Source: Candidatus Woesearchaeota archaeon
GTDB lineage: Archaea > Nanobdellota > Nanobdellia > Woesearchaeales > UBA11576
Assembly: GCA_003695435.1 (NCBI GenBank)
Contig: RFJL01000039.1
Span: 1 to 44,521 of the forward strand
DNA length: 44,521 nt
Reading direction: 5' to 3'
Below the pieces are notes generated by a model. The model ran no database searches. It had not been told where the DNA came from and worked only from the letters and a program-made list of their open reading frames with translations. Each line of letters opens with the position of its first letter. Positions within the stretch are counted from its first letter, which is position 1. Made by a program: the position numbers and the translations under genes. Below, one piece after another: positions 1 through 44,521 of the stretch.

Positions 1-97
1 AAGCAGATGACGGATCAAAGGGGAGTGCTGAAAGAGGAGCTGAGGTTGCTCTTTGGCAAACCTACAAAAATTTCAAAGCAAGCCATGGCATGGTCAA

Positions 98-153
98 ATG
101 GTAAGAACATAATGGTAAGAACATAATGGTAAGAATATAATGGTAACAATATC
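98..153. repeat. Four tandem copies of a 14-bp unit ATGGTAAGAACATA (copies 3 and 4 degenerate)
   Basis: Read directly: units at 98-111, 112-125, 126-139 and 140-153. Each unit carries an ATG, and the fourth supplies the start codon of the 140-892 ORF. Confidence 0.85.
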
Positions 154-892
154 CTACAAACAAAAACAAATGCGAAACGCGCCAAAACAAATCACACAAC
201 AACTCGGAGATATAGTACGTCAAGCAAAAACCATCAAGGGAATCTACTCACTCATCCTAGTAAACCCCTTTGATCAAGAACATCACCAAATACTCTGCAT
301 TATTGAAGATAACAACAAGGTTGCGGAAAAAAAAGCACTTGAACTAAGCTCATCATTTTGTACTGCGAAAACTATTTTTTGGTCACATTTTTGGCTTCAC
401 TTGAACAACAAGAACGCAATTGTTCTTGAATATCTTCGCAAAGGAGCAATTCTCTTTGACAACGGATACGCATCCCCCCTACAAGAACTTCTCTTTCAAG
501 GAAAACTTCGACCAAGCAAAGAAGCAACTTGGAATGAAATGCTTGCAAGCCAAGAAGCAATGAAACGAGCAAATAATCACATCAAACAAGCAGTTGTAGA
601 TCTCTACTGGTGCATGGTTGACTGCGCTCACGCTCTTCTTGCAACTCTTGGAGAAGTAGCACCTTCTCCAAAAAACATGAAAACTCTTCTTAATGAAAAA
701 GTCGTAAAAAGAAACCTACTCAGAAAAGAACACGTTGATAACTTTGAAGAAGTATTTTTAGTGGCAAAACGAATTGATCACGGCGAAGTCTTTGAACTAT
801 CTGGAAGAGATTATGAAGAACTTGAGAAAAAAGCTCAACACTTCCTCACAGATGTTAAAGAACTCATTAAGGAATTAAGCAAAATCTCCTGA
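140..892 (+). CDS. Degenerate nucleotidyltransferase-like / HEPN-like helical domain protein, paralogue of 2915-3706
   Basis: ATG ORF of 250 aa. It aligns by eye with 2915-3706 (GDIVRQA vs DDIVREA; DLYWCMVDCAHALLA vs SLYWSMLHSAHAALLA). The GS...DxD catalytic motif is replaced here by LILVNPFDQEHHQILCIIEDNN. Confidence 0.55.
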   Translation: MVTISYKQKQMRNAPKQITQQLGDIVRQAKTIKGIYSLILVNPFDQEHHQILCIIEDNNKVAEKKALELSSSFCTAKTIFWSHFWLHLNNKNAIVLEYLRKGAILFDNGYASPLQELLFQGKLRPSKEATWNEMLASQEAMKRANNHIKQAVVDLYWCMVDCAHALLATLGEVAPSPKNMKTLLNEKVVKRNLLRKEHVDNFEEVFLVAKRIDHGEVFELSGRDYEELEKKAQHFLTDVKELIKELSKIS

Positions 893-1003
893 GCATAACC
901 TACAAAAATGTCACACTAACCATATAAACAATACGTGCATAAGTATAAAAAACTGATCGCACAAGCAATAACATAATAACATTGCTCCCACTAACCTAAG
1001 ATC

Positions 1004-2866
1004 ATGGAATTCCACAAGCCCTACTACAGTCCCCTTGATGAAGGTTTTCACGAGGCAAAGCCACTCTACTCCAAGCCTACACTAGAGCAACCTATCTTCT
1101 CCGCAAAAGAAATAGGAACAACAGTTCCCGAGTCCATTGGGGGACAAGGAAACTTCATTCAAAACATTGAATCCCAAATCCGAATGGGTACGGGAACCAT
1201 GCAACTTGTTCTTACCACTTCACACATGCAACAACTCATGGGACGTATGAAAGCATACGGAAAAGAAGCAAGAGAACAAATGAGAGAACTTGCCCAAGCA
1301 GCAGGGGTGACTATTTCAGGAATAGAGATGCCTACCTCTTCCATGACAAACCTTTCAGGATTTGATCAACGCTCAGGCGCAGTAAGCGAACAGCTACGCA
1401 GATCCTCCATGGACGAAGCAAAAGAAGCAATTCGCTTCATTGGAGAAGTAGGTGGAGGAGGCGGAGTTGATATTTGGTCACAAGAATTTGCAAGATCCAT
1501 TAACGAAGCAAACTACGAATCTGATGTCGTTTTCAAAGGCCATGAGCCCGAAGAGCAACAAAGCATAGGACTTGTAGTGGATACAGAAACAGGAAAAATA
1601 GTAGCAGATCTTAACAAATCAACACAAGTTCCACGTCTCAAATACCGAAGAGACGCTCAAGGATACTTCATTGATGAGAATGGCAATCGTATAACTGATT
1701 TCCATGATTTTGACAAAAGAGCAGTAGAAGTTGATGAACAAGGAAACTACCAAACAGAAGTCGTTACGTGGAGAGAAGTTCAAGAAGAAGCTCAAAAATG
1801 GAACCAACTCACAGGACAAGATTTGCGTCCAGAAGAATTCTTTGTGCGAGAACAAGTTGCAAGCCAACTCACACAAGGAAGAGCACAGCGTCTGCAAATG
1901 GAAGATCAACTTGATGAAATCAATCGCATAGTTGAAAATCTTAAACAAAATCTTCCCCCTCAAGAAGCAGAGTCAAAGATAAGATACTATGAACAGCGAA
2001 AAAAAGAGCTTGCAGAAGCAGTAGCACTCTCCAAACAACAAGAAGAACTACAAAAACAAAAACTAGACAAATACGAATCACTTCACCGATACGCAAAAGA
2101 AAAATCTATTGAAGGATACGCAGAGCTTGGAATAGAAGCCCTAAAAACACAAAAACAACTCGCAGATAAAATAACACATGATCTCTACGTCGGACCTGAG
2201 CTAGGATGGCCAACAGCATGGGGAGGGCACCCCCGCGAATTTACTGAGCTCATCAAAGGCGCAAGAGAAAAAATGGCAAAAAAACTCCAAGAAGAAGGAT
2301 ACAAAGAAAAAGAAGCCCGCGAACTAGCAAAAAAACACATCAAAGGATGCTTTGATACTTCTCACCTTGCCATGTGGTTTGATTACATGGACTGGAAATC
2401 CTTAGGACTAGAAAACGCACCACATGAGAAAAAACTAGAAGCATTCAACAAATGGTTCATGAAAGAAGTTGATTACATGGCAAAAGAAGGAGTTATTGGA
2501 AGTGTACAAGCAGTAGACTCCATGTCAGGAGCACACTCCCACCTCCCGCCAGGTCAAGGAGTATTTCCTGTTGTTGACGCAGTAGTACATCTCAAAAAAC
2601 AAGGATGGGAAGGACCAATCGTCTCAGAAGGACACGAAGAAGAAGGACTCACCAAGGGAAGAATCCAACTTGAGGCGTGGAGAGCTTTTGGAGCGGATGT
2701 TGGCGGAGGATTAGGGTATCATCGCCACTCAGGAACCCAACCTGAACTATGGACTGATGTTGCAGGAAGTTACTTCGGGCGCACAAATCCTCCCAATTAC
2801 ATTTTTGGAAACTATGCTCCAGACCCTCAAGAGTGGGTGTTTTGGAGCGGGGTGCCTCTTGAGTGA
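1004..2866 (+). CDS. Xylose-isomerase-like / AP-endonuclease-2-type TIM-barrel protein with a large charged insertion
   Basis: 620-aa ATG ORF with an ordered motif series typical of this fold: GVTISGIEMP, GGVDIWSQEF, YVGPELGWP, CFDTSHLAMW, AHSHLPPGQGVFPVVDAVVHLKKQGWEGPIVSEGHEE. About 240 E/K/Q-rich residues sit between the second and third motifs. Confidence 0.5.
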   Translation: MEFHKPYYSPLDEGFHEAKPLYSKPTLEQPIFSAKEIGTTVPESIGGQGNFIQNIESQIRMGTGTMQLVLTTSHMQQLMGRMKAYGKEAREQMRELAQAAGVTISGIEMPTSSMTNLSGFDQRSGAVSEQLRRSSMDEAKEAIRFIGEVGGGGGVDIWSQEFARSINEANYESDVVFKGHEPEEQQSIGLVVDTETGKIVADLNKSTQVPRLKYRRDAQGYFIDENGNRITDFHDFDKRAVEVDEQGNYQTEVVTWREVQEEAQKWNQLTGQDLRPEEFFVREQVASQLTQGRAQRLQMEDQLDEINRIVENLKQNLPPQEAESKIRYYEQRKKELAEAVALSKQQEELQKQKLDKYESLHRYAKEKSIEGYAELGIEALKTQKQLADKITHDLYVGPELGWPTAWGGHPREFTELIKGAREKMAKKLQEEGYKEKEARELAKKHIKGCFDTSHLAMWFDYMDWKSLGLENAPHEKKLEAFNKWFMKEVDYMAKEGVIGSVQAVDSMSGAHSHLPPGQGVFPVVDAVVHLKKQGWEGPIVSEGHEEEGLTKGRIQLEAWRAFGADVGGGLGYHRHSGTQPELWTDVAGSYFGRTNPPNYIFGNYAPDPQEWVFWSGVPLE

Positions 2867-2914
2867 GCACGTAGATAATCAAAATTATTAACTACAATCA
2901 TGTGAGAATCTATT

Positions 2915-3706
2915 ATGAATGAAGAACAATCAGAACAACACTCCGCACAAAAACTCGTCAAACAATTTTCAGATGACATAGTACGAGAAGCGCCAGACCT
3001 CCTCAAAGCAGTCGTGCATTTCGGATCAACCACAAACACTAAAACAAAGCTTCTAGGATCAGATATTGATGTTCTTCTCATCGTTGATGACTTAGTGCGT
3101 GTAATGAGTCCTGAGGTTATTCAAGGTTTCAGAGTGATCGTGGAAAGAGTTGCATCCTCAATAAGTCCTCGTTTTCACATAAACACCATGCGTATTACTC
3201 AATTCTGGGAGTATGCTAGGAAAGGAGACCCTCTTCTCGTAAACATCTTAAGAGAAGGTATGATTGTGTTTGATACTGGAGTGTTTGCAACAGCACAAAA
3301 AATGTTCAAAGATGATATGATCAAACCAACAGAAGAGGTGGTGTTTAGTTACCTTTCTAATGCTCCTAAAATCCTTAACAACGCGAAGTGGCATGTAACA
3401 AGAGCAGTTATGTCTCTTTACTGGTCAATGCTTCACTCAGCACATGCAGCACTCCTCGCACATGACATCGTTCCTCATGCACCTCAACAAGTAGGGGACT
3501 TAATCGAAGAATACTTTGTAGAACCTCTTGAAATAGAAGAACACTATCTTGACATTTACAGGCATCTCGAAGATTTCATGACGCACATCGGAAAAAGAGA
3601 AATTATGACGGCGAGCCCTCAAGAATATGATCGCATGCATGAAAAAGTAGAACTTTTCAATAAGAAAATGGAAGAACTCGTCATGCGAAAAGAACTCAAA
3701 ATATAA
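2915..3706 (+). CDS. Minimal nucleotidyltransferase (Pol-beta fold) fused to a HEPN-like helical domain
   Basis: ATG ORF of 263 aa with the signature HFGS...GSDIDVLLIVDD, followed by a helical C-terminal half. An A/T-rich box lies about 29 nt upstream of the ATG. Confidence 0.7.
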   Translation: MNEEQSEQHSAQKLVKQFSDDIVREAPDLLKAVVHFGSTTNTKTKLLGSDIDVLLIVDDLVRVMSPEVIQGFRVIVERVASSISPRFHINTMRITQFWEYARKGDPLLVNILREGMIVFDTGVFATAQKMFKDDMIKPTEEVVFSYLSNAPKILNNAKWHVTRAVMSLYWSMLHSAHAALLAHDIVPHAPQQVGDLIEEYFVEPLEIEEHYLDIYRHLEDFMTHIGKREIMTASPQEYDRMHEKVELFNKKMEELVMRKELKI

Positions 3707-3769
3707 TGCTTCAAAGAGCACATAACTGCGCCTCCACAGCGCGAGGAAAGGCATTTAAAGAAGCTACCT

Positions 3770-4510
3770 ATGAGAATAACTATGAAAGACAATAAAATAC
3801 AACAAATACTTATTCTGGGCGTTGTGCTCTTAGCGCTTCTTGTCGCTGCAAAGTTTCTCTTCATACCTGCAACAATTGATGCAAGAACCATTAATGCAGA
3901 GGGAACAGCACAGATGACTGCCCAACCAGATGAGGCACAAATCTATGTTCGCATACACGTACTCGAACAAACTGCAGAACTTGCAGCAAGCAAGAGCAAA
4001 GAAGCCGCAAATAATGTTGTAAACGCACTTAAAAAGATTGAAGGCGTTCAAGTAGAGACCACAAATTATAACATCTACAAACGTGAAGACTGGACAGAAA
4101 ACGGACAAGAGTTCAAGGGATACGAGGCAACGTACACTATCAAAGCAACCACTCAAAACCTTGATCGAGTAGGAGAGATCATTGACACCGCAGTAGATAG
4201 TGGTGCAAATGGCATTGATTCAGTACAGTTCACGCTCTCAAAAGAAAAAGAAGAAGAACTACGTGCTCAAGCAATTAAGAAGGCTGCACAAACTGCAAAA
4301 ATGAAAGCACAAGCAACTGCAGAAGGTCTAGGAGTTAAACTTGGAAAGATCATCGCGGTTAATGAAGGTGGCTTTTATGCTCAGCCCTACTTCTACGATC
4401 GTGCGGAAAGCCTTATCGCAGAAGCAAAAGCACAAAGCGCACCTCTTGTAATTGAGCCGGGATCTATTCACGTTTCAGCATCAGTAAGCGTGACGTACGA
4501 GATCAAGTAA
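3770..4510 (+). CDS. SIMPL / DUF541 family secreted or membrane-anchored protein
   Basis: N-terminal hydrophobic anchor (ILILGVVLLALLVAA), then the typical SIMPL layout (INAEGTAQMTAQPDEAQIYV... KGYEATYTIKA... IEPGSIHVSASVSVTYEI). ATG at 3782 is an alternative start and fits the TATA-like box at 3752-3760 better. Confidence 0.8.
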   Translation: MRITMKDNKIQQILILGVVLLALLVAAKFLFIPATIDARTINAEGTAQMTAQPDEAQIYVRIHVLEQTAELAASKSKEAANNVVNALKKIEGVQVETTNYNIYKREDWTENGQEFKGYEATYTIKATTQNLDRVGEIIDTAVDSGANGIDSVQFTLSKEKEEELRAQAIKKAAQTAKMKAQATAEGLGVKLGKIIAVNEGGFYAQPYFYDRAESLIAEAKAQSAPLVIEPGSIHVSASVSVTYEIK

Positions 4511-4637
4511 GAAGAGAGAGTAACACGAGATATGCAGTTTACTTTCATTAATCTTTTCCATTTTTTTAGGGATCTTTGATTCTTTTGTTCTTATGGTGGC
4601 GGTATAGTAAAGATATACTTTATCGTGGAGGGACTAC

Positions 4638-4994
4638 TTACTTTGGTGAGTAGCTTTGCAAATCACGTTTCATGTAGTTTGAATTATTGTGCTCTTTTGA
4701 AAGATAGGGCATCATTGCTTCTAGTACGGGTTCAAGATAGCATAATCGCAGGGAATAACTTCCATTGTTATGGACGTCAAGAGCGATTTCGTATGGCTTT
4801 GTCTGTTCAATAAACTCGTAAAGTGCAGAGTCTTGTTGCAGCAATCCATAAAGAGGAGACTCTTCAAGAAGCGCAGGATAATAAAGCGCGTAGGGTTGCT
4901 GTTCCTCTGCGTGAGGAGCATAAGTGGTATCGGCCGCTTGAAAGCGGGGAATGCTTGTGGTGTTGATGGTTTGTTCTAAATTAGGTGTATTCAT
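4638..4994 (-). CDS. Hypothetical protein (118 aa)
   Basis: ATG preceded by a perfect GGAGGTG (reverse complement of 5002-5008) 7 nt upstream. No family recognised. Confidence 0.55.
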   Translation of the reverse strand: MNTPNLEQTINTTSIPRFQAADTTYAPHAEEQQPYALYYPALLEESPLYGLLQQDSALYEFIEQTKPYEIALDVHNNGSYSLRLCYLEPVLEAMMPYLSKEHNNSNYMKRDLQSYSPK

Positions 4995-5223
4995 GATAGT
5001 ACACCTCCGTTGTCTTATTTTTCTCTTACAAGAATGATGAAGTTTTCTAGCGTTATAAACACTTATTTGGTAAACTGGGTAGTACTGTGACAGTTTCGTC
5101 AGCTTCTTCTTCGTTCTTTTCTTCTGATTTTTTCTCTTCAGATTTCTTTTCTTCTGAGCTCTTCAATTGTTGATACATAACTTGCAGGGCTATTTTTTTA
5201 CGTAGAATGGGGGATTTGGAAAT

Positions 5224-5253
5224 GGTGGTGGTTGTGGTGGTTGTGGTGATTGT
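5224..5253. repeat. Imperfect trinucleotide run (GGT/TGT)x10 in a low-complexity intergenic tract
   Basis: Read directly: ggtggtggttgtggtggttgtggtgattgt. The neighbouring 5108-5160 is a TTCTTT-type pyrimidine-rich tract. Confidence 0.7.
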
Positions 5254-5400
5254 AGGTGGGGGTGATGCATTTCTTCGTTCCCCCCTTTCTTTGTTCTTCA
5301 ACCTCTTTTCATTTATAAAGTTTATAAATAACAGGGGTTCGTGTGCACACCACTTACAACCCAACAGATATACCACTTTACAGTAGTTATTTTGGGAATG

Positions 5401-5408
5401 TTTATATA
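5401..5408 (+). promoter_or_regulatory. TATA-like box (TTTATATA) for the 5432 surface-protein gene
   Basis: Centred about 27 nt upstream of the ATG at 5432. The same spacing recurs at many genes in this window. Confidence 0.55.
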
Positions 5409-5431
5409 TGGGTGGTGTAAAATAAAGCTCT

Positions 5432-7138
5432 ATGAATAGAACAATCTTCACACAAATCCTGGTGATTTGTCTTTTTCTACTTACTTTGCAGACCATAAGT
5501 GCACAAAATAACGTTGCACCGATACTCGATGAAATTTCCAATCTCACACTAACAGAAGGCATTCAAGCAAACATTACCTTTCATGCAACTGACGCTGACA
5601 ACGATACGCTCACCTATGCAAAGAACATCGCATTTGCAAATGAAACCTTCAACGCTTCAAGCGGTCTTTGGACGTTCACACCAAACGCAAGCGAAGTAGG
5701 AGTCTACACTGTTCTTGCAAGCGTAGGGGATGGTAATAATGGTACTGACTCACAAACATTCACCATTACGGTTACGTCTTCAAATACTACTTCAAACACA
5801 TCCTCTTCAAATGCTTCTTCCAACACAGCACCTCAAATTGCACCCATCGAAGATCAAATAGCCATAGTAAACACCACTTTTACCTACCAAGTCATTGCAA
5901 CAGATGCAGAAAATGATACACTCAACTACTCCTCAAACGTTCCCATTGACCAATCTGGGCTCATTGAATACGTTCCCCTCCAAGTGCAAACCAAAAACAT
6001 CACCGTTACTGTCTGTGACTATGAACTTTGCACAATAGAGTCCTTCCTCCTTCAAGTATCAGAAGATCCCTTCGCACAAAACAACAATCAAAACAATAAT
6101 CAAACAAACCAATCAAATCAAACACAACAAGAACAAGCAATGCGCTTTAAAGATATCACAGTAGAAGTTGATGGCAACAAAGATTCAAGCGCAAATGAAA
6201 ATGGAGGAACCATAGACAAAGACGTAAAACCAGGATCAACTGTTAGCTTTGAAATGGAAATTGAAAACCTTCTTGACATCGACATAGAAGATGTTGAAAT
6301 CACCCTTACCGTCTACGATATCGATGATGGTGACGATATTGAAGAAGATACAGAAATAGATAAAATCCGCGATGGAAAAGATGAATCAGCAACGCTTAGC
6401 TTTAAAGTACCTCTTGAACTAGATGAAGACTCCTATGATGTCCGCCTCGTCGCAGAAGGAGAAGACGAAGAAGGGAACAGCCACGAAATATCCGTAACAT
6501 ATACTCTTGAAATTGACAAAGATGATGATGACATTCGTATCCTCAACCTTGATCTGGACCCACAAAGACTCTCTTGTAATAGACAAACCTCGCTTGACCT
6601 AGAGATCATCAACGTAGGAGAAGATGATCAAGAAGACGTCAAGGTCAAAGTCTTCTCAACAGCACTAGGCATTCGTGAAGAACGCACAGGAATAGATCTT
6701 GAAGCAGACCCTGATGATGATAACAAGTGGGAAGGCAGATTCAACATCGAAATAAGCAACCAACAAAAACAAGGAACATACCCTCTTACTGTTGAAGTCT
6801 ACTACGAAGACGGATCTCTTGCCCAACGAGAATCATTAACCGTACAGGTAAGCAATTGCGCTGCAAGCAATACTAACTCAGGATCAACTGGTTCCGGGAC
6901 AGCCAGTTCAAGCAAATCATCAGCAAGCACGTCTGGAACAGACTCCTCAGAAGTTATCGTACTATATGGTGGTTCAACAACAGGAATTGCCACACAACCA
7001 GGAGCATACGCGAAAAATACCAAAACCACCTCCGCAATTCTTAACGAAGAGAGCTACACCATCATTCTCGGAGCGCTCATTATTCTCTGCCTTACAGGAA
7101 TTTTCTGGGCAGGAAAGATCCTAAGAACCTGGAAGTAA
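5432..7138 (+). CDS. Cell-surface protein: signal peptide, two cadherin-like/He_PIG-type Ig repeats, acidic CARDB-like domains, Ser/Thr linker, C-terminal TM anchor
   Basis: Signal-like N-terminus ILVICLFLLTLQTISAQ. Repeats APILDEISNLTLTEG...ATDADNDTLTY and APQIAPIEDQIAIVN...ATDAENDTLNY. Many NxS/T sequons. C-terminal YTIILGALIILCLTGIFWAG followed by basic residues. Confidence 0.8.
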   Translation: MNRTIFTQILVICLFLLTLQTISAQNNVAPILDEISNLTLTEGIQANITFHATDADNDTLTYAKNIAFANETFNASSGLWTFTPNASEVGVYTVLASVGDGNNGTDSQTFTITVTSSNTTSNTSSSNASSNTAPQIAPIEDQIAIVNTTFTYQVIATDAENDTLNYSSNVPIDQSGLIEYVPLQVQTKNITVTVCDYELCTIESFLLQVSEDPFAQNNNQNNNQTNQSNQTQQEQAMRFKDITVEVDGNKDSSANENGGTIDKDVKPGSTVSFEMEIENLLDIDIEDVEITLTVYDIDDGDDIEEDTEIDKIRDGKDESATLSFKVPLELDEDSYDVRLVAEGEDEEGNSHEISVTYTLEIDKDDDDIRILNLDLDPQRLSCNRQTSLDLEIINVGEDDQEDVKVKVFSTALGIREERTGIDLEADPDDDNKWEGRFNIEISNQQKQGTYPLTVEVYYEDGSLAQRESLTVQVSNCAASNTNSGSTGSGTASSSKSSASTSGTDSSEVIVLYGGSTTGIATQPGAYAKNTKTTSAILNEESYTIILGALIILCLTGIFWAGKILRTWK

Positions 7139-7233
7139 GGCACTATAACAAAATAAGGTGTTTAACAAAATAGTGCGTTTACGCACACCGCTACACACCG
7201 TTCGTTTGTGCAGTTAGCTTTAAAGAAAAAGGA

Positions 7234-8625
7234 CTATTGTTTCATACTCATAAATGCTTCTCTTGCATTTCTCGCCGCGTTTCGCACAATTTCAGGAAGA
7301 GCGGGGTGAATGTAAATCATCTCAAGAAGATCATCAAGTTTTGCTTTTTTCGTCATCGCATAGATTAATTGATGAATCATCGTCGCAGCTTCATCACCTA
7401 TGATATGCGCTCCGATAAGGCGTTTTTTCCTATCAAAAATAAGTTTACAAAAACCATGATCTGATAATCTTGCCATACCCATAGCACTTTTCTGATATGG
7501 ATTTAGACCAACAACGTAATCTTTTCCTCGCACTTTATTCAGTTTAATGAGCTCATCCTCAGTAACGCCAACCCCTGCAAATTCTGGTTGTGTGAACATT
7601 GCATGAGGCATGGGAGGATACTTAATCTTTCTTGGAATAATGCGTTTGTACAAGTTTTCAAAAAGGTATTCGCCTTGAAAATTTGCAGCATGCCTGAACA
7701 TAAACTTACCAATAACATCTCCTAGTGCGTACACTCCCTTAACGGAAGTTTCCAAATAGTCATCAACTTCTATAAACCCTCTTTTATTTGTTCTAATTCT
7801 TGTTTTATCAAGACCAAGATCATCAGTGTTGGGAACAACACCAACAGCAACAAGCAAAGCATCTCCTTTCGTCTTGAAACGCTTACCTTTATGCTCATAG
7901 GTCAGAGTAAATTGTTTTCGTTTATACTCTACCTTAAGAGGAGTGGAGTCAAGATGTACAGTGTGTCGTTTAGTAAACACTTTTGTAAATTCTTCACGAA
8001 TGTCTTTATCTTCGTGTGAGATAAGATCTGTTCGTACAATGAATTCTACTTCGCTTCCAAGCATAGCATAGGCAGCTCCAAGCTCGCAAGCAATATATCC
8101 TCCCCCAATAACGATAAGCTTCTTAGGAAGCACTTTGTTCTTAAGTGCTTGTGTGCTCGTCATGAAAGGAGTACCTTCAAGACCTTCAATATCAGGTATT
8201 CTTGGTCTTGCGCCTGTAGCAAGAACAATTTTTCGTGCAGTGATCTGCGTATTACCAACTTGCAGCACTTTATCCGAGATAAAACGTGCTTCGTAAGGGT
8301 AGAAGTCAAAATTCTTTGCAGCAACATACCTTTTTCGAATCGCCTCAGACTCTTCACTGACAGTTGCGTTGATACGCTCAATAATCTCCTTGAAATAAAC
8401 TTTTCCTATCTTTGCTTTGGCGCCAAACTTTTCAAGATTTCTTGCAGCCTCAATTTGTTCAGCAGGGTAGATGAGCATTTTAGAAGGAATACAACCTCTG
8501 TTAAGACAAACACCGCCAAGTTCTGCTTTTTCAACAATTGCAACTTTCTTACCTAAGTGTATTGCAGGAACAGAAACCTTTGATCCCGCACCAGAACCTA
8601 CCACGATTAAATCATAAACCTTCAT
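7234..8625 (-). CDS. Class-I pyridine nucleotide-disulfide oxidoreductase (dihydrolipoamide dehydrogenase / glutathione-mycothione reductase family)
   Basis: FAD fold DLIVVGSGAGS, redox-active GGVCLNRGCIPSK, second Rossmann motif VIGGGYIACE, C-terminal dimerisation domain with IHPALPE. TATA-like box 8648-8655 lies about 27 nt upstream. Confidence 0.85.
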   Translation of the reverse strand: MKVYDLIVVGSGAGSKVSVPAIHLGKKVAIVEKAELGGVCLNRGCIPSKMLIYPAEQIEAARNLEKFGAKAKIGKVYFKEIIERINATVSEESEAIRKRYVAAKNFDFYPYEARFISDKVLQVGNTQITARKIVLATGARPRIPDIEGLEGTPFMTSTQALKNKVLPKKLIVIGGGYIACELGAAYAMLGSEVEFIVRTDLISHEDKDIREEFTKVFTKRHTVHLDSTPLKVEYKRKQFTLTYEHKGKRFKTKGDALLVAVGVVPNTDDLGLDKTRIRTNKRGFIEVDDYLETSVKGVYALGDVIGKFMFRHAANFQGEYLFENLYKRIIPRKIKYPPMPHAMFTQPEFAGVGVTEDELIKLNKVRGKDYVVGLNPYQKSAMGMARLSDHGFCKLIFDRKKRLIGAHIIGDEAATMIHQLIYAMTKKAKLDDLLEMIYIHPALPEIVRNAARNAREAFMSMKQ

Positions 8626-8673
8626 AATGCGTTTGAATGGGCAAGAGTATTTAAGAATGTTTTGAAAAAAATC

Positions 8674-9351
8674 TCACCACTTGTTAAGTTTTCTAAACTT
8701 CTTAATAACGCTAACAATAAATCCTTGTTTTTTTAACTTAAAATAAACCCAGGACGCGACGCTAACAACTAACGCACCAAGTCCATCAACGATGAGATCC
8801 CCCATGGTGTCCATAAGACCTGATTTCTGCATTGATGTTCCAAATAGCTGATCCATGGTGAACTCAAAAATTTCCCACAAAGTACCCATTGCAAGTGCGA
8901 AACTGAAAATGAAGAGTGCTGTGAGGATAGGGCTCGTTTTGAGTTTTTTCTCCTTCGTAAGCAAATAGAGAAGAAGAAATCCACACAGACCTAAACCAAT
9001 ACCCGATCCCGCGTGAAGAACCAAATCCCACCACCAAAAACGAGTATAATAACTATGAATCTCGCCCAAAAAAAGCGAAGCATAAATGAAAAGAGTAACA
9101 AAAAATTCAAACTCAATAGGGAAATGAATGCGGTAATTTCTCTCAATAATTGACGGCATGGCACAAAGAAAAAATGCAAGCGAACTTACGAATAAAGTAA
9201 ACCACTGTTGGTGCCACGCAGCCCACGCAATAGCAAAGGCGAGAACAACACGAAGAAACACCGATGCGTAAAATAAGGTCCTCTCAGCGCGACTCATGGG
9301 CAAAGGATGATCAGACGAGAAGAGAATGTGCAAGTACTCTTTAAGGTTCAT
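8674..9351 (-). CDS. Multi-pass membrane protein, possibly YjdF/DUF2238-like
   Basis: At least 6 hydrophobic segments. WDLVLHAGSG and LWEIFEFTMDQ resemble the motifs I recall for DUF2238, but the family call is weak. TATA-like box 9373-9382. Confidence 0.6.
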   Translation of the reverse strand: MNLKEYLHILFSSDHPLPMSRAERTLFYASVFLRVVLAFAIAWAAWHQQWFTLFVSSLAFFLCAMPSIIERNYRIHFPIEFEFFVTLFIYASLFLGEIHSYYTRFWWWDLVLHAGSGIGLGLCGFLLLYLLTKEKKLKTSPILTALFIFSFALAMGTLWEIFEFTMDQLFGTSMQKSGLMDTMGDLIVDGLGALVVSVASWVYFKLKKQGFIVSVIKKFRKLNKW

Positions 9352-9495
9352 AGTGTGTTCTCAAAGAAGACCTCTATATAATAGTTACTCTGTTCAGTTA
9401 CTCTGTTTTGCTCATTTCTTATTGTGCTTGTAACTCACCTGCTTAAGAAGTTTCTGCGTTACAATTAAATAATTGAGATTGCTTGCACAGTAAAC

Positions 9496-10422
9496 ATGAA
9501 GCAAGCACCTATGAAAGACCTCATTAAAACTGCGAGAAAAGTAGTTGAAATCTGTCTTGAAATTAAACCCTGCGAGCGCGTAGTACTCGTCAAGGATCAT
9601 GATTCCCGCATCATCAACGCGTTCGAACAAGTTCTTGACCAGTATGAACTTGTTGAGATTTCTCCTCATCGCTCAAACTCTTCGCCAATTCCCGAAGCAA
9701 CAGAAGCGTTTTCCCGTTGCGACGTCATTATAGCACCAACAAAATACTCTATTAGCCACTGTGCAGAAACTACTGCGGCAAGAAAACAAGGTGCGCGCGT
9801 AGCAACGCTTCCAGGAATCACCGAAGAAATTTTTCTTAAGATTCTTGAGTGTGATATACAAGAAATTGAAATAGTAAACAGGAAAGTTTATGAGTGTGTG
9901 AAAAATGCTCGTACGATACGCATCACATCACCAGCAGGAACTGACATTCTGCTTGAACTTGACCCTCGACGTGAATGGATACTCTCAGGAATGAAATGCA
10001 CATCTCCAGGGGATATTGTCAATCTTCCTGATGGAGAGATCTTCTGCGCACCACTTGAAACAAGCGCAAAAGGCATCATCATAATTGATCGCTGGGGAAA
10101 AATCACCACGCAAGACCGCGCACAAATAACAGTTGACAACGGACGCATCACCTCCTGGAATGCTGCAGCAAAACCCTATGTTGATCGACTGATAACAGGA
10201 GGGGAACGCGGATTAATCATAGCCGAGTTAGGCATCGGCACAAATAAACAACACACTCTTCCAATAGGAAACATTCTTTACGACGAGAAAATCTACCACT
10301 CTTGTCACATCGCTTTCGGAGAGAACACCTCTTTTGGAGGTGTAAACAAAGCAGGAGTCCATGAAGATATGATCATCATGCACCCTGTCATTCTCGCTGA
10401 CGGGAAAAGAGTGGAGTATTAA
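9496..10422 (+). CDS. Aminopeptidase, M29 (AmpS/PepS, thermophilic metalloprotease) family
   Basis: Motifs NLPDGEIFCAP, AELGIGTN, YDEKIYHSCHIAFG and GVHEDMI match the M29 metal-site pattern. At 308 aa it is at the short end of the family. Confidence 0.75.
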   Translation: MKQAPMKDLIKTARKVVEICLEIKPCERVVLVKDHDSRIINAFEQVLDQYELVEISPHRSNSSPIPEATEAFSRCDVIIAPTKYSISHCAETTAARKQGARVATLPGITEEIFLKILECDIQEIEIVNRKVYECVKNARTIRITSPAGTDILLELDPRREWILSGMKCTSPGDIVNLPDGEIFCAPLETSAKGIIIIDRWGKITTQDRAQITVDNGRITSWNAAAKPYVDRLITGGERGLIIAELGIGTNKQHTLPIGNILYDEKIYHSCHIAFGENTSFGGVNKAGVHEDMIIMHPVILADGKRVEY

Positions 10423-10595
10423 CGGTGTTAAACACTGGTCGATATCGAGTGGTAGGTATGAGCGCCACCACCAAGCGTAGCAAGACACACAGAAGATATT
10501 GTTAAATTTATGTAGAGCTGTACAACAAGTTCACGTGTGCTGTCTTCTGAAAGTGACAAGTATAATTTATATTTCCCCTTACGGACATTGGATAC

Positions 10596-11111
10596 ATGGT
10601 AGAGTACTTAGGCATTGATGAGTCTCATATTTCCGAACATGTTCACGTCTATGTAGGGGTTCCTAGCAATGAAGAGGTATCTTGTAGGAAAAAACAACTT
10701 GGAAAAACAAGAGGGTCTCTTCAGTACTCTCGTTTATGCAATCTTGACTTTCGCTTTGTAGTGGTGCGAGATTGGCATCTTCATCACGTTCCCTTTCACG
10801 TTGCACAATCTGCAGCGCATGCAACACTCATACAGTTCTTCAACCCGACCAGCGTATTCATCGATGGAAAACGCATAGAAAAACATGCACGCGCACTTGA
10901 AGAAAGACTTCACAAAGAATCAGAAATAGATATACACTACATTCGAAAAGGAGATAAAAAAATTCCTCTTATCAATCAAGCAGATCACCTCGCGTACTTA
11001 CTTAGGCGTCACTTCGAGATTTATGGATACTTTGCGCGATGGGCGCAAGGAAAAGAATTACTGCCGCTTCCCTTTGAGTATTCTAATCTGTTTGTAGCAT
11101 CCAATCAGTAA
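10596..11111 (+). CDS. Hypothetical protein with DUF3800-like / RNase-H-like end motifs
   Basis: N-terminal LGIDESH and C-terminal INQADHLAYLL resemble the DESG...Q(I/V)AD pattern of DUF3800. Weak call. TATA-like box 10561-10574. Confidence 0.4.
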   Translation: MVEYLGIDESHISEHVHVYVGVPSNEEVSCRKKQLGKTRGSLQYSRLCNLDFRFVVVRDWHLHHVPFHVAQSAAHATLIQFFNPTSVFIDGKRIEKHARALEERLHKESEIDIHYIRKGDKKIPLINQADHLAYLLRRHFEIYGYFARWAQGKELLPLPFEYSNLFVASNQ

Positions 11112-11826
11112 ACCAATGTGTTGTTGCAAGAACTAATCGCTTCTCATACTCTCCAGAGAACATATGGTCCGCACCACCTATCGCAAGAAACTCCTTGGGT
11201 TCTTTTGCATGCAAGAACACGCCATGCGTGTTGGAAAGTGTGATTAATTCATCTTTGGCTGCGTGAATAACAAGGACAGGACAAGATACCTCTTCAATTA
11301 TTTTTGTTGCATCATAGTTTCCAAGATCTTGATAAAATGAAAAATGAATCTTAATTGGTCCCTTGATTGAAGGAAACTCCACATAGCCCTTCTCCTCCCA
11401 CTCCTTTTTTCGTTGATTAAAAAGAGTATCCCATGCAAGTTTTGCAGGAGCTGCTGCAACAACAAGAGCGTCAACTTTTGTTTTACAAGTAGCTGCAATG
11501 GCAGTAAGCCCACCGAGAGAATGGCCAAAAAGACCGATGTTTTTCACTCCTTGCGTCTTAAGAAAATCGATTGCTGAGAGTACGTCTTCAACTTGATGCG
11601 TAACAGACATATCTTCGCAAGTACCTTGAGACGAACCAATACAATCAGCGTAATCAAAGCGCAATACATGAAACCCTGCTTTAACGAGACTCTTTGCTAA
11701 TCTATAATAGTGCTTATATTCTTTAAAACCGGTAAAGTGGGGACAAAGAACAATGCCAACTTCGCCAGTTCCTTCAACAACTCCACTTAAAAGATCCCCT
11801 CTTTTGTTGGGAAATGTTACGTTCAT
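11083..11826 (-). CDS. Alpha/beta hydrolase (Ser-Asp-His)
   Basis: Nucleophile elbow GHSLGG, later AAKDELI and GADHMF. The ATG at 11826 is preferred over the GTG at 11829. The 3-prime end overlaps 10596-11111 by 29 nt. Confidence 0.8.
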   Translation of the reverse strand: MNVTFPNKRGDLLSGVVEGTGEVGIVLCPHFTGFKEYKHYYRLAKSLVKAGFHVLRFDYADCIGSSQGTCEDMSVTHQVEDVLSAIDFLKTQGVKNIGLFGHSLGGLTAIAATCKTKVDALVVAAAPAKLAWDTLFNQRKKEWEEKGYVEFPSIKGPIKIHFSFYQDLGNYDATKIIEEVSCPVLVIHAAKDELITLSNTHGVFLHAKEPKEFLAIGGADHMFSGEYEKRLVLATTHWFTDWMLQTD

Positions 11827-11968
11827 CACTGCTGTTGTTCGTAGCGTTGCATTTAAGTGTTGTGTTTGAAGAGTTCAAAGTCACTTTTCAACAATCACTT
11901 TTTGTATAGTTAATTCGTACACAGGTTTTATAGTCTGATCTTATGCATTGCTGTAAAGAGGTGATAGT

Positions 11969-12313
11969 ATGAAAAACATAATGATAGTCATGACACTGCT
12001 TATGCTTATCTCTCTTGTCTTTGCAGTACAAGGAGTATATATGCATCAGCAAGTCACGAGCAAAGAAGCACAGTTCCATGCTGAGCAAAACGAATACTTT
12101 GCCGAACACACCAAAGCGGAACGAGACTCCGCAGCTGCAGGAAGCGAACTTGCACTTCAGCAAGCAAGAATTGCTAACACTCCGTCTGAGCTGTTACGTC
12201 TTAAGCTTGTGGGTATTGGTAAAATTCTTACAGGAATCTACGTCTTGCTTTTTGCAATCCTCGTAGCCCTTGTCATGATGCCAAAGCGTCTTGCAAAAGT
12301 TCTACACAAGTAA
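11969..12313 (+). CDS. Small two-TM membrane protein
   Basis: ATG preceded by AAGAGGTGATAGT (SD). Hydrophobic N- and C-terminal segments. Confidence 0.6.
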   Translation: MKNIMIVMTLLMLISLVFAVQGVYMHQQVTSKEAQFHAEQNEYFAEHTKAERDSAAAGSELALQQARIANTPSELLRLKLVGIGKILTGIYVLLFAILVALVMMPKRLAKVLHK

Positions 12314-12382
12314 GGAGAAAAGTAAGACACAGGAGGAATTTCCCTCCTTAATTTTTTAAATGCTTCTTTGTTTTTTCAAAAT

Positions 12383-12784
12383 ATGGATACTAAATTTATC
12401 GGAAAAATCATTCGTGTTGATGACCATTCACTCATGCCCTATCACTTATGGGCGTTTAGCACTATCTTTGGTGTTGAAAACCCCCTTCTTGAAGGTGAAA
12501 GCGTATCAAAAGCACAAAGACGCTTACAACTCAACATTGCGTTCTGGTATGAAACCGAAGGGGAGAGCAAAGGCATTGAGGGTCTTGCACAAAAACTCTA
12601 TGGTTTTTTAGAGGGGATGGAAAACAAACCCGATCTTTCAAGAAAATCCATTCTTAAAAAAGACCTCATACGAGAAGTTCTTCTCAAGAATCCGCAGTAT
12701 GAACAACATATGAAGTGGTATAGGGAGGGGTATGATGCTGCACGAGAAGCACATCTTCGTATCACCCCCGAGTTTCCTCTTTAA
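12383..12784 (+). CDS. Hypothetical protein (133 aa)
   Basis: ATG at 12383 lies about 28 nt downstream of TTTTTTAAAT (12351-12360). The track ORF starts at a TTG at 12368. Confidence 0.5.
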   Translation: MDTKFIGKIIRVDDHSLMPYHLWAFSTIFGVENPLLEGESVSKAQRRLQLNIAFWYETEGESKGIEGLAQKLYGFLEGMENKPDLSRKSILKKDLIREVLLKNPQYEQHMKWYREGYDAAREAHLRITPEFPL

Positions 12785-12840
12785 GTATTCTTTTGGTGCT
12801 CTTTTCACTCTTTCACACGTATCATTTTAAGAGAGTAGAA

Positions 12841-13476
12841 CTAACAACGCTGTTTGAGATACCCTCGCAAGAGCATGGTGCCCATTTGGGAAACCTTTAC
12901 AAACATGCGATTCTGCTCTTCTTTTACATCCACAAGCCGATATTCCTTAAGTCCTTTATACTTTAGATTTCCATTAATGTGATAGGAGAGCAGGGAGAGT
13001 GACATGTTAAGCTTCTTTGCAAGATCGTTGAGCTGTACGTATCCTTCACCTATTGCTTCAAGAATGTCAAGTTTGGTCTGTGAGAGTTCGTGATAGTAAG
13101 AAAGCTTCATGATAGGGAGAAGCATTGCTTGGCCGTCTTCTACTCCAATCGCTTTAAGACCGTTTGCGTATGCTGCTGAGAGTGTTGCACAGGTGCTCAT
13201 ACGATCTCCTGTCGCAACATTGACGATAAGATCATCAAAATCATATTGTGTGATGATCTGGGAGAAAACACGAAACATCTCAGGCATGATTTGATCAGCG
13301 ATCTCAATGATACGTGAGGGTATGGTAAACGTCTCAAGTTTTTTAACAAGTTTTTTTGCATCCTTGCATTTTTTCTTTGTGGTGATCAGAATGACTTCTC
13401 TTGTGGGAAATTCCTTCATTCCCACAAAGAGTGCTTTAAGATTATCTCCTACTGGTGCAATAATGGTGTAGCTCAT
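12841..13476 (-). CDS. Csa3-like regulator: CARF/DUF6293-type Rossmann-like N-domain plus C-terminal winged HTH
   Basis: The N-terminal pattern (MSYTIIAPVG..., EVILITT, NVATGDRMSTCATLSAAYANG) resembles the Csa3 NLxGGMR core. The C-terminal part is ArsR-like (LSQTKLDILEAIGEGYVQLNDLAKKLNMSLSLLSYHI). Confidence 0.6.
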   Translation of the reverse strand: MSYTIIAPVGDNLKALFVGMKEFPTREVILITTKKKCKDAKKLVKKLETFTIPSRIIEIADQIMPEMFRVFSQIITQYDFDDLIVNVATGDRMSTCATLSAAYANGLKAIGVEDGQAMLLPIMKLSYYHELSQTKLDILEAIGEGYVQLNDLAKKLNMSLSLLSYHINGNLKYKGLKEYRLVDVKEEQNRMFVKVSQMGTMLLRGYLKQRC

Positions 13477-13599
13477 GATGTTGTAGTTCTCCTCTACGAC
13501 ACTTAAATTATTCTTTTATTACTTAAAACTTTGTTTTAAGTGTTTGAGGAAGCTCCTAAAAGAGACGTTGCTTCATGGAGATCAACAAGAGGTGATAGT

Positions 13600-13734
13600 A
13601 TGATACAAGACATTATTTGCTCAAAAGGGCGTTGCAAAGACAAAACACAGAAAACCTGTGAAGAGTTGTTCAGCAACCCTGTGGATATCATTGAGTGTGA
13701 ACTCCTAAGAGTTCAGCTCGGAGAAGAACTATGA
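13600..13734 (+). CDS. Small Cys-containing protein (44 aa), translationally coupled to DoxX
   Basis: ATG preceded by the same AAGAGGTGATAGT SD as gene 11969. Four Cys. The stop overlaps the DoxX start (ATGA). The track ORF begins at an upstream GTG. Confidence 0.4.
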   Translation: MIQDIICSKGRCKDKTQKTCEELFSNPVDIIECELLRVQLGEEL

Positions 13735-14111
13735 ACAAAAATTATGCACCAACATTGCAAAGAGCAGCACTTGCGCTCATATTTCTTGTTGCAGGCATCG
13801 GCAAGTTGATGCACCCTTCAATGATCATCGATATGCTAGCAGGAATGGGATTCCCCCTTGCAGCATTCTTCGGATGGTTGGTCATAGCAATAGAAGTTCT
13901 TGGAGGACTTTCTTTGCTTCTTGGCTGGAAAGTAGAATACAGTGTATGGCCAATGGCAGCAGTACTCTTCGTTGCACTCGTCACGGTGCATCTAGGAAAA
14001 CTTGCAGACCCTATGGGCCAGATCATCGCGGGATTCCATGTCCTTGGTATTACTTCACTCATCAGTCTCTACCTTTCAGGTCCTGGTGAGATGAGTGTAT
14101 CCAGGGGTTGA
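13731..14111 (+). CDS. DoxX family membrane protein
   Basis: 126 aa with four hydrophobic helices. LIFLVAGIGKL and AIEVLGGLSLLLG are typical DoxX motifs. Confidence 0.8.
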   Translation: MNKNYAPTLQRAALALIFLVAGIGKLMHPSMIIDMLAGMGFPLAAFFGWLVIAIEVLGGLSLLLGWKVEYSVWPMAAVLFVALVTVHLGKLADPMGQIIAGFHVLGITSLISLYLSGPGEMSVSRG

Positions 14112-14278
14112 TAGGGGAGTTGATTCGCTAACTGAGAGGAGAATGGATCTGCTTTTCAGAAAAGGTTGTTGAATTTTTTTTGTATGTTTTTTTATGTTGC
14201 CTTTTTGATCGCAGGAATTCTTATCTTTTCCGATGTCTCGCGGTAACTTTTTAAAGTCTTTTTTGTGGCTAGTGTATC

Positions 14279-14683
14279 ATGACTGATAAGTATTCGGAGT
14301 CTTTGGATAACATTCTTGAGTTTCCTCAAAAAAATCGTAATCTTGAGATCATAAGCTCCACTTGTAAGAGTGTTTTTTCTTATGGTCTGCCCTTCACATT
14401 GGGTGTTGGAGGACTTTTCTATTTTTCAAAAGTGCTTTTTGATGGCGATGCTGATTTATTTGGTTATAGTGGTGTTGCGTTGGGGATGAGTGTTTCTGGT
14501 TTTCTTACGGGATACGTTTTGCGTGATTTGTTCAAACGGTTATCTCGACGAGGTGGTGGGTATGACGATCCTGATCCTGACGATCCTGAAAGGGATGATA
14601 TTCCCGAACGTCCTTTGAACGTTATTGAGTTGGATGCTGTGAGAGATAGGTTTTACAGAAATTCTGTTGCGAATTATGATTAG
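14279..14683 (+). CDS. Hypothetical membrane protein with acidic Asp/Pro-rich tail
   Basis: Two hydrophobic segments, then GGGYDDPDPDDPERDDIPERP. TATA-like box 14247-14256 lies about 28 nt upstream. Confidence 0.5.
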   Translation: MTDKYSESLDNILEFPQKNRNLEIISSTCKSVFSYGLPFTLGVGGLFYFSKVLFDGDADLFGYSGVALGMSVSGFLTGYVLRDLFKRLSRRGGGYDDPDPDDPERDDIPERPLNVIELDAVRDRFYRNSVANYD

Positions 14684-14776
14684 TCCTTTGTTTGTTGTTA
14701 GTTGGTGGGGGTGTTTTACGAAGTTGCAAAGTGTTTAGAATTCCGTTTAGACTTTTTTTGGAGGGTGTGAGACGAA

Positions 14777-15172
14777 TTATACACAGCTACAAGGCTTAAA
14801 GCCTTTGTTAAGAGCGGTGTTTTTCGTTTTGAAAACAATTCTACTTTTTGGTTTGATGTTTTTTGCAAAGGGGCAGTGTTTGTCGTGAAATTTTTTCCCG
14901 GTTTTTGATGCCCAGTAGGTTTTCTTGGATGATTTTGATGGTGTTTTGACTTTTTTTTCAACAATTTTAGTAACGGCCTTTGCAGATTTTGATTTTTTCT
15001 CAAGTGCGTTGATTTTTGCATTGAGTTGTTCTTGATTTTTGCGTAGTTCGTCAATGATTTCAAGAAGTTTTTCTTGTGTTTGAGAGAGTGCGAGAATCTC
15101 TTGGTGTGTACGCATAATGTCTTTTTTCACCATGTGAAAAGAACGTCTGATGTTTTTTTCAAACTGCTTCAT
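14777..15172 (-). CDS. Coiled-coil protein with C-terminal Ada-like H/C3 zinc-binding motif
   Basis: C-terminus YWASKTGKKFHDKHCPFAKNIKPKSRIVFKTKNTALNKGFKPCSCV matches the FH..C...I...N..F...A...G(F/Y).PC.C pattern. The N-terminal half is heptad-like. Confidence 0.6.
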   Translation of the reverse strand: MKQFEKNIRRSFHMVKKDIMRTHQEILALSQTQEKLLEIIDELRKNQEQLNAKINALEKKSKSAKAVTKIVEKKVKTPSKSSKKTYWASKTGKKFHDKHCPFAKNIKPKSRIVFKTKNTALNKGFKPCSCV

Positions 15173-15196
15173 AATGTTACTGTACAGTAGTAAATA

Positions 15197-15227
15197 TTTA
15201 TAAATCTTTCGTAGGCTATTTATAAAA
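15197..15227. promoter_or_regulatory. Two back-to-back TATA boxes (TTTATAAAT 15197-15205; TTTATAAAA 15219-15227) for divergent genes 15172(-) and 15247(+)
   Basis: The boxes are centred about 29 nt and about 24 nt from their respective start codons. Confidence 0.55.
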
Positions 15228-15246
15228 GATCTCCTTTTTTTAGCTC

Positions 15247-15672
15247 ATGTTCATCTATGATGTGGCTCTCTACGTCCCGGAACAAGGAAAACACCACATA
15301 GAATTCAGACACAGTACAGACACCTATCTTTACTGCACATTTTCCCAACAAGATCCTTCTTTTTTTTGCTTGCTTGATCCGCGTCTACGCGTAGATGATC
15401 TCCCCCCACTTCTTCGTAGCATGGAAGAAGGAACCTTTTTTCGCGGAGAGAATCTGGTGCGATTCCTCTTACAACAAAACCCCTTGGAAGAGAGGTGGAA
15501 AACAAACATAGAAGAAGGCCTTCGTATAGGACACGACGTACAAGCATATTTTGAAGTGTGGCAAGAAGAACAAAAAGAATGTTTGGAACAACACGGCTAC
15601 GTTCAAACAAGAGAAAATGATCTACGAATCTTTGACATCATATCCAAGACATTACAAAGAAGACGTTTTTAG
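15247..15672 (+). CDS. Hypothetical protein (141 aa)
   Basis: ATG ORF with a correctly spaced TATA box. No family recognised. Confidence 0.5.
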   Translation: MFIYDVALYVPEQGKHHIEFRHSTDTYLYCTFSQQDPSFFCLLDPRLRVDDLPPLLRSMEEGTFFRGENLVRFLLQQNPLEERWKTNIEEGLRIGHDVQAYFEVWQEEQKECLEQHGYVQTRENDLRIFDIISKTLQRRRF

Positions 15673-15750
15673 GGCGTTCGTGGAGAAGGTCAAACATATA
15701 CTTGGGCAAAATCACAACTGGTGCGGGTAAATAAAGTGAAAAGAATTAAT

Positions 15751-15768
15751 GGCGTGTGCTTTCACGCC
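15751..15768. terminator. GC-rich hairpin (GGCGTG-tgcttt-CACGCC) between convergent genes
   Basis: A 6-bp perfect stem read directly, lying between the stop of 15247-15672 and the stop of the helicase gene. Confidence 0.35.
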
Positions 15769-15805
15769 TCAAAGAGTTGTTAAGAGACTCTGTTTTCTTC
15801 CGGCT

Positions 15806-17140
15806 TTATGCTCTTTCTCGCCAGCTATCAGAGCCTATCTTAAACGCAGTTGGTTTTGGTGATCTTCGCGGACGATCTCCTGTTTTTGTTCTTTGAGAGA
15901 ATTCTCCTCGCCTACTGCCAAATCCTGAATGAGACCTTCCTCGCTCATGTCTGCTTGAGCCTCCTCTGAAATTTCTCGAACTGCCTCCTCTGTTATCTCG
16001 CCTTACGTGGAAGGGGATGCGAGGGAATTCTTGAGGTTCCATTTTTTGAATCTTCAAATGAGGGTATCTTCGCTTAATTGCCGCGAAGTGCTCATGATCT
16101 CGTGGTGCAAGAAGGGAGTAAGCAGAACCTTTTGTTCCTGCTCTTGCAGTACGTCCGATCCTATGCACATATTCTTGCGGATCGCGCGGAAGATCGTAGT
16201 TAATGACGTGAGTTACGCCATCAATATGAAGTCCTCTTGCAGCAACAGTTGATGCTACGAGGAGTTGGATTTTTCCAGCATTAAACTTATCAATAATGTT
16301 CTGACGCCTGTTTTGCGAGAGTTTCCCGTGGATGTGTTCACATCGCAGATGCTGTTTCTTGAGATTTTCTGCAACGAGGTCAACCGTGTTTCTTGTTGAA
16401 CAAAAGATGATGGTTCCGTCACGTTCGTCTTCAAATTTTTTGAGAAGGTGCATGAGCATGCTAAATTTATCTTTTGCACCTACATCTACGTAGAACTGTT
16501 CAAGATACTCTTCTTTAACGTGAGATTCTGATTTCACAGTAACGGGGGAGTTCATGAATTCTCGTTCAATGCCTTTAACTTCATCAGAGATGGTAGCTCC
16601 ATACAAAAGGATTTGTCGCGTTTCATTAGTGTGACTAAGAATTCTGCGAACGTCCTCGATAAAGCCCATCTCAACCATTTTATCTGCTTCGTCAAGAACA
16701 AAGAGTTTGATTTTTGAGAGGTCGAGTGTTCTTCTTTCAAGGTGATCAAGAACCCGTCCAGGTGTTCCTACAACAATTTGTGATTTTGCAATTCTTTCTA
16801 TTTGGGGGTTGATTGCAACTCCGCCATAGACTGTTGCTACTTTGATTTTTCTTGCACTAAATTTCTCAAATTCTCTTGAGATTTGCACTGCAAGTTCGCG
16901 AGTTGGTGCAAGAACGAGTGCTTGGATTCCTCCGAAAGGGTCAACCAGCTGTACTGTTGGAACGCCAAAACTTGCGGTTTTTCCAGATCCTGTTTTTGAT
17001 ATTCCAATAACGTCTTTTCCTTCTAGGGCAAGAGGGATGGTCTTTGCTTGAATGTCTGTTGGTTCGGTAATTCCTTTTTTCTTCAATGCTTGTACAATTT
17101 CTTGTTGTACTCCTAATTCTTCAAAATTTTTTGTGTTCAT
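15806..17140 (-). CDS. DEAD-box ATP-dependent RNA helicase with RGG-rich C-terminal tail
   Basis: Q-motif region TDIQ, motif I SKTGSGKT, motif II VLDEADKM, later HRIGRTARAG, and tail RGGSSRNFRGGSSRHERG. Start set at ATG 17140, which has AAGGAG 8 nt upstream. The track ORF extends 49 codons further without support. Confidence 0.9.
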   Translation of the reverse strand: MNTKNFEELGVQQEIVQALKKKGITEPTDIQAKTIPLALEGKDVIGISKTGSGKTASFGVPTVQLVDPFGGIQALVLAPTRELAVQISREFEKFSARKIKVATVYGGVAINPQIERIAKSQIVVGTPGRVLDHLERRTLDLSKIKLFVLDEADKMVEMGFIEDVRRILSHTNETRQILLYGATISDEVKGIEREFMNSPVTVKSESHVKEEYLEQFYVDVGAKDKFSMLMHLLKKFEDERDGTIIFCSTRNTVDLVAENLKKQHLRCEHIHGKLSQNRRQNIIDKFNAGKIQLLVASTVAARGLHIDGVTHVINYDLPRDPQEYVHRIGRTARAGTKGSAYSLLAPRDHEHFAAIKRRYPHLKIQKMEPQEFPRIPFHVRRDNRGGSSRNFRGGSSRHERGRSHSGFGSRRGEFSQRTKTGDRPRRSPKPTAFKIGSDSWRERA

Positions 17141-17409
17141 TGTTTGTACTCCTTGGAAAACGCTGTTTGATACTGTTCGGAGTTGTGGTAAACGTGGTGT
17201 CTCACTTTGTTTGACAAAGTGTCGAACAGGTAGTTGAGACAGAAAGAGTAATTTTCGGGAATGCACCCGCCTGTCTCGGCCTTCCAATTATGTTGTGCTG
17301 TACGTCTTGCGTTGCCTTTTTAAATGTTTTGTTTTCTCGCAGTTTTTTAGTCTCTTTAAAGTAGTGAATTTAGAAAGCTTTATAAATATCTGTTCAGCCC
17401 GTCCCTTTC

Positions 17410-17799
17410 ATGTTTGAAAACTACATATCCTCAACACTTGCACACCATCCCTCCATAGATGAAGTTCCCCCCACTCGATGGGAGTCAGCCAGTTTTGCCA
17501 TAAAACTGCTCAATAACATTGCGAAATTAGTTGAAGCGGGTAATGCAGATGCTGCATGCTCTTACTCAACACTACTCTCTCGTTTTCTCGACTCCAAATA
17601 TTCCGATCTTGACGCAGTAAGCAGATCATACGTACAAGACTGCCAAGAAAGTCTGATTGTAGCAGCACAAGGAGTTTATCTGAACGATCCTCAACACTTT
17701 CATCTCGGTTATGATGATGCCAAAACCAGTCTTACCATTTTAAACGAAGTTCTTGAAAGAAGACTCTTTGATCAATACTCAGGAAAAACATCCCACTAA
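17410..17799 (+). CDS. Hypothetical protein (129 aa)
   Basis: ATG lies about 26 nt downstream of TTTATAAATA (17379-17388). No family recognised. Confidence 0.5.
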   Translation: MFENYISSTLAHHPSIDEVPPTRWESASFAIKLLNNIAKLVEAGNADAACSYSTLLSRFLDSKYSDLDAVSRSYVQDCQESLIVAAQGVYLNDPQHFHLGYDDAKTSLTILNEVLERRLFDQYSGKTSH

Positions 17800-17919
17800 C
17801 ACAACTCAATAGGCGTCACAACAGAACATCCCCTTCTCGCGTGAAATCGGTGTTCCCATAAGATCATTTAAGAGATCACCTATCAACGATGTTATTTATT
17901 TAGTTGCGTTTAGTCGCTT

Positions 17920-19458
17920 TTATTCAGTCACTTTTTTTCGCTTTTTCAACCGGGAATAACTAATTGAAAACCTATGCACACTATCACGCATAGACCGAAG
18001 TAAGAGCATCATCTCAGAGTTCTTATCAAAACGAAGCGGCTCATCTTCGTGAGGGATGAAAATCTCTTCATTCTTTTTTGCTAACGCAATAAGCGGGATC
18101 TGCAAGCCCAGTTGTTCAAGACTCCAAAGCGCAGCATTTAACTGTCCTTTCCCGCCATCAATAAGAATAAGATCGGGCATGCGAACATTCTCTTCACGAA
18201 GTCGAGAGTACCTTCGATACACTGCTTCTCGCATCGCAGCAAAATCATCTTGCTTATTCGTCTTAATCTCAAACCGCCGATAATTACTCCTATCTGGTTT
18301 AGCATCAACCCAACGGGTCATACCCGCAACAACCACTTCATCACCATAATTAGAAATATCAAAACACTCAATTATCCGAGGCACATCTGCAAGGTTGAGC
18401 GCTTCTTGAAGTTCCAAAAGCCTCTTATCCTCTTTTCTGATATTTGCTAACGCTAACTGCATAAGCCTCAACTTTTCTCCTCGTTGAGGCCGCGTAAGGG
18501 TCACCTTCGCACCTTTAATTCTCTGCAAATACTTCTCAATACTTGGATCTTCCACCTTCCTATTCACAATGATTTCCTGAGGAATGTAATTTTGAGAATA
18601 ATACAGTTTGAGAAACGACTCAAAGACATCATCTTGCATTTCAAATCTGAAATCTTGCCTTTTACTTATCACACCCTTATTAACAGATAAGAGCGAAAAA
18701 ACCGCAATAGTATCAAACTCCTCCATTACCACAACATCCTGGTCGAATCGTTTAAGCGTATCCACTGCTTGTTTTTCCTGCAAGTGCTCAATTGCTTCAA
18801 TCTGTCTCTTCTTCTCCAACGCCTGCTCAAAAAGAAGCTTGTCCGAAGCTTGTTTCATCTCCAAACGCAATTTCTTAACAACGTCTTTGACATCTCCCCT
18901 AAGAAACGCCCTTGCACCTTCAACCTGCTGTGCATAGTCGCTTTGAGACACGCGTCCAATACAAGGAGCAGTACAAAGTCCGATGTGATAATTAAGACAT
19001 GCTTTTTTAGGAAGCGTTCTGCACGTGCGTAATTTGAAGAGCTTAAGCGCTAATCTTCTCAATTCATTTCTTGCAGAACCATCAGTAAAGGGGCCAAAAA
19101 ACTCACCTTTCTTATCAACGCTCCTCGTAGAGATGAGCCGAGGATATTGTTCATCAGTAAGTTTAAGATACGCATACGTTTTTGCATCTTTGAGTAGAAC
19201 GTTATATTTTGGCTTGTGTTGTTTGATGAGTTTGTTTTCCAGAAGAAGCGCTTCTACTTCATTACCAACTACGATGTAATCAATATCAGCAATTTGAGAA
19301 ACTAAGAATTGTGTTTTGGGTGTTTTAGGAGACCTGTCAAAGTACTGCCTAACCCTCTGCCTGAGTTTTTTTGCTTTACCTACATAGATAATGTTGCCCT
19401 CTTTATTCTTGAAAAGATAACAACCAGGCTCAAGAGGAATGTTTTTTAGAGGAATCAT
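17920..19458 (-). CDS. uvrC: Excinuclease ABC subunit C, lacking the C-terminal (HhH)2 domain
   Basis: GIY-YIG motif (GCYLFKNKEGNIIYVGKAKKLRQRVRQYF), central UVR-like helix, and an endonuclease-V-like domain ending in RDSVHRFSISYSR. The ORF stops about 10 aa after this motif. Confidence 0.9.
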   Translation of the reverse strand: MIPLKNIPLEPGCYLFKNKEGNIIYVGKAKKLRQRVRQYFDRSPKTPKTQFLVSQIADIDYIVVGNEVEALLLENKLIKQHKPKYNVLLKDAKTYAYLKLTDEQYPRLISTRSVDKKGEFFGPFTDGSARNELRRLALKLFKLRTCRTLPKKACLNYHIGLCTAPCIGRVSQSDYAQQVEGARAFLRGDVKDVVKKLRLEMKQASDKLLFEQALEKKRQIEAIEHLQEKQAVDTLKRFDQDVVVMEEFDTIAVFSLLSVNKGVISKRQDFRFEMQDDVFESFLKLYYSQNYIPQEIIVNRKVEDPSIEKYLQRIKGAKVTLTRPQRGEKLRLMQLALANIRKEDKRLLELQEALNLADVPRIIECFDISNYGDEVVVAGMTRWVDAKPDRSNYRRFEIKTNKQDDFAAMREAVYRRYSRLREENVRMPDLILIDGGKGQLNAALWSLEQLGLQIPLIALAKKNEEIFIPHEDEPLRFDKNSEMMLLLRSMRDSVHRFSISYSRLKKRKKVTE

Positions 19459-19514
19459 TGCGGTTAAAAATTCCTCGTACTATATAAAAACCACCGCGTA
19501 GGACGAAGTAACAG

Positions 19515-22355
19515 CTACAAAAGAGGTTTCAAAAACTTTGCAGTATGACTCTTCTTTACTTTGATAATGTCTTCAGGCGTTCCCTGTGCAACAATTTCTC
19601 CTCCACCTGTTCCGCCTTCCGGGCCAAGATCTATGATGTAATCACAGCACTTTACCACATCCAAATTATGTTCAATGACGTAGGCAGTGTTTCCCTTTTC
19701 AACAAGCCTATTAAGAACTGCTAAAAGCTTACGAGTATCTTCAAAGTGAAGGCCTGTTGTAGGCTCATCAAGAAGATACACCGTATTTCCTCGTTTATAT
19801 TTTGCAAGTTCTCTTGTAAGTTTTATACGCTGACTCTCCCCTCCAGAAAGCGTTGTTGCGCTCTGTCCCAATTTAATGTAGCCAAGACCCACATCAAACA
19901 ATGTTTCGATCTTTCTTCTCATAGAAGGGTGGTTTTCAAAAAAGGGAAGGGCCTCTTCTACCGTCATGTCCAAAACATCTGCGATGTTCTTTCCCTTATA
20001 CGTTACTTCAAGTGTTTCTTTATTATACCGTTTGCCCTTGCAGTCCTCACACTCAACATAGACGTCAGGCAAGAAATTCATCTCAATCTTGATAAGTCCA
20101 TCACCAGCACAGGTCTCACACCTGCCACCAGGAACATTAAAAGAAAACCTCCCCGGTTTATACCCTCTTTTCTTTGCTTCCTTGGTTTCAGAAAACAATT
20201 TTCTAATATCATCAAAAAGCTTCGTGTACGTTGCAGGATTAGAACGCGGCGTTTTACCAATAGGTTCTTGATCAATGACAATAACGTTTTGTATTGTTTG
20301 AGGCACTTTGAGTTTTTTGTGCTTACCAATTTTCGACTCTCTTGCACCAAAATATTTTTTCATTGCGGGAATGAGTGTTTGATTCATCAGCGTTGATTTT
20401 CCAGAACCTGAAACGCCGGTAATACCACAAAGAACGCCTGTGGGAAAGCGAACATCAATATTTTTAAGATTGTTTTCTGCGCAGCCTTTAAGTTCAATAA
20501 AGTCAAGAGGTTTTCTACGCGTCAGCGGAACTTCAATCTTCTGCCTCCCAGAAAGATACGCACCAGTAAGAGACTCTTTATTCTTCATGATTTGTTTTGG
20601 AGTTCCCTGAGCAACAATGTGGCCTCCGTGAACACCTGCGCCAGGACCAATATCTATGATGTGATCAGCAGATTTCATGGTGTCTTCATCATGCTCAACG
20701 ACGATCAAAGTATTTCCAAGATCTCGCAACCTATGCAACGTATCAATGAGTTTCGCATTATCTCGTTGATGCAATCCAATACTTGGCTCATCAAGAATGT
20801 ACAAAACACCCATCAAGTTAGAGCCAATCTGTGTTGCGAGTCTGATACGTTGAGCTTCCCCACCAGAAAGCGTCCTTGCAGACCTTGAAAGAGTAAGATA
20901 TGATAGTCCCACGTTATTAAGAAAGCCCAACCTGTCAGTAATTTCCTTTAACACTTGTTTTGCAATAAACCTCTCTTTTTCAGAGAGTTTTAAGTTCTTG
21001 AAAAAGTCCAAAGAATCCTTAATGTTCATATCCGTCACATCAATAATGGACTTTCCATTAATCTTAACCGCGAGAATTTCATCCCGTAATCGTTTCCCTT
21101 TACATGTTTTACAGGGTTTTGTTGTCATAAGCTGTTCAAATTTCTCCCTGCGATAATTAGAATCCGTATCTCTCCACAAACGCATGGTCTGAGGGATAAC
21201 TCCTTCCCAACCATTTTCCATATTCATAGAAGCACCATTACTCCACTTCGCTTTAATGGGCTTTGACGTACCATACAACAACACCTCTCTTTGCTTTTTA
21301 GTAAGCTCTCGTATAGGTGTGAATACCGTAAAGCCAAACTGTTTTCCCACTGCTTGAATCTGCTGACCCCTCCAAGAAAGATCCATCTTACCATAACAGG
21401 CAAGAGCGCCATCCATAACACTCAACGAATCATCAGGAATGAGCAAATCCTCATCAATAATCATATGCTCGCCAATGCCGTTACACGTAGGACAAGCACC
21501 AAAAGGCGAATTAAAAGAAAACATCTTCGGCTCAAGTTCTTTGAACACTACTTCGGGATGTTTAGGACAAGCACCAAAGGTGGAATAAATGTGCTCAGCG
21601 TTTTGACGCTCAATTTCTTTAAGCTTTGAGAAATCTTTTTTCGCATCAACAACCTTAACTGTGCCCTTTCCCTTGTGCACTGCTTGCTCCACAGCATCAC
21701 TTATCCTAAGACGATTATCTTCAGAGATAACGATGCGATCAATAACTGCTTCAACCCAATGTTTTTCGTACCGTTCGAGCTTTGGTTTAAACTCATCAAG
21801 ACGATACACCACACCATCAACGCGCACTCGCACATAACCTTCTTTTTTCAAATCCTCAAAGACTTTTTCATGAGTTCCTTTTTTTCCGTCAAGAATTGGT
21901 GCGAGGATAAGGACTTCCTTGCCCGTATCAGAGAGGATAAGATTCACAATGTTTTCTGCAGATTGCGGTTTAATTGCAGAACCGCACTTAGGACAATGCG
22001 CAGTACCAATACGTGCAAAAAGTAGTCTAAAATAATCATAGATCTCCGTAACCGTTCCAACCGTTGATCGCGGATTCTTACTCGTCGTCTTTTGCTCAAT
22101 AGAAATTGCAGGACTAAGACCCTCAATAGAATCAATATCTGGTTTGCTCATCAATCCCAAGAACTGTCTTGCATACGCACTGAGTGATTCAACATACCTT
22201 CTCTGACCCTCAGCATAGATCGTATCAAACGCCAAGGTAGATTTTCCACTACCTGAAAGACCTGTAATAACAACTAGCTTATTTCGAGGAATGGTTACTG
22301 TGATGTTTTTAAGATTGTGTTCCCTTGCACCACGCACTACTAAATTCTTCTGCAT
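19515..22355 (-). CDS. uvrA: Excinuclease ABC subunit A
   Basis: 946 aa with two ABC modules ([48 protein letters not shown]) and zinc-finger Cys pairs. Confidence 0.95.
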
Positions 22356-22461
22356 AGTCTAAAAAAACGAAAAAAGGTTTAAGAAAGTTGTGATTAGTGA
22401 GAACTACACGTTGCAGTCACATCAAACATACAACTATTTTTTCTAAACTCCTTACAATATC

Positions 22462-24381
22462 CTAAACCTCTTTCTTGAGCCTCTCCAAGGTATCTCGTAT
22501 CTCAATTGCCTTCTCAAAATCTAATTCATCAGCAGCGCGTCTCATCTGCGCTTCAAGATCTGCAATTTTTTTCACAATATCATCATAGGCCATGTGCTTG
22601 ACACCTTTGATCTCACGTCCCTTCTGCGCAACTTTCTTACGAATTGTAGTTGGTGTTATGCCATGTTTCTTGTTGAACGCTATTTGCGCCCTGCGACGTG
22701 CATGTGTTTTTGAAATTGCAGCTTCCATTGACTTTGTTATGGTATCTGCGTACATAATGACGTGGCCGTTTTCATTACGCGCAGCTCTTCCAATCGTTTG
22801 AATAAGTGAGGTCTCATTACGCAAGTATCCTTCTTTATCCGCGTCAAGAATAGCAACCAATGACACTTCCGGAAGGTCCAGTCCTTCACGCAACAGATTA
22901 ATTCCTACAAGGACGTCAAACTCACCTGCACGCAACTGTCTGATCAGCTCAATCCTATCAAGGCTATCAATATCTGAGTGCATATAACGAACGGAAATAT
23001 CTTGTTGGGAGAGGTAATTCGTTAAATCTTCTGCCATGCGTTTTGTGAGTGTTGTTATCAACACACGCTCATCTTGATCTACTCTCTTCTTAATTTCTTT
23101 AATCAAATCAGGAATTTGGTTCTTCGTAGGACGAACCTCTACTTGAGGATCAAGAAGTCCTGTGGGCCGAATAATAAGCTCAACAACTTGGCCTGAATGT
23201 TCTAGTTCATACGGACCAGGAGTTGCTGAGACAAACAACACCCGACGAAAATACTTTTCAAACTCCTCAAACTTAAGCGGACGGTTATCAAGAGCAGAAG
23301 GGAGCCTAAACCCAAAATCAACAAGGTTTTTCTTACGTGAGTAATCTCCTTTGTACATGCCATGTGCTTGAGGTATTGTTTGGTGTGATTCGTCAATGAT
23401 GAGCAAGAAATCCTCCGGAAAATAATCAAGAAGCGTAAACGGAGGCTCACCTGGTTTGCGCGATTCAAAGTGGCGAGAATAATTCTCAATACCCGAACAA
23501 TACCCCATCTCCTCAATCATCTCAAGATCATAGTTCGTTCTTTTCTCCAAACGCTGCCGTTCAAGTTCAGGAAGCTCTGGCAATCTTTTGTGAAGTTCAG
23601 CTCTGATACTCTCAATGGCCTTTTTTTGTTTTTCTTCAACCACGACGAATTGCTTTGCAGGAAATATCTTAATAGCATCAAGATGTGTGATGACATCACC
23701 TGTTACGTGATCAACTTCTTGCAAGCGTTCAATCTCATCACCAAAGAGTTCAATACGAATAATCTCTTCATCGTAAGCGGGAATAACCTCAATAACATCT
23801 CCGCGTACCCTAAACTTTCCAGGTTCAAGTGCGTCACGCGTACGCTCATACTGCATCTCCACAAGATGTGTAATCAGATCATCACGCTTAATAGCATCAA
23901 GCTTCTTGAGTTGCAACGAGAGTTGAGCAAAATCCTGCGGATCCGTAAGACCATAAATACAGGAAATAGATGCGACCACAATAACGTCATCACGCGCAAG
24001 CAAAGACGCAGTTGCCTTAAGGCGCATTTTCTCAATCTGCTCATTTACTGTTGATTCTTTTTCAATATAGGTATCAGATGAAGGAAGATATGATTCTGGC
24101 TGATAATAATCATAGTACGAAATGAAATACTCCACCTTGTTTTCTGGAAATAATTCTTTGAGCTCTTGGTAGAGTTGAGCTGCAAGTGTTTTATTATGTG
24201 CTAAAACTAGTGTAGGGCGCTGAACTTTTTCAATGACATTTGCCATAACAAATGTCTTTCCCGAACCCGTAATACCTAGAAGGGTTTGCTTAGGATATTT
24301 CTTAAAACCTTCAACAACTTTCTTGATTGCTTCTGGCTGGCCTCCTGCGGGCTTGTATTCAGATCTAAGATGGAATTTCAC
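22462..24381 (-). CDS. uvrB: Excinuclease ABC subunit B
   Basis: Motifs [12 protein letters not shown], helicase motif QTIGRAARN, and a C-terminal UVR domain ([13 protein letters not shown]). GTG start about 27 nt downstream of GTTTAAATAC (24403-24412). Confidence 0.95.
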
Positions 24382-24436
24382 TAATTTACAAAAAAATTGG
24401 CCGTTTAAATACTTTTCAATATCGCCTGAGAAAAAC

Positions 24437-24468
24437 TTATAAACTATAGATATCTATAGATATCTATG
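24437..24468 (+). promoter_or_regulatory. TATA box (TTATAAA 24437-24443) plus two tandem 10-bp TATAGATATC units (24445-24464) running into the antitoxin ATG
   Basis: Read directly. Each unit contains the palindrome GATATC. The ATG at 24466 lies about 26 nt from the TATA centre, implying a leaderless transcript with an operator-like repeat over the start site. Confidence 0.55.
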
Positions 24469-24687
24469 GCTCTCACGAGTATTCAAGTCAGCAAAAGCCT
24501 TGTCGAAGAACTCAAGAAAAGAAAGATGCATCCTAATGAATCCTATGAAGAGGTCATCTGGGATGCATTGGAAGATTCTCTTGAACTTTCAGAAGAGACA
24601 AAACGACGGGTCAAATTAGCTGAGGCAGATATCAAGGCAGGTAGAGTATACACTCTTGAACAAGTCAAGAAAGAACTAGGTCTGTAA
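24466..24687 (+). CDS. Type II antitoxin partner of RelE (RHH/RelB-like)
   Basis: 73-aa ORF whose TAA is immediately followed by the toxin ATG. Acidic and helical, with a C-terminus AEADIKAGRVYTLEQVKKELG typical of archaeal RelB-like antitoxins. Confidence 0.7.
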   Translation: MALTSIQVSKSLVEELKKRKMHPNESYEEVIWDALEDSLELSEETKRRVKLAEADIKAGRVYTLEQVKKELGL

Positions 24688-24936
24688 ATGTTTGATCTTA
24701 TCTTTACCGCACAGGCAAAGAAATTCTTAAAGAAACTTGACAAGAGTGAGAGTGCACGTATCATCGCAACGCTTGAACGGTGCAGAGTACGACCTCATGC
24801 ATATGCAAAAAAACTTGTCGCATCTCCTTATTTCAGGATCCGTGCAGGAGGGTATAGGATCATTGTCGACATCAGTTCAGGCGATCTAATCATTCTTGTT
24901 ATTGAGATCGATCACAGGAGAAGAGTTTACAAATGA
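24688..24936 (+). CDS. relE: RelE/ParE-family toxin
   Basis: 82 aa. FRIRAGGYRIIVDISSGDLIILVIEIDHRRRVY matches the RelE core (YR.R.GDYR.I...I.IL.I.HR...Y). Confidence 0.8.
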   Translation: MFDLIFTAQAKKFLKKLDKSESARIIATLERCRVRPHAYAKKLVASPYFRIRAGGYRIIVDISSGDLIILVIEIDHRRRVYK

Positions 24937-25791
24937 TTACTCCCTTGCAATATTATATCTCTCCCTTGCTTCTTCTTCAATAAGTTTGAGATCAAGACCG
25001 CAGTCGTTCTTCGGATGAATGAGGCGAGTTTCCCAACGATTGTTGCGTGTACCAATAGAGGTCTCTTCATATTCACGCAACACCCCTACAACATCCTTTC
25101 CATCAAGATGCACAAAGACATCTGAAGAGCTTGGCGTTACTTTCGATTCAACTTCTCCTCGATTGAGTTCGTTAATAAGACTCGCAGTCACTATTTCTAA
25201 GGATGCTTCAGCAAATTCACCAAAACCACCATATCCTGCAATGTAAATAGGTGCAGCCATTTGCTCTTCTCTTCGACGAGTACAACCCGCCCACACAACA
25301 TAGGGCATTGCCAAGACATCACCCGATCTGCTCTTAAGAGGGTGTTGTGCAAGAGCAATGCTTTCACGAAACTGAGTTTCTTGCTGAGGGCTCATATTCC
25401 TCAAAGATGCTTGCTCATGAACATAACGAGAAGGATTTGCCACAAGAACACTAAGGGCAGAAGCAAGCCGATTGCGAGCACCATATTTCTCAACCGTCTG
25501 AGGTGAATAGGCCTTATAGATAGCTTCTGCTTGAATATGCTTAGTTCTTGTAATCTTTGTACGATCTTCTCTTCTTGAATACAACCACTCATTGTTAAGT
25601 ATTCTCAATGCGGTTTTAATCATCTCTCCCAGCGGAAGAAACACACCTCTGCTCATTGCATTCTCATAAAGAAGGGTCACACCATCATCTTGCATTTCTT
25701 CACGAACAGCCTGTCTAAAATCCTTTGAAGGAACTTCTTCACGAACCGGTTCAGTTCCTTCTGCAGTTTCAAGAATGTACTCTCCTGGCAA
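24937..25791 (-). CDS. Hypothetical protein (284 aa from a TTG start)
   Basis: The long ORF has no ATG at its 5-prime end. The TTG at 25791 has AAGGGGGT 6 nt upstream, and the first ATG is 32 codons in. The stop abuts the relE stop with no spacer. Confidence 0.55.
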   Translation of the reverse strand: MPGEYILETAEGTEPVREEVPSKDFRQAVREEMQDDGVTLLYENAMSRGVFLPLGEMIKTALRILNNEWLYSRREDRTKITRTKHIQAEAIYKAYSPQTVEKYGARNRLASALSVLVANPSRYVHEQASLRNMSPQQETQFRESIALAQHPLKSRSGDVLAMPYVVWAGCTRRREEQMAAPIYIAGYGGFGEFAEASLEIVTASLINELNRGEVESKVTPSSSDVFVHLDGKDVVGVLREYEETSIGTRNNRWETRLIHPKNDCGLDLKLIEEEARERYNIARE

Positions 25792-25881
25792 GAATAGACC
25801 CCCTTTATCGTCAAGGTCTCCTTTTGCTTGTTCAGCAGTAAGTGGTGGAGCAGTGCCTTGAAGCGTCTTGTGAAGAAGACT

Positions 25882-26073
25882 CTATGCAGTATCTGTGCGA
25901 AGAGCAATCAATTCTGTTACGAGTGCTGTTCCCACTAACTCCTTTTTAGTAACCAGACTCCTCTTCGGCTTTGCTCGTCTCTTATATATCTTAGTAAGAA
26001 AAAATACTACTTTGTTGCTATGTACATAGCATTTGGCAAAAATAAGCAAAGATGTAAGCACTGATAAGTGCAT
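25882..26073 (-). CDS. Candidate 63-aa ORF, in the same frame as 24937-25791 and separated from it by one TAG
   Basis: The ATG at 26073 lies about 30 nt from the shared TATA-like box 26100-26106. The composition is not clearly protein-like. Confidence 0.3.
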   Translation of the reverse strand: MHLSVLTSLLIFAKCYVHSNKVVFFLTKIYKRRAKPKRSLVTKKELVGTALVTELIALRTDTA

Positions 26074-26099
26074 ATGCGCATTCTGAGAAAATACAAGTC

Positions 26100-26106
26100 T
26101 TTAAAA
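26100..26106. promoter_or_regulatory. TATA-like TTTAAAA positioned for both msrB (+) and the 26073 (-) ORF
   Basis: The centre lies about 28 nt from ATG 26131 and about 30 nt from ATG 26073. Confidence 0.4.
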
Positions 26107-26130
26107 CGTCCGCTCCTTTTTCAATCATGT

Positions 26131-26520
26131 ATGAGTACACAGCACACCGAAGAAGAATTCAAAAAGAAACTCACCAAAGAACAATACGCTGTTCTGAGAG
26201 AAAAAGGTACCGAGCCACCAGGCACAAGTCCGCTTCTTCACAATAAAGACAAAGGAGATTACAAGTGTGCTGCTTGCGGACAAACACTCTTCAAGTCCGA
26301 TGCAAAATTTGATTCAGGGACTGGCTGGCCCAGTTTTGATCAAGCAATCCCTGGAGCAGTTGAGTACAAAGAGGATCATACGTTTTTCATGAAACGAACA
26401 GAAGTTGTCTGCTCCGCATGCGGATCGCACTTAGGACATGTCTTTGATGACGGACCCAAAGAGACCACGGGAAAACGATACTGCATAAATGGATGCGCCT
26501 TAGCCTTCAAGAAGAAGTGA
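26131..26520 (+). CDS. msrB: Peptide-methionine (R)-S-oxide reductase
   Basis: Two CxxC zinc pairs (CAACGQ, CSACGS), GTGWPSF, HLGHVF and the catalytic RYCINGCAL. ATG 26131 is preferred to the upstream GTG of the track ORF. Confidence 0.9.
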   Translation: MSTQHTEEEFKKKLTKEQYAVLREKGTEPPGTSPLLHNKDKGDYKCAACGQTLFKSDAKFDSGTGWPSFDQAIPGAVEYKEDHTFFMKRTEVVCSACGSHLGHVFDDGPKETTGKRYCINGCALAFKKK

Positions 26521-27022
26521 ACGTCTCATAGAATTTTTCAAGCAAGTCAAACCACGTCTCAATCGCGTTGGGATAATTATCAATGAGCTTTCCCCCGCTC
26601 ATTTCAATGTAACTGGTGATCTGCGGATTCACCTTTGCTGCCAAGTTCTCCGCAAGACGAAGATCTGAGCGCAAAGCGAAGATAGGGCCGATCTCACGTC
26701 CTGCGTAAAAACCGATCTCTCCTGAAACACCATCATCAAGCGCATGTCCTCCATCAAGGATTGCGCCCATGCAATCAGACTCAATCATGCCTTTGTTATT
26801 CGTAGGACCTACTTGCCTGTTGAACTCCTCCCAAAACCTTTGATGGCCCGAAGCCTTATCACAGATCTCAAGAACGCTTAAGTCAAGAAGCTTGCCGCAC
26901 TCTACAAAAGGGTCAAAGACATCAAAACCGATCTCTTTAAGCCGGGGTATGAAAAGGTGATCAAGGACATAACGCCCAGTCTCAGAAAATCCTAATTGGT
27001 TAGCAAGGTAAATTGTGACCAT
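26507..27022 (-). CDS. Nucleoside 2-deoxyribosyltransferase-like (NDT/Rcl fold) protein
   Basis: IYLANQLGFSE near the N-terminus and DDGVSGEIGFYAG (Glu nucleophile context) match the family pattern. An alternative ATG at 27082 would overlap the upstream gene by 14 nt. Confidence 0.65.
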   Translation of the reverse strand: MVTIYLANQLGFSETGRYVLDHLFIPRLKEIGFDVFDPFVECGKLLDLSVLEICDKASGHQRFWEEFNRQVGPTNNKGMIESDCMGAILDGGHALDDGVSGEIGFYAGREIGPIFALRSDLRLAENLAAKVNPQITSYIEMSGGKLIDNYPNAIETWFDLLEKFYETFTSS

Positions 27023-27068
27023 GGTGCTCCAGTTGATGCATTCTTTTTTAAACTTTGGTGAGAAAAGA

Positions 27069-27830
27069 TCAAAACAGTTCATCAGATCGTAGCACTTGCA
27101 TCTCTTTAAGCGCGTTTTTTATGCCTTTAATCATATTTCCCTTGCCACGCCTAAGCAAATCCTGTACGAGATCAGGAATTCTTGTAAGCAACATCTTATC
27201 TTTACTTTCAAGCACCGCATTGAAGTAATTCGGAGCAACATTAGCAGGACCCAATACATAATGAGAAACTCCAAGATCAAAAGAGTCTTCCAAAAGATCC
27301 ACGTGTCCTTGTATGACCTTGAATGTTTCCGATTGCACATCAAGCAATTGGTGAAAATACCCGATCTGGCCTGAACTATCTTTAATGCCAGCAACACTTT
27401 GCTTATACTCGTCCACAACGTCAAGAGGTAAGTTTTCTCCTCGGTGAATTTCTGGATTATTGTAGAGGTAAAGAGGAAGCTCGCTCATATCAAGACAGGT
27501 CTCAATCACCTCACGAGGATTCTCATAACAAGCAGGTGCAAGAACAATGCTCTTAGCAGTACTCTTATTTGCCAGTTCTACTAGCACTTTTGTCTCCTCA
27601 AGAGAACTAGCGGTAACACCAATCCATACCGGTTTTGTTGCAAGCGTTGTTGTAAGATCAATGAGTTTTTCTTTTTGTTCAAGAGTTAATTTTTGAAACT
27701 CTCCTGTGGTGCCCAAGATGAAATGCGCATCAACAAAAGAATCCTCTAAGAAAAGAAGCAAATTGCGCAGTGATTCAACATCAATGTGTAGATCTTTTTT
27801 AGGAGTTACCAGTGGAACAATAAGCGCCAT
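27069..27830 (-). CDS. DapA / N-acetylneuraminate-lyase family class-I aldolase
   Basis: PLVTP...ID, GTTGEF, LYLYNNPEIHRGENL and the Schiff-base lysine context AGIKDSSG. At 253 aa it is short at the C-terminus. Confidence 0.75.
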   Translation of the reverse strand: MALIVPLVTPKKDLHIDVESLRNLLLFLEDSFVDAHFILGTTGEFQKLTLEQKEKLIDLTTTLATKPVWIGVTASSLEETKVLVELANKSTAKSIVLAPACYENPREVIETCLDMSELPLYLYNNPEIHRGENLPLDVVDEYKQSVAGIKDSSGQIGYFHQLLDVQSETFKVIQGHVDLLEDSFDLGVSHYVLGPANVAPNYFNAVLESKDKMLLTRIPDLVQDLLRRGKGNMIKGIKNALKEMQVLRSDELF

Positions 27831-27842
27831 ACTCTCGTTGAA

Positions 27843-28319
27843 TCACTTCAACTCATAAACATATCGGTTAAGTTCAAGAGAAAAACGAAACCCTTGTTTC
27901 ATCGCGGCTTGATCGTACCTTTTGAAAAGGCGCTCATAATTACTCTCGTTACAACCAGGAATAAGATCTGCGGGAAGAACCATTATGGCCTCGTAATCCC
28001 AGCCGGAAAATCTTTTTTTGGCAGCGTAGAGAAGTGATTCATCCCAACGAAGAGGGGTGAGCTCTTTATACGCACCACGTGCACCTTGTATTTGCAAACA
28101 CTCAACAATAGTATCAAGACTAGAACAACCCGCAAATGCAACAACCCTCCCCCCAGTGCAAATGGTAGGCCCAAAAGGCGCAATATCGGGCAGGTAGGGA
28201 ATGTTGCCCTGAGGAGGAAGTTCCTCATAAGCAAAACCAAAGGAGTACTCCTCAGGTCTAACGGGAAGGCCTGTTCCGTTAATAAAGAATTCTCGAGGAA
28301 TCTCTGCAAGCGTCGTCAT
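27843..28319 (-). CDS. Hypothetical protein (158 aa), first gene of the aldolase/NDT unit
   Basis: ATG lies about 29 nt downstream of CTATTTAAAAAT (28343-28354). There is only a 12-nt gap to the aldolase gene. Confidence 0.6.
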   Translation of the reverse strand: MTTLAEIPREFFINGTGLPVRPEEYSFGFAYEELPPQGNIPYLPDIAPFGPTICTGGRVVAFAGCSSLDTIVECLQIQGARGAYKELTPLRWDESLLYAAKKRFSGWDYEAIMVLPADLIPGCNESNYERLFKRYDQAAMKQGFRFSLELNRYVYELK

Positions 28320-28442
28320 TGTATGCTTGCGTCCAAAAGAGCCTATTTAAAAATGTTCGCACGTACATGCAAATCCCTCTTAGAATCATTCTTGTTAATA
28401 TCCGTTTAGTCTATATAGGAGAAGTTCTTCTCACCAAGTACT

Positions 28443-28913
28443 ATGAAAGATCCATACGCACATCTTAACATTAGGTCTTTTACGTTCTGGGATCTCTACC
28501 TCCATGAACAACAATACCCTTATGTTGGGCGTAGCTATGCATGGGCCAAAAGAGATGCAAACACGGTCTTAGAAATAACTGCACAAGAACGTGAAGAACT
28601 CTATACTCTCATCATTCCAGCGTGGTGGAAAGTACTCAAACAACTCTTTAACCCTGATAGACCAAACATAGCTTGTTTTGGAAATGAAGCGCCTCACTTA
28701 CATTATCACTTGATCCCTCGCTACCGGCATAATGTTTTTGTTCAAGGAATTCCTTTCACCGACCCCAAACCTGATAAGAACTACGCTCCCTATGAAAAAA
28801 GGGTTCTACCGGTTGAAGTTCTTTGCCATATCAAAGAGGAGATGCAAAGCACGATCGAGAAAATAGTGGAAGAATTGGTGTCATCACAAGGAGACAAAAC
28901 CAGTTTTAAATAA
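28443..28913 (+). CDS. HIT (histidine triad) family nucleotide hydrolase/transferase
   Basis: Histidine triad HLHYHLIPR plus the upstream QQYPYVGRSYAWAKR pattern. TATA-like box 28410-28419. Confidence 0.8.
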   Translation: MKDPYAHLNIRSFTFWDLYLHEQQYPYVGRSYAWAKRDANTVLEITAQEREELYTLIIPAWWKVLKQLFNPDRPNIACFGNEAPHLHYHLIPRYRHNVFVQGIPFTDPKPDKNYAPYEKRVLPVEVLCHIKEEMQSTIEKIVEELVSSQGDKTSFK

Positions 28914-28934
28914 GAGTGTGCCCTCGTTTCTTTT

Positions 28935-29201
28935 ATGAATATTAAAATCAGAACCACAACCAAACACTTACAAGCACGCCAAGAGTTTAAAACATCTGTA
29001 AAAGAAATTATGATCCATGAAGATTTACTTAATCCAAAAAATGAAACCATTGCAATAGGCTTTGCGCAAGGAGAATCTTCAGGAATCATAGAATTTACCG
29101 TTGCAGAATTTGAAAAACTCTACAACGAAGTCAAAGACAAAATGCACCTCATTAAAAGCTTCAAAAAATTTGAAACAGGAGGAGCACTTCTCTTCAAATG
29201 A
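28935..29201 (+). CDS. Hypothetical protein (88 aa)
   Basis: ATG ORF 21 nt after the HIT gene. Its stop overlaps the next start (ATGA). Confidence 0.45.
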   Translation: MNIKIRTTTKHLQARQEFKTSVKEIMIHEDLLNPKNETIAIGFAQGESSGIIEFTVAEFEKLYNEVKDKMHLIKSFKKFETGGALLFK

Positions 29202-29395
29202 AAGTAAAATTCTTACAGGCGATGAGTATCATTGTTCTTGCCTTCTTCGCCATCTTTCTTCTTAGCTTTGTTCTTGCAAACAAAGGAATAAAAATATTTG
29301 ACCTGGGATTTCCTGGCGTTGTTGAGAATTATATCGTCATCATCTTCTGCGTGGTATCACTTGTCAAGGCGTTCATTGAAATTTATGAAGCGTAA
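29198..29395 (+). CDS. Small two-TM membrane protein (65 aa)
   Basis: ATGA coupling, AGGAGGAG upstream, two hydrophobic helices. The 3-prime end overlaps the convergent regulator gene by 39 nt. Confidence 0.4.
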   Translation: MKVKFLQAMSIIVLAFFAIFLLSFVLANKGIKIFDLGFPGVVENYIVIIFCVVSLVKAFIEIYEA

Positions 29396-30256
29396 ACTGA
29401 CCCTTGCATTTCTTCCATATTTTTCACGATCAATGACTTTTTTATACTCCAAATTGGACAGCACCGCAGAAACTTTGGACTTTGACCAGCCCAATTCCTT
29501 AACGAGATCTTTTTGCATGACGGCATCCTTTTTTTTCTGCAAAACTTGCACCACAACTTTCTCATCAGGACTTAAAAGGTGAAGTGGAATTGATGAGATT
29601 TGTGCAGCGTAACTCTTTTTAGGTGATGAAAAAAGAACCCCTAGGATAAATCCTAACACTCCAAAAAATATCATGAGCGTCCATGCCTGCCATTCCTCAA
29701 ACTCACTAAAGAATTCGCCTATGTTTTTTTCTTGTGCTTCAGCGGATGCGAAGGTAATCTCGTAGATTGCTGGAAGCTTAGGGCTATGATCACTCCATTT
29801 CACGATAATGTGCGATCCATCAGTATCAATCCCTGAAGGGAGAGGAACAATCGCAGGTGTATCTGACTTTTGCACGACGGCTCCTTGAGGCAGTTTGACA
29901 TCATACTCAAACATCAAAGGTGTTACGGGAATTGAGACTGTCCTTGTGAACTTATGCACGTCGCCTTGTTCTGTTACTACGTTGGGAAGGGTGTAAGAGA
30001 ATTCAATTAGACACGATTCACATTCCAATGAGAAGTTGAGAACATCATTTTCAAAGGTGTGTGCAAGATCGCTTGTAACATCTTTTGCTCCCCGGGGGAG
30101 GTTGAGTGAGAAATGGTCTTGCGTGTTATTCGTGAGCACGATGTGTACACTCTCAAGAGCATCATGCTCGGTAAGGGTATCTGCAAGGGTTACTTTTTCC
30201 ACTTGTGCAGAAAGCACTGAGGGTAAGAGTAAGATTAAGATAAGGAGGTATTTCAT
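29357..30256 (-). CDS. Membrane-anchored winged-HTH regulator (signal peptide, about 190-aa outside domain, one TM, cytoplasmic MarR/ArsR-like wHTH; COG2512-like layout)
   Basis: MKYLLILILLLPSVLSAQ; TM segment WTLMIFFGVLGFILGVLF; C-terminal LSPDEKVVVQVLQKKKDAVMQKDLVKELGWSKSKVSAVLSNLEYKKVIDREKYGR. Confidence 0.7.
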   Translation of the reverse strand: MKYLLILILLLPSVLSAQVEKVTLADTLTEHDALESVHIVLTNNTQDHFSLNLPRGAKDVTSDLAHTFENDVLNFSLECESCLIEFSYTLPNVVTEQGDVHKFTRTVSIPVTPLMFEYDVKLPQGAVVQKSDTPAIVPLPSGIDTDGSHIIVKWSDHSPKLPAIYEITFASAEAQEKNIGEFFSEFEEWQAWTLMIFFGVLGFILGVLFSSPKKSYAAQISSIPLHLLSPDEKVVVQVLQKKKDAVMQKDLVKELGWSKSKVSAVLSNLEYKKVIDREKYGRNARVSLRFINFNERLDK

Positions 30257-30266
30257 GACTTTCTAA

Positions 30267-30329
30267 ATTGTTCAGAACTATTTAAATATGGTGGTTGAAA
30301 ATAAACGTTTTCTTTTATTGTTCTGAACT
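30267..30329. promoter_or_regulatory. Two copies of ATTGTTCnGAACT, each with a GTTCnGAAC palindrome (30270-30278, 30320-30328), flanking TATA-like TATTTAAATA (30279-30288)
   Basis: Read directly. Site 1 lies between the TATA box and the leaderless start of the wHTH gene (30256). Site 2 lies about 50 nt upstream of the TATA-like box of the redox operon (30372-30379). Confidence 0.5.
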
Positions 30330-30404
30330 CTTAAACTATTGTATTGTCGCTTCTCAGAGCATTTCGAGTTCTTTTAAAGCATTTGGTTTGTATGGTTTAC
30401 ACAG

Positions 30405-30662
30405 ATGTATTATATACTATTTATTGGTGATTGTCCACATAAATGGTTCGCGTATCCTTGCGACATTCCTCTTCATACTTGCAAGTTCTGCAAGATCAGA
30501 GAAGGGGATTTGTGCGGGAGCTTCCCACACGAACATCCTAAGACTTGCAAAGAATCTAAGAGCTGTGGGAGGAAGAACACTATGCATAAGAGTCAAAATA
30601 AGAAGTATTCGCGAGGAATACTATCAGTTGACTTAAGGAGGCGCTATGGCGTATATTATTGA
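30405..30662 (+). CDS. Candidate Cys/His-rich small protein (85 aa; 7 Cys, 5 His)
   Basis: The ATG lies about 30 nt downstream of TTTTAAAG (30372-30379), which fits the leaderless rule. The 3-prime end overlaps the ferredoxin start by 17 nt. No family recognised, and the region could instead be a 5-prime leader. Confidence 0.35.
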   Translation: MYYILFIGDCPHKWFAYPCDIPLHTCKFCKIREGDLCGSFPHEHPKTCKESKSCGRKNTMHKSQNKKYSRGILSVDLRRRYGVYY

Positions 30663-30879
30663 ATACAAACAAGAAGATTGCATCGGAGCAGGAGAATGCG
30701 AAGCCCTCTCAAAGGACTTCTGGAAACTTAACAATAAAGGAAAGGCAGAGCTTAAAGGGGCTGTGCGTAATCCCTCAACAGGAAAATATGAGCTTCTCAT
30801 AAGTGATGAGGAATACGAACGCCAGCAACAAGTTGCAGGAAGCTGTCCAGTTGGGTGTATTTGCATTAAGAAGAAATGA
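30646..30879 (+). CDS. Single-cluster ferredoxin with CxxAxxC...CP ([3Fe-4S]-type) signature
   Basis: CIGAGECEA near the N-terminus and SCPVGCI near the C-terminus. AAGGAGG lies 4 nt upstream of the ATG. Confidence 0.75.
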   Translation: MAYIIEYKQEDCIGAGECEALSKDFWKLNNKGKAELKGAVRNPSTGKYELLISDEEYERQQQVAGSCPVGCICIKKK

Positions 30880-31523
30880 TTCCCGCAATACTGCACTCCA
30901 TGGAGGATGTAGCACAAGGTGTGCGCAATATACACCTCAAACTCAAAGAGCCTCTTAATTACAAGGCAGGGCAGTATGTTATGCTCGCATTTGAGGATGC
31001 CCTTGAGCAAAAACGCGCGTTTTCCATTCTTAACACTCAAGGAGATCTACTCACTCTGGGAATACAAGAACATAAAGACTTTACCAAAAGACTTTTCTCT
31101 TCTACAGCTGGAGAACGTATCGCAGTTTTTGGACCTTATGGGAGGTTTACCTTACGCTCTCCTCATAAAAACAATATTTTCATTGCAGGGGGAATAGGTA
31201 TTACACCTCTTCTTAGCATGTTGAGAGAGCTCCCTGAGCACGCGAATGCGCATCTATTCTACTGTGCAAAGTCACCTTCACACATGGCATATCTAAAAGA
31301 GGTACGCGCACTTCCTTTTGACGTAAGACTTTACTTTACACGAGTTGAAAGTTCTCTTGGGAAACATTCGCACATTACCCTGGAGGATATCAAGACGATC
31401 CCTCATTGGAGCAGTAGTGATTATTATATTTGCGGACCAAACGCCCTGATTGACACGTTTAGATCGGACCTCATCGCGGCAGGAGTCAAAGAAGATCACA
31501 TATACAGCGAGGACTTCAGATAA
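30876..31523 (+). CDS. FNR-like FAD/NAD(P)H oxidoreductase module
   Basis: RAFS (RxYS-type FAD motif) after GQYVMLAF, and the NAD(P) motif IAGGIGITPLLSML. The start overlaps the ferredoxin stop (ATGA). Confidence 0.8.
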   Translation: MIPAILHSMEDVAQGVRNIHLKLKEPLNYKAGQYVMLAFEDALEQKRAFSILNTQGDLLTLGIQEHKDFTKRLFSSTAGERIAVFGPYGRFTLRSPHKNNIFIAGGIGITPLLSMLRELPEHANAHLFYCAKSPSHMAYLKEVRALPFDVRLYFTRVESSLGKHSHITLEDIKTIPHWSSSDYYICGPNALIDTFRSDLIAAGVKEDHIYSEDFR

Positions 31524-32323
31524 TGTATGAGCGTAGTTATCCTCTTATGGGAGATAAGATCACCTTCACAATCTATGGAATTGAAGAAGTGATTGCAGAA
31601 CTGCTATGTGCTGACGCTTATGACTACGCCCTGAAACTTGAGAACATCTTCAATCTGTTTGATATGACCAGTGAGATTAACACTCTTAATGCTAAGCGGG
31701 ACATTAAAGTTTCACAACACCTTAACAAAGTTATCAAAAAAGCACTGGTCTATTGTGAAAAGACCAAAGGAAGGTATGACATCAGTAAAGGAAAAGCATT
31801 TCTCGCGCGTAAAAACAAACAATCTTTACCACGACTTTCCTGTACCTACAAGGACATTTACGTTAAAAAAGATAGAGTCGCACTTACGCATCCGGATGTT
31901 GTAATTGATCTCTCCAGCATTGCTAAAGGATATATTGTTGATGAACTCACCGCGTTTTTTCAATCGCACGGTGTAGAAGAGATTTTCATAGATGCAAGAG
32001 GAGATATGCGCATCGCAGGAGGTGAAGAAGTGGTTGATATACAGCACCCCCGAAAAAAAGGTGCCATTACAACTATAACTCTTAGGAATGAGGCAATTGC
32101 AACATCAGGAGATTATTTGCAATATGACCTTGACTATGAACACTCTCACGTACTTGGCAATGAACTTATTAGTGTAAGTGTTATTGCTGATGATCTGTGT
32201 ACCGCAGATGTTCTTGCAACCTGCTTGATGCTACTCAAACCACAAGAAGCTCAAGATTTCGCACGTAGAGAGGGGGTAAGAGCAATTTTACTTACTAAAG
32301 ATCTTCAAGAGGTGCGAGCATGA
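31523..32323 (+). CDS. apbE: FAD:protein FMN transferase, without signal peptide or lipobox
   Basis: Motifs PLMGDKITFTIYG, SSIAKGYIVD and AIATSGDYLQY. The start overlaps the previous stop (TAATG). There is no hydrophobic N-terminus. Confidence 0.85.
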   Translation: MYERSYPLMGDKITFTIYGIEEVIAELLCADAYDYALKLENIFNLFDMTSEINTLNAKRDIKVSQHLNKVIKKALVYCEKTKGRYDISKGKAFLARKNKQSLPRLSCTYKDIYVKKDRVALTHPDVVIDLSSIAKGYIVDELTAFFQSHGVEEIFIDARGDMRIAGGEEVVDIQHPRKKGAITTITLRNEAIATSGDYLQYDLDYEHSHVLGNELISVSVIADDLCTADVLATCLMLLKPQEAQDFARREGVRAILLTKDLQEVRA

Positions 32324-33201
32324 AATCTTCACATCTTCTAATTCTTGGCAGTATTGTTGCTATACTCTATATTGTCCTGGCATCATTTATTACCACAACT
32401 CCACTTATCTGGATGCTCACACGCATCTTTGGACTGGTAAGTTTTTTCTTTCTTTTCGCAACCGTCTTCCTCGGAGAACTCCGACTCCTACGAAAAGTTA
32501 AAGCAGATCTTGCCATCTTCAAATATCACGTACCTTTTGCAATTGCAAGTTTCTATCTTAGTCTACTTCACGGAATATCTGCAGTAGCAGATAACTACAA
32601 ATGGGGGAAGGGCCTTCACATATCAGATTATTTAGGATTTAATTTTTCGGATAAATGGCTTGCACTTCTAAGTCTCGGAGTTTTGGCGTTTTATCTCCTT
32701 ATCCTCATTTCAATTACTTCTAGAAAACGAGTGATTCAATTTATTGGTTATAAGCGGTGGAAAAAAATTCACTACCTAAGCTACCCCCTCTTCATCATCG
32801 CGTTCATTCATAGTGTTGGTCTCGGAACAGATCTTAAGGTATCTGCGCTGCACACACCCATCTCATATATTTTCTGGATGTGTTTGTGGGTAATTCTCTC
32901 ACTACTTCTTGCACGTATCCTTAACACAGCAGGTATATTTGAGACACAAGGAGAAGTGAATGCACTTATCATGATCTCCTTGCTGGTAATTCTAGGTGGT
33001 GCAGTTATCGGATCCTTGTTCATCAAGGCAGAATCAAAGATTTCTTCTCAGCAACAAATTGCAGATACGCTTTCACAGGAATACTCGTTTCTGCAAAAAC
33101 AATACCAGGCAGCGCAGGCACAACACGCACAGCTTCTTGATGAGTTGAGCGCACTTCAAGCTCAAGAAGAGCAGTTACGAGGTGAGCTTAAGAATGGGTA
33201 A
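32320..33201 (+). CDS. Ferric-reductase-type (NOX/FRE/MsrQ superfamily) bis-haem membrane domain with C-terminal coiled coil
   Basis: About 7 predicted TM helices. His-x13-His (YHVPFAIASFYLSLLHG) and His-x12-His (IHYLSYPLFIIAFIHS) fall in the third and fifth helices. GAGGTG SD and ATGA coupling. Confidence 0.65.
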   Translation: MKSSHLLILGSIVAILYIVLASFITTTPLIWMLTRIFGLVSFFFLFATVFLGELRLLRKVKADLAIFKYHVPFAIASFYLSLLHGISAVADNYKWGKGLHISDYLGFNFSDKWLALLSLGVLAFYLLILISITSRKRVIQFIGYKRWKKIHYLSYPLFIIAFIHSVGLGTDLKVSALHTPISYIFWMCLWVILSLLLARILNTAGIFETQGEVNALIMISLLVILGGAVIGSLFIKAESKISSQQQIADTLSQEYSFLQKQYQAAQAQHAQLLDELSALQAQEEQLRGELKNG

Positions 33202-33577
33202 GGCTACGAAGATCTTCCTAGGGGTTGTTACTTTTGCAATTATCCTACTGTATAGCATAGCGGCATTGGGTATAGTTGACCTTTATGATAGGCTTTCCCT
33301 GATCGATCGGGACGTCACCATTACTGCAGCGAGAAAAGCAAATTTACAAGCATCATTTGAACACCTTAAGGCACAGAACCTTGCTCTTGATAAACAAATA
33401 GCAAATCAGATCACAACGGTGAAACAGCTTCTTGATCAAGTAGAGAAAGAACAAGAACGCGCAGCTCTTCTGGAAGAACAGGCGCGATTGCAAGAACAGC
33501 AAAGACGTGCACAAGAAGCGTTACTTGCAGTACAGCAACCAGCACCTAAACCTAGAAGAGTTTCACGAGCATCTTAA
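33194..33577 (+). CDS. Single-TM coiled-coil protein
   Basis: ATG 33194 has GAGGTGA 8 nt upstream and overlaps the previous stop (ATGGGTAA). One TM (IFLGVVTFAIILLYSIAALGI), then a Q/E/L-rich heptad region. Confidence 0.5.
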   Translation: MGKATKIFLGVVTFAIILLYSIAALGIVDLYDRLSLIDRDVTITAARKANLQASFEHLKAQNLALDKQIANQITTVKQLLDQVEKEQERAALLEEQARLQEQQRRAQEALLAVQQPAPKPRRVSRAS

Positions 33578-34342
33578 TGTTCTTTTCGCAATTGCTGAGA
33601 AGAGTTCTTTTGCATCTCCCTTTTTTAGTAAGGTGAGCCGAACAAATCTTGCAGCTTTATCATGCACACCATTTCTTGCAGGCTCAGGCATATCCTTAAA
33701 GTTGCTTGCAAGACCAGCGATGTTAAACTCTTTAATCTTTTTCACCCAAGCAGCTTCAAACGCGTACGCCTTAGCTTCTTCATCAACGGGGTCATCTAAG
33801 GGAGGGGTGAGTACGTGACCAAGCTCATGCCCCAGTGTCTCGAGCACAATGTCAAGCTCGCCTTCACGCACAAAAATCCGCGACCTCTGATACGTTGCAT
33901 GACCATTACGTGCAAAGCCAAGAATGCCTGGGTGAAAGTTTTCCTTGAGATGTTTTTTCATCGCTTCATAACTTAAGATGTGAATATCAATATCGCAAGG
34001 GAATTCTTTGTGCATAAGATGATCCCAGGTTTCAAGCAAATATTCCTTCACTTCTTCTGCTTTGCCGATGAATCGTGTCGGCGCTCTGTTCGGTTTCAAG
34101 AATGTGGTTGGTTGATCAATGTGCTGAATGCAAGTTGGTTCTTCTTGTTCATTTCCTTCGTAAAGAGTGGTTGGCGAGGCGTAGTGGGAAGGAGATTCAT
34201 AACTTGGCATTGATCTTACGTGTTCAACAAAAGAAGGGGAGTATTCGAGAGGTCGCTCAACGCCTGTCGCAGAATACATAATGTTTGAAGCATAGCTTGT
34301 GCGGAAAGGTGCCTGATATAAGGGCTGTCGCGAATACATCAT
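33563..34342 (-). CDS. Putative zinc metallopeptidase (HExxH; SprT/ImmA-like) with Tyr/Ser/Pro-rich N-terminal region
   Basis: LGHELGHVLT lies in a context resembling minimal zincins. The first ATG pair is at 34342/34339, while the track ORF starts at a TTG at 34387. Confidence 0.5.
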   Translation of the reverse strand: MMYSRQPLYQAPFRTSYASNIMYSATGVERPLEYSPSFVEHVRSMPSYESPSHYASPTTLYEGNEQEEPTCIQHIDQPTTFLKPNRAPTRFIGKAEEVKEYLLETWDHLMHKEFPCDIDIHILSYEAMKKHLKENFHPGILGFARNGHATYQRSRIFVREGELDIVLETLGHELGHVLTPPLDDPVDEEAKAYAFEAAWVKKIKEFNIAGLASNFKDMPEPARNGVHDKAARFVRLTLLKKGDAKELFSAIAKRTLRCS

Positions 34343-34479
34343 ATGAGAGGTATAAAGACAGAGGGAAATAAGAAGATTGTGTGACAATCACATCAGAACT
34401 ACTGTCTCCTTGCGCTATAGATGTATCCAAAAGAAAGGTTAAAGAAAAAAGGAGAAGAAATAATTTAACCGTTCAAGGT

Positions 34480-34794
34480 TCAAAGGCTTTTGAACCATTC
34501 TTGAGCTGGCTTACCGATGAGTGGAATTGGCTTTTCAACTCCTTGGATGGCATAGACGAATCCTATGATCCAGAAGACGAAGAGAACGATCCATGCAAAC
34601 ATACGTACCAGAGGGATCCAGCCTAGAATGATTCCTACAATTGCTAAAAGCAATGTCTGGCGAAGATGATAGCTGCCAAGTCTTGTCTTGCCCTGTGTGA
34701 AATGTAGCACCAGAGCGATGATCCACCCAATGATGGTCAAGTAGCTCAAAATAGCTACCAGCTGTCCCCTATGGGCTGTATTTGTTTTTGTCAT
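34480..34794 (-). CDS. Small three-TM membrane protein, DUF4870-like
   Basis: 104 aa with hydrophobic helices and a C-terminal GVEKPIPLIGKPAQEWF. The TATA box 34814-34826 overlaps the stop of the upstream gene. Confidence 0.5.
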   Translation of the reverse strand: MTKTNTAHRGQLVAILSYLTIIGWIIALVLHFTQGKTRLGSYHLRQTLLLAIVGIILGWIPLVRMFAWIVLFVFWIIGFVYAIQGVEKPIPLIGKPAQEWFKSL

Positions 34795-34814
34795 GGAGCA
34801 GAACGTAAGAAAGT

Positions 34815-35072
34815 TTATTTATAAAGCTTCTTGCGGCGTATCTCTTTATACAAGAACAGGGAAACGCCGCCAAAGATCAAAGAGAGACCGAAAAGAACGT
34901 CAATCCAGTGTGGTTTCAGCTCTTCTGGGGGCATAGCGAACCCGCAAAGATTTTCAGGAGCGCAATCCTCTCCTGAGCAGCAACTCTGAGAGATTACGTA
35001 GCCTGTTATGCTGTTTCCTAGAAATAAACCTCCAAGAACGATGAGCGCAAGGGAGAATAAGTATATCTTCAT
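34815..35072 (-). CDS. Small membrane protein with Cys-rich loop
   Basis: N- and C-terminal hydrophobic segments flank SQSCCSGEDCAPENLCG. TATA-like box lies about 26 nt upstream. Confidence 0.45.
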   Translation of the reverse strand: MKIYLFSLALIVLGGLFLGNSITGYVISQSCCSGEDCAPENLCGFAMPPEELKPHWIDVLFGLSLIFGGVSLFLYKEIRRKKLYK

Positions 35073-35273
35073 CTGCTGACCCGTATGTCAAGAGTATATT
35101 AAATTCTTTTTGTTTTTTACAGGAGGTTTATCATTTGCTTCACTCTTCTGCACTGTACCTCATTGTATCGTACTCTTTCGCAAGCAAAAAGGAAGGGGCT
35201 GCCTCCTTACTCTTCTTCTAAAACACTCTTTTGTAGGAAGCCATATATACTCCCTCGAGGCGTAACACAGTCT

Positions 35274-35726
35274 ATGACGTTCACTCTAGAACACCGCTAT
35301 GAAACGACCCGTAAAGGGGATTTTGTTGTAGCGATAGCGCTTGACACTTATGAAGAGATCTTCAATGAATGGGATAATACTAAAGCATATCACAAAAAAG
35401 ACCTTGATGAGGAGTTCGTAGCATATCTTATCGAGAGTTTTGATGAACTTAAAGGACGAAATGCAGTGATCCGCCTAGATATTCCTAAACGCGATAAGAA
35501 GAAAAAAAAGGCGATTAAAGGTATCCATCTCTATTTTGATTACCTGTCTGCACTCAAGAAAAAAGAATTACGTGTGTTCTTCTCAAAAATGGTTGGAGTT
35601 GTCATCATCGGAGCAACCTTCATCAGTGCATCAGTCATCTTCGCAGCACAGGAATCACTCGAGGAAAATTTGCTCAATTCATTGTTTCATGAAGGAATGG
35701 TCATTGTCGGATGGGTCACGATCTGA
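35274..35726 (+). CDS. Hypothetical membrane protein ending at an in-frame TGA; the frame stays open for 34 more codons, to 35828
   Basis: ATG 35274 lies about 28 nt downstream of CCATATATAC (35241-35250). The C-terminus is ...EGMVIVGWVTI-TGA-QVVTWLLSDWIVLIKELNILKKIAKVRIEFEKQ-TGA. Confidence 0.5.
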   Translation: MTFTLEHRYETTRKGDFVVAIALDTYEEIFNEWDNTKAYHKKDLDEEFVAYLIESFDELKGRNAVIRLDIPKRDKKKKKAIKGIHLYFDYLSALKKKELRVFFSKMVGVVIIGATFISASVIFAAQESLEENLLNSLFHEGMVIVGWVTI

Positions 35727-35828
35727 CAAGTTGTCACTTGGCTGCTCTCTGATTGGATTGTTCTCATCAAAGAGCTTAACATCCTCAAGAAGATCGCAAA
35801 AGTAAGGATTGAATTCGAGAAGCAATGA

Positions 35829-36431
35829 TCACTTCTTTCTCAAGAGGGTCTCATACGCGATGTCAAGCTTATGCGCGGCATCCCTAAGAGATGAGGACTC
35901 CTTAATCACGGCATTAATGAAGGCTTTTTCAAAACGCTCTTCTGCTTCTTTGAGAGTTGGGTGTTCTTCAGGAAGAAGGTCTACAATTTCACTGGAAACG
36001 TCATATACTTTATTGTATGCTTCACTGAGCCGTTGTGGGTGTACAATACCTTCGTATTGTCTGAGTTCGCCTTCAATTAACCCCGCAATTTCATCTTTTC
36101 TCAACTCATAAGGCTTGATCATCTCCTCACGAATGCGCTCAACATCAATACCTGTTTCTGAAATAAACCTATGAAGGCTTCTTCGATCAATGCCTGCAAG
36201 TTTTGCAGCTTCAGAAATATTTCCGTACGTCATGCGGAGCAAACGTCTAAAATACGTCACTCTGTAGCGTTTCTTTGCTTCTTTAAGAGTAAGAGACGTG
36301 TCAATATCAAAATCAAGAAGAGGGGATTGTTTGAGTCTTTGCGCAATGTTCTCATTCAGCTCCTCAATTGATACTCCGAGGAGTTTTGTAAGTTTTGGCT
36401 TGATTTGTTCTTCAAGAGAATGCTGCGACAT
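35829..36431 (-). CDS. Protein with two Fis-type (HTH_8) helix-turn-helix modules
   Basis: Internal duplication: TLKEAKKRYRVTYFRRLLRMTYGNISEAAKLAGIDRRSLHRFI and TLKEAEERFEKAFINAVIKESSSLRDAAHKLDIAYETLLRKK. ATG 36431 lies about 27 nt downstream of TATTTAAAT (36454-36462). Confidence 0.65.
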   Translation of the reverse strand: MSQHSLEEQIKPKLTKLLGVSIEELNENIAQRLKQSPLLDFDIDTSLTLKEAKKRYRVTYFRRLLRMTYGNISEAAKLAGIDRRSLHRFISETGIDVERIREEMIKPYELRKDEIAGLIEGELRQYEGIVHPQRLSEAYNKVYDVSSEIVDLLPEEHPTLKEAEERFEKAFINAVIKESSSLRDAAHKLDIAYETLLRKK

Positions 36432-36533
36432 GCATTGCAGAGTGCTGTTCTTGTATTTAAATGATCGTAGTTTTGCGTTTGTTTTCGCACAAACAAGGAA
36501 CATCTGGTATTTGATAGACTTGTCAAGGAGTAA

Positions 36534-36562
36534 TGCATAGATTCAGGTGTTGCATAGATTCA
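36534..36562. repeat. Perfect 12-bp direct repeat TGCATAGATTCA x2 (36534-36545, 36551-36562)
   Basis: Read directly. It lies upstream of the Fis-type HTH gene promoter. Confidence 0.8.
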
Positions 36563-36641
36563 TGCGTTATGTTTATGTGTGAGGGTAACAGAAGATGCAC
36601 GAAGAGGTACGCTGGTTACAAGCACCTTGGATGCCTAGAGG

Positions 36642-37115
36642 TCAGAACTTAAACACAGCAAATGTTGTCAAAATCGCAATTGCAACGATGATAATAAATA
36701 CTGCATCAAGAAATTGCTTTCCTTCAATTGCGGCTTCAGGGGTCTTTACAGCAGCGCCCGTAAATACTTCTTCTTCAAGTAACTGTTCACCCACAACTTG
36801 TGAGAGTGCAAAAGCAGATATCAAAACCGCTGCGATGATAAGCCAATACTTTGTCTCACCACCTTGCAAATATTGCTTGAAATGATAATCCCCGAAAAGA
36901 ACCAGCAGACCAAAAAGCATCACAATCATAAAGGCAATGACAACAGCGTAGGAGAGAAAAGTGCTCAGTGCAGGAATTACAAAAGGAATGCTAAGTATCA
37001 CACCCACCACAAGAGCAGCGCCAAAATTAGCATATCTTGTAGGTGCATCACGAAAGACATATCTTGCTATGAAAAATACAACAATTAGGACGAAGATCTG
37101 CTCTAACGAAGTCAT
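36642..37115 (-). CDS. Multi-pass membrane protein (157 aa)
   Basis: Four to five hydrophobic helices. The ATG lies about 28 nt downstream of TATAAATAT (37139-37147). Confidence 0.6.
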   Translation of the reverse strand: MTSLEQIFVLIVVFFIARYVFRDAPTRYANFGAALVVGVILSIPFVIPALSTFLSYAVVIAFMIVMLFGLLVLFGDYHFKQYLQGGETKYWLIIAAVLISAFALSQVVGEQLLEEEVFTGAAVKTPEAAIEGKQFLDAVFIIIVAIAILTTFAVFKF

Positions 37116-37259
37116 ACTGTATTCTATTGTTACACTCCTATAAATATGCTCATCTTACCAAGTAGTATAAAGTACTCTGTTGGAGCTATGAGAAACGTGA
37201 CGAGCTAAGAAGGTAAAGAAGCTGCAGAGGGGGTTGTTGCTTGTCAAGAAGGTACGCCT

Positions 37260-37937
37260 TTACTTTTTTTTAATGTCATCAAGATTGACATGAATGTACG
37301 AAGCCTTTGTAAGGTCTTCAATATTGAGTACTTTGAGATCCTCGCGAATGCGTGGGCACTGTGTATTAATCCAGCACTGCACGAAGTTGAAATCTTCAAG
37401 AGACCCAAAGTCAAACGTGTTGTATGCAAAGAAATAAAACTGTTTTTCAGGGTATTGTTCTTGTAATTCAAAGATTTTTTTAAGCGAGCTTTGTACCGTT
37501 GCCTGACCTGATTTACAAGACATTAACACGCCGATCACATCAGATGAGTAAAACTTTGCAAGCATGCCACGTTTTCTTTTCTCAATCTCTTCATAACGCT
37601 CAGGTGGAACGGGATCAACTGTTTTTTCACCCGGTCTCCACGTATAACAAATCTTATCAAACTTATGTGCGATACCAACAGGATGGAAGTACCCTGAGCC
37701 CACGAAGAGAAATGCATCAACATCACGATTGATTGCAAGTGCTGCGTTTTGATCACAACCAAGCACTTGTCCTCCGACAAAAGCCTCATGACCTTTTGAT
37801 TCTAAGTATTCTTTTACTCGTTCAAGATCTGGTTTGGTCTGAATAGTGCCGATAATACCAATGCGTTTTGGCAAAGGAGAAGTATCAAAGTCAATTTCTC
37901 CAATTGGTGTTGGTGCATGAAGGTGAAGGACTTTCAT
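37260..37937 (-). CDS. dph2: Diphthamide synthase (2-(3-amino-3-carboxypropyl)histidine synthase) Dph2, domains 2-3 only
   Basis: GGQVLGCDQNAA, FLFVGSGYFHPVGIA, GVLMSCKSGQ and WINTQCPRI match the Dph2 core. At 225 aa it is shorter than the roughly 330-340 aa I recall for archaeal Dph2, and the N-terminal domain is absent. Confidence 0.75.
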   Translation of the reverse strand: MKVLHLHAPTPIGEIDFDTSPLPKRIGIIGTIQTKPDLERVKEYLESKGHEAFVGGQVLGCDQNAALAINRDVDAFLFVGSGYFHPVGIAHKFDKICYTWRPGEKTVDPVPPERYEEIEKRKRGMLAKFYSSDVIGVLMSCKSGQATVQSSLKKIFELQEQYPEKQFYFFAYNTFDFGSLEDFNFVQCWINTQCPRIREDLKVLNIEDLTKASYIHVNLDDIKKK

Positions 37938-38542
37938 CGTCGAAGGTAGTGCAGGGATTCGTTGTGTTCTTGTACTAGCTGGCAGATGCTTCTTGTATGT
38001 CCGTGTGCTGAGCCTACAAAAGAAAAAGGAGCAACCTCTCTTGAGAGGATGCGTCTAACACCTTCAACTACTTGAGATGTTTCACAAAGCCTTTTTGATT
38101 TGCTTTTATCAAGCAGTATTCGATCATCAAACGCATCAAGTACTGCGTGGTAGGGAAAGTGCTCTATTCGAAAATACTCTTGTGAGAGCGGTTGGATTGA
38201 GATGAAGTCGTTTCGGACAGTTCTAAAACGACTTTGTGCTTTTTTGTGAATGGCGCTGTGACGCTCAACAAGCTTGTCAATGAAGAATTGATAGGTATCA
38301 ACAAGTGCTCGTAAAGATGACTCAATAGCAATTCCTGCGCAGGATGGAATACAGCGCAGACCTTGAGCAATTGCAAGAGCAAGATCTGGTTGTTCAAAAT
38401 GCAGGGTCATACGAGGACCTGTGCGCGGAATAAGAAAGTCATCTGTTGCTTCAACCTCATCTGCAGCGTAGGTTGAAATGCTCAGAGGTGCGGTTTGTGT
38501 ATTTACGAATAGATAGTAGGGTGTTGTTGCTGCGTCTTTCAT
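37934..38542 (-). CDS. Uncharacterised 202-aa protein translationally coupled (ATGA) to truncated dph2; possible divergent Dph2 domain 1
   Basis: The ATG lies about 30 nt downstream of TTTATAAAT (38568-38576). Faint resemblance to Dph2 domain 1 (RMTLHFEQPDLALAIAQGL; FVGSAHGHT). Confidence 0.5.
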   Translation of the reverse strand: MKDAATTPYYLFVNTQTAPLSISTYAADEVEATDDFLIPRTGPRMTLHFEQPDLALAIAQGLRCIPSCAGIAIESSLRALVDTYQFFIDKLVERHSAIHKKAQSRFRTVRNDFISIQPLSQEYFRIEHFPYHAVLDAFDDRILLDKSKSKRLCETSQVVEGVRRILSREVAPFSFVGSAHGHTRSICQLVQEHNESLHYLRR

Positions 38543-38786
38543 GATTTATTTGCTAGGAAAGAACTGGTTTATAAATGTGGTTGAAACACTATTTAAGTTT
38601 AGACCTTCTTAATATAGATATCTTATAATGCGGAGGTCTTTTTTGGTTCCTCTTCGTTTTGAGTGTTCTTGCAGTCCTTGTCAATTTCCTTTGCAGTTTT
38701 TGCGCACAGGGGGTGCGATGTGTTCTTCCTCGCTCTTCCTTTTTCATAAGATTTATAAATACAAAAACCAAAACAGTATACTAAAT

Positions 38787-38819
38787 CCCCCACTAGTAGA
38801 TTCTTGTCTATTGTGGGGG
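38787..38819 (+). promoter_or_regulatory. Hairpin CCCCCAC...GTGGGGG (7-bp outer stem plus a 4-bp TAGA/TCTA inner stem) in the 5-prime leader of the 38832 gene
   Basis: Read directly. It lies between TTTATAAATA (38752-38761) and the ATG at 38832. Confidence 0.45.
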
Positions 38820-38831
38820 TAGGGCAAACAG

Positions 38832-41456
38832 ATGAGAAAAGAGGTCATTATACTTATCACATGCATTCTTGCGCTTTCACTCTTTTCAGCAGTTCACAGC
38901 GCAACGGTGAACTTCTCAACAATTTCTCTTATGGAAACAACTGCAAGTGATGCAAATCTTACCATTAACAATTATGGCTCACAAGATCCCATCACCAAGG
39001 TTGAACTTGCTCTCAACGGATTTACTCTCAACTCAGTAACTAATTACACAGATTGGATAGAGACGCAAACTAACACTTCTGCCATGTGGGAGAACGGGAC
39101 GATTGCAACTAATGTGCTCCTTGCTCTTTTTGAGATGAACATTGCAGCTCCCCAAGTAACTTCAAACACCACAGCACAGCTTAGCGTTATTACAACAGAC
39201 AGTCAAGGAAGCACACAAACACATCTCTTTAACATTACTATTATCAACGATGACTCCGCACCTCTTCTTAGCGAAGAAGATCCGCAAAACAACGCGTACT
39301 TCAAGGAAGGTATAAGTTACCTTGTTGGTGTTAATGCAACAGATCCCGAAACAGGGATTGATTACGTCTCCTTCACGCATCAACGCTGTTCTGGTAACAC
39401 ATCAAGTCAAATCTCTCTTCTAGGTGGGCCTCGCTTCACGCAAACGGTTGACTTTTCAGGATATGTCAACGGAGATCAAGTGTGTTTTACGTACTTAGCA
39501 GCAAACAATGGCGGAGAAGAAATAACTCTTAACGGCAGTCTTTTCATTGATGGCATTGCGCCAAATGTTACTCTAGACGCTCCAGCAGAAGGTGCAATTG
39601 TAAATGCTCAGCAACAATTCCTCTTCACCGCAACAGACAACCTCGCACCAACACTTACTTGCGCAGTACTCATTGACAACACTCAGACAATCACACTTAA
39701 CGTTACTTCTGGCGTGCAGGCAGCAATCTCTGCGCAAAACGTAACAGAGGGAGCACATACCTGGACGGTGCGCTGTGAAGATCTTGCAGGACACACAACT
39801 GCTGCACCTGCGCAAAACTACTTCCTCGACAAAACCCCTCCCAACGTCACTATCAACCCGCAAAACGCAAGTATCATCGCACCCTCAACGCAAATAACTC
39901 TCCTCACAACTGATAATTACGAAGTTAACTACACGCAGTTTGCCTATGCGAATACTACGATCAACACTACTGGCAATCACACCATCAATGCAAGCATCTT
40001 TACTGATGGCCCTCACACTATTACCGCATATACGCAAGACGCTGTTGGTAACAACGCAACCTTTGTCTTTACACTCATCGTCGATAGCACTGCACCTGTG
40101 ATTACGAGTATTGGACCAAATACGTCTGATGTCTCTGTCAATTTCACTATCAACGTCTCAGACACGTGGGACTCAACACTTGAGTGTACTGTAAGCATCT
40201 CTGATGGTAGCACTGTTTCAGGAAAACTTACCTCAGGAGTTGAAGGAATTCTTCAACATACCTTGCCTGTCGGCGTCTACAACTACACCGTTACTTGTTC
40301 AGATGACGCACAAAACAGTATTACTTCACCTCAGCAAACACTCACCATCATCGACACATCAGGTCCAACCATCACCTTTAACCAGGACACACAAATTGTT
40401 CGAGGAGAGGATCTTCTCCTCAACGCAACTATCACGGACATCTCGGGTATTTCCAACGTGCTTGCAAATGTAACGTATCCTAACGGTAGTGTTGAGTTGC
40501 TCAACCTAATGGGGGCTGGTGATGAGTACACAGCAAGCATAACAACAGATGCAAACACACCAGAAGGAGACTACGTCTTTACCATTTACGCTGAAGATCC
40601 CTTTGCAAATACTAATACGGCATCTTCAACAGTGCAGGTAACCTATGACGTTATCATCACTTTGAGTGCAAACCCTGCTACCATAACCCTGGGAGAATCA
40701 ACGACTCTACGGGGCACAGTTACTTATGATAACGGAACCAATTACCCCTCGGGAATTGTTGAGATCACCACACCTGAAGGAACAGATACTCTCACTCTTA
40801 CAAACGCTTCCTACTCTTTTGTCTACACGCCCCTTACCACAGGTACAAAATCGGTAAGTGCATCATTTACTGCTTTGAATAATATCACAGCACAAGAAAA
40901 CACAGCAGTAATTGTTAATGGAGTCTCTTCATCGGGAGGAGATGACAAAAGCTCTTCAGGAGGAAGAAGCAAAGGAGGCTGTAATCAAAAATGGACCTGT
41001 GACTCTTGGAGTGTTTGTAGTGGAGGCACGCAACAAAGAACGTGTACCAACGTTTGTGATAACGGAGGTAGCAGGGTGGAAACAAGAAGTTGCTCAGTTG
41101 AAGAAGAACAGCTACAAGTTACGCCTTCTTCGTCAGCTCGTCAAAACAACATCATTACCATTTGCATTCGTCCAGGAACTGATCAGCAAAAAGAGCTTAA
41201 CATTCCTGTAAGAGAATGGAAAGCCTACGCATCTAAAGGCGCAAAACAAGGAGAATGCCCAGACATCTCACCATCTGAAGACGCATCATCAGCAATAGGG
41301 GAAGCAGCAGGTTTCTTGCAGGCATTAAACCTTGATGCTACTCGCTTCCTAGGCATTGTTCTTATTACTCTTGCACTTCTCTTAGGACTATTCCTCTACA
41401 CAAGGAAATCTTCTGATGATGATTTTTGGGAAGATTACTTTGAGAAGCGAAGGTAA
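38832..41456 (+). CDS. Large cell-surface protein: signal peptide, multiple Ig-like modules, Cys/Trp-rich TSP1-like module, C-terminal TM anchor
   Basis: Signal ILITCILALSLFSAVHSA. Module boundaries DGIAPNVT, DKTPPNVT, DSTAPVIT and DTSGPTIT. Dozens of NxS/T sequons. CNQKWTCDSWSVCSGGTQQRTCTNVC, and the anchor FLGIVLITLALLLGLFLY. Confidence 0.8.
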   Translation: MRKEVIILITCILALSLFSAVHSATVNFSTISLMETTASDANLTINNYGSQDPITKVELALNGFTLNSVTNYTDWIETQTNTSAMWENGTIATNVLLALFEMNIAAPQVTSNTTAQLSVITTDSQGSTQTHLFNITIINDDSAPLLSEEDPQNNAYFKEGISYLVGVNATDPETGIDYVSFTHQRCSGNTSSQISLLGGPRFTQTVDFSGYVNGDQVCFTYLAANNGGEEITLNGSLFIDGIAPNVTLDAPAEGAIVNAQQQFLFTATDNLAPTLTCAVLIDNTQTITLNVTSGVQAAISAQNVTEGAHTWTVRCEDLAGHTTAAPAQNYFLDKTPPNVTINPQNASIIAPSTQITLLTTDNYEVNYTQFAYANTTINTTGNHTINASIFTDGPHTITAYTQDAVGNNATFVFTLIVDSTAPVITSIGPNTSDVSVNFTINVSDTWDSTLECTVSISDGSTVSGKLTSGVEGILQHTLPVGVYNYTVTCSDDAQNSITSPQQTLTIIDTSGPTITFNQDTQIVRGEDLLLNATITDISGISNVLANVTYPNGSVELLNLMGAGDEYTASITTDANTPEGDYVFTIYAEDPFANTNTASSTVQVTYDVIITLSANPATITLGESTTLRGTVTYDNGTNYPSGIVEITTPEGTDTLTLTNASYSFVYTPLTTGTKSVSASFTALNNITAQENTAVIVNGVSSSGGDDKSSSGGRSKGGCNQKWTCDSWSVCSGGTQQRTCTNVCDNGGSRVETRSCSVEEEQLQVTPSSSARQNNIITICIRPGTDQQKELNIPVREWKAYASKGAKQGECPDISPSEDASSAIGEAAGFLQALNLDATRFLGIVLITLALLLGLFLYTRKSSDDDFWEDYFEKRR

Positions 41457-41458
41457 CA

Positions 41459-42283
41459 ATGTTTGAATCACTTGTGAATGGCAGACGTGCACTCGAACAA
41501 CCGTGGGTGGTGTTTTTTTTTGGTCTTTTATTTACTTTAATCTCCTTTGCAGGAGCATTTGTTGCACTCCGAGAGGAAATTTCACTCCTCATGCTCTTTT
41601 TCTGGACTTTGCTCACCGTTCCTCTACTTATGGAAGTTCTCTTGCGATCAGAAGGGGAGTTTCGAGCAACACATCCTTTTTTTGAAGTCCATCGACGCGT
41701 TATTGAAGTATATGTATTGCTTTTTTTTGGGTTGTTTGTGGGTTACGTGTTGTTAAGCTTTCTTCTTCCACCAACCCTTGCATCAGAAGTGTTTTCATTC
41801 CAACAAGAGTATGTTCTTAACACGAAGGGACTCTCTCTTGAAACTTTTGAGAGTTTTCTTGAAGGTCTTCCTCCCATATCTTTGGAACAAACACTTGCAA
41901 TACTCTCAAAAAACTTGTTTCTCGCTCTTCTTGCGTTTGGACTTTCCTTTTTGTATGGTGCTTCAAGTATGTTTCTTGTTGTTCTTAACGGCTCAGTTTT
42001 TGCAACTTTTCTTGTAGAAATGATTAAACTTATAGCAACAACAAAAGAGCAAGCAATTAAGATTGTTCTGTTATTCTCTATTCACCTCATCCCGGAGGTT
42101 ACGGGTTTTCTTATTGCAGCAATAGCAGGAGGACTGCTCTCTCAAGCAGTACTCTCAAAAAAGTGGAAGAAGGCAATTGCGCGCGATGCGTTTAAACTCT
42201 TCGCACTAAGCATTTGTTGCATTGTTCTTGCTGCAATCCTTGAGGTCTACGTTTCAACAAGGCTCTTCCACTCTTTATTCTAA
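41459..42283 (+). CDS. SpoIIM-like (DUF95) integral membrane protein
   Basis: Starts 2 nt after the surface-protein stop. Six hydrophobic helices. VVLNGSVFATF and HLIPEVTGFLIAAIAGGLL resemble the NG...LPHG..E motif pattern. Confidence 0.55.
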   Translation: MFESLVNGRRALEQPWVVFFFGLLFTLISFAGAFVALREEISLLMLFFWTLLTVPLLMEVLLRSEGEFRATHPFFEVHRRVIEVYVLLFFGLFVGYVLLSFLLPPTLASEVFSFQQEYVLNTKGLSLETFESFLEGLPPISLEQTLAILSKNLFLALLAFGLSFLYGASSMFLVVLNGSVFATFLVEMIKLIATTKEQAIKIVLLFSIHLIPEVTGFLIAAIAGGLLSQAVLSKKWKKAIARDAFKLFALSICCIVLAAILEVYVSTRLFHSLF

Positions 42284-42287
42284 ATAG

Positions 42288-42794
42288 TTATTCTACATAG
42301 TGGAGGTGGTATTCTGCATGTTCAAGAGCATCACAAATCCACGCATAATTTCCCATATCTCCGTGAATCATTAGTTCTTGTACGATGATATGTGCATTAT
42401 TTTTTTCATGCAGTCTTTGCGCGAAATCTCCTGCGTTGAGAGGTGATGAGATGGTGTGTGTGAATTTTTCTTGTTCGCTTAGAAGAAAACCCATTCTTGC
42501 AGTTTTATACTCTACAAACAAGGCATCGCATAAGGGAAATTGATGATCTCTTCTTTGAATGATGTAGGTATTGGGCCACAATTGTGCACTCTCTTCAGAT
42601 TGTCTGTATGGTTGAGGCAGTCCGAGCTCTGCTAGAACTTCGCTCACGTCGCGTTCTAATTGTTGTGCATCATGTTTAAAAGAGAGTGTTGGAAACACGC
42701 GAAGATTTGCAAAACTAAGTGTTTTCTCAAGATCTCTTTGCTGTGCAATGAGTCTTTGTGGTGTTCTTTTTGCTATTGCTGCTTGTATGGACAT
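42288..42794 (-). CDS. Hypothetical protein (168 aa)
   Basis: ATG 42794 has AGAGGTGA 6 nt upstream. The track ORF begins at an upstream TTG. Confidence 0.5.
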   Translation of the reverse strand: MSIQAAIAKRTPQRLIAQQRDLEKTLSFANLRVFPTLSFKHDAQQLERDVSEVLAELGLPQPYRQSEESAQLWPNTYIIQRRDHQFPLCDALFVEYKTARMGFLLSEQEKFTHTISSPLNAGDFAQRLHEKNNAHIIVQELMIHGDMGNYAWICDALEHAEYHLHYVE

Positions 42795-42799
42795 AGTGT

Positions 42800-42976
42800 T
42801 CACCTCTGTTGTATTCCTTTGTGTAAAAGCCCCCAACCTTTGTTGGTTCTGCTCATAACTAATGAAAATCCTGTAATGATGGTAAGTAGTGGTATGCTTA
42901 CGGTTCCTGCAATAAGTGTGAGTAGCGCGTAGTATACGGCTCCTAGACTTATAGCTGACGCTACTTGTGTTAACAT
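42800..42976 (-). CDS. Candidate 58-aa two-TM membrane protein (below the ORF-track cutoff)
   Basis: My own translation: MLTQVASAISLGAVYYALLTLIAGTVSIPLLTIITGFSLVMSRTNKGWGLLHKGIQQR. AAGGGGGT lies 8 nt upstream, and the stop is 5 nt before the next ATG. Confidence 0.35.
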   Translation of the reverse strand: MLTQVASAISLGAVYYALLTLIAGTVSIPLLTIITGFSLVMSRTNKGWGLLHKGIQQR

Positions 42977-43066
42977 GTTGTTTTACCCCCTTTTTGTTAC
43001 GCGAGTTCTCTTAGCGCCAGGTTAAGCGACTTTTTCACCCATTGATCTTTTCCTATGAAAAAATCA

Positions 43067-43090
43067 AAGAGGGGCAAAAACGCCCCTCTT
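43067..43090 (-). terminator. 9-bp perfect hairpin (AAGAGGGGC-6 nt-GCCCCTCTT) followed on the minus strand by TGATTTTTT
   Basis: Read directly. Terminator-like on the minus strand, but it sits upstream of the 42976 ORF, so it may be an attenuator or an sRNA 3-prime end. Confidence 0.35.
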
Positions 43091-43213
43091 GGGTAAACAA
43101 CTTGGCCACCCCCATGTCCAAGTGAACTCATGACCCACACTCCCTTTCGTAAGCCCAGCTCCACCCCCCAGCAGAGTGAGCAGTTCGTGTGATAAGAAGT
43201 AGTGTAGTACCAA

Positions 43214-43225
43214 TTATATATAAAT
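43214..43225 (-). promoter_or_regulatory. TATA-like TTATATATAAAT with no start codon at leaderless distance on either strand
   Basis: Read directly. Minus-strand transcription would begin near 43190, upstream of the GC-rich patch and hairpin. Confidence 0.35.
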
Positions 43226-43226
43226 G

Positions 43227-43262
43227 TTCCGATTTTTCCGTGATTTCCGTTACTTCCGTTTG
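43227..43262. repeat. Four phased 9-bp units TTCCGnnnn (TTCCGATTT TTCCGTGAT TTCCGTTAC TTCCGTTTG)
   Basis: Read directly. TTCCG occurs at 43227, 43236, 43245 and 43254, an exact 9-bp period immediately beside the TATA-like box. Confidence 0.75.
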
Positions 43263-43429
43263 TTACATTTGAAAACTTCTTTTTAAAGAAAGCCCTCCTG
43301 GTAAGTTTTCAAGAAATGCTCACGTGCCCACACAAATGCACAGAGACTGTGCTTTAGATTTCTGCAAAATAAATTGAAATAATCTGAAAGAAACAAACAG
43401 TTCGAAGTGACTGGATTCTTCTCCAAGCC

Positions 43430-44029
43430 TTATCTAGAAGAATCTGCTTGTCGTTCAATCTCGTTTTTCTTAGAAATAGCGACTGATTGGTTAGACAATT
43501 TGTAAGCGTTAACAATCTCGTCTGCAAGAGCAACTTCAATTGCCTTCTTAGAATCAAAAGACTTCGTTGTAGCAGCAGTTACAAGTTGACGAAGAGCAAA
43601 ATCCACGCGTCGAGAAGGACTCATCTCAACTGCTTTTGGATAGCGAGCACCACCATATTCAATTGCGATAACTTCTTCACGAGGAGCAGCGTTTTCAATA
43701 GCCCCAACAACAACTGCAATAGGATTTTCTTTTGTACGCTCTTCAATAATTTCAAGCGCTCTTTGCATGGTGTTGTACACTAATTGAGCTTTTCCTGTGT
43801 TATGTCCTGATGAACGAACATGTTTTTTACCTGTGTGACCTGAGACTTGCAGGCGATTCATCATACGCTCAATGATGAATGTTTTTGACTTGTGGAATCG
43901 AGTCTTTACATTCTTACCTCCTGTTCGAGGAACGATGCGAGGTTCAAGATTGATGTATTTTTTAAGGCCTGGATCTGCGACGGTAATGCCTTGAGTTGAC
44001 CACTTATTGAATGCTAGAACTTCACTCAT
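43430..44029 (-). CDS. rps7: 30S ribosomal protein uS7 (archaeal type)
   Basis: 199 aa with the archaeal N-terminal extension and conserved blocks [32 protein letters not shown] and [10 protein letters not shown]. The start overlaps the uS12 stop (ATGA). Confidence 0.95.
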
Positions 44030-44463
44030 TTTCTTGCTTTCTCCACTTTACCTTTTCTTAAGGATTCAAGAGCTTGATCATTCACTTTTATGACTTGCCA
44101 GCGTACTCCTGCAATGTCTCCTTTAGCACGGCCCATTTTCCCACCGATACACTCGATGATTACTTCATCGTGCTCGTTAACGAGTTTTTGAGCACCATCT
44201 CCTGGAAGAAATGCAGTTACTTGTTTACCGTTTTTAATAAGTTGAACACGCGCACATTTACGCATAGCTGAGTTAGGTTGTTTAGCTTCTTTTTGAATCT
44301 TCTGAAGAACAATACCTTTTGCTTGACTCGCACCACTAAGAGGGTCAGACTTCTTTTTTAGTCCAAGTACTTTAGCAGCATAACTTTTCTTTTTCCACAG
44401 ACTCGTCTTACGTCTTTTCTTGAGTTTTGAGCCGGCATTAAGGCCGTTAGATTTTTTACCCAT
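44026..44463 (-). CDS. rps12: 30S ribosomal protein uS12 (archaeal type)
   Basis: 145 aa with a basic N-terminal extension, [39 protein letters not shown] and [11 protein letters not shown]. Confidence 0.95.
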
Positions 44464-44486
44464 ACCGTCAAAAATCAGCGAGGGGG

Positions 44487-44496
44487 TTTATAAAGG
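44487..44496 (-). promoter_or_regulatory. TATA box (GTTTATAAAG) for rps12
   Basis: Centred about 28 nt upstream of the ATG at 44463. Confidence 0.5.
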
Positions 44497-44521
44497 TTGT
44501 GGTTGTTGTACTTGTTTTTGC

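Follow-up and report, generated by a model that had tools for sequence, protein, structure and literature searches.

Gene organization of the locus

The cluster lies within the window, i.e. the whole 44,521-nucleotide stretch analysed here, and comprises the genes for a ferredoxin, an FNR-type module, an ApbE-family enzyme, a ferric-reductase-domain (FRD) membrane protein and a tether protein, next to a divergent gene (Table 1). The host, Ca. Woesearchaeota, is a small symbiotic archaeon of the DPANN group.

Table 1. Features of the cluster, numbered from the first nucleotide of the window
Feature	Position	Strand	Profile match or remark
Divergent gene, probable membrane-bound regulator	29357..30256	-	PF24034 (DUF7343) 6.9e-14, residues 230-288
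Intergenic region and 5' leader	30257..30645	+	TATA-like elements, 85-aa Cys/His ORF
Ferredoxin (fdx), 77 aa	30646..30879	+	Fer4_15 8.3e-8, Fer4_13 6.7e-6
FNR-type NAD(P)H:flavin module, 215 aa	30876..31523	+	NAD_binding_1 8e-10, FAD_binding_6 1.4e-4
ApbE-family FAD:protein FMN transferase, 266 aa	31523..32323	+	PF02424 1.3e-41
FRD membrane protein, 293 aa	32320..33201	+	FRD superfamily at family level
Tether (TM and coiled-coil protein), 127 aa	33194..33577	+	Overlaps the FRD gene
Tether C-terminal tip, S-R-A-S-COOH	33563..33574	+	Proposed FMN site, the last Ser

The operon is real, and five of the six genes listed in the original prediction hold up. The gene overlaps were found as claimed (ATGA at 30876 and 32320, TAATG at 31521-31525, and ATGGGTAA at 33194-33201), as were the SD-like sites AAGGAGG before 30646, GAGGTG before 32320 and GAGGTGA before 33194. 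The proposed comparison of gene neighbourhoods revealed synteny in about 40 DPANN-type loci. Among related loci, ApbE, the FRD protein and the tether form an invariant core, in which the apbE and FRD genes always adjoin each other, and FNR, fdx and a gene termed 'up' are variable. In all DPANN-type loci with sequence downstream of the FRD gene, that gene and the tether gene overlap or directly adjoin. In Actinobacteria, apbE is adjoined by a fused counterpart, FRD-FAD_binding_6-NAD_binding_1-Fer2.

The sixth listed component, the 85-aa Cys/His ORF (30405-30662), is probably not a gene. Its codon-usage score was -0.19 per codon, which is non-coding-like, compared to +0.17 to +0.31 for each of the other cluster genes, and neither a counterpart in the related loci L001-L072 nor a called gene for the ORF in the public protein collection was found. 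Where the window has its intergenic region, relatives carry the secreted Asp/His-rich 'up' gene, and a tblastn search with their 'up' proteins gave no match in the window. The RNA of 30400-30650 exhibited a folding z of -3.16 and no Rfam match.

The TATA-like box TTTTAAAG at 30372-30379 exists, but its assumed role as the operon promoter is not assignable from sequence; a better TATA-like element, TATTTAAATAT, is located at 30279-30289, closer to the divergent gene. The product of the divergent gene begins with a signal peptide; its ectodomain of ~170 aa is linked by a single TM helix to a winged-helix domain (DUF7343) in the cytoplasm. A homologue occupies the same divergent position in 18 related loci. 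This membrane-bound protein probably controls the operon.

The membrane protein and the putative electron entry modules

As predicted, the His pairs H70-x13-H84 and H151-x12-H164 reside in the third and fifth predicted helices of the FRD protein (AF2 helices 65-90 and 144-167), and all four haem-ligand His residues, which have the NOX spacing, are invariant in an alignment of 23 homologues. TM1-6 constitute the core with two predicted bis-His haem sites, H70/H151 on the inner and H84/H164 on the outer side, followed by an extra TM7 and a C-terminal helix of ~55 aa that is predicted to lie outside; in the AF2 model (pLDDT 89.3), one continuous helix spans residues 210-291. Loops 2-3 and 4-5 were placed inside on the basis of the positive-inside rule, since they are rich in K and R (means of 4.0 and 4.4 per sequence, respectively), and the actinobacterial FRD-FNR-Fer2 fusions give the same orientation. 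The outer face is highly conserved (D91, W95, G96, L105, G106, F109, W113, and L168-G-T-D171).

In the Pfam profile check, Fer4_15, NAD_binding_1, FAD_binding_6 and ApbE were matched as anticipated, whereas the membrane protein on its own yielded no Ferric_reduct match at E <= 0.1. PF01794 (Ferric_reduct) matches 21 of the 23 FRD family members, the family profile matched STEAP4 at 4.6e-5, and the top fold matches were STEAP1, STEAP2 and the NOX5 TM domain, with the STEAP metalloreductases outscoring NOX in both profile and fold searches. By sequence, the membrane protein thus belongs to the FRD superfamily at the family level only.

For the ferredoxin, the predicted CxxAxxC...CP motif is present, and the three conserved Cys residues (C12, C18 and C67) correspond to a single cluster. 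It would be of the 3Fe-4S type, because Ala replaces the Asp ligand of Pyrococcus furiosus ferredoxin, its best solved relative (1e-4). Most DPANN-type loci contain the fdx gene, among them several without FNR, and the ferredoxin is likely the direct electron donor for the membrane haems.

For the FNR module, the RAFS and GGIGITP motifs are present, and its gene is separate from that of the membrane protein, in support of the predicted split NOX/FRE-type conduit. In the PDB, it is best matched by SpNOX, both the DH domain (8qq5/8qq1) and the full-length protein (8qq7), at 7.5e-19 over residues 14-210; the identities of these entries were confirmed (PMC11031084). Weak Pfam matches to the NOX-type FAD_binding_8 and NAD_binding_6 were also seen. 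As judged from these alignments, FNR is homologous to the NOX dehydrogenase domain. It is dispensable in many relatives, its gene being missing from the cluster in eight related loci. Together, the FNR-SpNOX match, the family-level FRD membership and the synteny support a modular NOX/FRE-type transmembrane conduit.

The tether tip as a candidate ApbE substrate

The protein first listed as a 'coiled-coil anchor' has a short basic N-terminus (MGKATK) and a single TM helix, followed by a coiled coil and, ahead of the C-terminus, a Gln/Pro-rich linker; no family is detectable by sequence. An N-in/C-out orientation is predicted, because the charge of the N-flank is about +2 and that of the C-flank about 0 to -2. 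All 38 distinct tethers end in [T/S]-x-A-S-COOH (TRAS in 29, TSAS in 5, and TGAS, TQAS, TAAS and, in the window, SRAS in one each), despite an identity of only 20-35% over the rest of the proteins; of a subset of 18 tethers, 15 have Lys or Arg at position -5. The fixed positions of the tip coincide with those conserved in the ApbE motif [S/T]-G-A-[S/T]. These features suggest that the tether is likely the ApbE substrate, and we propose that its T-x-A-S tip, a new part of the system, carries covalent FMN as the exit cofactor.

Related clusters provide further support for a flavin at the tip. The tethers of locus L021 end in IVTGAS and KVTSAS, and a second tether of L022 contains both RVTGAS and YTRAS. 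C-terminal motifs that match or resemble the ApbE motif were observed in related clusters of Actinobacteria, Mollicutes, Firmicutes and Chloroflexi: the Pontimonas tethers, encoded 5' of apbE, end in VDAHTGGS and VDGNSGGS, and those of Carbobacillus and Anaerolineae in RTRLS and RTRSSR. An Acholeplasmataceae locus encodes, just 5' of an FRD gene, a 50-aa anchored peptide ending in DSTSGASR. Another protein of this locus has a signal peptide, a His/Asp tail and, besides DALAGAT, four motifs that fit D-x-x-[ST]-G-A-[ST] exactly. In addition, Pfam detected no FMN_bind, DUF2271 or DUF3570 domain in the cluster. ApbE is reported to accept tags of 7 residues, with protein termini as the best location (PMC12052999), and flavinylation on an unstructured C-terminal extension was demonstrated by experiment for FMN_red proteins (PMC11334425).

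Conversely, the window tip SRAS has Arg at the canonical Gly position and no Asp at -6, and in K. pneumoniae fumarate reductase a Gly-to-Ala change in the motif halves flavinylation (PMC12052999). Some actinobacterial tips (CWTPNHHKTKKC) and that of one Saccharibacteria locus (CVSTPSKPC) are unlike the motif altogether, and the Acholeplasmataceae locus with its perfect motifs has no apbE within the 12 kb searched (~6 kb on each side). We found no description of flavin attachment sites of this type, at the final residue of a long tether on the cell surface.

The ApbE match covers model positions 1-265 of 266. Compared to E. coli ApbE (4xgw), the catalytic Ser (TSG), His (SHV) and Asp (TAD) positions are kept, with the triad spacing given in PMC12052999, which argues for the flavin tip. 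Neither a signal peptide nor a lipobox was found, and no upstream extension of the ORF is possible, so that the window ApbE is predicted to be cytoplasmic. All of the cluster-linked ApbEs lack a signal peptide and a hydrophobic N-terminus, which conflicts with the predicted extracellular location of the tip. Given these ApbEs without export signals, we purely infer that the disordered C-terminal tag would receive its FMN while still in the cytoplasm, and that the tail would be translocated afterwards. We know of no precedent for the export of a pre-flavinylated tail.

Known systems, alternative explanations and the proposed route

The original prediction regarded the gene combination as undescribed, which does not hold. 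Meheust et al. (2021) described 'MsrQ-like' flavinylation clusters of PF01794 and apbE, often with a fused PF00175 NAD-binding domain (PMC8238504), and E. coli MsrQ and Fre are a published split FRD and FNR pair, as cited in PMC11031084. In the MsrQ-like clusters (PMC8238504, PMC11334425), as here, a PF01794 two-haem protein adjoins apbE and a NAD-binding FNR module is the cytosolic entry; they are proposed to pass electrons through the membrane to an extracytosolic flavin, with iron reduction suggested for some. However, they are bacterial, mainly from Actinobacteria, whereas the present cluster is from a DPANN archaeon, and their NAD domain is usually fused, whereas FNR and ferredoxin have genes of their own here. 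In the published clusters the substrate of ApbE is an FMN_bind domain, which is folded; the candidate here is the four-residue tip at the C-terminus of a coiled-coil tether. Those clusters were also picked for a signal peptide on ApbE or its substrate, which the window ApbE lacks.

The other known systems share individual parts. The DH domain of SpNOX (PDB 8qq7; DH domain 8qq5) aligns with the whole FNR, and SpNOX has the same His-x13-His on TM3 and His-x12-His on TM5, but it is one polypeptide without an Fe-S relay, ApbE or tether; the window FRD differs by TM7 and the extracellular helix and has no detectable sequence similarity to the SpNOX TM domain. The STEAPs, the best profile and fold matches for the membrane domain, reduce extracellular Fe(III) and Cu(II), but are eukaryotic, with one haem, a membrane-spanning FAD, a fused F420-type NADPH domain and no covalent flavin. 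In Listeria, as proposed here, a covalently flavinylated surface-anchored protein (PplA) is the last carrier to Fe(III) and other extracellular acceptors, and an ApbE-family enzyme (FmnB) installs the FMN; however, the FMN_bind domains of PplA are folded, FmnB is an exported lipoprotein served by its own flavin export route, and quinone and EetAB, instead of an FRD, take the electrons across the membrane. The engineered Flavin-tag (Tong et al., 2021, as reviewed in PMC12052999) and the natural FMN_red proteins (PMC11334425) resemble the tip in that a short terminal linear motif suffices for ApbE and the flavinylated serine is on an unstructured C-terminal extension, respectively. The former is synthetic and the latter adjoins a folded flavin pocket of the same protein, whereas the proposed tag is the very last residue of a long anchored protein, with the pocket, if any, on another protein.

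The missing export signals could instead mean that ApbE acts wholly on the entry side, placing covalent FMN on the cytoplasmic face of the FRD protein, on FNR or on the ferredoxin, as a covalently bound equivalent of the FMN that E. coli MsrQ is reported to contain, and that the tip has an unrelated role, e.g. docking to the FRD outer loops or the envelope. The constant adjacency of apbE and the FRD gene, the cytosolic ApbEs with cytosolic substrates known from K. pneumoniae (PMC12052999), and the designation of MsrQ as a flavocytochrome reduced by Fre in a title cited in PMC11031084 are consistent with this. However, the FRD cytoplasmic loops contain no flavinylation-like motif or lineage-specific conserved Ser/Thr; T133-S134, the one pair conserved there, also occurs in STEAP4 and is therefore not confined to FRDs linked to ApbE. 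The four invariant His residues indicate that the inner site holds haem and not a flavin, the ferredoxin lacks the motif, many clusters keep ApbE without FNR, and the T-x-A-S tips and canonical motifs of other lineages would be left unexplained. We thus consider an entry-side flavin unlikely.

A true NADPH oxidase, in which the outer haem or the flavin tip would generate superoxide or H2O2 from O2, to scavenge oxygen or to signal, and metals would not be substrates, appears quite unlikely. Reduced flavins do react with O2, SpNOX is the closest solved relative of FNR, and the FRD has the NOX His spacing and the NOX5 TM domain among its top fold matches. Nevertheless, the higher STEAP scores and the acidic/His metal-binding-type proteins and MopE-type repeats added by relatives argue against it, and the host lineage is generally held to be anaerobic and fermentative. 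Moreover, the acceptors of prokaryotic FRDs are varied, and the physiological acceptor of SpNOX itself is not established (PMC11031084).

The original prediction also offered MsrQ-like repair, in which the FRD protein would feed an extracytoplasmic methionine sulfoxide reductase; this is disfavoured as highly improbable. A weak NCBIfam MsrQ match (2e-3) reached 17.6 bits against a cutoff of 130 bits, and some public annotations label homologues MsrQ/YedZ. An MsrB gene lies 4 kb off (26068-26520), but its product lacks a signal peptide and the gene is not syntenic; in L026, the Saccharibacteria cluster is followed by MsrA and MsrB. The periplasmic partner of MsrQ is MsrP, and neither an MsrP nor a molybdopterin gene was found in the window or related loci. 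MsrQ was reported with one haem and FMN, whereas the window FRD family has four invariant His ligands. E. coli MsrQ and Fre (Juillan-Binard 2017; Caux 2021, cited in PMC11031084) are, as here, a separate FRD and FNR-family reductase with a NOX-like path. Their genes, however, do not share an operon, and an ApbE is not known to take part.

We therefore favour, with a rough probability of 0.58, a modular NOX/FRE-type conduit with FMN at the last serine of the tether as the putative exit cofactor. From homology, NAD(P)H would reduce the FNR module, and FNR, or other cellular reductases, would reduce the small 3Fe/4Fe ferredoxin, which would dock on the FRD protein at its basic cytoplasmic loops and feed the inner and then the outer haem. 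Comparative sequence analysis suggests that the acceptor of the outer haem may be the FMN on the T/S-x-A-S-COOH tip, which the co-encoded ApbE would attach by a phosphoester bond. The coiled coil of the tether may pair with the extracellular C-terminal helix of the FRD protein, keeping the two side by side, and the flexible linker would allow the flavin tip to dock on the FRD outer face, where aromatic and acidic residues are conserved.

A metal acceptor is supported by the 'up' proteins of relatives, which carry a signal peptide, Asp/His-rich stretches and DxDxDG repeats, by one related FRD fused to Cu-binding_MopE repeats, and by poly-Asp/Glu/His ends on some FRDs and tethers; for the window the link is indirect, because it has no acidic 'up' gene. 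Overall, the operon appears to carry electrons from the cell interior over the membrane via the two-haem protein, and the flavin tip would then reach more distant acceptors, most likely a metal ion such as Fe(III), since relatives add secreted Asp/His-rich proteins.

The operon and its ferric-reductase-type membrane protein

The cluster comprises genes for a ferredoxin (fdx), a separate NAD(P)H/flavin module (FNR, 215 aa), ApbE, a ferric-reductase-domain membrane protein (FRD, 293 aa), and a 127-aa protein with a transmembrane (TM) helix and a coiled coil, hereafter the tether, whose C-terminal SRAS is its tip. The genes are joined by overlaps of ATGA (twice), TAATG (once), and ATGGGTAA (once). 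The observations behind the original prediction of a split NOX/FRE-type electron conduit were largely correct: its open reading frames (ORFs), overlaps, and Shine-Dalgarno-like (SD) sites were all found in the window sequence. A scan of the larger ORFs (15.8–44 kb of the window) turned up no other respiratory genes, as it had stated. The prediction had also counted as a component an 85-aa Cys/His ORF (30405–30662), which we rejected as probably not a gene. The codon usage of this ORF is −0.19 per codon, versus +0.17 to +0.31 for each other cluster gene, it has no counterpart among loci L001–L072 of relatives bearing related clusters, and it is not among the genes called in the public collection, where the ferredoxin (RME77937.1) and ApbE (RME77939.1) are.

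Features of the operon and of the rest of the window
Feature	Position	Strand	Evidence or content
Ferredoxin (fdx)	30646–30879	+	ORF; Fer4_15 8e-8 (Pfam)
FNR	30876–31523	+	ORF; NAD_binding_1 8e-10, FAD_binding_6 1.4e-4 (Pfam)
ApbE	31523–32323	+	ORF; PF02424 1.3e-41 (Pfam)
FRD membrane protein	32320–33201	+	ORF; family-level PF01794
TM and coiled-coil protein (tether)	33194–33577	+	ORF
Divergent gene	29357–30256	−	Signal peptide, ectodomain, one TM helix, cytoplasmic DUF7343 winged helix
Convergent 274-aa ORF	33563–34387	−	HELGH (HExxH) zinc-protease-like motif
MsrB, cytoplasmic	26068–26520	+	SelR 7.7e-51
UvrC-UvrA-UvrB set	17920–24381	−	
874-aa surface protein	38832–41456	+	Bacterial Ig-like domains
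Ribosomal protein S7 beside 145-aa ORF	43430–44463	−	

The window is a contig of a Candidatus Woesearchaeota MAG, and its membrane protein has the same sequence as NCBI D6774_02910. Searched alone, the protein gave no Pfam match at E ≤ 0.1, PF01794 (Ferric_reduct) included, and its NCBIfam matches, the MamZ C-terminal domain (2e-6) and MsrQ (2e-3), are both below cutoff. Taken literally, this result is one of those that the original prediction had named as refuting it. The evidence at the family level outweighs it: PF01794 was matched by 21 of 23 aligned homologues (38–46% identical to the window protein; best 1.1e-11), and it is present in the precomputed annotation of 31 of 33 homologues at 38–51% identity. 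The family profile also matches STEAP4 at 4.6e-5. The two His pairs, H70/H84 and H151/H164 (13 and 12 residues apart), are invariant in the 23 sequences and lie inside helices 65–90 and 144–167 of the AF2 model (pLDDT 89.3), the third and fifth TM helices, in agreement with the mid-membrane placement that had been proposed. In a Foldseek search of the PDB, the top three matches were STEAP1, STEAP2, and the NOX5 TM domain, with probabilities of 0.97–1.0 and with E-values (0.03–0.15) and TM-scores (0.34–0.49) that are modest because of an extra seventh TM helix and a long helix. The model and its matches indicate that the window protein has the six-helix FRD fold; its placement in the FRD superfamily is supported at the family level only.

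Loops 2–3 and 4–5 carry 4.0 and 4.4 Lys+Arg per sequence, suggesting that they are cytoplasmic, in the NOX orientation. Independent evidence for the same orientation comes from actinobacterial relatives, in which FNR is fused after TM6. In the AF2 model, the seventh TM helix runs directly into a helix of ~55 residues, which must then lie outside the cell. The conserved residues of the outer face are D91, W95, G96, L105, G106, F109, W113, and the LGTD element. In the next-closest FRD subfamily (P0061, P0062, P0068, and P0075), a ~190-aa N-terminal secreted domain of no known family is present and all four proteins retain an H-x-x-x-LGTD element; one 914-aa member carries six Cu-binding_MopE repeats.

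For FNR, the best PDB matches were the DH domain and full-length forms of SpNOX from Streptococcus pneumoniae (8qq5, 8qq1, and 8qq7, identified from PMC11031084), at 7.5e-19 over residues 14–210 of 215, indicating by homology that FNR is a detached NOX dehydrogenase domain. NOX proper is a single polypeptide; here, the FRD and FNR are separate genes with apbE between them. The SpNOX match, the FRD family evidence, and the NOX orientation together support the split-NOX interpretation. Aligned to Pyrococcus furiosus ferredoxin, the window ferredoxin has Ala at the position of the Asp ligand, which leaves three Cys, and the label "3Fe-type" that it had been given is therefore fair. In the fused actinobacterial FRD-FAD_binding_6-NAD_binding_1-Fer2 protein, the parts that the window encodes separately as ferredoxin, FNR, and FRD occur in "assembled" form.

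The signal-less ApbE and the tether tip

The match of the window ApbE to PF02424 covers positions 1–265 of the 266 in the model, and its TSG, SHV, and TAD align with the Ser, His, and Asp of E. coli ApbE. Ser and His are 16 residues apart and His and Asp 28, as in the V. cholerae triad S241/H257/D285 (2025 review, PMC12052999). Eight residues precede the first conserved strand of the protein, and an in-frame stop upstream precludes any extension. An N-terminal lipoprotein or secretion signal is typical of ApbE, albeit not universal, and the window ApbE has none. A hydrophobic N-terminus was also absent from the cluster-linked ApbEs of DPANN, Saccharibacteria, Actinobacteria, Carbobacillus, and Anaerolineae. 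Furthermore, the substrate domains FMN_bind, DUF2271, and DUF3570 were absent from every cluster protein in Pfam searches.

For the tether, a word-based sequence search returned the tether itself only, and pairwise identities are 20–35%. The architecture does not vary: a short basic N-terminus is followed by one TM helix, a coiled coil, and a linker rich in Thr/Pro or Gln that leads to the C-terminus. Conservation resides in position, architecture, and tip. The tips of 38 distinct tethers are TRAS (29), TSAS (5), TGAS, TQAS, TAAS (1 each), and SRAS (1, the window). In the ApbE motif D-x-x-[S/T]-G-A-[S/T], FMN goes on the last residue (PMC12052999). Numbered from that residue, [S/T] at −3, Ala at −1, and [S/T] at 0 are found in 38/38 tethers. 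The window tip lacks the Gly at −2 and the Asp at −6 and has Arg at both; Gly is present at −2 in 1/38 DPANN-type tips, and position −5 is Lys or Arg in 15 of a subset of 18.

Other tethers bridge the window tip and the full motif. Those of locus L021 end in IVTGAS and KVTSAS and hold internal RVTSAS and LITSAS, and the second tether of L022 holds RVTGAS and YTRAS. Pontimonas tethers directly upstream of apbE end in VDAHTGGS and VDGNSGGS, i.e., D-x-x-[ST]-G-G-S with Gly replacing Ala, and a neighbouring secreted protein has VDASSGAS followed by a poly-Asp tail. The full D-x-x-[ST]-G-A-S was found among tethers in the Acholeplasmataceae locus only (L062:4280–6354), where each of two paralogous 210-aa FRD genes follows a gene for a small secreted or anchored Ser/Thr-rich protein. 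The first, a 50-aa anchored peptide encoded 22 bases upstream of the FRD gene, ends in DSTSGASR (one motif); the second, encoded between the FRD genes, has a signal peptide, four exact D-x-x-[ST]-G-A-[ST] motifs, DALAGAT, and a His/Asp tail. A search of the 12-kb locus (~6 kb on each side) detected no apbE. The Carbobacillus and Anaerolineae tethers end in RTRLS and RTRSSR, respectively, and most of the Saccharibacteria FNR-TM-tethers end in C-T-T-x-Q-S-G-V-T-T-C.

In Saccharibacteria (L026:3472–4680, L029:3640–4866, and L033:3418–4653), the FNR polypeptide continues into a single TM helix and a ~150-aa Ser/Thr/Pro-rich tail, which ends with a flavinylation-like SGVT core between two Cys. Nanopelagicales-type Actinobacteria (L039:4482–5030, L046:4569–5045, and L056:4545–5045) encode an anchored low-complexity protein upstream of apbE that ends in a conserved Cys-flanked CWTPNHHK(T/K)KKC, unlike the flavinylation motif; this element may bind metal or form a disulfide loop.

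A tag of as few as seven residues is enough for ApbE, with a protein terminus as the best position (PMC12052999). Together with the motif match of the tip and the bridging lineages, this suggests that the last Ser of the window tether (codon 33572–33574) is the most likely ApbE target.

Sequence features predict that ApbE is inside the cell and the tether tip outside. The latter is based on the positive-inside rule, on the expected pairing of the tether with the extracellular FRD helix, and on the Saccharibacteria fusion protein, whose cytoplasmic FNR is joined to the tether through a single TM helix. An inverted topology, with the tip inside, was ruled out by the loop charges, the actinobacterial FRD-FNR fusion, and this Saccharibacteria FNR-TM-tether fusion. 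The mismatch between ApbE and tip, which is the chief problem for the proposal, is seen in every lineage examined, which argues for a property of the system and not an annotation slip. The simplest reconciliation, which is speculative, is that FMN would be attached in the cytoplasm to an unfolded terminal tag and the tail then translocated. Loading before export would explain why the substrate is a disordered tail and not a folded domain. We know of no precedent for the export of a pre-flavinylated tail.

In the main rival explanation, the target of ApbE lies on the cytoplasmic side and the tip has another role. Three findings count against it. The FRD cytoplasmic loops contain no motif and no lineage-specific Ser/Thr; their sole conserved Ser/Thr pair, T133-S134, is shared with STEAP4 and hence does not mark out ApbE-linked FRDs. 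The four haem ligands are all invariant. ApbE also persists in many clusters that have no FNR, for which reason the phosphate-binding Thr of FNR (FTKRLF) is rejected as the target. On the outer side of the FRD, Thr170 of the invariant LGTD was set aside as a less likely flavinylation site, since it has no motif match and faces outward; LGTD is also conserved in the FRDs of Saccharibacteria, Actinobacteria, Firmicutes, and Chloroflexi. Flavinylation of the tether tip is the reading that we prefer.

Distribution, neighbouring genes, and known systems

Synteny was compared in three homologues found by exact-sequence look-up, 19 DPANN-type loci from species-representative genomes, and ~25 metagenome loci. 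The common order is the divergent DUF7343 gene, a variable secreted acidic gene (hereafter "up"), fdx, FNR, ApbE, FRD, and the small TM and coiled-coil gene, and the cluster genes usually overlap. A search of 1.84 billion proteins gave 30 representative clusters at E ≤ 1e-30, so the family is rare. FNR is absent from the cluster in eight loci (L008, L013, L016, L017, L018, L083, L084, and L085), both fdx and FNR are absent in loci labelled Altiarchaeota or Gracilibacteria, and fdx is kept in several clusters without FNR. ApbE-FRD-tether is retained wherever the locus sequence reaches far enough. By sequence comparison, cognate arrangements extend to bacteria of at least four lineages (Actinobacteria, Mollicutes, Firmicutes, and Chloroflexi). 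More distant FRDs beside apbE come in three further arrangements. Microbacteriaceae, Nanopelagicales, and Pontimonas have tether, ApbE, and the fused FRD-FAD_binding_6-NAD_binding_1-Fer2 protein, the Carbobacillus and Anaerolineae loci pair ApbE with FRD and tether, and Saccharibacteria have FNR-TM-tether, ApbE, and FRD.

Five loci labelled "uncultured Methanosarcinales" (L009, L011, L013, L015, and L016) and one labelled "Gracilibacteria" (L023) all carry the DPANN-type cluster. Since the gene content of these MAGs is like that of the Woesearchaeota loci, the labels or bins may be unreliable. In locus L004 (9741–12843), a [NiFe]-hydrogenase-type set (Fer4_22, NAD_binding_1/DHODB_Fe-S_bind, Oxidored_q6, and NiFeSe_Hases) lies ~3 kb downstream of the cluster and might supply or take up reducing equivalents.

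In relatives, the "up" proteins (L002:3225–3953, L004:3551–4252, L015:3731–4318, and others) have a signal peptide, DxDxDG repeats, runs rich in Asp and His, e.g., EDDHEDDHEDDH, and near the C-terminus a conserved hydrophobic motif (xxLxWLGxx), and they match no family in Pfam. The window has no "up" gene, and tblastn with "up" proteins found no degraded copy in its 390-nt spacer. At this position, upstream of fdx, the forward-strand RNA of 30400–30650 folds at −72.1 kcal/mol (z = −3.16; 0/200 shuffles fold as well). In the MFE structure, the fdx SD (AAGGAGG, 30635–30641) lies in a long-range helix, apparently paired with UCCUU near 30455–30460 as read from the dot-bracket. No riboswitch or other known RNA was matched in Rfam, even at E ≤ 1. 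The folding predictions suggest that this spacer may be a structured regulatory leader.

The divergent DUF7343 gene adjoins the operon in most DPANN-type loci, and its product looks like a one-component transmembrane regulator. The convergent HELGH ORF, which matches no family in Pfam or NCBIfam, shares 15 bases with the 3' end of the tether gene, across the SRAS-tip codons. The window MsrB gene is 4 kb upstream of the operon, and in the Saccharibacteria locus L026 (7757–8659) MsrA-like (GCFWG motif) and MsrB-like ORFs were recognized by eye after the cluster. The occurrence of Msr genes near the cluster in two lineages is probably a coincidence.

An MsrPQ-like function, which the original prediction had offered as MsrQ-like repair, was rejected: the MsrQ score is 17.6 bits versus a cutoff of 130, and there is no MsrP-like gene in the window or related loci. 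The prediction had also held that the gene combination was not known to be described. Meheust et al. (2021) described "MsrQ-like" flavinylation clusters, mainly in Actinobacteria, with iron reduction suggested for some (PMC8238504), and E. coli MsrQ and Fre, as cited in PMC11031084, are a published split FRD and FNR pair; the combination is therefore not undescribed. The 2021 criterion was a PF01794 gene within five genes of apbE (PMC8238504), and the window likewise has a PF01794-family gene by apbE, adjacent and overlapping. In contrast, MsrQ-like systems have a signal-peptide-bearing substrate domain (FMN_bind, DUF2271, or DUF3570), whereas the window cluster has none. Because that survey retained a cluster only where ApbE or a known substrate domain had a signal peptide (PMC8238504), clusters of the window type would have been filtered out. 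In the literature searched, we found no description of a system with a signal-less ApbE and a T-x-A-S-tipped tether, and nothing relevant on flavinylation with DPANN or with disordered substrates. What these comparisons show to be new is the DPANN form of the MsrQ-like flavinylation system, with a signal-less ApbE, no FMN-binding domain, and an invariant T-x-A-S-COOH tether tip.

Proposed electron path and its significance

From the parts, their order, topology, and motif, which come from sequence and comparison, we infer the following path. NAD(P)H would reduce FNR, and FNR or other cellular reductases would reduce the ferredoxin, which is the more constant entry partner, being kept in several clusters without FNR. 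The ferredoxin would reduce the inner haem at the basic cytoplasmic face of the FRD, and the inner haem would pass the electron to the outer haem. The tip FMN would then dock at the conserved outer face of the FRD and take the electron, and the coiled coil (probably paired with the extracellular FRD helix) and flexible linker would let the flavin reach acceptors further out.

Our first choice for the final acceptor would be a metal such as Fe(III). This choice is suggested by the Asp/His-rich stretches and DxDxDG repeats of the relatives' secreted proteins, the fusion of a related FRD to MopE-type metal-binding repeats, the poly-acidic or His tails of several FRDs and tethers, and the STEAP metalloreductases, which are the closest solved membrane domains. 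The window itself lacks an "up" gene, which makes the link to a metal indirect here, and O2 may be the acceptor instead.

The tether may represent a natural type of ApbE substrate that is new, which we call a "flavin on a leash" and to which we assign a probability of about 0.3. According to this tentative reading, the tether would be loaded in the cytoplasm by the signal-less ApbE and its unfolded tail then exported; it would have no flavin-binding fold, carrying instead a terminal T-x-A-S-COOH or D-x-x-[ST]-G-[AG]-S-COOH tag; and its disordered or coiled-coil, N-anchored chain would be long enough to span an S-layer or cell wall.

If this is true, cytoplasmic loading would require neither an extracytosolic ApbE nor FAD export, and it could account for some of the ApbE genes that earlier surveys dropped for want of a signal peptide. 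With a natural C-terminal flavin tag on the tether, the known substrates of ApbE would no longer be confined to folded domains. Profile searches miss both the tether and its tip, and the tether is a hypothetical protein in the deposited record; a usable search rule is a small anchored protein that is encoded beside apbE and an FRD gene and ends in TxAS.

Woesearchaeota and other DPANN archaea are usually regarded as symbionts that live by fermentation and have no electron-transport chains. If the tether reading is true, the FRD haem protein would be provided with an envelope-spanning electron outlet, including in small-genome lineages (DPANN archaea and Mollicutes). A conduit from NAD(P)H or ferredoxin through two haems to the outside would let cells shed reducing equivalents, or reduce and take up metals, and such an outlet bears on how DPANN archaea live with, or off, their hosts.
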